From Schmidtea polychroa (taxonomy: Eukaryota): DNA of 64,000 nucleotides. A program made the position numbers and the translations under genes. The notes under the pieces are model-generated. The model was not told where the DNA came from. It worked only from the letters and a program-made list of their open reading frames with translations, and ran no database searches. The stretch spans positions 33,110,001 through 33,174,000 of the forward strand of contig CM097885.1 of the NCBI GenBank assembly GCA_044892525.1, read 5' to 3'. Below are positions 1 to 64,000 of the stretch, piece after piece (positions within the stretch are counted from its first letter, which is position 1; every line of letters begins with the position of its first letter).

Positions 1-590
1 TAACCATGCCATTTGACATAGTATTGTTTATCCTTACCGACCTTTTTAGTTTTCAATATTTTTTGAATTCTAAATACTTTTGGGGGAGGAATGACTTGTA
101 ATTCCTGCTCATAAAATTTCCCTTGTACAATATTATTATCATTGTCTTTGATGACATACATTACAGGATTCTGTTTAGTATTTATTTTTGAAATTACAAA
201 GACTTCATCACTCCAATTTGTATCAAAATTTTTAATAAATGGTGATGCACTAATTTTACTAATTCTAACATGGTCACCGACTTTATATTTAGGTTTTGCA
301 ATTTTTACAGATTTCTTAGAAGTCAATGATGTTTTTGATGTAATATCAACCGGTCTCAATCCATTCAGTCCTCGATGTGATGAATGATTATAACTTGTTA
401 TTATTTTCGGTAAAGCATTTACCCATTTTTTATTACCTTGATGCACGAACAATTTCTTTAATCGATCTCTCAATGTTCGATTAAATCTTTCAACATGGGC
501 AGCTTTGTATTGAGAATGTACCGAGTAGTGATTTATTTTCAGTTTATCGAGGATTTGCTTAACTTTGCTATTGTAGAATTCTTTACCTAA

Positions 591-664
<74 letters not shown>

Positions 665-1052
665 CTAAATCTGTTTGCAAGTTATTAGGATGTCCATCTT
701 TAAATAAAATATTAATTGCCTTGGACATTTCATCTGCAGATTTTGCCTTGACCGGTATTTCTCGTGCAAACCTGCTGTATACATTAATACATGTTAAAAT
801 ATATTTATTCCAATTGTTAATTTTCGAATATGGTATCATCTCCATCAAATCCATTTGCCATAAATCGTAAATACCAAATGTTTTATACGCTCTTGTTGGA
901 AATCCTTTCCGCATTGGTTTGTTCAAACTGTACGCAAGCTGATCTGATAACCACTTCTGGGTTTCTTTTTTCGAATTCGGAACTCTTTTGTTTAATTTTG
1001 CCACTCCACCGAAACCGGCTTCGTCTTCTGGGTTCGTCCAAATCTTCTCCAT
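1..1052 (-). CDS. Polinton retroviral-like (DDE) integrase with C-terminal chromodomain; putative intron 587-664; runs off the window
   Basis: Manual translation: MEKIWTNPEDEAGFGG..WQMDLMEM..YILTCINVYSRFA..LQTDLG^KEFYN..KAAHVERFNRTL..YNHSSHR..VGDHVRI..NWSDEVF..GKFYEQELQ..YYVKWHG. The intron has GT at 664-663 and AG at 588-587. Confidence 0.9.
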
Positions 1053-1113
1053 TACAACAAGAAGATTTAAAATTAAATTTAATGTCGGGCAATGAAGGAT
1101 TAGCACCCATTGT

Positions 1114-1647
1114 TTATGATTGATTTCCTACAACCCCACCTAATAATGATAATGCCAGAGGTATCAATGCACCAATAAATCCACCTTGTTGTTTATATAT
1201 AATTTTTCTCATTTGCTTACGATTTTTATTATTTACTAAAGATAATAAAGGTTTCCTATGTTTGCTCAATAAATGCTTTTTTGATTTACTGATTTTAATT
1301 TTGCCTTTGACTACTTTAAGTATAATATTGAGTAAATCATCGACAACAAAGTTTGGGAATGATTGCAATATATTCATTCTTTTCATACTCGGAGCCTTTA
1401 ACAATGCATTAAAAAATGGAAAACTGCGATGATTTTTAACTACTTTTTTACAGGTTTTACGAGTTTTACGGGTTTTACGTTTAGGTTTAGGATTTTTCGA
1501 AATAAGATTCATTGCAGAAAAATCTTCAGTTACAAGTTTTTTAGACGGTGTATAACTAGTTGTTGGTGGAACTTTTGGAACTTTAATACTCTTTCTAATA
1601 CTTTTTCTTAATTTCCTAATATTTTTCACCCTTGCTTTTAGAAACAT
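1114..1647 (-). CDS. Basic virion core/pVII-pX-like Polinton protein
   Basis: Lys/Arg-rich 177 aa ORF ending in QQGG-FIGALIPLALSLLGG (adenain-type GG cleavage motif plus amphipathic helix). It lies between ATPase and integrase, as is typical of Polintons. Confidence 0.75.
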   Translation of the reverse strand: MFLKARVKNIRKLRKSIRKSIKVPKVPPTTSYTPSKKLVTEDFSAMNLISKNPKPKRKTRKTRKTCKKVVKNHRSFPFFNALLKAPSMKRMNILQSFPNFVVDDLLNIILKVVKGKIKISKSKKHLLSKHRKPLLSLVNNKNRKQMRKIIYKQQGGFIGALIPLALSLLGGVVGNQS

Positions 1648-1665
1648 TATTATTCATAGAGGTTT

Positions 1666-2292
1666 TCAACTTTGTTTATAAACCATGGCACCTTTTGGGT
1701 TGAAAATATCTGTTTTTACTCGTAAATCATCGGGACATTGTTGTGTGAAATCAAGAAATATATATCCATGAGGTATTTTTGTAGCATCTTGAAATGCACT
1801 GATAAGAAAATTACGATTGTTTGGGTATGCTTGACGTGCAAGAAAATCAATCACTGTTGCATCTCTAGGATTCTTGAAAATATCTAAATATTGTACATTT
1901 AAATTACGTGTTCGATGTGCCCCACCTTGATGAAATAGATTTTGTGTTATGAAAATAACTGTTACACCGACATATCTGCTGATCTTTGTAAATAAATTAT
2001 TAAAATCTTTTTCTTTATTAGCTTCTTGATACAAATCATCGATAATAATGACATCACCTTTCTTTAATCGGCTGGACCAGTTTTTATCGAATCCCTTTAC
2101 TATTTTCATGTTTTTTAATTTACAGAAACTTGATTGAGTTAATCCATGTTCTTCATCAGCACCCCTATGCCAATAAATCCTGTTGAATTTTGATTTGAAT
2201 AAATCTGATTTTAGTAATTTACAAACCAATAATGTTTTTCCACTACCACTCGGACCAACGATTTGGTATACTGCATCATTTCTTAATTCCAT
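1666..2292 (-). CDS. Polinton DNA-packaging ATPase (A32/FtsK-like)
   Basis: Walker A GPSGSGKT, Walker B IIIDD, VIFITQNLFHQG..RTRNLN, FKNPRD, PHGYIFLD. Confidence 0.93.
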   Translation of the reverse strand: MELRNDAVYQIVGPSGSGKTLLVCKLLKSDLFKSKFNRIYWHRGADEEHGLTQSSFCKLKNMKIVKGFDKNWSSRLKKGDVIIIDDLYQEANKEKDFNNLFTKISRYVGVTVIFITQNLFHQGGAHRTRNLNVQYLDIFKNPRDATVIDFLARQAYPNNRNFLISAFQDATKIPHGYIFLDFTQQCPDDLRVKTDIFNPKGAMVYKQS

Positions 2293-2391
2293 TTCAAAAA
2301 TTTTATATATGTGTATTTGTTTATATTCGATGATTTAATGAACTCGTGCTCAATTTGTATATAAAGACTAATTTTCATAAATGATTTAATA

Positions 2392-2829
2392 ATGTTAGCA
2401 AATATAAATTATCGAGGAAATTTTGATGTATCGAATATGAGGTTCCCACCAGGGAAACCCCAGCAAATTATCGATAGAAGCGGGAAATATCCGATAATAT
2501 TTTTCAAGACTGGTAAATGCAGAATCATGGGATGTAAGAAACCCTTGGATATTAATAAATTACAATATCGAATAAATAATATTATAATCCAATCAATTAC
2601 CGTTACTATGGATATGGGACATAGTATCAATCTATATAACATGTCGAAAAAATGTGATTGTATGTTTGAACCGGAATTGTTTCCGGCACTAAGACTATTA
2701 AAATATAACCCTATATGTGTCAACGTGTTTGCTAGTGGAAAGGTTGTCATGCTGGAGTTGAGAAATTTGGAGTATAGAGAATTTGTTGACAATGTTCGAA
2801 ATGAGATAATTTCATTGGTCGATTTCTAA
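2392..2829 (+). CDS. TATA-binding-protein-like protein carried by the Polinton
   Basis: Two TBP half-repeats: IIFFKTGKCRIMGCK, and QSITVTMDM..INLY..FEPELFPAL..VNVFASGKVVML (compare TBP YEPELFPGL..IFVSGKVVLTG). 145 aa with no N-terminal extension. Confidence 0.85.
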   Translation: MLANINYRGNFDVSNMRFPPGKPQQIIDRSGKYPIIFFKTGKCRIMGCKKPLDINKLQYRINNIIIQSITVTMDMGHSINLYNMSKKCDCMFEPELFPALRLLKYNPICVNVFASGKVVMLELRNLEYREFVDNVRNEIISLVDF

Positions 2830-3175
2830 TTGGTTAATTTCTAATTGGTTATTGATTGATTTAAACAAACGGTTTTTTGCTTAGGATTCATTTATTCAAC
2901 AACATGTACAAAATTCCGAGCGCCACTCAAATTAGAATAATGGAGGTATTCCATCAATTTTTATGGGATGTTAAGATCAACAGAACAATGAAGCAAATGG
3001 AGCCGGAGTACCAATGCATCATCGGATGCTCATGCTGTGCCGATCGATATCGGCGATATGTCGAATGGGAGTTAGTGAAAACTCTGAGAAGGTTTCACAA
3101 CTCCCGGATTGTAGATTTAGGTTATCAATAAATGTATTTTTTATTGTGTTTTTTCTTTTTTTTTTATATTTGAAA

Positions 3176-3278
3176 TAATAATAGTAATAATAGTAATAAT
3201 AATAATAATAATAATATAAATAGAAATAATAATAATAGAAATAATAATAGAAATAATAATAGAAATAGTAATAATAAA

Positions 3279-3362
<84 letters not shown>

Positions 3363-3400
3363 GAAATAGAAATAATAAAACATTAATAAAAATAATATGT
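3176..3400. repeat. (AAT)n / AATAGA microsatellite
   Basis: Direct reading. Similar (AAT)n tracts lie at ~7570-7725, 23835-23920, 25110-25205, 29055-29132, 44245-44350, 47580-47716 and 51530-51692. Confidence 0.95.
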
Positions 3401-3429
3401 CACATTAATAGCACATAAATACAGCATTA

Positions 3430-3507
3430 ATGCAAATGACATGCAAATTTAAACAAAGACATGCTATAATCTGATTGGTTGATAGGCATGAGTCAAAGGT
3501 ATAAAAA
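3430..3507 (+). promoter_or_regulatory. Pol II promoter module: tandem octamer (ATGCAAAT x2), CCAAT box, AP-1 site (TGAGTCA), TATA
   Basis: ATGCAAATGACATGCAAAT at 3430-3448, then CTGATTGGTT, ATGAGTCA and TATAAAA upstream of the ATG at 3541. A second octamer pair lies at 4011-4029. Confidence 0.55.
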
Positions 3508-3540
3508 CCCTGTAACATTTCAATTTCATCATTATTCACT

Positions 3541-3950
3541 ATGACCAAGAAAATTTCAATCACCGAAAAACCTAAAGAAATGGTACAACCAGTTCAAATG
3601 TTCCACAACTACAAAATGTATTTTTTGAAAGAAGAAATCAATATGAAATTGGTTGCACCAGTCAAGCTAATTCCAACTAAATTTAAATTCTTATCCGGCA
3701 CGCTTTCAATGATTGATGTCAAAACTATTGATGATGTTTTTAAACGGATAGATTCGAATCTATCGTGAAATCAACATGCATGGTTCAACAATAGATATGC
3801 AAGATTTTATGATGCTTTTGATGAAATCAGTTTCAAAGAAAATGAAAATTGGTATATAACAATTGCAATCCAGGATATAAAGTTGATAATAATGATGTAT
3901 ATTCTCCTATTTGGAAAATTATGTCTGCTAGACTTTCACAAATATTTTAA
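3541..3950 (+). pseudogene. Polinton accessory gene (disrupted copy of the 136-aa ORF at 32357-32767)
   Basis: Near-identical to the reverse complement of 32357-32767, but with an in-frame TGA at 3766-3768 and a later frameshift. Confidence 0.75.
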
Positions 3951-4076
3951 TGTTATATTTAATAAATGTATTAGTCATATTTGTTTTTCTCTTTATTAAT
4001 TGCAACATAAATGCAAATGACATGCAAATTTAACAAAGAAAATCTATAAACAAACTTATAATATAGTTTTAAAGTG

Positions 4077-4483
4077 ATGAAAATGACTGCAGAAAAAGGT
4101 TAACATGATTAATTAATTACCGAATTATTTATTATTTAGAATTTGTAATCAACTTTTTGTTGGAAAAGTTAGCAGAAATATCTGGTGTGAAAATTGAGGA
4201 CATATTATCTATTACAAATGCCTTAAATATCGGCTGGTTAGTTGAGAGTCAAGATACAGGATTTGATGATGAGGAAGAAACTCAAGAAATTGATGAGGAA
4301 GAAACTCAAGAAATTGTTGAGGAAATCTATGAACCTATAGATGAAACTATAGATGAACCTGTAGAGGAACCTATAGAGGAACCTAAAGATGAACCTAAAG
4401 ATAATATTACGAATGATTGTATTGATCATGTCGTTGAAAATATAATGAAATGTGGAGATGACGACTGTGAATGTGTTAATTAA
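4077..4483 (+). CDS. Acidic repeat-containing Polinton protein; putative intron 4099-4139
   Basis: ATG AAA ATG ACT GCA GAA AAA G^GT...TTTAG^AA splices in frame with ORF 4157-4483 (DEEETQEI and EEPI repeats, ending CGDDDCECVN). The same splice signals are present in copy 2. Confidence 0.65.
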
Positions 4484-4560
4484 TAAATTTTAGTTAATTA
4501 GTGTTTGTAAATTTATTTAAAATTTTATTTAAAAATCAAACAAAATAACTATATTAATTT

Positions 4561-5075
4561 TTATTTAAAAAACCGGCATAAAACATACAAAATAGCAACA
4601 CGTGTTGCAAGTTTTAAATAGTTTTTAAATTTGATTTTCTGTTGATCTATTTCCTTCGCATTTCTGGCGAGTTGATTCAGCACGCCCCATCCGCCATTGG
4701 CTTCAATCCATGGCTGAAACTTTGACTTGATTATCTAGAAAAAAAATATTAATAAAATATAGATTATAAAAGTATTACTTCTTGAGACCACTGATAATAA
4801 TGTTCAGAGTCCCATAAACTTCTTTCGATTATGATCTTCATATAAGCGAACCCTACTAGTATTCGGGTCCACTTCATCTCTTCGTCGCATAGACAGTTAA
4901 AAATCCTATGAAAATAGAATTTTTTCGTTTCGAGGCATTCGGAATTGAGCACATCCTCATAATCAATATGATTTCCTTCTATAATCTTTTCGGTCCGATC
5001 GACCAGGAAACTGAGGCTTTCCATAATATTCTTATTGATAAGTTCGCTTAAAAGATTTTCCATAAAATGAGACAT
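4561..5075 (-). CDS. Bcl-2 family apoptosis regulator, two exons (5075-4779, 4734-4561)
   Basis: BH1-like EMKWTRILVGFAY in exon 1, then a 44-nt GT-AG intron at 4735-4778. Exon 2 gives BH2 FQPWIEANGGW and a hydrophobic C-terminal tail VAILYVLCRFFK*. Confidence 0.85.
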
Positions 5076-5180
5076 TTCTACAATAATTTAAAATATGATG
5101 TTTGATTTATACTAATACCGTATGAATTTGATTGGTTGATAGACTATAAATGTAAAAGAAAGGTTTTGATTTGATACACC

Positions 5181-5681
5181 ATGAAAACTATATTCATATT
5201 GCTAATTATTATAACGAGTGTGTGCTCACACAATACAACAATAACAGTGGAGTCTTTTAATAAATCAATATGTGTTTGTCCGAATACAGCCAAGTTGATG
5301 GATATTTTATATATTCTTGACAAACCAAAATGGTCAAAGCATCCAGGAAAAAGAATATCTCAAAGATTGGAGAATTTAGAAAACAGTTATGAACTATCAT
5401 TTGCATATATACAAAATATAAAAATTAAATTGATTGATCATATTGAAGTTTTCAATAACTCTATTGTTGAAAATAAAAAGAATATGAAAATTATTAATAA
5501 GAAGCATGATTATTTGTTAAAAAAGATCGAATTATTATTAAGAGAAATTCAAACAATCAAAGGATCAATAGAATATCTGAAAATCAATTCAACGTTACCA
5601 ATTTCAAACAATATTGCTGCGAATAGTAGTACATCAATATTTAGTTTACCTTTGTTAATTTTACATTATTTTATTGTTTAA
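5181..5681 (+). CDS. Secreted or membrane-anchored coiled-coil glycoprotein (Polinton cargo)
   Basis: N-terminal signal-like MKTIFILLIIITSVCS, several N-x-S/T sites, heptad-like middle, Ser/Ala-rich spacer and hydrophobic C-terminus. CCAAT and TATA motifs upstream at ~5130-5150. Confidence 0.65.
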   Translation: MKTIFILLIIITSVCSHNTTITVESFNKSICVCPNTAKLMDILYILDKPKWSKHPGKRISQRLENLENSYELSFAYIQNIKIKLIDHIEVFNNSIVENKKNMKIINKKHDYLLKKIELLLREIQTIKGSIEYLKINSTLPISNNIAANSSTSIFSLPLLILHYFIV

Positions 5682-5711
5682 ATAAATGTATGTTTTGTTG
5701 ATTTGTTTAAT

Positions 5712-6093
5712 AATACCCTTGTGAGTTGTTGAGTGTGAGCAGTACCCTTGTGAGCATTACCCTTGGGAATTTGACTTTGGGAATGACCTTGGATGAGTCA
5801 TATGACCTTGAGAATGACCTTGAATAAGTCATGGTCTTTGTTTAAATGACCCTGAAAAAAATTGACCTTGATGAGTCATATGTTTTTGTTCTACAGTTGA
5901 CCTTGAAAATTTAATGAGTCATAGGATGAGTCATGGTCTTTGTTTCAATGACCTTGATGAGTCATATGTCTTTGTTCTACAGTTGACCTTGAAAAAAATG
6001 TACTTTTAGGCTTAGAAAAATTTTTTACGCCCGGGGGGGAGGGGGGTATTGTGCCAGCGGAGTCCTGTTCTTGTGGTGCCCAATCCATCTACT
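5712..6093. repeat. Right terminal repeat of Polinton A with TGACCTTG and ATGAGTCAT arrays
   Basis: Multiple TGACCTTG and GATGAGTCAT motifs, a poly-G tract and terminal CTACT. Same architecture as 24080-24367 and 47755-48705. Confidence 0.8.
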
Positions 6094-7150
6094 AATCAAA
6101 AACACCATCATTCAAACTAGCGCAATCATTCAAAATCATACAACCCTTACTCATATCATGAATTACCTTTAATTTATTGCTCCGATCACCTCCTTGTGTG
6201 ATGGAGCATTCCCGTTTGGGTACTCAAATCAGCCTCTGGATCCTCGTCACCGAATGCGGTCACTTTTTTATGAAATTTTTGTCGTCTGTCTGGAAATAAC
6301 TCATGGCACTGATATTTGAAATGTCCTGTTCTTTTACAATGGGGACATTGAATATTGGAGCATTCAGATCTTCTATGACCTTTTTCGTGGCACGCCCAAC
6401 ATCCCAAAAATTTGATTTGTTCGGATATGATTTTGAGAAAGAAATTCCCTGGTATTATAAGGCTTACTTCTATTTATAGGTTTCAATCCATTTGAAATAG
6501 TACATCGATGTTCTCTTGTAAATTCGCCTTTGAATCTTGGATTAGCTTCTAGTTCTCTAATTGATCTGTTATCATAACCATTATCTTCTTAACAACATCA
6601 GCATAGCGTTGGGTTTTATTCATTGAAGCTACATCAGCATGAAATACATTAATTTCTTTTGAAACTTGATCGTGTTTCTATAATCTGTCTTTCATTTCAT
6701 CAAATGATTTTAAATCTTGCATTTTGAGATTTTTTCAACTTCTTTATTTTCAAGCGAATTGAATAGCAAAAATTTCTTTAGTTCTTCTTCCTCAAGTTTA
6801 TGCTTCAAAATATTTTTTGCAATTTTCTCAATTTTTGAGCAGAATTCTTAGGCAACATCATTTCCTTCATGATAATTTAACGCTTCGTTAAAATGATAGA
6901 TAAGACTTCTGTTCTTAGCAAAAGCGTTTCATAATCTTTCTGTATAATGCAGAGTTTCATTTGTCAACTCATATTTCTTAGTTGAATTGATTGATAGAAA
7001 AGCTTTACTTCTGTCTTCATCGACAATATTTGTCATCTCGAAGAATCGTTTCGTTTCTAAGATGAAATCTTCCACATCTGAATCCATATAATATGTTTCT
7101 GGTGGTTTGATAAAATTTTCAATCGTGGTAGCCATATTAGCCACAGAGCT
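6094..7150 (-). pseudogene. Degenerate Gypsy gag with two CCHC zinc knuckles
   Basis: CWACHEKGHRRSEC and CPHCKRTGHFKYQC. The N-terminus IKPPETY..DVEDFILETKRFFE is related to the gag at 42905-44002. Stops and frameshifts present; truncated at the Polinton end. Confidence 0.8.
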
Positions 7151-7582
7151 ATTAATAGAAAGGTATTAAAAGAATCCATAACTAAAACTACATTAACACG
7201 TTTATTAATAAAATGCAAATATTATTAAAACAAATTATAACGTTAATTTGTTTGAGGAGTTTCGAAAAAATAATAATTAATGTATAAGTAAGGATTTCAA
7301 CAAACAATCAAACATGCACAACATCATACCATTATTTTAATACAAATTACAAAACGCCTCACAGATTTTAAATAATTAAAATAATATATTTAAATTAAAG
7401 AAAATTAGTGTAACAATTTAAAATAAGTAAATTAAAGTAATAATTTAAATTTATAGTCAGTTATTTTGAAAACCCGATAGCAAATTTTTTATGAATTAAT
7501 TTTCAAAGAATATTTTTTAAAGCAAAGTTTTATGAAATAAATTTTTTTGAATATTAATAATATTAATAATGTAAATAATATT

Positions 7583-7727
<145 letters not shown>

Positions 7728-7898
7728 GAAGCTAAATCAAATTTGTTCAGCTTGTGCAGATTTTTTTAGGATAATTTGTTTCTAATATCAGTGAAGTTTA
7801 TTTTATCAGTAAAAGTTAGGAAATTTGTGATCTTTTTGTAGAAATTAAACTGTTTTTGTTGAGTTTCTTAATATCATTGAAAACATGAGAAATTAGAC

Positions 7899-8503
7899 CA
7901 GAGGTGGGGAACCTGCGGCCTTTTGAGTAATACCGATTTTTTTATTTTTTGGTAATTTTTTGCGTGGTTTCACTTTACGCGATCGAGAAAAAATGTTTAT
8001 GATGCATATGCCGCTTCACATGCTTTTTATTTATTCGTAGTTATACTCCTCGGTTTTCAGCAAAATTACGAAATTTTATGATTTTAAGAAAAATTGAGCC
8101 ATTTTTTGATATTTAAGGAAAATTATGCTATTTTTTTGTTTTTAAGAAAAACTGAGCTATTTTTTTTAAATAAAATAAAATCTGTGCTGTTTTCTTTATC
8201 ATTTCAAAAAACGTGTTATTTCTTTATGAAACATTAACAAATATTTTTAATGATGTACAATGTATATATGTATTATGTTTTATGTATGTATAACATTTTT
8301 TTAACAATATACAATATAATAAATTAGATTTGTAAATATATATTTTTTTCATAAAAGATTATTTTAAATTGCGTTTTGGCTAATTTATAATGTGAATTAA
8401 AATAAATAGTTTATAAGGGAGTTAACGTTTTATTTACTGCGGCCTTATGTTAAATCAGATAAGTGAATGTGGCCTTTTGAAATGAAAAGGTTCTCCAGCC
8501 CTG
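7899..8503. mobile_element. Non-autonomous hAT (Charlie-like) element
   Basis: Imperfect TIRs CAGAGGTGGGGAACCT...AGGTTCTCCAGCCCTG with subterminal TGCGGCC/GTGGCC motifs. TSD not conserved. Confidence 0.6.
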
Positions 8504-11500
8504 TTATATATTATTGTACTTCCATCTATTTCTACTACGCAAAGGTTTCCTCGTAAGTGACACTAATTAACTCCAGAAGAATTAACAAATAAACTTCAGG
8601 TATCTCGTCGCTTTAAATAAAATACGTAATTTTTTGTTTTAATTATTTTGGGGATGAGCGAAGATGAATCTATCAGTAGAATAGGAATAATTTATAACAC
8701 GAGAAAATTTTTAAAAATTTAAAAATTTAATTAGAATAATAAATTTTTAATTTTTGTTTTATTGTTTGATCAAAAAAATATATGTTATATGAAATTTTCA
8801 AATAAATTATTATTATTATTATTATTATATTATTATTATTATTATTTAAAACAATAAAGTGATTATTTAAGCTTTTTGCTGCGAATAATGTATTAAATGA
8901 AAAAATTTTCACAGCAAAAGGCTTAAAATCATTACTTTATACTTATTACTATTATTATTATTATTTTTTTTCAAAGTTCTAATCTTTGTTCAACTATCAA
9001 CTAAAGTACATTTTAAAGTTTTTTATTAAAAATATAGTTTTCTTTTATTTAGAGAGTTAAATAAATATTTTTACTTTACATTCTAGACGTTGATAATTAA
9101 CATAATTAGTCTGCTGTGTTTTTTAGAAAAAAATTCAGAATTTTCTTTAAATAAAAAACTCAAACAACATTTGAAATACTTATTTTATAAAAACATGTTT
9201 TTCATTTTGATTTTCATAGTTAATTTTATATAGTATATAATTTGCAATCTTTTCATCTTCTTGTGCAAACATATTTAAAACAAATGTAAAATTTACTCAT
9301 GCTCAGTTATGTGAGGATTTTGATGGCCATACAATTCTTATCTGGCCTTGTGCGTAAAACACGTTTAAACAAATTTGATAACTGGGTTCATCAAGCGCAT
9401 CAATCGAATTTCTTATATAACGGATAAGTTTCTCAAAAGTTATTTGTTTTAATCTGATTGGTTGATGACGCTTTGACCGCTTTACAATTATATTTTAATT
9501 CTTTGACTCTCCCAAATTAATATATACTTTTCATTATCATTTAATACTATCTTTTCATATTAATCAAGTTAAATTTGTCAGCTAAATACACATTATTAAA
9601 CTAATTAACAAATAAATTAAAATTTTAAGCTTCCTCACTCTGACAGACTACTGAACTATCTGATAAACTTTATCATTTCATTTAAATTTCTATTAATATA
9701 GAATTTTTTCATATTTAACCTAAATTTTTAAATAGATATTTTAATTAGTTTTCATTGCTTTATTTTAGAACAACCACCAATATTAATAAATTGTGTGAAT
9801 AAGTAACACTATTTTGTTTTATTTTTTGTTCTTTATTTTTCATTTCATATGATTTATTTCTGAAAATATAATTTTAAATGAAAAAATTTATTTAAAATAT
9901 ATTTTTATGATTTTAATAATATACTTCTTCAATGATAGGCATTTTAATTAACAGATTTATCAAATAATTGTCAACGTTGAATTTAATTTCATTGTGGAGA
10001 ACTCACATTTTTATAATATAAGTTGACATAAGTAAAAAAATCACTGTTTATTTTTATTTATATAAAATTTATTATGAATGATAATTTAAAAATATTTGAA
10101 TTGATTTGAAATAAATATTTGCGGTTTAGTAATTAATTCACATAAAGTATTCAGTCATGTATTAATGAATGAAATTGCCTTTGTAATAATGAAATTAATG
10201 TAAAATTATTAGTAAATTATTAGTGAAAAATATATTTCTACAAACTGATAAACAAATAAGATCAACATTCATCTAACTGAGAATAAATACACGCAGGCAA
10301 AATTGGCACTTGTTAAGGGCGCTAAGAAGTAAGGACACTCGCTTTGCGCTCAATATTCGAAAAAATAAAGTTACAAAATAATTTTCTTTAAAGTTAATTG
10401 TATTGTATTTTAGGGATTTTTATTTTTTGCTTTCTAAAAATCTTTCTTAATATTAAATTTATTACAAAATCAATGTATATATTTCTTTTCATTTGATTAT
10501 ATAGATATACTCGTATCTTGTTGAAACTATATAAATAAGTAAAAAAACACGAGAGAATTAAGTTAGAATTTTTATTAGCTATTAAACGATTTACTAGGAA
10601 AAAACTGAATTTTAAAATCCTAATTTCTAAAAAATGTAGCTACATCAGATAATTTGTGAATACTGTAAAAATTATATAGGGTGGAATGTTAGGAGAAAGA
10701 AAAACAAGAGAGATTAGGTGAAATTTGAAACTTTATCATTTCATAATAAGTATTAAAAGGAATGTTTTTATGTATCAACAGACTCCTAAAGTGATTTCTC
10801 ATAGTTTCTGAATGTTCAACTGCATATATACGCGTAAACCTGACACGTCGTTAAATGGTTGAGTGATTTTGACAAAGGAAATTGAATTACTGGCTTTTTA
10901 GTAATAGAAATGGAATGAAAATATTTCAAATGTTATTGTTTAATAAGTATGAAAATGATATAATTACGACGTGAAATTATGTATGAATGTCATTCTTCCA
11001 GTGGATGAAATAAAAATTTGAATATTTAGATGATTGGTGCCATGGAACTGGGCGGTCGAAATTTGAATATATCAATTGAATATATCAAAACAAAAATTAT
11101 GTCTTTTCATAACACTGATAATTTAAATATATAAAAATATATTCAAAATTATTGACAAAGTTTATATTTTATTTAAATATTTAATTTAATTATTTTAACA
11201 TGTTATGTATATATTTAGAATTATATAATAATATTTTATTACACTATTTTTGCTATAAATTTATTATTTTACTATCCAATATTTTTTTAATGGGGAAATA
11301 ATTTGGACAATTAAAATTAAAATATTCCTTATAAAAATTTAAACTTTTTATTCAAAAGTCACCTGAAAAGACAGTTCCGAAAATTTGTGAATATCAAAAA
11401 AACATCGATATCCTTACTGATTTATAAATACAATGTCAATGGAAAAGAAATCAGGGGTGAAATTAAAAAAAAAGTTGTTATAATATTATTATTCAAAGGA

Positions 11501-11559
11501 AATATATATTTTCCATCGTTTAGACATTTTCAATAATTAATAAATAACTATTTGGAAGT

Positions 11560-11830
11560 ATCATATGAGTAGATAGATGTGAGCGTTCTTGACACTATGG
11601 GTTATTGAAGACCCTCCAAAGAATTTATTAGGCTATAAAGATATGGTAATATTGATTTTTATGTGCAAACGTCGACTATTGTCAACGACAAAAGAATTTC
11701 TGACTAATCAGAGCCTTCTAGAAGGTTATATTTTGATAAATTAGAAGTCTTTTTACAAATTAAATACCATATCAAGATTTTAACTTTTGTCGAAGGAAAT
11801 TTTTTGTATCATGATTGGATCATCCACAAA
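11560..11830 (+). pseudogene. Highly decayed Gypsy/Ginger-type integrase zinc-binding remnant
   Basis: One frame reads HYGLLKTLQRIY*..W..NVDYCQRQK, resembling the HHCC H.G..KT..RI...W....C..CQ..K motif. Many stops. Confidence 0.3.
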
Positions 11831-13908
11831 ACAGTATGAGACCTCTTGCTCAAGCTTTATATATATATATATATACATATATAAAGGTTTGAAAGTGTTT
11901 TTCCTAGTGGCTGAACTTTTAACATATTTAAAAATAATTTATTTTTAAATGATATAATAGTCATTGAGGTAAAAAATATCCACATACCACACATATTTTA
12001 TATTGAGTCCCGAAATTGATCTGTTGTTTAAAGTGTTCGTTTAGTTATATATGTAAACAAATCATAGAACAACATTTATTATTATCACACTCTGACTCTA
12101 ATTGTGCTTTGGATATAAAATTACCGAATTCAAAACATAGATTTATTGATACCAAATTTTACAAAAAAATATTACAAAGAGCTCCCAAATTTGTAAAAAT
12201 TGTAAGCAGTTATAGCACTATGTCGTACATGCCAACAAGGACAGAATGGCTATAAAGTTCAATAGTGAGACGGTTTTACCAATGGAAAAAATTTTTTCGT
12301 CACGCTTAATTTAATACCTCTCCCCCATCTAAACATCAATCCAACAATCGTTTCATTCATGCCCCTCCTTAAAGATTAAGGAATCAATTTTTCATTTTGA
12401 AATTCGTTTTCCAAGTTTATTTCGAAAACAATCCAGGACGTACTAATTTTAATTAATTTCGATCTTTCTTTCTTTTCTATTTTTACAGGCTCATAGGTTC
12501 AAAGATTAGGTTTCTTTCATAAAATTTTATGTTTCATTATTTATTATGTTCAAATGAAATTTCTCTTTTTCGATTCCTTACTCTCTCCCACCCCCTAATT
12601 AAAAGAACGTAGTAAGAAGTAATTTAATTGATTGCTTAATTTATGATTTATTTAATTTCTTTAAAACTCCAACACTGTCAAGTGACTGCAATAAAATATT
12701 AAAAAATACAAAATAATTTCGTCGATGGAAATAATAGATGAACAAAACCAATGAATGTTTGCAAATGTTGCCAAATTTGACAGTAAAGAAAATGTATAAA
12801 TTATTAACAATTAAATTGTTTGAATAAGTTACCTAATTAAATTGGAAAATTAAAGTAAATTATTTCATGTTGAAGTAAAAAATATATTCTTTCAATTATT
12901 TTGTTAAAAAATAAATTGTTTTAATTACCAACGAATAACATTAACAATTCAAATATAAGAAATAAACTACTTAATTAAAGACAGTAGTAAATTTTTTTGT
13001 TATTCAAATAAAATTAATTGAATTCTAAGCAAATATAAAATCATTGAAAGAGTAAAAATCGAGCGTCATAATATATTCATTTTGTTTCAAAATGATAACT
13101 TAATTTTTCCCATTTAAAAATATAGTTTTTCAACAATTTTTCCAACAACCAATTTAAAATAATAAATCCCTGACTCCAAAAGGTGCAGGAAACAATTTTG
13201 TGGGATAATAATGTGGTTTACAATAATTTATGAAGGTGTTCGCATTTTGGATATACCTCTATTGAGATCTTATTGTTATTAGTTATTTACTGGTTAATTA
13301 TAGTGATATTGTTATCGGTTGCGATTGTTTTATGATTTGTTTCTATAATTGACTTTATAACTTGACGTGTAGGAAAAATCTGTAGAGCCCGACAGCGTCT
13401 CCAGTAAAAGAATGTAGCGGGACAGTCGGGATGAGTGTGTGTAGGGTGCGCTACAACCCAAACAATAATAATAAAATATTAAACTAGTAAAATATAACCA
13501 AAAAAATTTTTTTTAACTTTTACTAACACAAAAAATTGTAAAACCTTAGTCGTTTAGGGTATTGAGAATCACGATTCAGTTTGAGATAATTTCGAGTTTG
13601 CGGAATAGAATAGATAAGAGATTTCTTAGATAATTTAACGTTTATTTTCTTTCCAGAATTAATTTGTCTTTCAAATTCAAGAAAATGGGGTTTCGTTCTC
13701 TTTATTTTCCAATACGTTTAATTGTGTTGGTTATCTGCCGTATGGAAATTTTAGTTCGATTCTGGATTGGTCTTGGGAATTACTTGATAGAGGAATTGCA
13801 CAAAAATCTTTTCTTTATGTCCAGTAGTATTTAAATAGACCAATTATATTTTGGAATTCTAGTTGGGATTGGTCTATTGTAAATTCTTGTTTTCTTATTG
13901 CTTCTAGA

Positions 13909-14319
13909 TAGGCTTGCTAACTCTCCCGTTTTGCCGGGAGTCTCCAGAATCGGCTTTCGTCTCCCTCGCCCAGTTAATCTCTCGTCTTTCCGTTTTTACA
14001 ATATTTTACAATTTTTCAAGAAAAAAGTGAAATTTTTAAGTTTTAACTTTTATTTGATTTCCCTAAAATAATGATAGTCAACAATTTTTTTAGCTCACAG
14101 TCACCGGAAGTTTAAGTTGTTTGTTCGCGGCGAGCGATTTTATGTTTTTCTTATTACCCACGTTATTAGTCTGTCACTATCAGGTTTTTTTCACTTTTAA
14201 AATTTTAATATGTAAACCAAAAAAGTGAAAAAACAATTGTTATATTATTTCTTAAGCGTTATACTGTTCGCAATTTTATAATCTCCCTGGTTCGAAGGTT
14301 GTGTGAGTTTGCAACCCTA
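13909..14319. mobile_element. Non-autonomous hAT MITE with 8-bp TSD
   Basis: TIRs TAGGCTTGC...GCAACCCTA, flanked by a perfect direct repeat CTTCTAGA (13901-13908 and 14320-14327). Confidence 0.88.
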
Positions 14320-16360
14320 CTTCTAGAATTTTCTTTTTACTTCGATTTCTTTTCGATTTTAATTCTTTCAATCTCTATAGTAAATTATTACTATAGAGAA
14401 TTACTATATAGATCATTTTGTTGGGTTGCGAGGGCCGTGACTCGAATTAAGTTAAATAATGTAATTTGCAATTACATATAAAAAATTATACATAAACAAT
14501 TAACGTTACATTACAGCCTCCATATAGCCCAGATTTGTCACCCATTTAGAATTTATTGTATATTCTCGAACAAAATGTTCACGCTCAACAATCTTAGAAC
14601 GTTAGTTTTAAATAATGGCTACAAGGAAATAGAGTAGATGAAGATAATGGCAGAATCATGATCAAAATTTTAAAAGCTAACATTGAACAACATCAATAAA
14701 TATTAGAAATTTAAAACTAAAAAAACAAGGAAATAAGGGAATATCCTTGTGCAAAATATTTGAAAAATAGTATAACATCAAATAATGAGAGAACTCAACA
14801 GGAACTGATCGTCATTAAACACATAAATCCATTATAAATTCGAATTAGTAGGATATAAGATAAGGCTACCTGATTGAAGTCGGACATAAGCCTTCTATCA
14901 GCAGTTTGCGAACCCATCCTAATGCTCACTTTTTAAAACTATTTACTTATACGAAACATTACCAATGTTGATCGCTCAACGGGTGTCGGATGGCAAAGAA
15001 AACCAATGTATCTTGAGTTGCGCCGAAAACGACACGACCACGTGTATCAACTGTAAGATCCTGATATTTACTACATTAAAACCGACATTATTAAAACTAA
15101 CTTTATTAAAACAGTTAAATAAAATTTATGTATATGCTTTGGCCACCTATGACATATATGCGTTATTAAAACAAAAATTTATACAAATACAAATTAATCG
15201 AGAAATTATTATTATTAGTACTATTTTACAATATATCAGTAAAACTTTCTGATATTATCAGTTAAATTATATAATTTTTTCGCTTCTTATTAAAAGTATG
15301 TTGGATAACAAATTCATAAATTTATGTTATTTTAATTGGATACTATTTCACTGTCTTGTGCTTGAAAGACTTGAAATTAAAATATTTTAATAAAATAAAA
15401 AAAACTATTTACGCAAGAATTGAATTGCTGTTTTGTTTAAATATTTCATTTATTACAAATTAATTCTGCAAATTATTTTAATTAAAAAAAAGTTTAGAGA
15501 AAATAATTTTTGACGCTCATGAGACAATTAGTTTATTGTGGGAAATTCAAGGTTTTATAATTTCTAAAAATATATATCTGAATAATAAATAAAACTAATA
15601 AAATCAGCTTAGTAGGTAGTTAGGAGCGTCCTGCAACAATTACCCCCTCCCCCCACCCTAAAAATTGTTGCAACTTACATTTTCTGCTTTTTTTAATTAC
15701 ATAATTGTTGCAGGACGCTCCAATGTTTTTTTTCTGGGATTTTCAATTAAAAAAATTTTTTTCAATACAAATTTTTCTCTGACTATAGTGAGGGGTTTCG
15801 ATGGAACCTGAGAATTTCAATAGAAAAAGGGCTTTCACTAAAAAGCCAAGGATTATTCAGACTATAGTGAAGGGGTCTCCTTGGTCCTGAGGATTTCAAT
15901 ACAAAAAAGGGTCCTCGCTAAAAAAGCCAAGAATCTTTCTGACTATAGTGAGGGGGTCTTCTTGGTCCTGTGATTTTAGTAGTGAGGAAACATGCCACAT
16001 GGACCCACTCCCCTAGAGAGACTCCCACATCGCCTAACCCCCTCCATTAAATCCTCATACAACACCTCTAAATCTCTAAGATTTTATAATATTCACCCAT
16101 TAAATTTAAAACCACCCACTTTTAAACCCAAGCCACTTTAAACCACCCACCCCCAAAACCTTACATATTTATTTGATCTAAGCACTAAGTCCACAGTGAT
16201 CTCTCAAATATGTTTAAAAGCGCCCATGTGGCCTGTTTCCTCACTACTGTGGCTTAAATATAAAAAATTTAAAGTTTTAAAGGTTTTAAAAATTTAAAAA
16301 TGTATAAAAAAATATTCAAAAGGTGAAAAACCTAAACCAGTAAAAAAATATTTCTAAAAA

Positions 16361-18517
16361 ATGAACAATTTGAACAATCAAATAAATTTGGACAGCTTGG
16401 GCTTTTATTACAATTTGTGTAATAAAAACTTTAAATGAAAAACGGCATTAACTTCTCACAAAAAAATCAAAAGACCATTTAATTAAAGGAAATCTTTTAA
16501 ATGATACCAACTCTAAACTTTGTAACAAGTGTAAAGAGCGATATTTACTTTCAGGATTTGATAAACATTATTCAAACTGTATTGGACTTAAAAAAATTAA
16601 AGAAGTATTTTCTTGTTTAATATGTAATAAAAAATTCACAAAAAATATTTTACAAAAGTATAATATTCCACCCGAAGAATACAAAACTTGTTTGGCAAAA
16701 GGAATATATCCCTATGATTATATTGACTCATTTAATAGATATCAAGAAATAGAATTACCATCACATGAAAATTTCTATTCAATATTAAATCTATCAAATA
16801 CAACTGAAGAAGAAGATGCAAGAGCTAGAAAAATGTGGTAACTATTTAATTGTCAAACATGAGGAGATTATACTGATATATACTTAAGTTTAGATGTATA
16901 TATTTTAGCAGACTGTTTCGAAAAGTTTGTAAAAGCTTTTCCATTAAAAGCTTATAATTATATAACCCTACCATCTTTAGCTTGGGATATATTATTATAT
17001 AGCATGAATGATAGTATAGAATTACTATCAGATGTTAACATGTTCAACACGATAAAAACTAATATTTGTGGAGGTATTAGTTCAGTAATGGGTGAACGAT
17101 ACATAAAAGCACTCAATTACAAATATCTTTACAAAACTTTATTCAAAGATACAGATGAACCATATGTTGAAATTAAAACACAAGAATTTAATATGGTAAT
17201 AGAATGTTTAAACAACCCAGCCCACATTTTATACATTGACGCGACCGCCCTATATGCAGGAATAATAACTCAACATCTTCCAATTGGAAATTTTGAATGG
17301 ATGGAAATACCTAAAACTAAACAGGGTAAAGAAGAATTAATGAATAAAATATTAAATACCCCCAAAGACTCAAACATAGGATATTTTATAGAATGTGATT
17401 TAAAATATCCAGAGCGCATAAAAGCTAACACAAAATATTTTCCATTTGCCCCAATAAAAAGAAAAATGGAAAAAGAAGAACTACTAGCTTGGCAACTTGA
17501 AAAAGAAAGGGGGTTTAGTAAGAAGCTAATATGTGACCAAACAGATAGGACATATTACCTTATACATTATAGAATGTTTAAATTCTATGTTAAACATGGA
17601 ATGAAAGTTAAAGATGTTTACAACATTATAAAATTTAAACAAGCCCCATTTATGAAGGGGTATATTGATCACAATATTAAAATGAGAAATGTATGCAAAA
17701 GAGCAAAAGATGAATTCGGGGACACAATGTATAAACTTTTAAATAATTCAGTCTTTGGTAAAACAATGGAAAACATTGATAAATATACAAAGATTGAATT
17801 ATTAACCAATAACCCCAAAGACTTCACAAGATATAACAGAATGTTGTCAAAACCAACATTTAAAAATGCAGAAATATTTTCAACTAGTTTAGCCGCAACA
17901 GAAATAGGAAATTACATAAAAACTTATAATAAACCAATGATTATATAGGATATAGTATTTTGGAGTTATCAAAACTTCAAATGTATGAAACCTATTATGA
18001 TACATTACAACCACACTTTCAAGACAGAATATCTTTACACTTTATGGACACAGATTCAATGCTTTTAAAGGTTTATTCTTCAGATATATACAAGGAAATA
18101 TCTGAAAATGAAACCTTGAATAAATTAATAAATAATAGTGGAGAATTATTTAGTTTCAAAGATGAGAAACCAAATAATTCAATATTTGAGGCAATATTTA
18201 TTACGGCTAAACAATATTCCCTTTTATTAGAGAGAGGAGAAGAAAATAGAAATAAGGGAATACAAAAATGGGTAGCTAAAAAAATTACACATCAAAACTT
18301 TACAGATTGTTTAAAACCACAATCTGAGATACAAATAGAAATAGTTCATCAGATTAAATCTGATAAACATAACATCTTTTTAGAAGAAGCACACAAAGTT
18401 TCACTTGACAATTATGACGATAAAAGGGTTATTTTGTCAGATGGAATTGGAAATGATATGATTCCATATATAAAAAACTTGTTTAGGATTATTATTTTCA
18501 TCAAGTCTAATATCTAG
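16361..18517 (+). pseudogene. Protein-primed family B DNA polymerase (pPolB), disrupted, exonuclease region deleted
   Basis: KGIYPYDY, LDVYILADCFEKF, GGISSV, YIDATALY, KLLNNSVFGKTMEN, LELSKLQMY, FMDTDS, YDDKR. Decayed Cys/His finger motifs at the N-terminus. In-frame stops at ~16850-16862 and 17946. Confidence 0.92.
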
Positions 18518-18897
18518 ACGCGTTCCGGGTCCAGTATAGTTGTTTTAAATAAGTGTCTTTCACCTGGATATTTTTCAGTAGTAAAAGGTTTTAATAATGA
18601 TGATGTTAATTTTGAAGATTGTAAATCACCACCCATGTGTGGAACCAGGTCGCCTCCTTGTTTCTCAAAAGCAAATCTGCTTGAAGGATTGAGCGCCAAC
18701 AAGAGAATATTACCTGAAGATGCTTTTAAATTATTTAATGAAATTTTATTATTAGAATCTGTTTCACCATTCGCCTTAGACTCATAAAGACGTGATCAAA
18801 TTATGTGTTTTTTAGTTTTAATATGACTTGCTTTATGATGTCTTGTAACTTCACAATGACAAGTTTTACATGTCCAATACTGTTTAGGTAGAGACAT
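18514..18897 (-). pseudogene. Small C2H2 zinc-finger ORF joined to a GG-motif core-protein fragment
   Basis: MSLPKQYWTCKTCHCEVTRHHKASHIKTKKH, then a stop, then ..KQGGDLVPHMGGDL.. (adenain-type motifs). Probably a deletion junction. Confidence 0.5.
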
Positions 18898-18924
18898 TTT
18901 AAAAAATTAATTTTTGTTTTCTTA

Positions 18925-20215
18925 TTAATCACCTCTAACATTCTCAATTATTGAAATCTTTCCACCATATAACTTCATTTCTATTTTCTTTTCTTCAAGA
19001 ATTTTTGTATATACTTTTGCTTTAAAATTAGAATCCTTTTTTATATGAAGAGTAACATCAACATTATTTATAGCCAATTTATCATCTTGATCTGAAACAT
19101 TTATGCAGAATATTGAATACAAATTTTTAAAATCTTTTAAAGATGTTTGTGATTCTGTTCCAAAATCTCGACATTTTTGAATATAATTTAGATAAGGGAA
19201 TATATTTTCATTGTTTTCTATATCAAACTCCATTCTATTTATTGGATAATAACTATTATTCAATTGAATTTGAATTGATTTTAAACAATCATAATCCAAT
19301 CTTTTGAATAAACAAGTCATTATTTTTTTGAAATGATGCATCTGTTTCTTTGAACCCAATTAAAATATATCTTGGAGGATATGTTAAATTTGCTACTTTT
19401 ATAGAGTATGTTGAGTCCTCTCTCATATCAAATTCACTACAGATTCTATTTAAATAATTTACATTTATTGACTTGTTGGAATTTAATCTTTCTAGTAATT
19501 TGATTTCAGCATGTGGATTTAAAATCCATTCAGGTATATGTAATTCGATTGTTGTTAATTTTAATTTAGCTTTTGTATCTTTATCTCCAAAGAACAACAC
19601 TTTATCATCTATTGCCCTATTACAAACTAATTCTATAAAAACATTATGAAGTACACGATTATAACTTTGAAGGAATCCAAATAAATGTTTCAATTCGAAA
19701 TAACCTTCAAATTTTTTAGACTTATAAAGTTCAAATCTTTTATAATAAGCATAATTTACATCTAAACCATCTTTATCTAAATCACCTTTGTTAATATCTG
19801 GGATCCAACCTGTTAATTCACCATATTCACTTTTATAATCATGAGTAGCTAAAATAAAACTTAACATTGTAGAATATACACCCGGATACAATATACTTTC
19901 AATTTCCGATGGTCCTAATTTTAATCTCATGTTGGAGAATAAATTTGGAAAGAAATTATTTTCTAGGGTAATATCTTTGTTTGCTTCAATCTCTAATTCA
20001 ATTTTATAATATAATCTTGCATTACAAATATCTATAGGGTTTGCTGTTTGAAAAGATTGAAAAACTATATCACCTGAACTATTTAAATTTGCAATAGAAC
20101 CTGCGGTTGGGGAAATTTTAAGTATGTCATTTTTCCTGATTTCATGAGTAAACTCTTTATTATAATCAAGATTTAGTTTATTTTTTTCTGGAATTTCAAG
20201 ATTTATGTTGTTCAT
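18925..20215 (-). pseudogene. Polinton major capsid protein (double jelly-roll), one frameshift near 19290
   Basis: LNSSGDIVF, LENNFFPNLFS, ELKHLFGFLQSYNRVL, IELHIP, PRYILIGF, then LNNSYYP..YSIFCINVSDQ in the second frame. Confidence 0.85.
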
Positions 20216-22849
20216 TTTTAAGATATAAATTTAGGTTTTTCACCTTTTTAATATTTTTTTATACATTTTAAAATTTTTAAAACCTTTAAAACCTTTAAAA
20301 CTTTTTTTATATTTTTTTATTTTTTATATTTAAGCCACAGTAGTGAGGAAACAGGCCACATGGGCGCTTTTAAACATATTTGAGAGATCACTGTGGACTT
20401 AGTGCTTAGATCAAATAAATATTTAAGGTTTTGGGGGTGGATGGTTTAAAGTGGCTTGGGTTTAAAAGTGGGTATTATAAAATCTTAGAGATTTAGAGGT
20501 GTTATATGAGGATTTAATGGTAGGGGTTTGGCGGTGTGGGAGTCTCCCTAGGGGGGGTGGGTCCATGTGGCCTGTTTCCTCACTACTGATTTTCAATACA
20601 AATTTCAATTACTGTTAAAAAAGCCAAGGATTATTCAGACTATAATGAGGGGTTCTCCTTGATCCTGGGATTTTTAATACAAAAAAATGGTTTACACTAA
20701 AAAAGTATGGTAAATTAAGGTCTCAGGATATTTTCAATACAAATTTCAGTCTACACCACCAAAAGCAAGGATTTTTATAATTAAAATAAGGTGGGTCTCG
20801 ATGGTCCTGGGATTTTCAATACAAAATCAGATTATCACTAAAAAAGCAAGGATTTTCCAAGTAAATTATTGGGGTCTCTTTGGTCTTGAGATATTCAATA
20901 CAAAAAGGGGGTCTTAACTAAAAAAGCGTGGTAATTTTTAAATTAAAGTAAATTGTGGGTCTACAAATTGAATTATAGTAAATTATGGGCTCAGATTTTT
21001 CAATTAAAGTATATTAAGGTTCTAAAAAATTAAATTAAAGTAAATTATGGTCTAAATTAGATAATTAAGGTTCAAATTTTAAAATTAAAGTAATCAATAG
21101 TAATAGGATATGTCACCACTGGCATATGACACCTCTGGCAAACACCCCTTAAAAAGGAAAAATTTTTCTAAGTCTAAAAGTACATTTTTTCCAAGGTAAT
21201 TTAAACCAAGACATTAGAACAAAGACCATGACTCATTCAAGGGCATTGGATGACTCACCAAGGTAATCGAAACAAAGACATGACCCACTCAAAGTCATTG
21301 GATGACTCATCAAGGACATTTCAAGGTCATTCCCAAGGTCACATGGCTCATCCAAGGTCATTTCAATGTCATAAGACTCATCAAAGGTCATTCTCAAGGT
21401 CATTCCAGGGTCACGTGACTCATTGCAATGATTAATCAAGGTCATATTATTATTTTTCAAAAATATTATTATTTTATTATTATTTTTCAAAAATATTATT
21501 ATTTTATTATTATTTTTCAAAAATATTATCAAGTATGCTAGCGGTACCCTACTATTTGGCATGCCAAAAGTTATTGTTCCCATCAATTTTATTTCATCGA
21601 TAGATAGATAATTTTGAAGCTTAGTGCAAGACCCTTTGAATGAGATATATAGATCATCATCACCATTATTACTGGTAAAGTTATTATTATTATAGTAGAT
21701 GGTAGTGTCCCACCCACACCATGTTCCATCCACACCACTAAAGAGAAATTTTTTTAAAACTCGGAATTTTATAACGAACATAAAATTATGTAGTCTATAT
21801 ATAGAAAATATGCATGGAAAATGAGCTCTAAAGTCTCAAACTTCAACATCAAATGCCATAATTTAACATCATTCATATATTATCAAACATAGAAAATCTT
21901 ATATTATAGAAATAAAATCATATTCTTCAACACATGGTGGGACAATGAACAAAAGCTTTAATAAAATACTTGGAAAAATATTTTAAAAAATATGAAAGTA
22001 CTTTAAAATAAAGGTCACACCACTTGACATAGAAATTTGAAAATTTTTAGGACACAACACTTTGAAAATTTTTATATAAAAATACTTGGAAAAAATCAAC
22101 AAATTACTAGAAATTAAAAAATCACATGGAATATTTACAAAATATTTCCAAATCACAAAATCCCCAAAATAAATTTCCCAACTCAAAATTTTCCCAAAAT
22201 TTAAAAAGTCCCAAAAATAAATTTTCCAAATTTTCCCAACTCAAAAAGTCCCAAAATTTCCCAAAGAAAATTTTTTAAAAAGGTACAAAAAATTAAAATC
22301 TAATTTTGTTCGCTGCAAAACGGAATTTCACGTGTACACATATGAACCTATTGTTAATAAGGTCTTAACTCGAAATCCTAAAAATAATAACCAACTCTCA
22401 ACTTAAGATCGCTTAGTTCTAATTTCTGTGTAATTTTGAATTCATGAAGCAGAAAATTTAAGATTAAATCCAGTCATCAAATAACAGAAAATTTTGAACC
22501 ACCATTAGTTTGTTTTCATTGCTTCAAATGTTTTGATTTATATATAATTTTCATATTTAAAAGATCAAAAATTCAAAAATATTGATGTTAAAAATAAATT
22601 TTTCTCTATAATCATCAAATAATTTTAAAATCAGGAAAATTACAAAAACATATCTGTTTTAACTTATCAACATTTCAAATTTGGATAATTTTGTATGATT
22701 GAATTGAATTGATAGGATGACATCTAAAGGTATAATTTATTTTGCACCAATGATCAAAATGGCCGGAGTATCAAACAGTATATTGCTCAATAAGATCCTA
22801 AATGATTGTAACATTAACAATCGAAAAAAATCATTTACATTATTTCTAT

Positions 22850-23202
22850 TTAGAGTTTCAAACAAATCTTCATCATTAATTAACTTAATAGATTCAATAA
22901 TAATTTTTATCACACGCAAGGAATTTGGATTTCATGACATGAGCATCTTTTTGAACATGTACTGAATCCTAAGTATCCAACCAGCTGTTGTAGTCAGTCA
23001 CCATTGCCAAAGATGCATAATATAAGTCTAATTCTTTGACAAGAATCACTTCAAGAACTGTAGGCACATTGATAACCGAAGCTACCATTTGATTCCAAAA
23101 CTTTGACTAAAATTTCAAAAAAAACCTTGGTCATTCTATGGTAACAAATGTTCCAGATTTATGGACTTCCTCACATAATTGTGCAGCAGCCTTTAACAAT
23201 AT
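22850..23202 (-). pseudogene. MTAP: Captured fragment of methylthioadenosine phosphorylase
   Basis: Reads ILLKAAAQLCEEVHKSGTFVTIE*PRF..F*SKFWNQMVASVINVPTVLEVILVKELDLYYASLAMVTDYNSW, matching MTAP GTMVTIEGPRFS..ADVINMTTVPEVVLAKE..YASIAMATDYDCW. Preceded by an AG acceptor; three stops. Confidence 0.85.
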
Positions 23203-23231
23203 CTAACAAACATTGAAAATATCTAATAAAA

Positions 23232-23795
23232 TATGAAGTTCAGGAAAAACCACAGCAAATTGTCGATAGACGCGGGAAATACCCGATAACATTTTTCAAG
23301 ACAGGTAAATGCATTGTTTCCGGTACTAAGACTATTAAAATATAACCCTATATGTGTCAACGTGTTTGGTAGTGGAAAGGTTGTGATGCTGGGTTGAGAA
23401 ATTTTGAGTATAGAGAATTTGTTGACAATGTTCGAAATGAGATATTTTCATTGGACGATTTTTAATTGGTTAATTTCTAATTGGTTAATGTTTGTTTTAA
23501 ACAAACTGTTTTTTATTTAGATGTCATTTTTTCAAATGTACAAAATTCCTAGTGCTGCTCGTTTGATAATAACTCTATTGTTGAATAATAAAAAGAATAT
23601 GAAAATTATTGATAAGAAGCATAATCATTTGTTAAGAAAGATTGAATTATTATTAAGCGAAATTCAAACAATCAAAGGATCAATAGAATATCTGAAAAAC
23701 AATTCAACGTTACAAATTTCAAAAATATGGCTGCAAGTAGGAGTACATCAATATTTAGATTACCTTTGTTAATTTTAAATTATTTAATTGTTTAA
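23232..23795 (+). pseudogene. Deleted remnants of the family A TBP-like and secreted-protein genes
   Basis: 23232-23560 matches parts of 2437-2925 with an internal deletion; 23570-23800 matches ~5455-5700. Confidence 0.85.
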
Positions 23796-23831
23796 ATAAA
23801 TGTATGTTTTGTTAATTTTGTTGATATATAT

Positions 23832-23922
<91 letters not shown>

Positions 23923-25136
23923 GTGATGATGATTTCTATAGCTCATTCAAAAGGTCTTGCACTAAGCTTCAAAATAAGCTATCGATCGACGAAATAAAAT
24001 TGATGGGAACAATAACTTTTGGCTTGCCAAATAGTAGGGAACCGCTAGCATACTTAATTATATTTTTGAAAAATAATAATATGACCTTGAAATGACCTTG
24101 ATGAGTCACACGACCTTGAGAATGGCCTTGGATGAGTCATATGACCTTAAGAATGATCTTGAGAATTGCCTTGACGAGTCATCCAATGATTTTGAACGAG
24201 TCATGGCCTTTGTTCTAATGACCTTGGTGAGTCATCCCATGACCCTAAATGAGTCATGACGTCTTTGTTTAAATGACATTGAAAAAAATGTACTTAAACT
24301 TTTCATTTTTAGGGCGGGGGGTGTGTGGCAGAGGTGACATGTGCCAGTGGTGACATATCCTAATACTATCAATGGTCTAAAATTTTGAAATTAAAGATAA
24401 TTTTTAATAGAAATATTTATGGAATAATTTTTAGGTTAATTTTTAATGGAAATTTTTATGAAATATTTTTCAATGTTAATTTTAGATGCAAATCTATGTG
24501 AATTAATCAATGACCGCATGAAATTATTGGTAAAATATGAAAATATAGGTTATATTTGGTTGTTAAGTAAATTATGGTAAAAATTTTACATTAAGTAATA
24601 CAAGCTAAAAAATAGGTAAATGAAGGATAATTAAGTAAAACATAGGTTCAAAATATTTATTAAATTTAAATAAGTAAATTAAAGTAAAAATTTTTGAATA
24701 ATAAAAATAAAGTAATGTAATAAGTAAATTAAAGTATTATTTTAAAATTTATTAACACAAAGTTAGAATGATAGTCAATGTTTGAGAATTAAAAATTTAA
24801 AATGAAATTTTTAATGGAATAATTTTTTAAGTTAATTTTTAATGGACATTTTATTGGAATATTTTTTTAAGTTAAATTTTATTTGAAATTTTTATAGAAT
24901 AATTTTTTAAGCTAATTCTTAATGAAAATTTTAATGAAATAATTTTAAAGTCAAATTTAAATGAAAGTATTTAATGTCAATTTTCAATAGAAATTTTATT
25001 GGATTAATTTTCAAAGACAAATTTAAATGGAAATTTTAATGAAATAATTTTCAAATGCAAATTAAGATGCAAATTTCAATGATAATAAAAATAATAATAA
25101 AAATAATAATTATACAATAAAATTAATAATAATAAT

Positions 25137-25205
<69 letters not shown>

Positions 25206-25527
25206 TGAAATAATGTATTTAATGAAAATATTTTCGACTATAAGATAAAAAAAAAAAAAAATAATAATAATAATTCAACAATCAGTTACCATCAACCAGA
25301 TACTAAATATATTTAGCTATGTACTAACAACTAAAAACAAGCAATCAACTAGGTACCAGATACCAAGTACAAACTAACTCTCAAACAATTAGATACTTAA
25401 AACTAACTACTTACAACCAACTAAATATTCTTCATTGTATTTTAAGATATGTTTTTTTAAAATTAATTTTTTTATTAAAATAAAGTATTCTATAAAATTT
25501 CTTTTAATCAATACACCAAAAATTTGA

Positions 25528-25829
25528 TGTCAGGTTATATTTTGGCGGAGAAGGGCTCAAAAATTCGACTCAACGCGTCGAAGAGGAAAAGAAATTCACC
25601 GACAAAGTCGATTTACGCGTCTAAAGGGGAAAGAAACAAAAGAGGTTCAGAAAGACGCTTGAAATTGTGATTAACATTTGTGATTAAACAAAATTACAAA
25701 AAGGCCATGTGAAAAAATAATGAGGTGTAAAAATGTATAATAAAAGATGTTGAAAAACCTTATAAAGATTTGATTAAAAACCCCGGTGTAAAAGATTCTG
25801 CAAAAGATAGGCGTTCTAGATTTTTAACA
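25528..25829 (+). mobile_element. Solo LTR-like repeat (copy 1)
   Basis: TGTCAGG...TAACA, ~300 bp, internal AATAAA, near-identical to 34419-34720. No clear TSD. Confidence 0.65.
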
Positions 25830-26229
25830 ATTAGTAATTTAATAAATATGTAGATAAATTCACACAGACTATATAGTTTTATTATATGGACTTTATAAAC
25901 AGGCCTTCACTCGATCAAATAAATACTATATAATTTTAATATATACACACATACTTTAGGGGTAAAATGCTGATTGTACGCGTGCATGTGTTTAATTGGT
26001 AATAAATAAACAACTTTTAACAATCTAAAATAGTAGACTAGTTTCGAGCTTTTAGATCTCATCAGTACTATGCAGGAGACGCGAAGAATTATTGAAATTG
26101 AAAGATGTTATTGAAATAAAAATTTAAAAGTAAAAGTCTTAATAAAATCTTTCATCACATATTTATTTATAATAAGCTCTTCTTAATTCAATAATTAAAG
26201 TATTTCTTATATTCTTGTCAAAATCTAAA

Positions 26230-28455
26230 ATGTCAACCAGATACTTACAACTATGTAATTCTAACAAACACTAGATAACTAAGAACTAGGTACTATCTAG
26301 GTATTATTTACAATCAGATGCCATCTTCCAGCTACTAAATATTTTTAACTAGATAATAACAAATATGTACCAAATACTTACAACTAGGTACAAGTACCAA
26401 CAACCAACTAAATATTCTTCATTGTATTTTATCAAATGCTTTTTAAATATATTAATTCTTTTTATTAGTCTTTAAAAATATTTTTAATTACAATCAGTAG
26501 AAAAAACTTTTCTAAGTGTCTAAATTTAACAAAAATGATGATTTTCATCAAAAATGAATAACTGTCAACTACTTTAAAACATCACGAGAAATTGAAAATA
26601 AAATTATAAAGAATAGATTTCTAATTTTTATTCACAAAACATTCTTCTTTTAATTGATTACTAACATTTGAACTGACTTATTATTGCAAAGTAAAAATTG
26701 TATTCAATAAATAGTTATTGTTAATTCGTTTTATTATATATACTCTGAGTTTATCCGATAATATGTTTTGACCCCTAAGGGTATTATTGTAAGTATACTG
26801 GTCGCAAGGGTATTGGTCACACAAAACCATCACCTAACAACCAACAAGCAACCAAATACCAATAATGTATCCTCACTAGTTATCAACACTTGGATACCAA
26901 GTACTTACAACAAGATCAATTAAGTACAAAGTACTAACAACCAAAATCAAATCCCATCGAGAAATTAGCAAATATCAACCTCCAACTAATTACTAACAAC
27001 TAGATACCTGTTACCAAGTATATTACAACGAACTACCAAGTATTTACAACCATATACCTACAACTAAATATCGATTAGTTACAACTAGATACCAACAACT
27101 AGTACTAACAACTAGGTACTAATAACCAGATACCTGCTACCAAGTACTTACAACTAGCTACCAAGTACTTGCAACCAGATACCAATTACTTATAACTAAC
27201 TAGCAACACATAAAAATAATAGCAATTAAATTCAAAATATTCTTCAACACACACTTTCTACTTGTCAACATCTAAAATCTAAACTCTACCAACCGGATAC
27301 CAAGTACTTACAACCAACAACTATGTACTAAAAAATAGATCTTTAAAAGAAACTCTACTTCACTTGAAAAAATATTAGATGAAAAATTAATAAAATTTCA
27401 AATGATTTCGAGATTTTCCAAAAACATGAAAAAGATTGTAAAATTCTTTGTAAAAATTTAAATTATTCAAAATAAATATCCTAAAATGTAAATAATGGAC
27501 AAGAAAGAACTTTAAATTCCAGTAAATAAAAAAATACTGATCATTCACCCATATGCTTTCTAAATTAATTTTTTTTATTTGTCTTCAAAAATATTTTTAA
27601 TTACAATCAGTAGAAAAACCTTTTCTAAATGTCTAAATTTAACAAAAATGTTGATTTTCATCAAAAAATGAATAATTGTCAAGTCAACCACGTTAAAACA
27701 CCACGTGGAATTGAAAATAATTTAAATAAAATTACAATGAAAGACTATTGAATTCTAATTCTAATTTACAAAACATTCTTCTTTTAATTGATTACTACTG
27801 ACTTATTATTGCAAAATAAAATTGTATTCGTTTTATTATCCGACAGAATGTTTCGACCCCCTATGCGTACTGGTCACAATCAACCCCCAACTACCCATAA
27901 ACTAGCTATAATGTACTAACAACTTGGTCTCAAACAACTAAATACTAAACACTTACAACTAACTACCATGAACTAACAACCAATTTCTTATAACTAGTTA
28001 ACAACTAGTTACTAGATACCAACAATGTATCCTCACTAGCCAACAACAACAACGAGCAACCAACGAGATACCAAGCACTAAGCACTATCAACAAAATACT
28101 ATCAACTAGACACCAAGTACCAACAACCCACTAGCAACACATAAAAATAATAACAATTAAATACAAAATATTCTTCATCCCATATACAATCTTCTTGTCA
28201 TCATCTACAACTAAACTATAGAAATATCAACAACTATGTACTAACAAAAAGATCTTTAAAAGAAAATCCTCTTCACTTGAAAAATTGGTTGATAAATAAT
28301 TTGAACACAAGTAATCAAAATTGAATAAATCAATGTAAACATTTAACTTATTCAAAACATAATAAGTAAATATCAAAATCTAATCAATGGACAAGAAAGA
28401 ACTTTAAATTCTAGTCATTAATCATCTAGTAAATAAAAAAATACTGATCATCCAA
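26230..28455 (+). repeat. Degenerate ~1-kb tandem duplication with C/A-rich short repeats (TACCAAGTACTTACAAC / ACTAACAACTAG)
   Basis: ~26450-27545 and ~27560-28452 share ordered blocks (TTACAATCAGTAGAAAAA, TTATCCGA, TGGACAAGAAAGAACTTTAAATT). A related patch lies at 25280-25450. Confidence 0.7.
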
Positions 28456-29053
28456 GTTAATATGAATCAACCAATTTTCTAAGAATTTTGAAATAAGATC
28501 TAACAGATTATTGATTTAGAATCTTCTTGCGTTGGGGGCCATATTTCAAAATTTTCAAAGGTCCCTGGGCCACATGTAATTTGGCGTAGTTTACCGCATT
28601 AGAAAATAAAATCGTAATTTAGTATGACTATTACTATAATACTTAATAAATAACTGCAGTACAATATTTTTTAGCATAATTAAAAAAATAAATAATAAAA
28701 ATTTATTCATGCGTCCTGGAAAATAATTCGATCGATATTATGGCCAATCTTTTACTTTTGGATTTTTATTTCAATAACATGAAGACAGAAACTTATAAAA
28801 CTTAAAAATTACAGGACTCACATAATAATAATGTATTCGGATTAATTAAATTCCAATGGTATTCAATGTCTTCTCCACTGCAGGCATTAATGATATATTT
28901 TGCATTGTTTCTGTTTCTGTAAAAAGTCGATTGACAAGGACTATCTTATAGTCGAAATTTTTTTCATTAAATACATTATTTGCAGCAAAAGGCTTAAATT
29001 ATCATTTTATTGTTTTAAATAATAAATGCTGCTATCAAGAAATCATCACTTTA

Positions 29054-29133
<80 letters not shown>

Positions 29134-29292
29134 CAAACTTTATTTTAATTTTATTAAAATAAAGCAAACATTTGGTTTAATATACCTATAAATTTAGTCA
29201 TACTTATTTGGATTATATTTCAAAATATCGTCATAAAAATCATAAAAATATTTATAATATTTAACATTAAAAAATTGAAAATATTTTGGCTT

Positions 29293-30105
29293 TTAAATTG
29301 TATTTTGAAACCACAAGTGATTAAGGAACTCATTCAAGTTTATTCTGTCCTCAGGGTTAAAAGCTAAACATTTGTCAATCAGGTTTCTGGCATTTTCTGA
29401 ACATTTGTAATATGGGATAGAAGTTATATTCTCATAATCATTCTCGGTATTAAAAAGTAATCTTTTTTCAATAGAAATATAAAGTAAACATCCAATTTCG
29501 AAAACCATATTTTTCTTGATATCGTATGTGTTTTCTTTCACTGCCTCATAGCTTGAATATCCGAGAGTACCAATGCATCCACGACATTTAGGATTTTCTT
29601 TTAATTTCTCATAAACGGAACTTTCGAAGTCTATAAATTTGATATTGTAAGTTCTACTATTTATCATAATATTTTTATGTTTTATATCTAAATGATAAAC
29701 ACCTTTACTGATTAATTTCTCTAAACCTTTGATTACATTTGTTATAACCTTTCTCATCATAATTTCACTTATTACATTTGTATTAATAAACTCTAGCAAG
29801 TCCATCCAATCTCCATTGAGGTTTTCCATAATAATTGCAAATTCTGTCTCAGACTGAATACAATCTAAAACTTTCGGACTGAAATTTTCTTTTTCAATAA
29901 AATCTAGAAATAATAATTCTTTTGGTATTGGAAACAGATAATTTTTATTTCGAATAAACAAATAATCTTCAGATTTTGAGAAACATTTAATGACAACAGT
30001 TTTATGATCTAGATTTTTGTTCGATTTGTTTTCAGCTATATAAATTATGCTCTTTTCGGTTTCTTGGACTATTGAAATTAATTTATAATTTTTATTATTA
30101 ATCAT
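29293..30105 (-). CDS. Intronless atypical Ser/Thr kinase, Pim-like
   Basis: VVIK, IPKEL, MDLLEFI, HLDIKHKNIM, FIDFE, GTLGY, IGCLLY, LIDKCLAFNPEDR. No Gly-rich loop; DFE replaces DFG and SYE replaces APE. Confidence 0.85.
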   Translation of the reverse strand: MINNKNYKLISIVQETEKSIIYIAENKSNKNLDHKTVVIKCFSKSEDYLFIRNKNYLFPIPKELLFLDFIEKENFSPKVLDCIQSETEFAIIMENLNGDWMDLLEFINTNVISEIMMRKVITNVIKGLEKLISKGVYHLDIKHKNIMINSRTYNIKFIDFESSVYEKLKENPKCRGCIGTLGYSSYEAVKENTYDIKKNMVFEIGCLLYISIEKRLLFNTENDYENITSIPYYKCSENARNLIDKCLAFNPEDRINLNEFLNHLWFQNTI

Positions 30106-31632
30106 TTTTTGTTTAAGTTAATGAATTAGATTTTAATTTTTAAATTGAAATAATATTTTAAAATAATTTATTTAATGTACATTTGATTGGATAAAATATG
30201 AACAATTTATTATTTATTGTTTTTAGTTTTTGTGAATTTTGCAATATATTGCTTATTGATAAGACGTAATTATAAACTTGGGTCCTCAAAATATGCATTG
30301 TTATATTATGAAAAAAATTAAAATATTTAATACTTTTTCTGATAAATCCGAAGCTAGATACACTCAAAGAACAGGAATATGTAAATTTATGATAAAGGAG
30401 TCTGAGAAAGTGTTGGATAATACTTTTTATGAAAATTATCAGGAACACGAATTTAAGTTTTAGTTCTATATATTTGAACATAAAACTAAGAAACATATTC
30501 TGGAGTAAAACATAACGAAAAAATAAACAAGTGGAATAGAATTTTTGACACCAACAATCCAGAAGATCAAATATTCTATTTATTTCCGGTTAATTTGAAA
30601 TGTTTTTTCTAAACTTCAATCGACCTTCAAATTCGTCAAACTGGTCATCTTAAGTTAGATGAGGTCAAGGAACATAAATATTTCTTGATTTATTTTAAGA
30701 AGTCTTAAATTATGTATATACAAAATATAAAATAAAATATCTTTTTTAAAGTAAAAATATCAATTTTTATATTAAAATATTTATATTAAAAATTGGGCAC
30801 GAAAAGTTTGAAGAAAACACCTTTTAAAACTAATTTGACACTGAAATGTTTCAAACACAAAACATTGATGGAGAACTGAGTGTTTTTTTAAGTTAATCGA
30901 AAATAAAAGTGTAATTTTATTCTGATACATAAATTATTAATACTATATACTAATTTAAAATTGGGTATTTTTTGAATATTAATTAATATAATAATTTACA
31001 ATAACTTTTCAGACACACTGATAGAAACTAGAAAAATAAATAAAATCCCTAAGAGTAAGTACTCTTACACATGTTTCGTTTTTAAATTTTATATTCTGAT
31101 CTTTTTTTCAATTGAGGGAGAATATTGAGCATCCCTAGCTTTTATAATTTCTTCCAAAATATTTTATTGTAGTGATCCATTAATGAATAATTCTACTACT
31201 TATTTTCACCCATTTGAATTATAAATTTATCATAGAATTATTTCCTCATTTAATGAAGATTCTTATCACCTGCGAATTATATTGTTAATTTTATCTCTGT
31301 TTAACGAATATTTTACACTTTATCGATTTTTCACTGCTTACCATTTTAGAATAAGATTTTTTTTCAAAGTTTGGGATAATTTGACTGATTCAATAATAAA
31401 TTTGATGGAGTTAATTGGTTTAATTATATATACTCCGAGTTTATCCGACAGGATGTTTTGCCCCCTATGGGTATTGGTCATAAGGGTATTGGTCGTAAGG
31501 GTACTAGTCGTAAAGGTATTGGTGTGTTTTAATGATTTTATTTAAGCAAATTTTGTTGTTTAAGGCATGTCTTTATTTGTCTTATATGTCTTTAATTTTA
31601 TAATCTATATTTTAATAATATTTATTTTCTAG

Positions 31633-31812
31633 ATAATCAAGTCCAAGTTTACACCATGGATAAAAGCCAATGGCGGATGGGGTAGATTGAACCAACTCGC
31701 CCGAAATGCCAAAGAAATTGATGAATACAAAAGAAAGTTTAAAAACTACATTAAACTTGCAAAAGGTGTTGCTATTTTGTATATTATTAGTAAATTTTTT
31801 AATAAAAATTAA
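31633..31812 (+). pseudogene. Bcl-2-like gene exon 2 (exon 1 lost)
   Basis: TTTTCTAG^IIKSKFTPWIKANGGWGRLNQLARNAKEIDEYKRKFKNYIKLAKGVAILYII; same acceptor position as copy 1. Confidence 0.8.
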
Positions 31813-31871
31813 AGTAGTTATTTGTTTTATTTTTTAAATAAATTTACAAACAATAAATAACTAAAATTTAT

Positions 31872-32231
31872 TAATTAACACATTCGCAGTCATCATCTCC
31901 ACATTTCATTATATTTTCAACGACATGATTAATACAATCATTTGTAATATTATCTTTAGGTTCATCTTATAGGTCCCTCTATAGGTTCCTCTATAGGTTC
32001 ATAGATTTCCTCATCAATTTCTTGAGTTTCTTCCTCATCATCAAATCCTGAATCTTGACTCTCAACTATCCAGCCGATATTTAAGGCATTTGTAATAGAT
32101 AATATGTCCTCAATTTTCACACCAGATATTTCTGCTAATTTTTCCAACAAAAAGTTGATTACAAATTCTAAATAATAAATAATTCGGTAATTAATTAATC
32201 ATGTTAACCTTTTTCTGCAGTCATTTTTATC
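31872..32231 (-). pseudogene. Acidic Polinton protein, copy 2 (fewer repeats, frameshift)
   Basis: Homologous to 4077-4483. Confidence 0.7.
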
Positions 32232-32356
32232 ACTTTAAAACTATATTATAAGTTTGTTTATAGACTTTTTTTGTTAAATTTGCATGTCATTTGCATTTAT
32301 GTTGCAATTAATAAAGAGAAAAACAAATATGACTAATACATTTATTAAATATAACA

Positions 32357-32767
32357 TTAAAATATTTGTGAAAGTCTAGCAGACATAAGTTTCCAAATAG
32401 GAGAATATACATCATTATTATCAACTTTATATCCCTGGATTGCAATTGTTATATACCAATTTTCATTTTCCTTGAAACTGATTTCATCAAACGCATCATA
32501 AAATCTTGCATATCTGTTGTTGAACCATGCATGTTCTTTACACGATAGATTTGAATCTAACCGTTTAAAAACATCATCAATAGTTTTGACATCAATCATT
32601 GAAAGCGTGCCGGATAAGAATTTAAATTTAGTTGGAATTAGCTTGACTGGTGCAACCAATTTCATATTAATATCTTCTTTCAAAAAATGCATTTTGTAGT
32701 TGTGGAACATTTGAACCGGTTGTACCATTTCTTTAGGTTTTTCGGTGCATGAAATTTTCTTGGTCAT
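32357..32767 (-). CDS. Polinton accessory protein of unknown function (intact copy; possibly OB-fold ssDNA-binding)
   Basis: Open 136-aa ORF with TATA/AP-1/CCAAT motifs upstream, conserved in copy 1. The beta-strand-like C-terminus YITIAIQGYK..YSPIWKL is only suggestive. Confidence 0.6.
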   Translation of the reverse strand: MTKKISCTEKPKEMVQPVQMFHNYKMHFLKEDINMKLVAPVKLIPTKFKFLSGTLSMIDVKTIDDVFKRLDSNLSCKEHAWFNNRYARFYDAFDEISFKENENWYITIAIQGYKVDNNDVYSPIWKLMSARLSQIF

Positions 32768-32954
32768 TTTGAATAATGATTAAATTGAAATGTTACAGTG
32801 TTTTTATACTTTTGACTCATGCCTATCAACCAATCAGATTATAGCATGTCTTTGTTTAAATTGGCATGTCATTTGCATTAATGTTGCAGTTATGTTCATA
32901 TTATTTCTATTATTATTGTGACATATTATTATTAATGTTTTATTATTATTATGT

Positions 32955-33971
32955 GTCATAGGGCGCTGATGAAGAACATGGATTAATTCAATCAAGTTTC
33001 TGTAATATAAAAACATGAAAATAGTAAAGGGATTCGATAAAAACTGGTCCAGCCGAATAAAGAAAGGTGATGTAATTATTATCGATGATTTGTATCAAGA
33101 AGCTAATAAAGAAAAAGATTTTAATAATTATTTACAAAGATTAGCAGACATGTTGGTGTAACAGTTATTTTCATAACACAAAATCTATTTCATCAAGGTG
33201 GGGCACATCGAACACGTAATTTAAATGTACAATATTTAGATATTTTCAAGAATCCTAGAGATGCAACAGTGATTGATTTTCTTGCACTCGTAATCGTAAT
33301 TTTCTTATCAGTGCATTTCAAGATGCTAGAAAAATACCTCATGGATATATATTTCTTGATTTCACACAACAATGTCCGGATGATTTACGAGTAAAAACAG
33401 ATATTTTCAACCCAAAAGGTGCCATGGTTTATAAACAAAGTTGAAACCTCTATGAATAATAATGTTTCTAAAAGCAAGGGTGAAAAATATTAGGAAATTA
33501 AGAAAAAGTATTTAAAAGAGTATTACAGTTCCAAAGGTTCCACCAACAACTAGTTATACACCATCTAAAAAACTTGTAACTGAAAATTTCTCTGCGATGA
33601 ATCTTATTTCGAAAAATCCTAAACCTAAACGTAAAACCCGTAAAACCCTTAAAACCCGTAAAACTAGTAAATGAGTAGTTAAAAATCATCGCAGTTTTCC
33701 ATTTTTTAATGCATTGTTAAAGGCCCCGAGTATGAAAAGAATGAATATATTGCAATCATATTATACTTAAAGTAGTCAAAGGCAAAATTAAAATCAGTAA
33801 ATCAAAAAAGCATTTATTGAGCAAACATAGGAAACCTCTGTTATCATTAGTAAATAATAAAAATCGTAAGCAAATGAGGAAAGTTATATATAAACAACAA
33901 GGTGGATTTATTGGTGCATTGATACCTCTGGCATTATCATTATTAGGTGGAGTTGTAGGAAATCAATCATA
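32955..33971 (+). pseudogene. Disrupted ATPase (3' part) and basic core gene, copy 2
   Basis: Homologous to 1114-2170, with deletions, frameshifts and stops. Confidence 0.85.
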
Positions 33972-34032
33972 AACAATGGGTGCTAATCTTTCATTGCCCG
34001 ACATTAATTTTAATTTTAAATCTTCTTACTGT

Positions 34033-34273
34033 AATGGAGAAGATTTGGACGAACCCAGAAGACGAAGCCGGTTTCGGTGGAGTGGCAAAATTAAACAAAA
34101 GAGTTCCGAATTCGAAAAAAGAAACCCAGAAGTGGTTATCAGATCAGCTTGCGTACAGTTTAAAGATTTCCAACAAGAGCATATAAAACATTTGGTATTG
34201 ACGATTTATGGCAAATGGATTTGATGGAGATGATACCGTATTCGAAAATTAACAATTGGAATAAATATATTTT
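34033..34273 (+). pseudogene. Integrase 5' part, copy 2
   Basis: MEKIWTNPEDEAGFGG...NKYIL; ends at the terminus of an inserted element. Confidence 0.85.
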
Positions 34274-34418
34274 AGTAGAGGGAAGTGTGCTCCATGACTC
34301 ATCATACCCCACCCGCGATGACTCATTCTTTTTTCGAATTTTTTTCTGATTTTTCCATGATGACTCATCCATAGCAACCGTGGTAACTAGGTCGAGGTCA
34401 TTCTATTTTTTGTAACAA
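34274..34418 (+). repeat. Polinton family C terminus (truncated)
   Basis: AGTAGAGGGAAGTGTGCTCCATGACTCATC..., preceded by TATTTT. Matches the sequence starting at 35175. Confidence 0.8.
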
Positions 34419-34720
34419 TGTCAGGTTATATTTTGGCGGAGAAGGGCTCAAAAATTCGACTCAACGCGTCGAAGAGGAAAAGAAATTCACCGACAAAGTC
34501 GATTTACGCGTCTAAAGGGGAAAGAAACAAAAGAGGTTCAGAAAGACGCTTGAAATTGTGATTAACATTTGTGATTAAACAAAATTACAAAAAGGCCATG
34601 TGAAAAAATAATGAGGTGTAAAAATGTATAATAAAAGATGTTGAAAAACCTTATAAAGATTTGATGTAAAAACCCCGGTGTAAAAGATTCTGCAAAAGAT
34701 AGGCGTTCTAGATAGTAACA
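34419..34720 (+). mobile_element. Solo LTR-like repeat (copy 2) at an inversion breakpoint
   Basis: TG...CA; near-identical to 25528-25829. Confidence 0.65.
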
Positions 34721-35174
<454 letters not shown>

Positions 35175-35789
35175 AGTATAGGGAAGTGTGCTCCATGACT
35201 CATCATACCCCCCCGCGATGACTCATTTTTTTTCCGATTTTTTTATTATTTTTTTTTTCGATTTTTTTTTCGATTTTTTTTCGATTTTTTTTTCGATTTT
35301 TTTTTCGATTTTTTTTCGATTTTTTTTCGAATTTTTTTTCGATTTTTTTTCGAATTTTTTTCAGATTCTTTCCATGATGACTCATCCATAGCAACGGCTG
35401 TAACTAGGTCAAGGTCATTCTATTTTTAGTATCATATGACTCATCATTTTTGGAACAAAGCCAATGACTCATTATTATAGTACATATGACTCATCATTTT
35501 TTGAACAAAGACATGTAAACAAATATTTAAATTAATACATTTAAACAAATATTTAAATAAATACATTTACAACAAAGACATTTAAACAAAGACATATAGA
35601 CGAAGACTCATCGATGACTCATAGTTTAAATAAGGAGTTATTATTTTTTGTGCGCTAGCCCCCCCTTTCTATGACTCATCGATGACTTTTTTGAACAAAG
35701 ACCAATCATTTATTTTTAAGACAAAGACTATCATACACGATTAGGACGATGACTCAGGACTCCACTAGAACAAAGATGTTATTATCAAA

Positions 35790-35824
<35 letters not shown>

Positions 35825-36438
35825 CATTATTTTCAATGTAATATTATTATTTTATTATAATTATTATTATTACTATTATTATTATTAAATTAATAATATT
35901 TCAAAATATTATTTCAAAGAAATAAAAAATAATAATAAAAAATAAAATAATAATAACAAAGTAATAAAAAACATTACCATTTCTGATATAATTTTCTCCA
36001 TAAAAACATATTCTTCATAAAAAATTCATCATAAAATTTCATAAAATATTCATAAATTGATTTCATAATTTCTAAAAAACATTATAATTAAAAACATAAT
36101 AATTAAAATTTACTTTTTCATCCACGAGCATTTTGAAAAAATCATAGAGTATATGTAACGTCTATCCAATCAGAATACAGATAGGATAGAGAAATATACA
36201 CACACATATTCTATGCTTTGTTCTAAAATGATGAGTCATCAATGACTCACATAGTAACAAATAATGTCTTTGTTACTCATTGTCTTGGTTTAATTTACAC
36301 GTGACATGAGTTGAACATGTCTTTATAATAATAATATTTATGTGAATAATAATAAAATTAATAATAATATTAATTGATTAATAATAATTATAATAAAATA
36401 ATAATAAAAAATAATAATATTACTTTGAAAATAATAAT

Positions 36439-36469
<31 letters not shown>

Positions 36470-36900
36470 CAAATAATTTAAATGCAAATCAATATAATAA
36501 AATGGTGGGTCCCTCAAAAAATCTTTTCAAACCTTATAATTCGAAAGGTATTTCAGAGGTCTATCTAATTGTCATATCTTCGAATGGTATAACCTTCAAA
36601 GGGTCATAAACCTTCGAATTTTTTCAAACCTTATAATATATATATCAAACAAAAGGAAATTCAAAGATGAGTATGATGGTCCAAGTTTAAAGGGTCCAAG
36701 GTTCAAATTTTGAAAACCTTATAATATACATATCAAACAAAAGGTAATACAAAGATGAGTATGATGGTCCAAGGGTCGAAGGTATATGGTGGGTCAATAA
36801 CCTTCAAAGGGTCAAAAACTTTCGAACTTTATAATATACATATCAAACAAAAGGTACTACAAAGGTAGTTATCGCTGACTTTTTATAACAAAGATAATGA
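35175..36900 (+). repeat. Polinton family C terminal region with ATGACTCAT/AACAAAGAC arrays, (TTTTTTTTCGA)n and ~90-bp subterminal repeats
   Basis: Starts AGTATAGGGAAGTG after AAAATA. Many TGACTCA motifs at 35195-35760; ATATACATATCAAACAAAAGG repeats at 36630-36870. Confidence 0.75.
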
Positions 36901-37012
36901 CTCATCACTTTTTAAAACAAAGACATCTGTTTTCAGAATGACGCGCCCATGGGATTTATTATTATTAATATCAAAATTATTATTATTATCAATATTATTT
37001 ATTATTATCAAT

Positions 37013-37045
<33 letters not shown>

Positions 37046-37214
37046 ATTATTATTATTATTATTATTATTACAGTTAAATCCATCTTTAGATCCATCTTTA
37101 AATTTGCAGCAAAAATCTTGAAACTAACAATATATATTTAATCAAAGAATTTCTAAATAACAAGTTTTAATTAATTCGCAAAACCGCCAATTCCAAATTA
37201 TTTAAACAAACAGA

Positions 37215-37515
37215 TATCTAACTCTCCCCTTCTTAAGAATTTTTCCACTTCTTCAGCCACTCGATTCTTCTTTCTTTCGTTCCTTCTTGTGAATGTAGTT
37301 CGACTCGATGAGGTGATAGAAATCTGGCGATTTTATATGGGCCATCGTATTGCATACCATCCTTGTGCCTGTTCTGCGGCTCTTTACGTACGAGTACCTC
37401 CTCCCCCACCTCGAAAACACGAGTGCCCCTCTTTGTCTTATCCATGGCTCTCATAGTGTCTGCGGCTTTACTCGAATTAAATCTCGCGTCTTCGATTCTT
37501 TCGCTTCTTGATATC

Positions 37516-37517
<2 letters not shown>
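37215..37517 (-). pseudogene. Gypsy integrase C-terminus (GPY motif) followed by a polypurine tract
   Basis: FEVGEEVLVRK..YDGPYKI..RRIEWLK*, then AAGAAGGGGAGAG. Sharply higher GC than the flanks. Confidence 0.75.
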
Positions 37518-37564
<47 letters not shown>

Positions 37565-37783
37565 ATTCTACACTCTCTTTATAATAATATACCAAATTAT
37601 ATTAATTGTTAATAATTAATCCGTTTTATAATTATTATATAATAAAAACGGATTAACTAATAACAATTGGTAATAAATATCTAGATAAATATTCAAATAA
37701 TATTTAAGAATTTATCATTATTAGGTAAATTATATCCACGATACTGCCAGGCTTCTGGAGATTCAAAATCTTGTCATCAGACA

Positions 37784-40752
37784 ATGAAAAAATATTATGG
37801 CCATAAATTCTATGGATTCAAATACTATTTATGTCCATCATGTCAGACTTCCCAACAAATAAAATATTCTGAATTTTACAACACCCATAGTAAACATCTT
37901 AATCAGTTTATTATAAAGAAACTTACCCTCTTTAAACAGATAAATAAAAATGTAAATAAAAATGTTAATAAAAATGTAAATAAAAACCTAAATAATGATG
38001 CGATTAGCGCAGAACATAAAAATGTTAATAAAAATGTTAATAAAAATGTAAATAAAAAGCTAAATAATGATGCGATTAGCGCAGAACATAAAAATGTAAA
38101 TAATAATGTAAATAAAAATGTGAATATCAAAAATGTAAATAATGATGCAATTAGCGCAGAACATAAAAATGTAAATAAAAATGTAAATGATAATAAAAAT
38201 ATAAATAATGATGCGATTAACGCAGAACATATAATTAAAAATGTAAATAATAATCTAAATAAAAATGTGAATATCAAAAATGTAAATAATACACAGCATG
38301 CTGTTATTCAAGATTTTTGTATACCATCTAAAGTTATTAAAGTTAATGGTGGTGATGAAATAAATAACAAAATAAATATCCAAATTAATAATCGAATGAA
38401 TAAGCAAATAGGTGGGTCAATACGCGGTTCAGTTGATATAGATGACGAACCAGAAATAGAATTAGATTTTAAGGGGGCTAGAAAAAATCTAAGGTTTGAC
38501 GTTGAGAAAAACGACTTAGTTCAAATATCGTTAACATCGAAAATTATAGAAAAGTTAATAGCTGAAATGAAAGGAATGGAGTCAGTTAAAATACAGTTCA
38601 CTGTTCTCATACAATTTGAGAAAGATGGCGAAATCCGAGATAATTTTTTCTCTAATAATGCAGAGGTTTTTCTGATAATTTTCTATTAGAGGGCATCACA
38701 TATTTAGGAAGTGGATGGCGGGTTGTTAGGATAAAAGAAATTGATTTTATAATAAATAAATATAAATATATAAATAGATTAGCTGGTCATAGTTATATCC
38801 CCACCCCAGCGGCTTTAAAGTCTAAAAAAGCAATTGTAAATATACAGAACACAGATGATGATATGTGTTTTATCTATAGTATTCTAGCCCTCTTAAAGCG
38901 TAATGTTATACACAGAAATAAGCACCGTGTTACTGCTTATGAGAGTTATTTAGATGAGATCAATTTCGACCCTATTAGTGATTGCCCGATGAAAACAGTG
39001 AACTGAACTTAGCTATTAACGTTTTAACTTATAGAACGACACCATCTAAGTCTATTGAACATCAAGATATAAATTATATTCCCCATCACCCACATCTAGA
39101 TATTAATCACCGCTCTAATGTTATAGGTGGTGAACCCATATATTTATTATTATTAGAAGACGGTGGTAATTTTCATTACACCGCAGTTTTTGATCTTCAA
39201 AAACTTATGAATTGCCATCGTAGTAATTCATGTAATATAGAAATTTGCGTAAAATGGTGTCCACATTACCTTAATGGCTTTAGATATAATAAGATATTTA
39301 ATATCCTTGTAGATCTATGTAGTAAGAACCAAATAGGTACTACATTGTAGATCCTACCTAAAGACAAAAATTTAATTTTCAAAGATTTTTCAAAAAGAAT
39401 AACCCCGCTATTCGTGATATATGCAGATTTTGAGGCAATCTTGCCTGAAGACATCACCCACCACCAAAACCATTTGCAAATAACAGCAGGCATGTTATTA
39501 ATTAATAATTATAATAACACTAGATTTTATTATGAGTTTGTTGGTGATGACTGTGTGTTGTCTTTCTTGCGTAAGGTGGAGGAAATTGCGGTCAAAATTG
39601 TCCTGCCATATTACGAAATTAATGGGAAAAAGCCCATGCAAACCTTGTCTTTCACTGAAGAACGTGTCTTTCGAGAATCCAGAACCTGTTATCTGTGTAA
39701 AAAATTCATTAAAGATAGAGTTAGGGATCATTGTCACTTTACAGGCAAGTATCTTGGTGCTGCCTGTAGGAACTATAATGTTTCGCGACAAATTCAGAAA
39801 CAGCTACCTGTTGTTTTTCACAATTTGAAGGGGTATGATTTACATCATATTTTAAAGTACGGTTTGAATAATTTTCCTTCTTAGGAATTAAATATTATTC
39901 CGACCACTACTGAGAAATTCATCTCTCTCATCGCGTACATTAACAAATTGCCTGTTCGTTTTATTGACAGCATGCAGTTTGTTAATTCATCTTTAGCAAA
40001 AGCAGTTAAGACTCTTTCCGATCTGCCTTTAACTTCTTCTGTTTTTGATGGCGCAATTGTTCGAGCCAAAGGTATCTTTCCATATGAGTTCGCTACATCG
40101 CTTGAGGTTCTGGAATCGACTCTTGAACTACCTCCGATCTGGGATTCTGTGTCTAATGATGAGTATGCATTAGCCCAAGTTATTTGGACTCAGCAAAATT
40201 GCAACAACATGTTAGATTACAAGTTAACTTACCTGAAGTTAGACGTGTTTCTCCTCGCAGACTATTTCCAACAATTCCGTGAAAAGGCCATTGCTTACAA
40301 TGGTCTGGAGCCTCTTAATTTCTATGGCATTCCCGATATGTCATGGGCCTCAGCGCTTATGACATTAACGGAACCCATTGAACTTTTGAAGGACATGGAA
40401 ATGTTTAATTTCTATGAAGGAGGGATACGGGGTGGGTTATCATTTGTTAACAAACATTATGTTGTAAGTTCTGAAGACACAGAACTCTTGTATATTGACA
40501 TAAATAACTTATATGGTTGGGCCTTAAGCCAAAAGCTTCCGTATGCCGACTTTGAATAGGTGTATGATGATCTTGATTCTGTCTTGAATGAATGTATGAA
40601 TGAGGATATTGAAAATCTTCCATATGGGTATACTATGGAAGTGGATATCGATATCCCTCAGTGTGTGCATAATTTTTTGAATGATTTTCCGATTGCTCCG
40701 GAAAAGATGTGCCCGCCAGATTCGAAAGTTGAGAAGCTGATGCTCACGCATT
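37784..40752 (+). pseudogene. Second protein-primed DNA polymerase B (Polinton), frameshifted and 3'-truncated
   Basis: GSGW, YIPTP..KKAIVNIQNTDDDMCF, IYADFEAIL, CYLC..VRDHCHFTGKYLGAAC (endonuclease VII-like), VVFHNLKGYD, RFIDSMQF, KGIFPYEF, RGGLSFV, YIDINNLYG. N-terminal NKNV and NNDAISAEH repeats. Confidence 0.92.
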
Positions 40753-42878
40753 GACCGAAAATTATACCTTCATTATTTACTTTTATTTCTTGGTCCCTAT
40801 TTTCTATGGCCAATATTTTAGTTTTAGTTTTATCTACCTTGGCGTTTTCATGAACTGTTTGGCACTGACTACATGAAGTACAGTCTTTTCTTGATAGGGC
40901 ATCTGCGTTAGCATGCAATTCTTCTTTTCTGTATTCTAATTTGATATCTAGCCCACTTAAATAGTTAATCCATGTTTGGAATTGTGCTGTAATTGGCTTT
41001 TTTGTATTTATCAAAAAGGTTCTTAAAGTAAATCTTTTTCCATATAGATAGTGTTTGAAATGCTGAGTAAAATGATAGATTGCAAGCAATTCCTTTCGCG
41101 TAATGCAGTAACCGATTTCGTGCTTATTCATTGTCTTTGATCCATATGCAATAACTTGTTCTTGTCCATTACTACTCAACTGCGAAAGCACTCCCCCAAT
41201 CGTATCGAAACTAGCATCTGTATCTAAAATAAAGGTTTTTCGTAAATCTGGAAATCCTAGTACTGGGGTAAACGTTAACTCTTTCTTTAGCGTGTTGAAA
41301 TTTGTTTCACATTCTTCAGTCCATATAAGTTTATCTTTGTTAGACCCACATAACCTTTCTAATGGTCTTGCATACTTGGCGTAATCTTTAACAAATTTGC
41401 AAATTTGCAAAATAGCAAAATTTGCAATTTGTTAAGCCTAGAAAGCTTCTTAAACGTTTAATACATTTTGGTTTTTCATATTCTTGCATTGCTTTTATCT
41501 TTTCATAATCTGTCTTTATACCATTTTTATTTATAATGTGTCCTAAAGGTTTTATTTCTAGTTTGTTAAAACAACATTTTTCTAAGCTTATTTTCAAACC
41601 AGCTTCTTGAATCTTTCGAAAAACTCTTTCTAGTCTTTTTTAATGTTCGATTTCATTGTCTGCAAATATAAGGATATCGTCTAAATAGACAATTGCTTCT
41701 CTCCAATTAAGATCACCCAAAACTTGAGTCATTAATTTTTGAAAAGTTGCTGGGGCAGCTGCAATTCCAAAAGGCATTCGGTTAAAACAATATTGACCAT
41801 CTTTTGTTGAAAATGCAGTCTTTATTTTTGATTGCTCTTCTAATTCCACTTGATAATAGGCATTACCAAGATCGATAGTGCAAAATATCTGTGATCCATT
41901 TAGGATATCCATCATCTCTTCAATATTTGGTATTGGAAATCGAGGTCTCTCCGTAATTGCATTTAGTGCCCGAAAATCCAAACATATTCTAATATCTGAT
42001 TTATTCTTTTTTAACACACATACCAATGGGCTATTCCACACCGAGTCACATTTTTTTATAATTCCTGCTTCTTCCATGTCTTTTAGCATGTCTTGTATTT
42101 TGTGAGCAATATGAATCGGCTGACGTTTAGGATTAATTGTCACTGGGCTACATCTAGTAACTATCTTATGTTTAATTAACTGTGTTTTTCCTACATCCCA
42201 TTTATTTTTCATGAATATATCCGAAAATTCTTTAAGTAATTTATTAATCGTTGGGTCGATAATTCCTTTCAAATTGTTTTCTTCTAAATTCATTAATTGA
42301 TTTTTTAATTTTACTTTAGTTACTGCCTGTAATTTAATATCAAAACAATTCATCATTTCTACGCCTGCAATTACGCTCGGGTTAATCTTATTTGCCACAA
42401 AGAATCTTATTACCAATTCTAATCCCGAAATTCTCACTTTTAGTAATATTGTTCCTATGATTTTAAGTGTGCTCTCGTTTGCACATGTAATCATAATATT
42501 GGATTCCCCTATTTTATCACGCATCTTTAATTTACTAACAACATCTTCGCTAATCACGTTTATTCTAGCCCCGGTATCCAAAAGACAATCAACTTTTATT
42601 TTATTTTCCAGCCAAATACCTACACTAGGTCTGCCATTCATTCTTTCGTAAACGAATTTAGGTGCAAAAGGTCTTTCTTTATTTTCATTAACTTTATTAT
42701 TAATTATATCGATACTCATAATCTTATCAATTTTGTTATTAATTTCATAAAAACTATATTCAAAATAATTTTCAAAGTCAAAACATTCACAATCATTCAT
42801 AATTACATCATTAATTTTTAAATCATCTTTAAATTCATTCATTACGGAAATCTTGAAATCACAAGCATTCAAATTCAA
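40753..42878 (-). pseudogene. Gypsy pol (aspartic protease, RT, RNase H)
   Basis: ORFs 41640-42878, 41388-41597 and the homologous part of 40658-41410 carry the motifs listed for the element. Confidence 0.92.
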
Positions 42879-42904
42879 ACATTCTGTGTCAACAAGATAC
42901 TTAC

Positions 42905-43958
42905 TTAAACCAAATTTATGGCTCCTAGCAACTCCCTTGAAACTGGAGCCTCCCCTTTTAGCTGTTCGAAATCTTTTTGCATGTCATCCTGTTGAATCAG
43001 CTCTCTTTCCTCGTATTCGTAGTCGTATATCGCATTGCATTGTCTTCGATGTGGTCCTCTGTCTGAAGATTGGTTTCTGCTTTGATATTGTCCTCTGGAT
43101 CCAAATTGTTTTTGATTTCTATCATAATTTCTTCCGTTGTAATATGCTTCTGTTTTAACTGAATTTCTTCTGATGTCCCAACATTGATACTTGAAATGAC
43201 CATTTATGGAACATTGAGAGCATTTTACGTTTGGGCATTCTGCTTGAATATGTCCTTGCTCTCCACACGCCCAACATCTCTGCAGTTTAAATCGCCTGGT
43301 CCTGTTCTTCCAGTCACTTTTATTTGGCATATTGAAGTTCACGGCCTCATTGGTTCTAGAGTTAGAAAATATTGGTGTCTTATTCTGTTGGTACAACTGA
43401 GTTTTTCTCGGACTTTTGACTGTCTCCGCATATGATTTATTTTCATGTAGAGATGCTAAGGATTGTTCACTTGAAAGCTCTTTTTGAATTTCTTCCATTT
43501 TTGATATCACTTCCTTGGCCTTATCTACTGATTTAACTTCTATTAATTTCAATTCTTTTTTTGTTTCCATATCTTCCATTGCATTCTACATTAAAAATAA
43601 CATTAATGCCGGTTTTGTTAATTTGTGTCGAAGAACATTGTCGACGAGCTTTTCCACTTTATTGAAAAATTCGGTGCACGAGTCATTTCCTTTTCGATAT
43701 CTTAAAGCTGCGTCTAGATCCATGGCTAGATTTTTACTTGGCTCGAACGCTTTTCTTAATCTTTCTTCATAGCCTCAATAATCGCTCTGTACTTCTCCAT
43801 ATTTCTGGATCAACTCTACCGACAGAAAGGCCTTGGTAACAATTTCTTGAGTTTCTTGCGGTTGTTGAGTAAATTCGAAAAATCTCTTCAATTCCAAAAT
43901 AAAAATTTCTAAATAACCATTTGGCAGCAATTGATTAGGTGGCTTTAATATAGTTCTG
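42905..43958 (-). pseudogene. Gypsy gag
   Basis: CWACGEQGHIQAEC and CSQCSINGHFKYQC; frameshifts upstream. Confidence 0.85.
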
Positions 43959-43959
43959 G

Positions 43960-43978
43960 AGTCCTGGCGTGGTCGCCA
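43960..43978 (-). promoter_or_regulatory. Primer-binding site, probably tRNA-Arg
   Basis: TGGCGACCACGCCAGGACT directly follows the LTR-terminal CA. Its complement AGTCCTGGCGTGGTCG-CCA resembles eukaryotic tRNA-Arg 3' ends (from memory). Confidence 0.65.
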
Positions 43979-44243
43979 TGTTAGAAGAAGACATAGTTTC
44001 ACACAAATCTTTATTCACTACAAAAATCTAAACGGAACACACAATCGTTATACTATTTATAGTACATTGAATTGCGTAATCTACAAAAGAGAGAATTATT
44101 AGTTTAAGTGATACTGTTGACACAGAAGACAAACATACTTACTTAATTTAGTTATACAAGCATTCCCGCATCATTCAATAGATATCAAGGTCTAGTGACC
44201 TGGTTATGTAAGTAATTCTTTGGAAATTATTATATCATCTTAC

Positions 44244-44334
<91 letters not shown>

Positions 44335-46954
44335 TTAATAATTATAATAATAATATCTTTAGAAATAATAATGTTAATTATAAGATATATGGCTCATATG
44401 AAAGGTATCGTATTGGGCTTTAAAATGAGCTATCTATGAATAGTTTTCGTTGGCGGGAAATCTGTAAATTTAAAATATGACCTTGGAAAAAAAATGACCT
44501 TGAAAAAAAATTGACCTTGAAAAAATGATATTTTTAAAATTAATAATATTTATATGACCTTGGGAAAATGTTAATAACTTTGCCAATATTAATGATAATA
44601 ATAATATTTATATATCATTAGATAGAACTTGCACCAGGCTTTACAATGAACTATGGGATCACTTACTTTTTGCATGGTTAATTTTGTTATTTTTAGTCAT
44701 TTAAAATAATATTTAGCAAAGGTAATTTAGCAAAATATCATTTATCCACCCGATAACAATATTCCTTCAATAGATTAACTGATATTCAACCTATTTAATT
44801 TCTAATTAAAATCATAAATTTCCTTCAATAAAGTTAAATTTTCTTTAGTTGTCGATTTCCAACTTTTAAGTCAATATTTCTCAAGTTTTGTCACCGATAT
44901 CCCCACAATGAATATCCGTCTATAACATGTTAAATAAAGGTAAATAATTTAAAGCAATAACCTTTGATATCATTCTCAATTTATTCTAAAGATTTCAGAT
45001 ATTTCATTGTCAAAACCAAGTAAATAAAGACCTAATTGATCATTAACCCTAAACGACTTAATAAAACCGTGGATAATTAATAGATAATTAATAAAAACTT
45101 GTTCTAAAACATAAATCTAAATTACTGTGCAATAACATTCATCACGACCTAATAAACCTCTAAAACGATATAAGTTCACTGGAATTATTATTAATTCATA
45201 GCTAAATACTGACTATTTCCTTTGAAAATTTGATATTGTACCAATAAGAACATTGTCGATTTAAATAGAGATTTCAAAACATGTCCACCTTAACCGATCC
45301 CTCACCAAATATTTCTAGCATTTTAAAAACCCCCTTAAAAATCATATATTACCATCTTAACCGAACCTTCACTAAATCCAACCGACTTTAATATATCAAT
45401 TCTCTTAAAATCCATGGGAAATCCTTCAAAATATGAATTTTATTTAATTGTTAAAAACATTCTTCCATTGAAATAATTTAGTAGCTAAATTCAAAGAGTC
45501 CACTAAAAGATCAAAATTCATTAAAATAAATATTTAACCACATGTATCATCAAATACCTAACTAGAGATGATAATATCTCATTGATTGATCATAATTCTT
45601 CATCGATTCAACTAATTATAGCCATTACAACATGATATATCTTTCAAACTAAATTTCAGTATATTTTACAATAATTTTCAAGTAGATTTCAAATATATCA
45701 TCATCATGAAAAAATTTGCTGGTTTCAACTTTAGATTTTCAATATTTTAAAGTTTATCAATGTGTAAATATTCTTAGAAAAATATATGAAAAATTATTTA
45801 GTCAAATTATCATTACAAAGTCATCATCAAAATTAATATTTTTTTAAAATTTAAAAACAAGTCATTAAAATATAGCAAATTATCAAGAAATTAATTAAAT
45901 ATATCTTAGAATTAACACTAAACCTTAAATTTTTAAATATTCTTTCAATTAACATGAAATTCACAAAAAATGGTAGTAAAATCCCGCTAACTCTAAATAA
46001 TTACCAATGAATTTAATGCCAAATAATAACCAAATATTTGCCTAAATAAAATCATTAAAACACAACAGTACCCTTAAGAGTAGTGCCCATATGAGCAATA
46101 CACTTAGGGGGAGAAAATATCTTGTCGGATAAACTCAGAGTATATATAGTAAAACGAATTAACAATAACTCTATCAAATTGAATCAGTCAAATTATCACA
46201 AATTTTAATAAAAAATCTTATTCTAAAATGGTAAGCAGCATAAAATCGAAAGATAATTTTGATAACACAGAGATAAAATTAACAATATTATTCTCAGGTG
46301 GTAAGAATCATCATTATTCTATGATTAATTAATAATGAAATTCAAAAAAGTGAAAATAAGTGTTTGAATTATTCATTAATGGAAAGTAAATGTAAATATA
46401 GCGAGAAGTGGCATAGATAAGATGGAAATTTATTAATTGCATTTATTTGAAATTATTTCATGAAATTCATAAAATTTATAAAAATTCATAAAAAATAATC
46501 ACTTTTAGTACAATTTTTAAAAGAAATATTTGTTGGGAGGATTATTGGAAAATCGGGGGCTATAAGTGATGAAGATATATAGAATTAATTTTAATATATG
46601 AGTTACTAGCGAATTAAAATATTTTAATAATGGGATAAAAATTTATTTTGATAAAGTATTTAATCCACAAATGAAAACATACATAAGAAATATTATTTGA
46701 CTGAGCAATTATGATAAATTCATATTTTAAATTTGATTAACTCCTTTAATAGTGGGGGACAGAATATCTTGTCGGATAAACTCTGACTATATACACCCAT
46801 GTTAAACAAGGTATGTGTATATAGAATGTATGTATAAAATTATCGCTCCTTATTGACAACTTCCTGTAAAGGCAAACACAGAATATTGCAAACATATAAT
46901 AATTCTCTACCCCATAACTTAGTGTGTAAAAATTATTTTAGGTTTTTCACTAAT

Positions 46955-46994
<40 letters not shown>

Positions 46995-47289
46995 TTAATA
47001 ATAATAACATCTTTCGCGTGGGTGTTATTATTTTAAAAGAAAATATTGAAAATTCAAAAAAAAAAAATATTTATGCAAAGCATGTGCAATAATTATGTCT
47101 TTGTTAAATAAGTCAACTTCAGCGTCAAAATAAGTTTTTGAAATATATTTAAATTTTAAAATACCGCAACATAATATATTTTTGTCATACCCTTTCATTG
47201 ATTTAAGTTGGTCAGAATTTAATAATAATTTTAATAATAATAAATAATAATAATAATACTTTGAAATTGTATTTGAAAATAATTTACGA

Positions 47290-48705
<1,416 letters not shown>

Positions 48706-49325
48706 CCTATCAATTTAGAGGAGAAAATAAATACTGCTATAAAAAATTTAGAAAATAATGATATCATAAGAAAATGTAATTCATCTTGGAATACGCCTTT
48801 AGTATGCGTGTGTAAAAAAGACAAAAAAGATATCAGACTTTGTTTACATTTTAGGCAGCTTAATAAGATTACTGAAAGACAAGCTTTTTCGATGCCGAAT
48901 GTAGAAGAAATTCTAGATACATTACATAGATCTAAGTACTTTAGTTCTATAGACCTTGGGAACGCTTATTATCAGGTGAAATTGGACATAGAATCGCAAG
49001 AAAAGACAGCATTTTCTACTAAAGAAGGGCATTTTGTTTTAATAGAATGCTTTTGGCATTGCGGCGGCACCGGGTACATTCCATGAATTAATGACAAAAA
49101 TATTGAAAGATCTATGGAAAGAAGGAGTTATGGTATATTTAGACGATATTTTAATTTTTAAAAGAACAATTGAAGATGTGTTTGGAAAAGTTCTAGAGAA
49201 AATAAGGGAAGCTAAATTGAGAATCAACCCAGAAAAATGTCAGTTATTAAAGAGTGAAGTAAAGTTTTTAGGGAACATTATTAACAGTCAGGGGATTCGA
49301 ACAGATCAAACTAAATCATGCGGAA
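48706..49325 (+). pseudogene. Gypsy reverse transcriptase fragment interrupted by the Polinton end
   Basis: SSWNTPLVCV..IRLCLHFRQLN..IDLGNAYYQ..KTAFST..VYLDDILIF..VKFLG. Confidence 0.9.
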
Positions 49326-49424
49326 ATTAGAGGCTCTTTGAACTTCTCTTTTAATTTCTTTTTCTTAATTCTAATTTGTCAATACTAATAATAAACCTTT
49401 TTTCTGAAGAATTGAAAATTCTCA

Positions 49425-49550
49425 ACTTTACTTCCCAGTCATCATTTAAAGAAATTGAATTCTGGAGATCGACCATCAATTTGCTGGCTTGATTGTCCGG
49501 ATGAATTAATGGGCAGCTATTGCTTGGTAAAATAGTATAAAAATTCACTT
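49425..49550 (-). pseudogene. Polinton minor capsid (penton) N-terminus
   Basis: NFYTILPSNSCPLIHPDNQASK..VDLQNSISLNDDWEV matches the FY.TLPSNSS...P.N..S.F...L...L.L...WEV penton start, located directly downstream of the integrase. Confidence 0.75.
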
Positions 49551-50126
49551 TACTAGGTTCTTTTCGGATTTCCATCATGGGTTTTGATAACCATGCCACT
49601 TGGCATAGTATTGTTTATAATTGCAGACCTTTTAGTTTTCAATATAATTTGAATTCTAAATACTTTTGGAGGAGGAATAACTTGTAATTCTTGCTCATAA
49701 AACATTCCTTGTACAAGATTATTTTCATTGTCTTTGATGACATACATTATTTTTATTTATTTTCGAAATTAGAAAGACTTCATCACTCCAATTTGTATCG
49801 AAATATTTAATAAATGAACTAATTTTACTAATTCTAACATGATCATCGACGTTTTATTTCGGTTTTGTAATTTTACAGGTTCTTTAGAACTCACTGATGT
49901 TTTTGATGTGATGTCAATCGGTCTTAATCCATTCAGTCCTCGATGTGATGAATGATTATAACTGGTTATTATTTTTGGTAAAACCAATACCCATTTTTAT
50001 TACCTTGATGCACAAATAATTTCTTTAATCTATCTCTTAAGGTTCGGTTAAATCTTTTAACATGGGCTGATTTATTTTCAATTTATTGAGGAATTGCTTG
50101 ACTTTACTGTTGTAGAATTCTTTACC

Positions 50127-50203
<77 letters not shown>

Positions 50204-50313
50204 CTAAATCCTTTTGACAAAAACCTTCTGGGTTCGTCCAAATCTTCTCCATTACAACTTGAAGATTTAAAATTAAATTTAATGTCGGGTAATGAAGGAT
50301 TAGCTCCCATTGT

Positions 50314-50808
50314 TTATGATCGACTTCCTATTTTTCCACCTAATAATGATATTGCTAAAGGTATCAATGAACCGATAAATCCCCCTTGTTGTTTATATAT
50401 AATTTTTCTCATTTGCTTACGATTTTTATTATTTACTAATGATACCAAAGGTTTCCTATGTTTACTCAATAATTGCTTTTTGGATTTACTGATTTTAATC
50501 TTGTCTTTGACTACTTTAAGTATAATATCCATTAAATCATCGACAACATAATTTGGGAATGATTGCAAAATACTGATTCTTTTCATACTCGGCGCCTTTA
50601 ACAATGTATTAAAAAACGGGAAACTCCGATGATTTTTAACAACTATTACTTTCTGACTGGTTTTACGTTTAGGTTTAGGTTTAAAATATTTCGAAATAAG
50701 ATTCATTGCAGGAAAATGTTCAGTAATAAGTTCTTTAGATGGAGTATAACTAGTTGTTGGTGGAACTTTTGGTTGTTTTTTATTTGTTACCCTTGTTTCT
50801 GAAAACAT
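50314..50808 (-). CDS. Basic core/pVII-pX-like protein, copy 3
   Basis: Paralog of 1114-1647, ending in QQGGFIGSLIPLAISLLGG. Confidence 0.75.
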   Translation of the reverse strand: MFSETRVTNKKQPKVPPTTSYTPSKELITEHFPAMNLISKYFKPKPKRKTSQKVIVVKNHRSFPFFNTLLKAPSMKRISILQSFPNYVVDDLMDIILKVVKDKIKISKSKKQLLSKHRKPLVSLVNNKNRKQMRKIIYKQQGGFIGSLIPLAISLLGGKIGSRS

Positions 50809-51249
50809 GTTTTATATGTATTCAACTATGTTTTGAACTTTGTTTATAAACCGTGGCACCTTTTGGTTTGAAAATATCTGTTTTTACCCGTAAATCATTA
50901 GGAGACTGTTGTGTGAAATCAAGAAATATATACCCATGAGGTATTTTCGTAGCATCTTGAAATGCACTGATAAGAAAATACGATTATTAGGGTATGCTTG
51001 TCGTCCAAGAAAGTCAATGACAGTTGCATCTCTAGAATTCTTGAAAATAACTAAATATTGTACATTTAAATTACGTGTTCGATGTGCACCACCTTGATGA
51101 AATAGATTTTGTGTTATGAAAATAACTGTTACACGAATATGTCTGCTAATTTCTTTTCTGCTAATTTGCCGGCGGTATGACGTAATATGCCTTTGTTACG
51201 TCATCGATGGCGTCATATGTCTTTGTCCCCGGGTCCACATGTTACCCTA

Positions 51250-51500
51250 CTTATTTTATTTCTTAAATCCACTAAATTGAGTTATCAATCTTCTTCTGGA
51301 TATTCGATTTCTAACTTAATATCGATGAGCCGTATTGAATTTATGAAATATTTCCTCCGCTTCTTTTCGGCTTTTGTTCGTGATAAAGATATCATCTACA
51401 TATCTTGCGTAGAAACCGATGGGTTGTATGGTCCTCAGTTTCTGTCGTTAAAGGTTATCCATAAATATGATTGCTAGCAATAGTTTGGTGATATTCTCGG
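51250..51500 (-). pseudogene. Penelope-like reverse transcriptase remnant
   Basis: LLAIIFMDNL*..QPIGFYARYVDDIFITNKSRKEAEEIFHKFNTAH matches the PLE RT pattern LANIFM..LE....Y.RYVDDIF.........FN..H. Confidence 0.7.
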
Positions 51501-51527
51501 TATTCATTTCCTTTATTAACAAGTTAA

Positions 51528-51695
<168 letters not shown>

Positions 51696-51922
51696 TAAAA
51701 AACGCCAACTAACATATCACTATATATCTCGACCATTTAACAGTCTTCCTTGTTATTAAATTAACCGATATTAATCGTAATCAAATTGTATCAAACTAAA
51801 ATATTTTATTAAAAATATTTTCCTTTATTTGTTTAGAAAAATAAAAATTTTTAAATTAAATAGAAAATACACAAATTTATTAATATTCTTTCCTACAATT
51901 TTTTTATATTTAGAAAATTGAA

Positions 51923-52330
51923 ATGAAAAACTTTCAAGTTAATAACTTCAAAGTCAGCGTGAACATTAATATCCAGACAAACCTGTAAATACATTCAAGA
52001 AAATATTTAGGAAGCAAATATTTAAAAGATTTATAAACAACACTACCAGGGAGTCAACCTTTTTCGTTAAATTGGCAAACTTGTCATAAGCGGATCACAT
52101 CAGCTATCACATCAGTATCAGAATAAGCAAATCCAAAAAAGTATCATAAGTAAAAATTTATTGCATTCCTATACAGATCATTCATGACTCTCAAAAACCA
52201 AAGAAATATCATCAACATACTTTTTGTACACAATTGATTTAGTTAAATTGTACAATGGAAAATATTTTTACAAACTAGACATAAAAATATAGACTATTGT
52301 TGAAAGCAATGGGGAACAAATAGCAACACG
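51923..52330 (+). pseudogene. Decayed second TBP-like gene (insertion site of the tandem array; continues after 59483)
   Basis: MKNFQVNNFKVSVNINIQTNL..., VNLFR*IGKLVISGS and ISSTYFLYTIDLVKLY resemble TBP repeat motifs. Frameshifts and stops present. Confidence 0.45.
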
Positions 52331-52369
52331 AAGCAAATATTTAAAAGATTTTATTGAAGATTTATTGAA

Positions 52370-52870
52370 TTGGCGAAACATGAAGGAAGAATAATGGAGA
52401 TATTGCACCTAAGCAGAATGAACAGTGACAGGGGCTTGGCCGAGTATGGCGATGGTGGGAGGAGAATCCATCATGATGTATCAAGAATGATGCTGGATGC
52501 GGTGCAGAGGTTCTTTCCAGTGAGGCTCAACGTCTTGGAGGACCTAGAGCGGTTTGAAGAGCTGCTGGGAAACCTCATCCTGAATTTCAAGGAACAGAAG
52601 AGGGAAGGCGAGTTGAACAACGGAATGTTGTATCACCAACTGCTGAAGAAGCTGCCAGAGACCATGCTGATTCAGTGGTCACGCCATTGTGATTTGGGGA
52701 GAGAAGGAAAGGTACAAACGCTAGCCGAATGGATCAAAACGGAAGCCGATAGGCATCGAAAAGCCTTGAATATATTGTTTGGGGAGAGAACTCCAGGGAG
52801 TAGGAAGGATGTGGGGACATTGAAAAAGTTCACAAACATCATGGAGAGAAAACCAATTGCAAGAAATCAA
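52370..52870 (+). pseudogene. BEL/Pao gag fragment (repeated at +1788, +3576, +5364)
   Basis: GC-richer segment; LERFEELLGNLI..GELNNGMLYHQLLKKLPETMLIQWSR..VQTLAEWIKTEA is typical of BEL/Pao gag. Confidence 0.7.
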
Positions 52871-53239
52871 GCTCCAAGATGTTCGCATTTGGCTCAGAGT
52901 TATTTTGCGGTAACAAAAATGTTAAATGGCGGTAATCGACAAAATTTCCTTGAGAATAACGAAATAGATTCCATAGATGTAATAAATCCTTCCGATTCAA
53001 AAAATGATTCAGATATCGAAAATAATGAAGATGAAAATGACGGAGAAATGATTATTCATGATGTAGATAATTCTGAAGAAATGGTTTTTTAGAAATTATT
53101 GATTCGATGGATTGTTATAATTAAATTAGGTTTTAAATGGAATGTTGTTTTACCGGATTAATTGGATTTTTTTGGTAGATTTGTTTAAAATTGGTTTTAA
53201 ATTGAAATCTGTGGAAATTATGATGAATTTCATTCTCAG

Positions 53240-53365
53240 AATGTTCGGCTCTATTGGTTATTGCAATGCATGTGATAAAGTTATTCCAGCATTTGAGTTG
53301 GTAATGCGAGCGGGAAGTTTTGTGTATCATTTGGAATGTTTTGGTTGTCAAGAATGTAATCATAG
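53240..53365 (+). pseudogene. LMO: LIM-only (LMO1/3-like) second LIM domain exon fragment (x4)
   Basis: TTCTCAG^[43 protein letters not shown] versus LMO RLFG..G.CAACSKLIPAFEMVMRA.DNVYHLDCFACQLCNQR. Confidence 0.85.
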
Positions 53366-53461
53366 AGGAGCTCATGGATTTATTGTTGTGGTTGATGTTA
53401 CCGATCAAGATTCGTTTAACAATGTTAAAAATTGGCTTAATGAAATCGATAGATATGCAAA
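53364..53461 (+). pseudogene. RAB1: Rab1 GTPase fragment (x4)
   Basis: [32 protein letters not shown] versus Rab1 [32 protein letters not shown]. Confidence 0.88.
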
Positions 53462-53784
53462 AGGAAAAGTTCCCGATAAAATGAGTGAGACGAGTTCAGC
53501 TACGAGATTGTTTAATATTACTTAATGTACTGGAGGTGTTATGATTGGTATGATCCCTGATTGTCGATCTCAAGTACGTCGCGCACGAATGGAAGCAGCT
53601 CGATTTAATTCTGAAATTGCTCATAAAATGACTTGCGATATAATATGTTTGTCTATGTTTGTCTATGTCTATGTTTATATTGATCAATTCAATTCCCAAT
53701 CGGCTGAGAGGCGACCATTAGGATGTTAAATGATGGCATTATCTTCTGATCTTGAACTGGACAAAATGTTATTCAAAACTGATC
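53462..53784 (+). pseudogene. PSMA6: 20S proteasome alpha-6 (alpha1) subunit fragment (x4)
   Basis: [61 protein letters not shown] versus [58 protein letters not shown]..VYKCD. Confidence 0.85.
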
Positions 53785-56700
53785 GACGTGGCCCTGTAGA
53801 GGCGAACAATAAAATTGTTATTCGTTCCTTTGGACTTATTCATGGACTTTTTCGTTAAATTGGCAAATTTGTCATAAGCGGATCACATCAGCTATCACAT
53901 CAGTATCAGAATAAGCAAATCCAAAAAAGTATCATAAGTAAAAATTTATTGCATTCCTATACAGATCATTCATGACTCTCAAAAACCAAAGAAATATCAT
54001 CAACATACTTTTTGTACACAATTGATTTAGTTAAATTGTACAATGGAAAATATTTTTACAAACTAGACATAAAAATATAGACTATTGTTGAAAGCAATGG
54101 GGAACAAATAGCAACACGAAGCAAATATTTAAAAGATTTTATTGAAGATTTATTGAATTGGCGAAACATGAAGGAAGAATAATGGAGATATTGCACCTAA
54201 GCAGAATGAACAGTGACAGGGGCTTGGCCGAGTATGGCGATGGTGGGAGGAGAATCCATCATGATGTATCAAGAATGATGCTGGATGCGGTGCAGAGGTT
54301 CTTTCCAGTGAGGCTCAACGTCTTGGAGGACCTAGAGCGGTTTGAAGAGCTGCTGGGAAACCTCATCCTGAATTTCAAGGAACAGAAGAGGGAAGGCGAG
54401 TTGAACAACGGAATGTTGTATCACCAACTGCTGAAGAAGCTGCCAGAGACCATGCTGATTCAGTGGTCACGCCATTGTGATTTGGGGAGAGAAGGAAAGG
54501 TACAAACGCTAGCCGAATGGATCAAAACGGAAGCCGATAGGCATCGAAAAGCCTTGAATATATTGTTTGGGGAGAGAACTCCAGGGAGTAGGAAGGATGT
54601 GGGGACATTGAAAAAGTTCACAAACATCATGGAGAGAAAACCAATTGCAAGAAATCAAGCTCCAAGATGTTCGCATTTGGCTCAGAGTTATTTTGCGGTA
54701 ACAAAAATGTTAAATGGCGGTAATCGACAAAATTTCCTTGAGAATAACGAAATAGATTCCATAGATGTAATAAATCCTTCCGATTCAAAAAATGATTCAG
54801 ATATCGAAAATAATGAAGATGAAAATGACGGAGAAATGATTATTCATGATGTAGATAATTCTGAAGAAATGGTTTTTTAGAAATTATTGATTCGATGGAT
54901 TGTTATAATTAAATTAGGTTTTAAATGGAATGTTGTTTTACCGGATTAATTGGATTTTTTTGGTAGATTTGTTTAAAATTGGTTTTAAATTGAAATCTGT
55001 GGAAATTATGATGAATTTCATTCTCAGAATGTTCGGCTCTATTGGTTATTGCAATGCATGTGATAAAGTTATTCCAGCATTTGAGTTGGTAATGCGAGCG
55101 GGAAGTTTTGTGTATCATTTGGAATGTTTTGGTTGTCAAGAATGTAATCATAGAGGAGCTCATGGATTTATTGTTGTGGTTGATGTTACCGATCAAGATT
55201 CGTTTAACAATGTTAAAAATTGGCTTAATGAAATCGATAGATATGCAAAAGGAAAAGTTCCCGATAAAATGAGTGAGACGAGTTCAGCTACGAGATTGTT
55301 TAATATTACTTAATGTACTGGAGGTGTTATGATTGGTATGATCCCTGATTGTCGATCTCAAGTACGTCGCGCACGAATGGAAGCAGCTCGATTTAATTCT
55401 GAAATTGCTCATAAAATGACTTGCGATATAATATGTTTGTCTATGTTTGTCTATGTCTATGTTTATATTGATCAATTCAATTCCCAATCGGCTGAGAGGC
55501 GACCATTAGGATGTTAAATGATGGCATTATCTTCTGATCTTGAACTGGACAAAATGTTATTCAAAACTGATCGACGTGGCCCTGTAGAGGCGAACAATAA
55601 AATTGTTATTCGTTCCTTTGGACTTATTCATGGACTTTTTCGTTAAATTGGCAAATTTGTCATAAGCGGATCACATCAGCTATCACATCAGTATCAGAAT
55701 AAGCAAATCCAAAAAAGTATCATAAGTAAAAATTTATTGCATTCCTATACAGATCATTCATGACTCTCAAAAACCAAAGAAATATCATCAACATACTTTT
55801 TGTACACAATTGATTTAGTTAAATTGTACAATGGAAAATATTTTTACAAACTAGACATAAAAATATAGACTATTGTTGAAAGCAATGGGGAACAAATAGC
55901 AACACGAAGCAAATATTTAAAAGATTTTATTGAAGATTTATTGAATTGGCGAAACATGAAGGAAGAATAATGGAGATATTGCACCTAAGCAGAATGAACA
56001 GTGACAGGGGCTTGGCCGAGTATGGCGATGGTGGGAGGAGAATCCATCATGATGTATCAAGAATGATGCTGGATGCGGTGCAGAGGTTCTTTCCAGTGAG
56101 GCTCAACGTCTTGGAGGACCTAGAGCGGTTTGAAGAGCTGCTGGGAAACCTCATCCTGAATTTCAAGGAACAGAAGAGGGAAGGCGAGTTGAACAACGGA
56201 ATGTTGTATCACCAACTGCTGAAGAAGCTGCCAGAGACCATGCTGATTCAGTGGTCACGCCATTGTGATTTGGGGAGAGAAGGAAAGGTACAAACGCTAG
56301 CCGAATGGATCAAAACGGAAGCCGATAGGCATCGAAAAGCCTTGAATATATTGTTTGGGGAGAGAACTCCAGGGAGTAGGAAGGATGTGGGGACATTGAA
56401 AAAGTTCACAAACATCATGGAGAGAAAACCAATTGCAAGAAATCAAGCTCCAAGATGTTCGCATTTGGCTCAGAGTTATTTTGCGGTAACAAAAATGTTA
56501 AATGGCGGTAATCGACAAAATTTCCTTGAGAATAACGAAATAGATTCCATAGATGTAATAAATCCTTCCGATTCAAAAAATGATTCAGATATCGAAAATA
56601 ATGAAGATGAAAATGACGGAGAAATGATTATTCATGATGTAGATAATTCTGAAGAAATGGTTTTTTAGAAATTATTGATTCGATGGATTGTTATAATTAA

Positions 56701-59700
56701 ATTAGGTTTTAAATGGAATGTTGTTTTACCGGATTAATTGGATTTTTTTGGTAGATTTGTTTAAAATTGGTTTTAAATTGAAATCTGTGGAAATTATGAT
56801 GAATTTCATTCTCAGAATGTTCGGCTCTATTGGTTATTGCAATGCATGTGATAAAGTTATTCCAGCATTTGAGTTGGTAATGCGAGCGGGAAGTTTTGTG
56901 TATCATTTGGAATGTTTTGGTTGTCAAGAATGTAATCATAGAGGAGCTCATGGATTTATTGTTGTGGTTGATGTTACCGATCAAGATTCGTTTAACAATG
57001 TTAAAAATTGGCTTAATGAAATCGATAGATATGCAAAAGGAAAAGTTCCCGATAAAATGAGTGAGACGAGTTCAGCTACGAGATTGTTTAATATTACTTA
57101 ATGTACTGGAGGTGTTATGATTGGTATGATCCCTGATTGTCGATCTCAAGTACGTCGCGCACGAATGGAAGCAGCTCGATTTAATTCTGAAATTGCTCAT
57201 AAAATGACTTGCGATATAATATGTTTGTCTATGTTTGTCTATGTCTATGTTTATATTGATCAATTCAATTCCCAATCGGCTGAGAGGCGACCATTAGGAT
57301 GTTAAATGATGGCATTATCTTCTGATCTTGAACTGGACAAAATGTTATTCAAAACTGATCGACGTGGCCCTGTAGAGGCGAACAATAAAATTGTTATTCG
57401 TTCCTTTGGACTTATTCATGGACTTTTTCGTTAAATTGGCAAATTTGTCATAAGCGGATCACATCAGCTATCACATCAGTATCAGAATAAGCAAATCCAA
57501 AAAAGTATCATAAGTAAAAATTTATTGCATTCCTATACAGATCATTCATGACTCTCAAAAACCAAAGAAATATCATCAACATACTTTTTGTACACAATTG
57601 ATTTAGTTAAATTGTACAATGGAAAATATTTTTACAAACTAGACATAAAAATATAGACTATTGTTGAAAGCAATGGGGAACAAATAGCAACACGAAGCAA
57701 ATATTTAAAAGATTTTATTGAAGATTTATTGAATTGGCGAAACATGAAGGAAGAATAATGGAGATATTGCACCTAAGCAGAATGAACAGTGACAGGGGCT
57801 TGGCCGAGTATGGCGATGGTGGGAGGAGAATCCATCATGATGTATCAAGAATGATGCTGGATGCGGTGCAGAGGTTCTTTCCAGTGAGGCTCAACGTCTT
57901 GGAGGACCTAGAGCGGTTTGAAGAGCTGCTGGGAAACCTCATCCTGAATTTCAAGGAACAGAAGAGGGAAGGCGAGTTGAACAACGGAATGTTGTATCAC
58001 CAACTGCTGAAGAAGCTGCCAGAGACCATGCTGATTCAGTGGTCACGCCATTGTGATTTGGGGAGAGAAGGAAAGGTACAAACGCTAGCCGAATGGATCA
58101 AAACGGAAGCCGATAGGCATCGAAAAGCCTTGAATATATTGTTTGGGGAGAGAACTCCAGGGAGTAGGAAGGATGTGGGGACATTGAAAAAGTTCACAAA
58201 CATCATGGAGAGAAAACCAATTGCAAGAAATCAAGCTCCAAGATGTTCGCATTTGGCTCAGAGTTATTTTGCGGTAACAAAAATGTTAAATGGCGGTAAT
58301 CGACAAAATTTCCTTGAGAATAACGAAATAGATTCCATAGATGTAATAAATCCTTCCGATTCAAAAAATGATTCAGATATCGAAAATAATGAAGATGAAA
58401 ATGACGGAGAAATGATTATTCATGATGTAGATAATTCTGAAGAAATGGTTTTTTAGAAATTATTGATTCGATGGATTGTTATAATTAAATTAGGTTTTAA
58501 ATGGAATGTTGTTTTACCGGATTAATTGGATTTTTTTGGTAGATTTGTTTAAAATTGGTTTTAAATTGAAATCTGTGGAAATTATGATGAATTTCATTCT
58601 CAGAATGTTCGGCTCTATTGGTTATTGCAATGCATGTGATAAAGTTATTCCAGCATTTGAGTTGGTAATGCGAGCGGGAAGTTTTGTGTATCATTTGGAA
58701 TGTTTTGGTTGTCAAGAATGTAATCATAGAGGAGCTCATGGATTTATTGTTGTGGTTGATGTTACCGATCAAGATTCGTTTAACAATGTTAAAAATTGGC
58801 TTAATGAAATCGATAGATATGCAAAAGGAAAAGTTCCCGATAAAATGAGTGAGACGAGTTCAGCTACGAGATTGTTTAATATTACTTAATGTACTGGAGG
58901 TGTTATGATTGGTATGATCCCTGATTGTCGATCTCAAGTACGTCGCGCACGAATGGAAGCAGCTCGATTTAATTCTGAAATTGCTCATAAAATGACTTGC
59001 GATATAATATGTTTGTCTATGTTTGTCTATGTCTATGTTTATATTGATCAATTCAATTCCCAATCGGCTGAGAGGCGACCATTAGGATGTTAAATGATGG
59101 CATTATCTTCTGATCTTGAACTGGACAAAATGTTATTCAAAACTGATCGACGTGGCCCTGTAGAGGCGAACAATAAAATTGTTATTCGTTCCTTTGGACT
59201 TATTCATGGACTTTTTCGTTAAATTGGCAAATTTGTCATAAGCGGATCACATCAGCTATCACATCAGTATCAGAATAAGCAAATCCAAAAAAGTATCATA
59301 AGTAAAAATTTATTGCATTCCTATACAGATCATTCATGACTCTCAAAAACCAAAGAAATATCATCAACATACTTTTTGTACACAATTGATTTAGTTAAAT
59401 TGTACAATGGAAAATATGTTTACAAACTAGACATAAAAATATAGACTATTGTTGAAAGCAATGGGGAACAAATAGCAACACGATCTACCTGTTTATACCA
59501 CTCATTATTAAAAATATTATTCAAATATTATCCAAAATGCAATTTCCTCAACTTTGCAGCAATAAAAATAGTTCTATTTATGCTTATTTAGATTTTTGAT
59601 TATTTTTCATATTATAAGTGGTTTTTATATTTTGCAATATCAAATTAAACAAAAGTTATTGAAAAAATTTTAAATTTCAATAAAAATAATTTTATAAAAC

Positions 59701-59730
59701 TAATTTAAAAATTGGTTTTAAAATATTTAT

Positions 59731-60585
59731 TTATAATATTTGACTGCAAAAAAAGTGATAAATTCTTTGGTTTAAGGATGTTTTCTGAAACCACAAATGA
59801 TTGAGGAATTCATTCAAGTTTATTCTGTCCGCAGGGTTAAAAGCTAAACATTTGTCAATCAGGTTTCTGGCATTTTCTGAACATTTGTAATATGGGATAG
59901 AAGTAATATTCTCATAATCATTCTTGGTATTAAAAAGTAATCTTTTTTCAATAGAAATATAAAGTAAACATCCAATTTCGAAAACCATATTTTTCTTGAT
60001 ATCGTATGTGTTTTCTTTCACTGCCTCATAGCTTGAATATCCGAGAGTGCCAACAAATCCACAATGTTTAGGATTTTCTTTTAATTTCTCATAAACGGAA
60101 CTTTCGAAGTCTATAAATTTGATATTGTAAGTTCTACTATTTATCATAATATTTCTATGTTTTATATCTAAATGATAAACACCTTTACTGATTAATTTTT
60201 CTAAACCTTTGATTACATTTGTTATAACCTTTCTCATCATAATTTCACTTATTACATTTGTTTGAATGAACTCATGCAAGTCCATCCAATCTCCATTGAG
60301 GTTTTCCATAATAATTGCAAATTCTATCCCAGACTGAACATAATCTAAAACTTTTGGACTGAGATTTTCTTTTTCAATAAAATCTAGAAATAATAATTCT
60401 TTTGGTATTGGAAACGGATAATTTTGATTTCGAAGAAACAAATAATTTTCAGATTTTGAGAAACATTTAATGACAACAGTTTTATGATCTAGATTTTTGT
60501 TCGATTTGTTTTCAGCTATATAAATTATGCTCTTTACGGTTTCTTGGATTATTGAAATTAATTTATAATTTTTATTATTAATCAT
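59731..60585 (-). CDS. Intronless atypical Ser/Thr kinase, Pim-like (paralog of 29293-30105)
   Basis: Same motifs (HLDIKHRNIM, DFE, GTLGYSSYE), highly similar sequence and a shared upstream region to ~60800. Confidence 0.85.
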   Translation of the reverse strand: MINNKNYKLISIIQETVKSIIYIAENKSNKNLDHKTVVIKCFSKSENYLFLRNQNYPFPIPKELLFLDFIEKENLSPKVLDYVQSGIEFAIIMENLNGDWMDLHEFIQTNVISEIMMRKVITNVIKGLEKLISKGVYHLDIKHRNIMINSRTYNIKFIDFESSVYEKLKENPKHCGFVGTLGYSSYEAVKENTYDIKKNMVFEIGCLLYISIEKRLLFNTKNDYENITSIPYYKCSENARNLIDKCLAFNPADRINLNEFLNHLWFQKTSLNQRIYHFFCSQIL

Positions 60586-60844
60586 TTTATGTTTAAGTTA
60601 ATTAAATAATTTTTAATTTTTTAAATTGAAATAATTTTATAAAAATATTTATTTATTATATTTTTGATTGGATTGTTTTTTTTTTTTTTGATTTTTTATT
60701 GTTTTGAGTTTTATGAATTTGTGATCTATTTTTTTTGAATGTAAATATTCTCAATATTTTGCTTATTGATAATACTTGTAAATATAAATTTGGGTCCTCA
60801 TAATTTGAAATTGGTAATAATAAAAAGTTTCTAAGTGTGATATA

Positions 60845-61007
<163 letters not shown>

Positions 61008-64000
61008 AAACTAGTTTTTACTTTTTTAGTACGTATATATCATGATAGTTGTTCTCGTTAAAAATTTTGCATAAAACTAACATCCATTACATGTAATGTC
61101 AAATTAAAAATAATTACGGTAATAAATTAATTATACAATAAAATATATTGTTTGATGAATAAATAAGACAATAATTAGGTAGTTGTGATTGTGAGATATG
61201 TCGCTGGGTTTACATCATACTCTCGACCCCCATTCCTTAATTACTTAATATTCAACGTATATTATTAGTTTATTTAATTAAAGTGGAGTTAATTACTTTA
61301 TACGAGGAAGGTAGAAATGGTTTTGAGAGAATAATTTTGACATCTTTTTGTGTGTTACTATTAATGAGACAATTGTTTTTGGCTTTTTATGTAACATTGA
61401 ATCTCTGATTCTTTATTAATGACGGCATATTATTCCTTTAACTGAAATTATATAATTTAGGTTCTTTAGTTGAAATCAAGGTACTTCCGTGTTATCTTAC
61501 CCCCAAAAATTAAATTATAAAATAAAAAAATATAAAAATAAATATAAATATAAAAAATGAGAGAATACATTATTAATGACGTTATTGAACATTATTGAAC
61601 ATGAATTTATTAATTTTTAATTTATTTAAAGCATTATATTACACAAAACATTATATGAATTTACATTATTTATCTTAATTATTTAACTAAATTATTTTAA
61701 TAGCCCTAAATAACTCTTATTCAATTATTTATATATTGCTAATTATGGTTCCTTATTATTTCAAATGTGGTCTATGTATATCTTGTAGCTGAACATTTCT
61801 GCAGTTTTCAGCTCATTTTCTTTTGGTCCATTTTTTTAAAGTGACGTTTCACAATTAATATTTCATGTGGCCAAGCTACTTATAATTAGAGCGGATAGTG
61901 TAGTATTGTTTTTTTAGTTGTTGCTGGGCAAAGACATTCTAATTTTGTGTTATGATTAAGGATGGTTGCAACTTAAGATGTTTATTTTTGTTAATGATAT
62001 TCGATTCTGTAAATACAAATTTGTTAGAATCTGTTTGAATCATCACTAGACGAACAATTTTCTGAATTAGTCTCAAAAGCCAAAAAATATTTTTTTTTGA
62101 TATTTGAAATACAGAAAGCGTGTATACGTGAAAAACTTTTATTAATTAAAAATTATTATAATGTTTAAACAAATTTTTTTTCTCATTATTATCTGCGCAT
62201 AAATAAACTCATTAGATTTAATTAATTTAATTTTGGAAATAGACGATCTTTAATATGTCTTCTTCAAAGCTTCACTTTTATATATTTATCATATAATGAT
62301 ATGTGATGTATATATATAGGAAATTTGTAATTATTCTAACAGTTTCGTGCTAGCTGTATTCTAAAAAGTAAAGAAAAATAATTAATTACTATTTTTATTT
62401 TAATTTGCCAAAAAATTTGAATTTATGTTGATTTCAATAAAGATATTTATTAAAATTTTCATTTTGTGGAAAATTGTTTTTCCTAACCAGTTGTCTCAGT
62501 AAAATCATACATGTATTTATTTATATTGCACCGATTATAAGCCAATTTATTATCATTATTTAATCATGAAGGAATTTATATTCTGTAAACTACATTTGAA
62601 AATTATTCACTGAATGTCTAGTTGAAGGAAACATTTAAAAAATTTCTCGAATCTCAACGAAAGAAAAATTCCCCCATCAATCATTTATGTCTGTTAAGGC
62701 AGAAGGGGATTTAAACTTATAATTTTACTGTGTGGTATTTGCAGATTGTGCATTTTGAACAATGTCCAGTGACTACAATTATTGTTAATTATATATTTTG
62801 TATAATTATGTTTTATTATTTTGACCATTTGTATTCTAAGTAAGTTTGTTTATCTTGCTATATTTCGCTTTACCATAAAATGTTTGACATAACATTGCTA
62901 AACATATTGTAAAATAAGATCTAATTTATATAATACAAGTGGCAATTTGATTATTTGTTTTATCTATTAAAATTAATAAATACAATGGAAAAGAAATCAG
63001 TGATGAAATTTGAAAAAAGTTCTTATAATAATTAATATGTAATTTATACGTTCATTTTTTGTCATAACGAAATAAATAAATAAATAAATCTAGAAATATT
63101 AATCAGCTCTAGCAGTCAATTTGTGCGTGTTTTGTAGTTTTATATAATGTAAATTTATTATTTAAAAATATAGAAAATATAAAGTGTGCCATATCCAAAT
63201 AAAATTGTCACTTTTCATAAATAAATGGCTCATTTATAAATATTTGAATATTTTGAGGAAGAAATTCATATTATTTGTTTATATTTATGAATAATAAATA
63301 CATATTTGTAATTTCAATAAATTGTTTAAATACTATAATTTATTATTGTGTTTGAATTAAAATTCAAAATAATTAAAAAATTTATTATTTTTCATTGGCC
63401 ATAATTGGAAAATTAATTTATATTTCTTTCAATTAAAAAAAAGCAAAAATATATTTTCAATGATTATTTTATAGAATTTTTCAAATCACAACAACTTCCA
63501 TTTGAATGCTTCATTGCATATCGTTGCTTTTGAATCATGTTATTTGAATATATTAATTTGACTAGAAAATAAAAAAGGGCTTCATACATACTTTGATGTA
63601 CAGGTGATTCGTATCTAATAACTTTTGAAACCTTTTAAATAAATTTTAATATTGTAAATGTTTTTTTGGAACTTCAATTATGTTCAGAAATCTAGCTGCC
63701 TCGACTGTAATTTCTAATTTAATGAACAAAAATAACAGTGTATGTCAGATTAAATCCATTTAAAATAAAACAAAATGAGATTTCGAAGACAGTTTAATAG
63801 TTTTTACTGGATAAATTTAAAAAGGGTGAATTATCTTGATCAGATAAGCTCTGCTCTTTAATCTTAATTTTTCGGCTATAGTAAACTTCTCGGGGGTACA
63901 TAAATAAATAAATTAATTAATAATTAATAATACAATAATAATTCAATAATACACCGATCAAAACTATATATTAATAAAAAATATTTTTTCTGTACAAAAA

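What the first reader, a model, noticed from the sequence alone, without database searches (positions are those of the whole stretch)
2392..5681. Polinton/adintovirus with a host-manipulation cassette: TBP-like factor, spliced Bcl-2 and a surface glycoprotein
Seen: between the ATPase and the right TIR lies a block of small genes, several with their own CCAAT/TATA motifs and two with tiny GT-AG introns. Parts recur in two other elements (31600-32950, 23232-23800), so the block travels with the element. Known: the core Polinton set is pPolB, integrase, ATPase, protease and two capsids, and accessory cargo varies by lineage. Inference: this is an endogenous DNA-virus lineage equipped for transcription control, apoptosis control and surface display, as in larger DNA viruses.
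Basis: partly seen in the sequence, partly recalled or inferred. Interest (0 to 1): 0.85.

Follow-up and report, generated by a model that had tools for sequence, protein, structure and literature searches.

The report
Polinton early-gene block with captured Bcl-2
A virus-like jumping element present in hundreds of copies in an animal (likely flatworm) genome carries a conserved block of small genes: its own short TATA-binding protein, a predicted single-stranded-DNA-binding protein, a predicted two-exon Bcl-2-family gene likely taken from the host, and an optional predicted surface protein; together these would help it switch on its genes, copy its DNA and keep its host cell alive.

Summary
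Confirmed, with corrections. The block lies inside an 18.3-kb Polinton with AGTAG terminal repeats and a 6-bp target duplication. TBP, Bcl-2 exon 1 and the 166-aa ORF each have at least 150 near-identical copies. All five genes with enough alleles to test show purifying selection: dN/dS 0.05-0.17 for Bcl-2 exon 1, 0.33-0.46 for the 166-aa ORF. It sits beside the mini-TBP in 21 of 81 outside loci, while Bcl-2 is in 0 of 81. So TBP plus SSB is lineage machinery, not host manipulation. Bcl-2 occurs in four element families here, and its closest cellular relative is one single-copy host gene. The 'glycoprotein' is optional and supported only by sequence features. Splicing and expression are untested. 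Bcl2, IAP and SSDBP are already reported in adintoviruses, and TBP in a related virus (PMC8502044). This scan had already noted the TBP and the Bcl-2 at other copies in this genome. Verdict: a real, new variant of a known kind.

The parts
1666..2292 (-). Packaging ATPase, head-to-head with TBP; TATAAAC box upstream
   Evidence: Pfam Pox_A32 E 1.8e-4; promoter motif
2392..2829 (+). Short TBP-like protein (145 aa); second repeat with EPELFP and VNVFASGK kept, first repeat shortened; this copy has a private substitution at near-invariant column 122
   Evidence: Pfam E 5.6e-14; 106 homologues; alignment; at least 150 copies
2904..3131 (+). Remnant of a two-exon Cys-containing gene of unknown function; about 190-bp internal deletion in this copy removes the intron
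   Evidence: other copies keep a GT-AG intron and a 96-aa downstream frame
3474..3507 (+). Inverted CCAAT box and TATAAAAA in front of the SSB gene
3541..3950 (+). Predicted OB-fold ssDNA-binding protein of the T7 gp2.5 / ASFV CP312R / giant-virus type; broken in this copy (premature stop at 3766-3768, frameshift near 3880); 137 aa in other copies
   Evidence: AF2 model of a natural copy, pLDDT 88.8; top four VIA hits Z 7.0-7.4, rmsd 2.7-4.8, 101-125 aligned, next Z 5.3; BFVD giant-virus hits to E 7.9e-6
4083..4483 (+). Acidic protein with C-terminal Cys cluster, two exons (predicted intron 4099-4139, 41 nt); function unknown; TATAAAC upstream
   Evidence: dN/dS 0.33; homologues in families D and E
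4561..5075 (-). Bcl-2-family gene, two exons (predicted intron 4735-4778, 44 nt); BH1 with W-T-R in place of W-G-R, BH2, C-terminal hydrophobic tail
   Evidence: dN/dS exon 1 0.05-0.17
5076..5180 (.). Divergent promoter region: one CCAAT box (5131-5135) between two outward-facing TATAAAT boxes (Bcl-2 and the 166-aa ORF)
   Evidence: family B has a matching GATTGGTT between its divergent SSB and Bcl-2 genes
5181..5681 (+). Optional 166-aa ORF: predicted signal peptide, CxC, coiled coil, 5 sequons, C-terminal hydrophobic end without a cytoplasmic tail (GPI-signal-like)
   Evidence: Hydropathy and sequons; weak Fib_alpha and NDC80 coiled-coil hits; only 2 homologues, 94-95% identical; dN/dS 0.33-0.46
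5769..6093 (.). Outer part of the right terminal inverted repeat, ending CTACT (an inner TIR segment spans 5629-5762)
   Evidence: Pairs with the left end at G000:C1:33097761
6094..6099 (+). 6-bp target-site duplication AATCAA, also before the left end
31593..32947 (-). Second, partly deleted copy of the block (SSB frame open, acidic gene and Bcl-2 exon 2 in part)
   Evidence: 88.8% over 1419 nt
23247..23826 (+). Heavily deleted copy joining TBP fragments to the end of the 166-aa ORF

Best explanation
This block is the accessory gene end of a high-copy Polinton and likely works as its early-gene module: a short TBP that would help turn on the element's own genes, a predicted ssDNA-binding protein that would serve its protein-primed DNA copying, a likely host-derived Bcl-2 protein predicted to bind the host's pro-death BH3 motifs and so keep the cell alive, and an optional predicted GPI-anchored coiled-coil protein. 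Shown: the genes, their place inside the TIRs, copy number, purifying selection and gene-by-gene allele swapping. Predicted: the SSB fold, the introns, and BH3 binding (modelled only for the intronless family-B relative). Inferred: SSB, Bcl-2 and the 166-aa gene are read first by host factors from CCAAT+TATA promoters, and the element's TBP then reads the TATAAAC box before the ATPase and putative capsid genes. The block has three layers: old TBP+SSB, Bcl-2 and the acidic gene (so far seen only in this genome), and the recent, optional 166-aa gene.
For: TIRs and 6-bp target duplications on the window's element and 5 other copies of 15-17 kb. At least 150 copies each of TBP, Bcl-2 exon 1 and the 166-aa ORF, plus 150 more of a second Bcl-2 allele. 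dN/dS between natural copies: Bcl-2 exon 1 0.05-0.17, exon 2 0.05-0.40, SSB 0.16-0.18 within family A, TBP 0.21-0.26, acidic gene 0.33, 166-aa ORF 0.33-0.46; Fisher p from 0.04 to 2e-18. GT follows the same codon in 109 of 109 Bcl-2 hits, and 96 of 109 have an AG restoring BH2 in frame; lengths 42-54 nt, 57 of 96 not a multiple of three (some places were fetched twice). SSB fold; SSB near TBP in 21 of 81 outside loci. Bcl-2 in families A, B, D and E, with single-copy host gene L142 as nearest cellular relative: 48% to family B, shared N-terminal motif and 5-residue gap. Complex of family-B Bcl-2 with a host Bak-like BH3 stretch: 0.63 against best control 0.02, contacts agree at least 75%, partner pLDDT 58 (mark reached by 51 of 78 solved and 2 of 108 mismatched microbial pairs, 39 of 65 and 2 of 126 eukaryotic; similar complexes are solved, so the pass may be from memory).
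Against: No transcript, splice or protein evidence was obtained. The BH1 glycine is replaced in families A, D and E and in most family-B copies, which may change groove binding. The complex was modelled for family B, not for the window's protein, and peptides are an untested class for that tool. The tree joins elements and host L142 with only 76/71 support and does not reject elements alone (p-AU 0.30) or elements plus the Burro-type domain (p-AU 0.22). The CCAAT+TATA excess is modest (18 of 500 shuffles). The putative capsid genes were not recognised by Pfam, NCBIfam or PDB. The 166-aa ORF has no outside homologue and the weakest constraint. The window's own copy is partly decayed.
Confidence: 0.6

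Rival explanations
1. The Bcl-2-fold protein is not a BH3 trap but a modulator of another host pathway, as some poxviral Bcl-2-fold proteins are (recalled, no call).
For: Non-canonical BH1 (W-T-R, W-S-R, W-S-K); the nearest host gene is itself non-canonical; deeply diverged alleles are swapped between near-identical elements.
Against: BH2 and the membrane tail are kept; the family-B relative docks a Bak-like BH3 in the model (likeness caveat).
Confidence: 0.15
2. The region beside the TIR is only a landing zone for unrelated modules. The selection seen is old, and in today's genome the element moves as a transposon whose cargo is a passenger.
For: Gene order and position differ between families: the block is at the polymerase end in B and E and at the ATPase end in A and D. 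The 166-aa gene is optional, and many copies are deleted.
Against: TBP, SSB and Bcl-2 stay together in families A, B and D despite moving ends. Recently expanded subfamilies keep open frames (stops in 1 of 150 TBP, 7 of 150 Bcl-2 exon 1 and 1 of 150 166-aa matches, though these are the best-scoring copies), and young allele pairs show dN/dS 0.06-0.12 for Bcl-2.
Confidence: 0.15
3. The direction is reversed or indirect: host gene L142 derives from an element Bcl-2, or both came via another mobile element such as the Burro-type retrotransposon.
For: The tree is unresolved at its base; Burro-like long ORFs with a Bcl-2 motif are abundant in this genome (PMC6431247).
Against: L142 has a GT donor directly after the BH2 tryptophan, the same place where several other host Bcl-2 exons end. 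It is single copy, and no element genes lie in the 20 kb around it.
Confidence: 0.1

Closest known systems
Polintons/Mavericks = adintoviruses (Eupolintoviridae), Starrett et al. 2021, PMC8502044 (sections 3.1, 3.2 and 3.4 and the text of Supplementary Fig S2 read)
   Same: TIRs, target duplication, pPolB, rve integrase, adenain protease, packaging ATPase. The paper reports Bcl2 and IAP in adintoviruses, labels SSDBP on some maps, and lists TBP in the legend for related MELD viruses.
   Different: TBP, SSB, Bcl-2 and a predicted GPI coiled-coil protein together in one element, short predicted introns in four genes, and a candidate host donor. No hit for Schmidtea, Dugesia, Girardia or TBP in the readable supplement; Fig S1 slides were unreadable.
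T7 gp2.5-type SSBs (T7 1je5, Enc34 5odk, DUF2815 4klk, ASFV CP312R 8hw5); such SSBs in four nucleocytovirus families and in mriyaviruses per PMC11253617 (passages read)
   Same: Same predicted OB fold; four tied top hits at Z 7.0-7.4; conserved aromatic and basic columns.
   Different: Only 137 aa, 3-11% identity, no long acidic tail; encoded by an animal Polinton beside a mini-TBP; Z below 8, so binding is not shown.
Cellular and archaeal TBP (PF00352)
   Same: Two repeats detected; second-repeat motifs conserved.
   Different: 145 aa, first repeat shortened, intronless, a separate family of at least 106 clusters; where context was fetched it lies in Polinton-like contigs.
Bcl-2 family (PF00452), viral Bcl-2 homologues, and the BCL2-like motif of planarian Burro retrotransposons (PMC6431247, passages read)
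   Same: BH1- and BH2-like motifs and a membrane tail; the profile hits Bcl-xL at E 5.5e-14 (the profile includes host rows).
   Different: Non-canonical BH1; intron at a site not used by the host relative; the Burro-type domain is a long, distant branch.

Membership tests
Polinton/Maverick | Terminal inverted repeats starting AG and 6-bp target duplication | tested here: met
   Window element and copies c27, c31, c33, c35, c37
Polinton/Maverick | Protein-primed family B polymerase | tested here: met
   The 1387-aa ORF matches (27%, E 5e-47) the window protein that Pfam calls DNA_pol_B_2; no direct Pfam hit
Polinton/Maverick | rve integrase, adenain-type protease, packaging ATPase | tested here: met
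   rve E 1.4e-5 and 1e-11, Peptidase_C5 over cut-off; Pox_A32 E 1.8e-4
Polinton/Maverick | Double and single jelly-roll capsid proteins | tested here: inconclusive
   Conserved 407-aa and 357-aa ORFs; only DJR-like E 0.039 in 1 of 10 homologues; no PDB hit; not folded
Adintovirus Alpha/Beta classes | OTU domain on PolB, class-specific virion module (PLA2X, GasderminX) | not tested
   Not examined
Adintovirus as an infectious virus | Virions or free linear genomes | not testable with these tools
   No particle or read-end data
TBP | PF00352 over cut-off, two repeats | tested here: met
   52.2 bits, 2 stretches
TBP | TATA-box and TFIIB binding | not testable with these tools
   Only motifs seen
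Bcl-2 family | PF00452 over cut-off, BH1, BH2, tail anchor | tested here: met
   Family-B protein 32.7 bits against 31.4; family-A copies read through the intron pass; the window's exons alone do not pass
Anti-apoptotic Bcl-2 subgroup | Canonical W-G-R in BH1 | tested here: not met
   W-T-R in family A, W-S-R in D and E, W-S-K or W-G-K in B
Anti-apoptotic Bcl-2 subgroup | Binds BH3 of pro-death proteins | tested here: inconclusive
   Model for the family-B relative passes, 0.63 against 0.02, but similar complexes are solved
T7 gp2.5-type SSB | OB fold closest to gp2.5/Enc34/CP312R | tested here: met
T7 gp2.5-type SSB | ssDNA binding | not testable with these tools
   Needs a binding assay
Surface (GPI-anchored) glycoprotein | Signal peptide, sequons, C-terminal anchor signal, surface location | tested here: inconclusive
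   Hydropathy 2.4 at the N end and 1.7 at the C end, 5 sequons; no dedicated predictor, no homologue, no structure

The most novel reading that the evidence does not exclude
These flatworm-genome Polintons are working nuclear viruses with a large-virus-like programme in 17 kb: CCAAT-driven early genes (SSB, a host-captured Bcl-2 that blocks host Bak, a GPI-anchored surface coiled coil) and a self-encoded TBP that switches on TATAAAC late genes. Ancient Bcl-2 alleles are swapped between otherwise near-identical genomes as in a host-virus arms race, which would make them a tractable model of an active animal Polinton in regenerating stem-cell tissue.
Probability: 0.25. Interest if true: 0.78.

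Novelty: new variant of a known kind. Interest (0 to 1): 0.52.

Why it matters
Whether animal Polintons act as viruses is still open. A lineage that keeps a transcription factor, a replication SSB and an apoptosis regulator under purifying selection, and swaps alleles gene by gene, behaves like a virus population. It is present in hundreds of young copies, likely in a planarian, where Polintons are PIWI-repressed and can be de-repressed by RNAi (PMC8532177, passages read), so expression, splicing and the early/late switch are directly testable. It also gives a traceable case of host-gene capture followed by a change of intron position inside a mobile element.

Tried and rejected
RNA evidence: the look-up of sequencing runs listed no holder on record as RNA, and no reads could be laid, so splicing is untested; this blank is no evidence either way. 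ESM Atlas gave no usable hit for stored homologues of the SSB and the 166-aa ORF. The first SSB fold from 5 sequences failed (pLDDT 38.6); sequence searches for it found nothing in Pfam, PHROGs, NCBIfam or PDB, and Foldseek-PDB had no match at E<=0.001. The 166-aa ORF has no named family and no earlier scan note; host paralogues could not be seen because own-genome searches score only the best 150 candidates. P0111, a weak hit for Bcl-2 exon 1, is an unrelated repeat protein and was rejected. The first tree had one host row out of frame and was redone. The 2024 review of polinton-like viruses (PMC11426020) is not held, and Repbase was not available, so prior annotation of this block there cannot be excluded. 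Literature searches for the combination found no description of it; two searches were background searches.
Full report
Setting. The window is G000:C1:33110001-33174000 of a 781-Mb AT-rich genome. It is likely a planarian: it holds many ORFs of up to about 3,000 aa with a Bcl-2-like motif, as described for Burro retrotransposons (PMC6431247, passages read). This is inference. The block belongs to an 18.3-kb element whose ends begin AGTAG and are flanked by AATCAA on both sides; the right end is window 6093. Five other fetched copies of 15-17 kb also have TIRs and 6-bp duplications. Polymerase, protease, integrase and ATPase are recognised. The two putative capsid ORFs are conserved but were not confirmed by any library.

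Observation. The TBP-like ORF is real (Pfam E 5.6e-14; 106 homologues of 116 candidates). The Bcl-2-like gene has two predicted exons. Each alone hits only Bcl-2-type structures, weakly; copies read through the intron and an intronless relative pass the Pfam cut-off. The donor GT follows the same codon in 109 of 109 hits, and 96 of 109 have an acceptor that restores BH2, at lengths of 42-54 nt. All 15 printed variants hold an in-frame stop, and 57 of 96 lengths are not multiples of three (some places were fetched twice). The acidic gene shows the same donor and acceptor in the 14 commonest contexts, 93 of 109 hits. A third intron exists in the 96-aa gene of other copies and is deleted here. 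CCAAT+TATA pairs precede SSB, Bcl-2 and the 166-aa ORF (4 pairs against 1.11 expected; 18 of 500 shuffles). No RNA evidence was obtained.

Copy number and linkage. The best 150 scored matches are 98-100% identical for TBP (4147 candidates), 92-100% for Bcl-2 exon 1 (2429) and 96-100% for the 166-aa ORF (2555); another 150 places carry a Bcl-2 allele only 63% identical to the window's. Of 30 loci around window-type Bcl-2, 30 have the acidic gene, 28 the SSB and 30 all or part of the 166-aa ORF. Of 30 loci around the second allele, 30 have the acidic gene, 29 the SSB and 0 the 166-aa ORF. Of 9 TBP-anchored copies, 8 carry SSB, the acidic gene and Bcl-2; 5 carry most of the 166-aa ORF, 3 a stub and 1 none (two of the nine are one duplicated insertion).

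The missed gene. The ORF at 3541-3950 is broken here but is 137 aa in other copies. With 26 homologues it folds at pLDDT 88.8. Its four best matches among 48,161 chains are DUF2815, ASFV CP312R, Enc34 SSB and T7 gp2.5 (Z 7.0-7.4, rmsd 2.7-4.8, 101-125 aligned), and the next is Z 5.3. Sixteen viral models, mostly uncharacterised giant-virus proteins, match at E<=0.001. Z under 8 does not prove function, but the top hits agree on one SSB type, which is known from nucleocytoviruses (PMC11253617, passages). In 81 outside loci found by the TBP alignment (36 of at least 3 kb, 17 of at least 5 kb), the SSB profile hits 21 and the Bcl-2 profile 0; tblastn found no acidic gene, 96-aa gene or 166-aa ORF either. 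Short contigs limit that negative.

Bcl-2 origin. Four element families carry it: A (window), B (intronless, at the polymerase end), D and E. A, D and E have a GT donor after the same W-S-x-E/Q codon (9 of 9 D/E loci; an acceptor was matched automatically in 2 of 9). The nearest cellular gene, L142, is single copy, 48% identical to family B, shares an N-terminal motif and a 5-residue gap with all element proteins, and has its donor after BH2 instead. The tree groups elements with L142 at only 76/71 and rejects neither alternative tested. Capture from the L142 lineage through an intronless intermediate, with a later intron gain in the A/D/E ancestor, is the simplest reading but is inferred. A model of family-B Bcl-2 with a host Bak-like BH3 stretch scored 0.63 against a best control of 0.02 (contacts agree at least 75%, partner pLDDT 58; mark reached by 51 of 78 solved and 2 of 108 mismatched microbial pairs). 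Similar complexes are solved, so this shows likeness only, and not for the window's protein. BH1 lacks the usual glycine in family A.

Selection. Between natural copies dN/dS is 0.05-0.17 (Bcl-2 exon 1), 0.05-0.40 (exon 2), 0.16-0.18 (SSB within family A), 0.21-0.26 (TBP, near saturation), 0.33 (acidic gene) and 0.33-0.46 (166-aa ORF), against 0.04-0.09 for ATPase. Fisher p for the 166-aa ORF is 0.0004-0.04. Hits with stops were left out of these pairs (6 of 68, 19 of 146, 11 of 108, 7 of 109, 5 of 104 and 6 of 64 for TBP, SSB, acidic gene, exon 1, exon 2 and the 166-aa ORF). The 96-aa gene had too few alleles; element-by-element pairs give pN well below pS. Elements nearly identical in core genes carry saturated Bcl-2, 96-aa-gene and polymerase alleles, so genes are exchanged one by one.

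The 166-aa ORF. It has a hydrophobic N end, a CxC, a coiled-coil middle, five sequons and a hydrophobic C end with no tail, which reads like a GPI-anchored protein (inference). Its only database homologues are two 94-95% identical records. It is optional and the least constrained gene.

Mechanism. Likely order: host factors read the CCAAT+TATA promoters of SSB, Bcl-2 and the 166-aa gene; SSB coats displaced strands during protein-primed replication; Bcl-2 holds off apoptosis; the element's TBP reads the TATAAAC box seen before the ATPase, orf177, orf122, the putative major capsid and the acidic gene, and kept in family B for the ATPase, orf122 and putative major capsid (lead from earlier scan notes). 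Only the anatomy, linkage and selection are shown.

Known versus new. Starrett et al. (PMC8502044; sections 3.1, 3.2 and 3.4 and the text of Fig S2) report Bcl2, IAP and SSDBP in adintoviruses and TBP in a related MELD virus. Introns in polinton-like viruses are known from dinoflagellates (PMC12166617, passages). Planarian Polintons are PIWI-repressed (PMC8532177, PMC10558129, passages). Two other papers had no mention of TBP, Bcl or SSB (bioRxiv 10.64898/2026.10.13.758929 and PMC10748475, term search only). My searches found no description of this combination, but Repbase, the Fig S1 slides and the 2024 review were not available. The scan had already reported the TBP and Bcl-2 at other copies. 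Added here: the SSB, the three-layer structure, the candidate host donor, the intron history and the allele swapping. Verdict: real, new variant of a known kind, interest 0.52.

Noticed in passing
window 586-663 (-), inside the integrase gene: The (AAT)n tract is a predicted GT-AG intron: 78 nt here, 42-171 nt in 9 other family-A integrase genes (one of 70 nt, not a multiple of three), absent at the same site in 4 family-B copies.
   Followed up: partly
window element versus copy L033+L034: Gene-by-gene mosaicism: pS 0.02-0.08 for integrase, ATPase, putative major capsid, protease and TBP, but 0.74 for Bcl-2 exon 1, 0.85 for the 96-aa gene, 0.75 for polymerase and 0.54 for the putative minor capsid.
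   Followed up: partly
L161-L164, L181-L184 (family B, 16.5 kb): Polinton family with TBP, SSB and an intronless Bcl-2 at the polymerase end, and no 166-aa or acidic gene.
   Followed up: yes
L194-L196; opposite-strand pairs: In some copies the inverted repeat has grown to over 3 kb and holds Bcl-2, the acidic gene and SSB at both ends.
   Followed up: partly
L263:4008-4316, L315:13315-13893, L325:7142-7999: Outside mini-TBP loci carry other cargo, recognised by eye and untested: a phosphatase-like HC-x5-R motif, a RING-like protein and a KilA-N-like protein. Their SSB genes often seem to have an upstream exon.
   Followed up: no
window 29293-30117 (-) and 59731-60597 (-): Two copies of an intronless protein kinase ORF (Pfam Pkinase E 2e-30 for the first), 94% alike over a 300-nt stretch.
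   Followed up: no
window 16104-20483: A second, unrelated and degraded Polinton with inverted arms, DNA_pol_B_2 and DJR-like Pfam hits.
   Followed up: no
window 52059-59510: Tandem array of 1788-bp units, near-identical, with ORFs resembling retroelement Gag, LIM and Rab fragments (by eye).
   Followed up: no
L131-L137 (G000:C4, 89.9-90.8 Mb): Cluster of at least 7 near-identical host Bcl-2 genes with canonical W-G-R.
   Followed up: no
L142 / L169-L170: The candidate host donor gene lies on the opposite strand next to exons of an M20-peptidase-like gene (by eye); its last exon was not located.
   Followed up: partly

Follow-up and report, generated by a model that had tools for sequence, protein, structure and literature searches.

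A planarian Polinton carries a spliced, selected Bcl-2-family cargo gene, probably captured from host bcl2-1

Introduction

Can a virus-like element resident in a planarian chromosome carry a cell-death gene that has to be spliced before it can be read as one protein? The question is raised by a 64,000-nucleotide stretch of Schmidtea polychroa DNA (assembly GCA_044892525.1, contig CM097885.1, positions 33,110,001 to 33,174,000 of the forward strand; herein the window, in whose own numbering positions are given), where the original prediction, made from the letters alone, placed an intron-containing, anti-apoptotic Bcl-2 homologue inside a Polinton. Bcl2 homologues are described in adintoviruses, or animal Polintons (Starrett et al. 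2021, PMC8502044), anti-apoptotic cargo is mentioned again in PMC11071296, a BCL2-like domain is reported in planarian Burro LTR retrotransposons (PMC6431247), and spliceosomal introns are reported in eupolintoviral proviruses of dinoflagellates (PMC12166617). On the host side, RNAi against Smed-bcl2-1 causes total lysis of planarians (PMC6970515), with further background in PMC7586133 and PMC3566077.

The gene and its intron

Read from the window sequence, the minus strand holds a two-exon Bcl-2-family gene with its ATG at 5075 and its stop at 4563-4561. Exon 1 (4779-5075; 99 codons, phase 0) encodes putative helices 1-5 and the start of helix 6, including a BH1-like KWTR at about 4863-4874; it is followed by a 44-nt, phase 0, GT-AG spliceosomal intron (4735-4778, GTAATA..TTCTAG) and by exon 2 (4561-4734; 57 codons at 4734-4564 plus the stop), which contains the BH2 motif WIEANGGW at about 4687-4710 and a hydrophobic tail with a basic end at about 4567-4617. 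The predicted KWTRILVGFAY, WIEANGGW and hydrophobic tail are all present where they had been placed, and without splicing the frame hits a stop 4 codons into the intron. Upstream of the ATG, at 5106-5135 on the same strand, lie a CCAAT box (-60) and a TATAAA box (-36). All six intron-type copies examined have the pair (CCAAT at -60 to -67, TATAAA at -33 to -37), the intronless sister gene described below has CCAAT at -57, and the host bcl2-1 orthologue has neither box within 300 nt upstream of its ATG; judged by these motifs, the pair is a probable host Pol II promoter. A 166-aa gene (5181-5681, plus strand) is arranged head-to-head with it; this neighbor has a signal-like N-terminus, a coiled coil and a hydrophobic C-terminus and is conserved at 84-98% across the copies mapped.

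Exon 1 aligns ungapped to residues 40-126 of bcl2-1 of Schmidtea mediterranea (ACW83059.1; 24% identity, E 2e-9) and exon 2, likewise ungapped, to residues 127-178 (29% identity, E 6e-9). Because the exons match consecutive residues, removing exactly 4735-4778 restores colinearity with an independent protein. Across the genome, a degenerate pattern spanning the exon/exon junction, counted by gap length, matched 1,236 times with a gap of 30-60 nt, 1,218 of these having GT..AG, and gave 0 matches genome-wide both with a gap of 0-20 nt and as a reversed-pattern control. Among 59 distinct copies, a set biased towards copies near the window, the insert is 30-94 nt long, mostly 44 or 45, and 46 copies have full exons (99-101 and 57-59 codons). 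Further, one contig (depth 18) of run X6, which is RNA by guess and has loose ends resembling poly-A, skips exactly 4735-4778; 14 of its 102 letters do not match the window, and hence it derives from another copy and not from the window copy. No skip of 4735-4778 was found in run X1 or in the DNA-like runs X2 (2,671 contigs) and X5 (276 contigs); X1, from the same study as X6 and also RNA by guess, contains contigs that start or end exactly at 4734 and 4779, a weak hint. The segment is confirmed as a U2-type spliceosomal intron, with GT..AG ends and free length, present in DNA and skipped in one probable-RNA contig. The intron was thus correctly predicted, and the proposed check for RNA across the junction found its one spliced contig, in a related copy.

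It could be objected that a genome as AT-rich and as full of microsatellites as this one would produce such a segment by chance, as an insertion in a dead gene. Against this, GT..AG is retained in nearly all of the junctions counted even though insert length and frame vary, the skip in the X6 contig is exact, the exons fit a cDNA-derived protein without gaps, and exon 2 is under selection (see below); the objection is already largely refuted, and we give it next to no weight.

A diverged second copy of exon 2 at 31633-31812 had also been put forward, and it does keep the acceptor, the frame and W..NGGW as described, but it proved to be a truncated relic of another subfamily (31596-31812, plus strand), in which an open exon 2 follows the acceptor and what is left of the intron, its 3' part. 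An exon-1 tblastn of window positions 5201-64000 gave no match under E 5. With donor and exon 1 absent, its conservation reflects divergence between subfamilies and not a working gene at that place.

Selection was assessed as dN/dS between five subfamily representatives. Exon 1 gave values of 0.03-0.16 in nine of ten pairs (one was saturated), and exon 2 gave 0.11-0.51 in six pairs, five of them significant at p <0.02; near-identical copies compared with the window had a pooled pS of 0.069 and pN of 0.012, these copies being non-independent. Both exons are under purifying selection.

Membership of the Bcl-2 family

Single exons of the window gene had no significant Pfam match. With the intron read through (as X), members of two sibling subfamilies pass the curated cut-off of 31.4 bits for PF00452 (Bcl-2), P0006 with 34.4 bits and P0007 with 34.6, and P0005, which is near-identical to the window gene, falls below it at 24.2 bits (E 5e-5). 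A five-row family profile matches Bcl-xL at E 1.7e-9 and retrieves 115 proteins at E <=0.001 from 1.84 billion, its best named database match being S. mediterranea bcl2-1 (ACW83059.1 / FJ807655.1), which is essential and pro-survival. The Atlas feature match for homologue P0002 was Bcl-2 at 0.93, and the Atlas structure search with a poor model of the same protein returned unrelated bacterial helical proteins. A homologue search with P0003 alone had no match, BFVD had none under E 0.001, and the IMG/VR and JGI metagenome contigs held no related loci. The colinearity with bcl2-1 over both exons and the profile match to Bcl-xL bear out the proposed homology.

The original prediction had suggested that the change from the canonical NWGR to KWTR in BH1 might alter BH3 binding. 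The window protein keeps Trp and Arg and replaces Asn and Gly; the host bcl2-1 orthologue has RWSR and the intronless sister CWSK, where Lys replaces the Arg, so that both also lack Asn and Gly. Given that host bcl2-1 reads RWSR, NWGR is not obligatory in this clade; KWTR is not supported as a viral peculiarity, and the concern over BH3 binding is weakened, all the more because the Arg is kept; by comparison of the motifs, the odd BH1 was probably inherited from the host gene and is not a viral invention. The BH2 motif W..xGGW is present, with WIEANGGW aligned to Pfam positions 86-100. The C-terminal tail, aligned with the host tail, reaches a best 17-residue hydropathy of 1.46 (host 1.39), and the window copy has a private charged residue there that occurs in one of 44 distinct copies. 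Death-promoting BH3 helices have a small residue at a position of helix 2 where the window protein has Val.

The suggested structural check came out in two ways. The intronless sister model folds as Bcl-2 (pLDDT 66; Foldseek E 3e-4, TM about 0.5), and its VIA-align search (Z 10.4, rmsd 3.3, 113 aligned) had Bcl-2-fold proteins in all of the top 27 rows. The window-family model, built with the 15-residue intron peptide left in and from a 17-row alignment (pLDDT 57, pTM 0.37), had no clear fold match: its best Foldseek match was at E 0.053, the rows listed being Bcl-2 family, and its VIA-align matches listed were only generic helical proteins. The intron peptide and the shallow alignment probably spoiled this model.

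The Polinton and its copies

An 18,333-bp Polinton, which extends leftwards beyond the window start and ends in terminal inverted repeats (AGTAG..CTACT) flanked by a 6-bp target-site duplication, holds the gene close to its right end. The right terminal inverted repeat, ending CTACT, occupies 5629-6093, and the duplication at 6094-6099 (plus strand) is repeated at the left end. In the window part of the element are the integrase (3-1118, minus), a basic pVII-like gene (within 3-2829, minus), the packaging ATPase (1666-2292, minus) and a TBP-like gene (2392-2829, plus). A gene map, built with sister-element proteins that were named by their motifs, gave the full order as terminal inverted repeat, RING, PolB, protease, major capsid, small gene, penton, integrase, pVII-like, ATPase, TBP-like, two small genes, acidic gene, Bcl-2, membrane-type gene and terminal inverted repeat. 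Pfam supports the integrase and ATPase of the window element, and PolB and capsid of other window copies. The window element is damaged, with PolB and one small gene frameshifted and an insertion interrupting the penton gene. Among six further copies mapped, the order is complete in four, the TBP/ATPase block is missing from a fifth, and the sixth is a truncated relic; the 6-bp duplication is clear in the window element and in three of five other elements, and not clearly visible in the remaining two. The predicted Polinton context is hence upheld: with PolB, integrase, ATPase, protease and jelly-roll capsid genes between inverted repeats and a duplication, the element is a Polinton/Maverick (eupolintovirus, adintovirus). 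By the junction-pattern count, its family has >1,200 copies in the genome.

Several other features of the element and its surroundings were recorded. A RING finger gene at the far end of the window element (L068:8789-9232, minus; zf-C3HC4_3, 32.6 bits) occurs in that element and two close copies and is absent from four other elements checked, which makes it variable cargo; its RING is of the kind found at IAP C-termini, and it is possibly a second anti-death gene of the element. The integrase gene has an (ATT)n insert at window positions of about 590-670 (minus), at QTDLG/K and flanked by a TTAG|GT repeat, which recurs in L070, L076, L079, L086 and the window copies near 35 kb and 50 kb; it is 66-150 nt long in the seven copies examined, in frame without a stop in six of them, and absent from the sister lineage. 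This insert is probably another intron specific to the lineage, one that arose where an AG|GT site had been duplicated. Elsewhere in the window, two intronless Ser/Thr kinase genes (29293-30105 and 59731-60585, minus; 92% identical) lie amid Polinton debris and may be the cargo of some other element. A 1,788-bp unit that contains a chimeric LIM/Ras-like ORF is repeated in tandem about four times (52059-59483; 99.9% identity), either because it was amplified recently or through an error of assembly. More distant Polintons have left fragments of PolB and capsid genes at 17004-20215 and 37784-40808, and a Gypsy-type gag/pol fragment occurs at 41640-43579.

Origin of the gene and of its intron

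A genome scan with PF00452, in which 150 of 909 candidates were scored, returned host genes, domains in very long frames, the intron-type Polinton family and an intronless family. The Bcl-2 domains in frames of 1,000-3,000 aa (L118 and many scan matches) are likely Burro-type LTR retrotransposons. Among the host genes, L042/L065, which has peptidase-like genes on its flanks, shares 89% identity over exon 1 with ACW83059.1, the protein named bcl2-1 in PMC4993586 (supplement file 2, row 38); its exon 2 lies 2.97 kb downstream, across a 2.97-kb intron that follows GGW, and it has no intron at the viral intron site. Seven near-identical tandem copies of another, NWGR-bearing host Bcl-2 gene (L031-L037; G000:C4, about 89.9-90.8 Mb) have no intron after GGW.

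Trees join both viral types with the bcl2-1 orthologue, with support of 89/91 and 85/91 in trees of 15 of the 20 rows, which left out Burro, two fragments or long rows and two close copies, and of 81/85 in a 42-row tree that took in 28 of 114 database proteins; none of these branches was starred, and with all 20 rows the same branch is weak (46/85). AU tests reject a grouping of the viral genes with either NWGR-bearing host gene (p 0.013 and 0.033, the groups having been named after earlier trees were seen) and give p 0.39 both ways for one capture versus two. The phylogeny that had been proposed as a check thus places the viral genes with bcl2-1, the window protein being on a long branch, and the trees and alignments suggest that the Polinton gene was probably captured from host bcl2-1.

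The intronless family belongs to a sister Polinton, where it has the same TBP-like and orfX genes as neighbors. Its 144-aa Bcl-2 gene is found at L061:7730-8164 (G000:C1, about 247.54 Mb) and other places, and it accounts for 62 matches among the 150 scored candidates, only about a dozen of them near-identical. A supposed single element with both Bcl-2 types (L138/L139) was rejected, as terminal-repeat DNA lies between them. An exon ending in GGW|GT is found in six of nine host Bcl-2-like exons examined, including bcl2-1, and in no viral gene. Three older, decayed relics (L124, L126, L148), 36-47% identical to exon 1, have the acceptor at the same site, and two of them have a 41-nt GT-AG intron; their shared acceptor site implies that the viral intron predates the current subfamilies. 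Given an intronless sister lineage and a host intron that lies elsewhere, the viral intron was probably gained in the element. The simplest reading of these gene structures is probably that the gene was captured without the host intron and that a new intron then arose 16 codons upstream in one lineage.

Discussion

Our results indicate that a planarian Polinton carries a real, selected, spliced Bcl-2-family cargo gene. Bcl-2 cargo of Polintons is already known, as annotation only; the present analysis adds a splice contig, a count of the copies, the connection with bcl2-1 and an intronless sister. Compared with bcl2-1, the viral gene shares both exons colinear and ungapped, a non-canonical BH1, the YxxWSxE stretch, BH2 and a short tail anchor, but its protein is only 24-29% identical, its N-terminus is about 28 residues shorter, and the two genes differ in intron position, the host intron after GGW being absent from the viral gene and the viral site being intronless in the host. 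In the adintoviruses (PMC8502044), including that of lancelet (A0A5H3CWZ2), an accessory Bcl-2 likewise lies beside PolB, integrase, capsid genes and ATPase, while the planarian element has an identifiable, functionally characterized donor and a lineage-specific intron; planarian names or splicing terms were not found in the adintovirus text or the portion of its supplement searched, and the lancelet Bcl-2 model matched weakly (E 0.4). Our literature search, with most subscription papers, Repbase and part of the adintovirus supplement outside its scope, found no paper on planarian Polinton Bcl-2. Five short, unnamed Bcl-2-like proteins on contigs of <=14 kb (P0016, P0017, P0024, P0034, P0047) branch beside the bcl2-1 clade and could be carried by related elements of other flatworms.

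Burro provides another case of Bcl-2 on a mobile element within this animal group, but there the domain lies inside a polyprotein, its BH1 is NRDK and it sits on a very long branch of uncertain position, with no sign of a common origin. The viral pro-survival mimics ASFV A179L, EBV BHRF1, MHV68 M11, KSHV Bcl-2 and myxoma M11L have the same fold as the intronless sister (Z 7.2-9.9) and resemble the planarian protein in their short N-terminus and tail anchor. Their BH3 binding has been tested, whereas the planarian gene is known here from sequence, is endogenous in >1,200 copies and is split by an intron. Dinoflagellate eupolintoviral proviruses also contain spliceosomal introns inside Polinton-like elements; those are introner transposons (PMC12166617), whereas the planarian intron is short and AT-rich or (ATT)n, and an unsystematic look revealed no introner hallmarks.

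The reading that we favor, and consider reasonably probable, is that the gene is a bcl2-1-derived, host-spliced, tail-anchored Polinton cargo whose product binds BH3 helices and delays the death of the replicating cell. Specifically, host Pol II would transcribe the gene from the CCAAT/TATA promoter, the host spliceosome would remove the 44-nt intron, and the C-terminal hydrophobic helix would anchor the product by its tail, likely in the mitochondrial or ER membrane. A groove with the kept BH1 Arg, which in solved complexes pairs with the BH3 Asp (PMC7022251), would sequester BH3 helices of Bak/Bax-type proteins, as Bcl-xL does, and apoptosis of the element-replicating cell would likely be blocked. 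Capture would have proceeded via an intronless, probably mRNA-derived form, with one Polinton lineage later gaining its intron upstream of the lost host intron. Anti-apoptotic activity is likely on the strength of the relationship to bcl2-1 only; the low identity to that gene, the long branch and the absent BH1 Gly count against it, and function may have shifted since capture.

The same features invite the idea, which we hold to be unlikely though the most credible of the competing ones, of a spliced Bcl-2-fold protein acting outside apoptosis and dampening innate signaling or autophagy, by analogy with poxviral A52/N1-type and herpesviral M11-type proteins. Out-of-groove, non-apoptotic functions are known for the fold (PMC7022251), and M11 and A52 are among the fold matches of the sister. 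Against it, the protein retains its BH2 motif and tail anchor along with the Trp and Arg of BH1, the pro-survival donor shows the same loss of Gly, and cellular Bcl-xL, Bcl-2 and Bak outrank A52 among those matches. A product that antagonizes host bcl2-1 or promotes death late in infection, releasing particles, appears improbable: hydropathy and sequence cannot separate pro- from anti-apoptotic members, and the near-tied fold matches of the sister include Bak and Bok, but helix 2 is without the canonical BH3 ligand motif, the nearest host gene is pro-survival, the RNA-type contigs come from ordinary runs, and a killer gene in >1,200 copies would presumably be costly. We assign an equally small chance to the gene being a passenger now, selected in ancestral active elements and at present transcribed by leakage without protein function, a view about how the gene is used today rather than why it was once selected. 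Broken copies are numerous, and a single contig provides the RNA evidence; the excess of pS over pN among the near-identical, non-independent copies argues the other way.

The anti-apoptotic cargo that we favor also admits a bolder extension, which we think unlikely, namely that normal planarian tissue transcribes, splices and translates the >1,200 proviral copies of captured bcl2-1 and that these copies lift the cell-death threshold of the host. In that case selfish elements, namely two Polinton lineages and the Burro retrotransposons, would share in the control of tissue turnover and of stem-cell survival in an animal that regenerates. The gained intron would then be the sign of a Polinton lineage that has adapted to being expressed from the chromosome as host genes are.

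Annotation by open reading frames alone misses such cargo, and the databases contain only exon-1 read-through fragments of the intron-type family (P0001, P0002, P0009). The trio of a host gene with an intron after BH2, an intronless viral gene and a viral gene with a new intron offers a clean case of intron loss and gain in virus-host transfer. Further, the probable donor can be traced to a gene whose RNAi phenotype is published and lethal, and RNAi is routine in this animal group, so that the role of a Polinton accessory gene can be tested directly.

Follow-up and report, generated by a model that had tools for sequence, protein, structure and literature searches.

The array at 52059-59210 of the window, the window being the whole 64,000-nucleotide stretch of Schmidtea polychroa DNA analyzed here, is interpreted (probability about 0.8) as a rearranged BEL/Pao retrotransposon piece, repeated four times in tandem, which was likely inserted into a break without integrase and then amplified, the mosaic of host gene pieces within it being the long terminal repeat (LTR) of the family, likely template-switched from spliced mRNAs. 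In a dispersed BEL/Pao family, the LMO-Rab1-PSMA6 mosaic makes up the LTR body and the LTR 3' end, as detailed below.

Anatomy of the tandem array

Self-comparison of the sequence yielded a period of 1788 bp and four copies at 52059-59210, followed by a fifth copy of the flank sequence alone (273 bp), which ends at 59483. Copies 2-4 of the unit are 100% identical, and the sole differences among the repeats lie at 52080 (C versus T) and 59418 (G versus T), in agreement with a preliminary description of four near-identical 1788-bp copies with single-base differences in the outermost flank repeats. The re-copying of upstream sequence reported for the first junction was likewise reproduced, as an exact match of 22 nt. 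The array comprises the following features:

52011..52032, + strand, local template of the re-copied 22-nt stretch, by identity to 52330-52351
52059..52331, + strand, 273-bp target sequence, duplicated, recurring from 53847, 55635 and 57423 and at 59211-59483 (self-comparison)
52330..52362, + strand, templated filler, consisting of the 22-nt local re-copy and an 11-nt filler repeating the start of the next piece
52363..52486, + strand, piece of the element 3' internal region, 98% identical to L022/L025/L073
52487..52931, + strand, BEL/Pao gag fragment, 96% identical to many dispersed elements whose ORF has DUF1759
52934..53087, + strand, acidic host-gene fragment, found within elements, donor at G000:C2:102.55 Mb
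53079..53842, + strand, LTR body and 3' end without the head, ending TTATTCA, 96% identical to solo LTR L005
53234..53365, + strand, LMO (LIM-only) mRNA piece, 98% identical to the donor at G000:C3:76.49 Mb, PF00412
53366..53461, + strand, Rab1 mRNA piece, donor L176 at G000:C2:3.0 Mb, PF00071
53458..53799, + strand, proteasome alpha-1-type mRNA piece, which (with its donor) we take to be PSMA6-like, donor L187 at G000:C1:117.275 Mb
53808..53813, + strand, AATAAA, putative signal near the LTR 3' end, from the sequence
53847..55634, + strand, unit copy 2
55635..57422, + strand, unit copy 3
57423..59210, + strand, unit copy 4
59211..59483, + strand, final 273-bp target copy, after which the old flank resumes

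The 273-bp target belongs to an old and degenerate family of repeats, which extends beyond the right edge at 75 to 79% identity. The piece at 52363..52486, whose usual place is directly upstream of the polypurine tract (PPT), has been relocated ahead of gag in the window copy, and the joint of the acidic piece and the LTR body (~53079) displays a 6-nt microhomology.

Among the host-gene pieces named in the preliminary description, all of which are in sense orientation relative to their donor genes, LIM and Ras score above the Pfam cut-offs and the proteasome piece falls just below (E 1.4e-4); the PF10584 profile by itself was not sufficient to pick out the donor of the PSMA6 piece. The assignment of a BEL gag piece stands through its 96% identity to the Gag of DUF1759-bearing elements, although the piece has no Pfam match of its own. 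A further donor, absent from that description, is the acidic host exon at G000:C2:102.55 Mb, where the reading frame stays open for 1847 aa or more. Two statements required revision. LTRs had been regarded as lacking, yet unit positions 1021-1784 represent the family LTR minus its first ~160 bp, ending AATAAA...TTATTCA; and the pieces, termed unrelated, arrived joined, as dispersed elements have the same order of gag, then the acidic piece, then the LTR.

The source family

A pattern search returned 643 LTR heads and 128 PPT-LTR junctions (a purine run being present ahead of 3' LTRs), the reversed control yielding 0 in each case. In the 17 two-LTR elements, the LTRs are direct, carry TG...CA ends and share 88 to 100% pair identity (median, 99.2%), and a 5-bp target site duplication (TSD) is present in 12 of the 17, several of these sites being microsatellites, in which matching 5-mers carry less weight. 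A further 15 solo LTRs were called via their TSD, and the primer-binding site is complementary to the end of a tRNA-Met(CAT) gene (iMet). PF03564 (DUF1759) is encoded by L085, L098 and L095, and L071 harbors, in broken frames and in this order, PF05380 (Pao peptidase A17, above cut-off), PF00078, PF17921 and PF00665, the latter three covering reverse transcriptase (RT) and integrase; the assignment to BEL/Pao is one of anatomy and domains. An intact gag-pol copy was not present among 40 PPT-anchored loci, and most family copies examined, in an element of about 5 kb, are devoid of pol and possess host-coding LTRs. The acidic piece is the sole internal capture; the LMO, Rab1 and PSMA6 pieces sit within the LTR, and other family LTRs hold different host-gene pieces.

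Protein searches for Gag returned distant relatives only, a LIM-Ras-proteasome architecture was absent from the 120 listed of 2070 protein matches, and a metagenome scan confirmed 0 of 69 pattern matches. Two protein models, P0001 (an EAP30-proteasome chimera) and P0272 (WD40-Gag-HSP70), represent candidate leads.

Capture of spliced host mRNA

Donor genes were located for LMO, Rab1 and PSMA6, and the introns of all three are absent from the LTRs: four donor introns tested had no match in any of 129 copies, and a fifth produced only low-complexity matches of 80 to 88%. The LMO piece consists of the last 6 nt of one exon and the entire following exon, stopping exactly at the exon end, and 3 LTRs carry, without interruption, two LMO exons that the donor separates by 14.9 kb. 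The Rab1 piece, both ends of which are mid-exon, crosses a removed 42-bp intron, and the exon joins of Rab1 and PSMA6 show gaps of 0 to 3 bp in tens of copies. A Helitron or Pack-TIR origin of the mosaic was rejected on the basis of the missing introns and of ends that coincide with LTR ends.

It is likely that the host mosaic was built inside the family LTR by RT switching template onto spliced mRNAs. The LMO-Rab1 junction exhibits a microsimilarity of 2 to 3 nt and the Rab1-PSMA6 junction an imperfect microhomology of ~10 nt, both being raw lengths. The template switching envisaged in the preliminary description is likely for the joining of the pieces, but it occurred earlier, in family LTRs and not at this site, since the same LMO-Rab1 junction is present in 22 other LTR copies. 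Its presence in dispersed LTRs also places the cassette within a gene-capturing element, an outcome that the preliminary description had itself named as one that would refute its account.

Capture could instead have proceeded by splicing, whereby a host exon donor is joined to a cryptic acceptor in the LTR (the LTR lying in an intron, or in trans), with subsequent recombination of the chimeric RNA into the element, a route for which SVA exon trapping offers a parallel and which we consider rather unlikely. In 22 copies, the LMO piece stops exactly at the exon end and Rab1 begins right after CAG, a junction that splicing fits as well as template switching, and a second junction, from the end of Rab1 exon 4 to mid-PSMA6 (6 copies), is also at an exon end. 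However, that second junction likewise shows microhomology on spliced mRNA, and where Rab1 meets PSMA6 in the window, both partners are broken inside an exon and microhomology is present; these comparisons draw on the only three inter-gene junctions that were mappable.

Reading frame and ubiquitin-like domains

An open frame runs from the 5' LTR through the primer site into ubiquitin-ubiquitin-Gag. Among LTRs with reliable ends, 26 of 36 have 100 or more codons without a stop in the Gag frame, versus 1 and 0 in the others, and the frame continues from the LTR to at least 500 nt beyond the primer site in 13 of the 17 two-LTR elements, two of which have frames of 1222 and 1178 aa. Among the shared variants of the host pieces, stops are purged while the host amino acids drift. 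Across 129 copies, LTR copies that share ancestry and are not independent, host-piece variants common to several copies comprise 109 nonsynonymous and 37 synonymous changes and 1 stop, with 8.3 stops expected (p=0.002); 40 of these copies, together with the LMO loci, were chosen via protein searches that favor intact frames, for which the neutral rate of stops among singletons (14 versus 17.6 expected) acts as an internal control. Purifying selection on the captured host proteins was not found, the omega-like ratio of the shared variants being 0.93. Such selection does act on Gag and on the second of the ubiquitin-like domains, with omega-like values of 0.23 (p=0.0016) for Ub2, the Gag-adjacent domain, and of 0.26 (Gag-N) and 0.07 (DUF1759) for Gag. 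A C-terminal GG is retained in 24 of 26 copies of Ub2 and 14 of 20 of Ub1.

To judge from this frame, translation would begin in the LTR, so that only captures which keep the Gag frame would spread. On sequence grounds, a host deubiquitinase is likely to cut after the conserved Gly-Gly before Gag, and the content of the leader would be irrelevant because this cut would free Gag; host fragments are likely tolerated, as the ubiquitin-like spacer would allow them to be severed from it.

The open frame may alternatively act as camouflage, well-translated element RNA evading piRNA surveillance regardless of any cleavage between leader and Gag, although we deem this improbable as the explanation. 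Camouflage accords with the purging of stops and not of amino acids and with the observation that poorly translated transcripts become piRNAs in planarian stem cells (PMC10954484), but it does not explain why the Gag frame specifically stays open and leaves unaccounted for the constraint by purifying selection of Ub2 with its GG. It could also operate alongside a cleavable spacer.

Origin and status of the window copy

The window copy has neither the LTR head nor a TG start, its pieces are out of order, and it is flanked by a 273-bp duplication and not by a 5-bp TSD, so that it is devoid of the hallmarks of an integrase product. Its junctions display microhomologies and local re-copying. We propose that it arose by microhomology-mediated break repair using element cDNA, with duplication of the 273-bp target, and that the 273-bp repeats would then have let the array grow, whether through unequal exchange or through rolling-circle copying. 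Templated-insertion repair followed by tandem amplification, as suggested in the preliminary description, fits the site-specific junctions, but the mosaic itself is older and resides in dispersed LTRs. The array was amplified recently and is probably polymorphic.

Sequencing run X1, which may be source material of the assembly, bridges the LTR-end/flank junction of the repeat, with depths of ~600 for two junction contigs and ~900 for the flank, depth being no measure of copy number. Run X5, which is without cover over 53880-53909, continues beyond the flank end into different sequence and is tentatively regarded as an empty-site allele. A search for runs carrying the unit listed no RNA run, X7 being RNA by conjecture only. 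The restriction of C 52080 and G 59418 to the outer copies had raised the idea of a circle integrated by crossover within the 273-bp target, which was not supported because the G at 59418 was not seen in the X1 or X5 contigs. The missing G and the complete identity of copies 2-4 would also suit an assembly artefact, the true allele being one unit; this is quite improbable, as the junction-to-flank depth of X1 (2:3) exceeds the 1:2 expected from a single homozygous unit and fits a four-copy/empty heterozygote or two copies.

Construction of the mosaic at this site, as a nascent chimeric gene or a multi-target small-RNA locus, is highly improbable and its origin component largely refuted, for while the site-specific junctions look repair-like and a single 244-aa frame spans the 3'-internal, gag and acidic pieces, the same mosaic and junctions are present in dispersed LTRs with target duplications, which led to the rejection of local assembly, and the mosaic frame has two stops and no LTR head. 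The new chimeric gene postulated in the preliminary description is therefore unlikely, these stops (53523-53525 and 53727-53729) being present in every unit copy. The array is better regarded as a dead by-product, and as a small-RNA source its four copies would add little beside the hundreds of LTRs that hold the same pieces.

Comparison with known systems

LTR-mediated retroposition in metazoans involves partial spliced mRNAs with microsimilarity at switch points, generates multi-gene chimeras, one of them from the Pao element BATUMI, and yields retrocopies that transpose onward as non-autonomous elements (PMC5131818). Intronless partial host mRNAs, multi-gene chimeras and onward transposition are common to the S. 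polychroa family; however, those retrocopies substitute internal ORF parts, whereas the main capture site of the family is within the LTR, and its captures are duplicated at both ends, persist in solo LTRs and stay in frame with Gag, which they precede together with a ubiquitin-like spacer (PMC5131818). Maize Bs1 similarly unites fragments of three unrelated host genes in one frame in an LTR element, but it is a single chimera flanked by the element, whereas the subfamilies here hold many alternative mosaics, which lie in the LTR and whose captured pieces are free of amino-acid constraint (PMC13317346, PMC5131818).

The family resembles BEL/Pao elements, including the Schmidtea Flow families (compared by description), in its DUF1759 Gag, Pao peptidase A17, RT, integrase, TG...CA LTRs and 5-bp TSD (PMC3118150). 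The word "ubiquitin" is absent from the main text of that paper, which cites a Repbase report on a Schmidtea BEL family. Planarian Burro is also an LTR element with host-like domains in one polyprotein, including a Ubi2/SUMO-like motif, but it is a gypsy-like giant of ~30 kb with an N-terminal Gag and the extras behind, in contrast to a BEL/Pao element of ~5 kb (PMC6431247). For the window copy, a likely model by analogy is yeast break repair, in which LTR-element cDNA fragments, sometimes several joined, are patched into a double-strand break; the window copy, in an assembly from an animal, differs in that 273 bp of target were duplicated and the insert was amplified four-fold in tandem (PMC11372161). 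LTR-borne host mosaics joined via ubiquitin to Gag were not found in the literature searched; Repbase reports, subscription papers and supplements may describe them.

Implications

The more than 150 "Rab1" matches and many proteasome matches that this genome yields represent LTR copies for the most part, and annotators should not take them as paralogues. As a tentative and rather speculative extension, the LTR of this BEL/Pao lineage may be a self-propagating exon-shuffling cassette, in which a domesticated ubiquitin-like spacer would allow any host mRNA piece in frame to precede Gag and be released from it, hundreds of solo and tandem LTRs would seed the genome with translatable chimeric ORFs drawn from Rab, proteasome, chaperonin, phosphatase and LIM genes, and the resulting RNAs or peptides would act on the donor genes. 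The family represents a retrotransposon route to high-rate host capture at little cost, since selection maintains nothing but the frame and Gag is protected by a ubiquitin-like linker that is likely cleavable; this is a testable path by which exons could be shuffled en masse in an animal.

The tandem array and its sequencing support

The repeat period of 1788 bp reported in the preliminary description was recovered as four units beginning at position 52059, after which the 273-bp flank recurs a fifth time, ending at 59483. The near-identity of the copies also held, with mismatches only at 52080 and 59418, and the 22-nt local re-copy at the first junction is an exact match. The statement that the array contains no LTRs was wrong, as unit positions 1021 to 1784 (counted from 52059) represent a repeat block which recurs as the LTR of dispersed elements. 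LIM and Ras matches (Pfam) were found within one 108-aa frame of the unit, the proteasome piece scores slightly below the Pfam cut-off, and stops at 53523 and 53727 interrupt the mosaic frame in all units. The array is real, and is a dead derivative of a host-capturing BEL/Pao LTR family.

In sequencing run X1, one contig spans the LTR-end/flank junction with zero differences, and a second covers the flank/insert junction with a short side of 30 letters, 1 below the acceptance bar. Depth in this run was approximately 600 for the junction contigs versus approximately 900 for the flank, values which do not give copy number. A 539-letter contig of run X5, from a separate study, continues beyond the flank end into different sequence, and no contig of that run covers the LTR-end junction. 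These data suggest that the insertion is real, multi-copy, and polymorphic, with the caveat that X1 may be the source material.

Other features of the window are as follows.

Other features in the window
59731-60597 and 29293-30117 (- strand): two intronless protein-kinase ORFs (PF00069) with a DNA identity of approximately 94% in a 300-nt comparison; 250 bp separate one of them from the array
1114-2829, 16452-20230, 39351-40559, and 50314-50811: Polinton-like pieces (DNA_pol_B_2, double jelly roll, and a weak A32-like ATPase, which a TBP-like ORF adjoins)
40658-43585 (- strand): a separate pol fragment of LTR type that matches protease and RT

Anatomy of the source family

A genome search with one unit returned at least 108 matches (40 of 2112 candidates scored), and the cassette was found elsewhere, as the preliminary description had proposed to check, in the form of two blocks (unit positions 429 to 873 and 1021 to 1784) that recur on all four large contigs. 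Wider stretches contain elements of approximately 5 kb between direct repeats of 0.75 to 1.1 kb, as well as lone repeats. The repeats start with TGTTTC and end with CA. The 5' copy is directly followed by TGGTAGCAGAGCGTGGTT, whose complement forms the 3' end of a tRNA-Met(CAT) gene located in an array, and a purine run precedes the 3' copy. These tRNA genes form a tandem array with a period of 454 bp (G000:C1:79,326,093-79,357,637 and beyond, stretch L241).

Pattern counts yielded 643 LTR heads and 128 junctions of polypurine tract (PPT) and LTR, with 0 in reversed controls. Both LTRs and the primer site were present in 17 of 40 fetched PPT-anchored loci, the LTR pairs being 88 to 100% identical (median, 99.2%) and 12 of the 17 elements bearing a 5-bp target-site duplication (TSD). 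Internal frames encode DUF1759 together with two ubiquitin domains. One copy (L071) contains pieces of Pao peptidase, RT, and integrase in broken frames, and no intact gag-pol frame was found among the 40 loci. Copies L071 and L095 carry one ubiquitin-like domain ahead of Gag (Pfam-checked for L095), which suggests that the first ubiquitin is a later capture.

An (AAT)n/(AT)n run lies within 20 nt of the LTR in 39/78 left flanks lacking a PPT (family LTRs L005 to L174), versus 130/3199 window 20-mers under the same rule; the family likely prefers microsatellites as insertion sites. At G000:C1:15.58-16.06 Mb, elements are spaced by approximately 58 kb, suggesting a large tandem segmental repeat.

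Capture of host pieces

Donor loci, which the preliminary description had marked for a search, were located for the LMO, Rab1, and proteasome alpha pieces. The window LMO piece matches one exon (G000:C3:76.49 Mb) at 98% identity, beginning at the last 6 nt of the preceding exon, 14.9 kb away, and ending at the exon end; both LMO exons are joined in three LTRs. The Rab1 piece (donor L176) crosses a removed 42-bp intron, with both ends mid-exon, and LTR copies of the proteasome alpha piece (donor L187) lack its introns. Of five donor introns compared with 129 LTR-bearing stretches, four gave no match and the fifth matched low-complexity sequence only (80 to 88%), and the LMO-Rab1 junction was present in 22 copies. 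From this absence of introns and the recurrent junction, it follows that the host pieces were captured from spliced mRNA, before the window insertion. The donor of the acidic piece that lies behind gag is a host frame with a length of at least 1847 aa; this frame (G000:C2:102,553,001-102,558,542; L229) is very acidic, with internal repeats and no Pfam match.

Variable host content of the LTR frame

Among 40 scanned frames of other LTRs, DSPc, TCP-1 chaperonin, cofilin, and WD40 matches were found, together with weak U-box and RING matches and several pieces without assignment; L095 carries a DEAD-box piece ahead of its ubiquitin domain. LTR ends were callable for 76 of 124 heads and reliable (primer site or TSD) for 36. 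A stop-free stretch of at least 100 codons in the Gag-continuing frame occurs in 26/36 reliable-end LTRs, versus 1 and 0 in the other two frames, these copies sharing ancestry and being partly chosen through protein searches. In 13/17 two-LTR elements the 5' LTR frame extends at least 500 nt beyond the primer site, reaching 1222 and 1178 aa in two of them.

Host-piece variants were scored against donor exons. Single-copy variants show a neutral pattern, with 230 nonsynonymous and 66 synonymous changes and 14 stops (17.6 expected). Those shared by at least two copies comprise 109 nonsynonymous and 37 synonymous changes, with a single stop against 8.3 expected (P = 0.002). The two indels found in more than one copy are each of 3 bp, and 9/12 single-copy indels shift the frame. 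For element parts, with shared variants counted against the commonest codon per column, the omega-like ratio was 0.07 in DUF1759, 0.23 in the second ubiquitin-like domain (P = 0.0016), and 0.26 in Gag-N; it was 0.72 in the first ubiquitin-like domain (not significant) and 1.4 in the acidic piece. A terminal GG is retained in 24/26 copies of the second domain and 14/20 of the first. The loss of stops from shared variants and the low ratios of the second domain and Gag indicate that the leader needs an open frame, with free content, ahead of a conserved spacer and Gag. Translation would begin in the LTR, and the product would be cut after Gly-Gly, as ubiquitin precursors are. A compatible rival, provided that the genome is that of a planarian, is that the open leader may permit escape from translation-coupled piRNA processing, a process described in PMC10954484.

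Origin of the window copy

The insert opens with the local re-copy and its filler, continues with 124 bp of the element 3' internal end, gag, and the acidic piece, and closes with a headless LTR, the pieces being joined at microhomologies of 2 to 6 nt. Both a TG start and a 5-bp TSD are missing, and the insert bears instead a 273-bp duplication, located within an old repeat, features which fit repair of a DNA break with element cDNA. Such use of cDNA is reported for yeast Ty (PMC11372161), and the window copy would follow the same route; the array may then have been enlarged by unequal exchange or rolling-circle growth.

Relation to known systems

Capture here works like LTR-mediated retroposition (PMC5131818) and resembles maize Bs1 (PMC13317346), but differs from both in its position within the LTR, its many alternative mosaics, and the ubiquitin spacer. 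Burro elements (PMC6431247) also carry host-like domains but are gypsy-like, with Gag first. Two outside proteins appear to be of similar flavor: P0001, an EAP30-proteasome chimera with 82% identity to the LTR proteasome piece, and P0272, a WD40-Gag-HSP70 model whose Gag is 48% identical. A search of the main texts of the open literature found no description of an LTR-borne host mosaic with a ubiquitin spacer. It is the mechanism of the source family, rather than the array itself, that is of interest.
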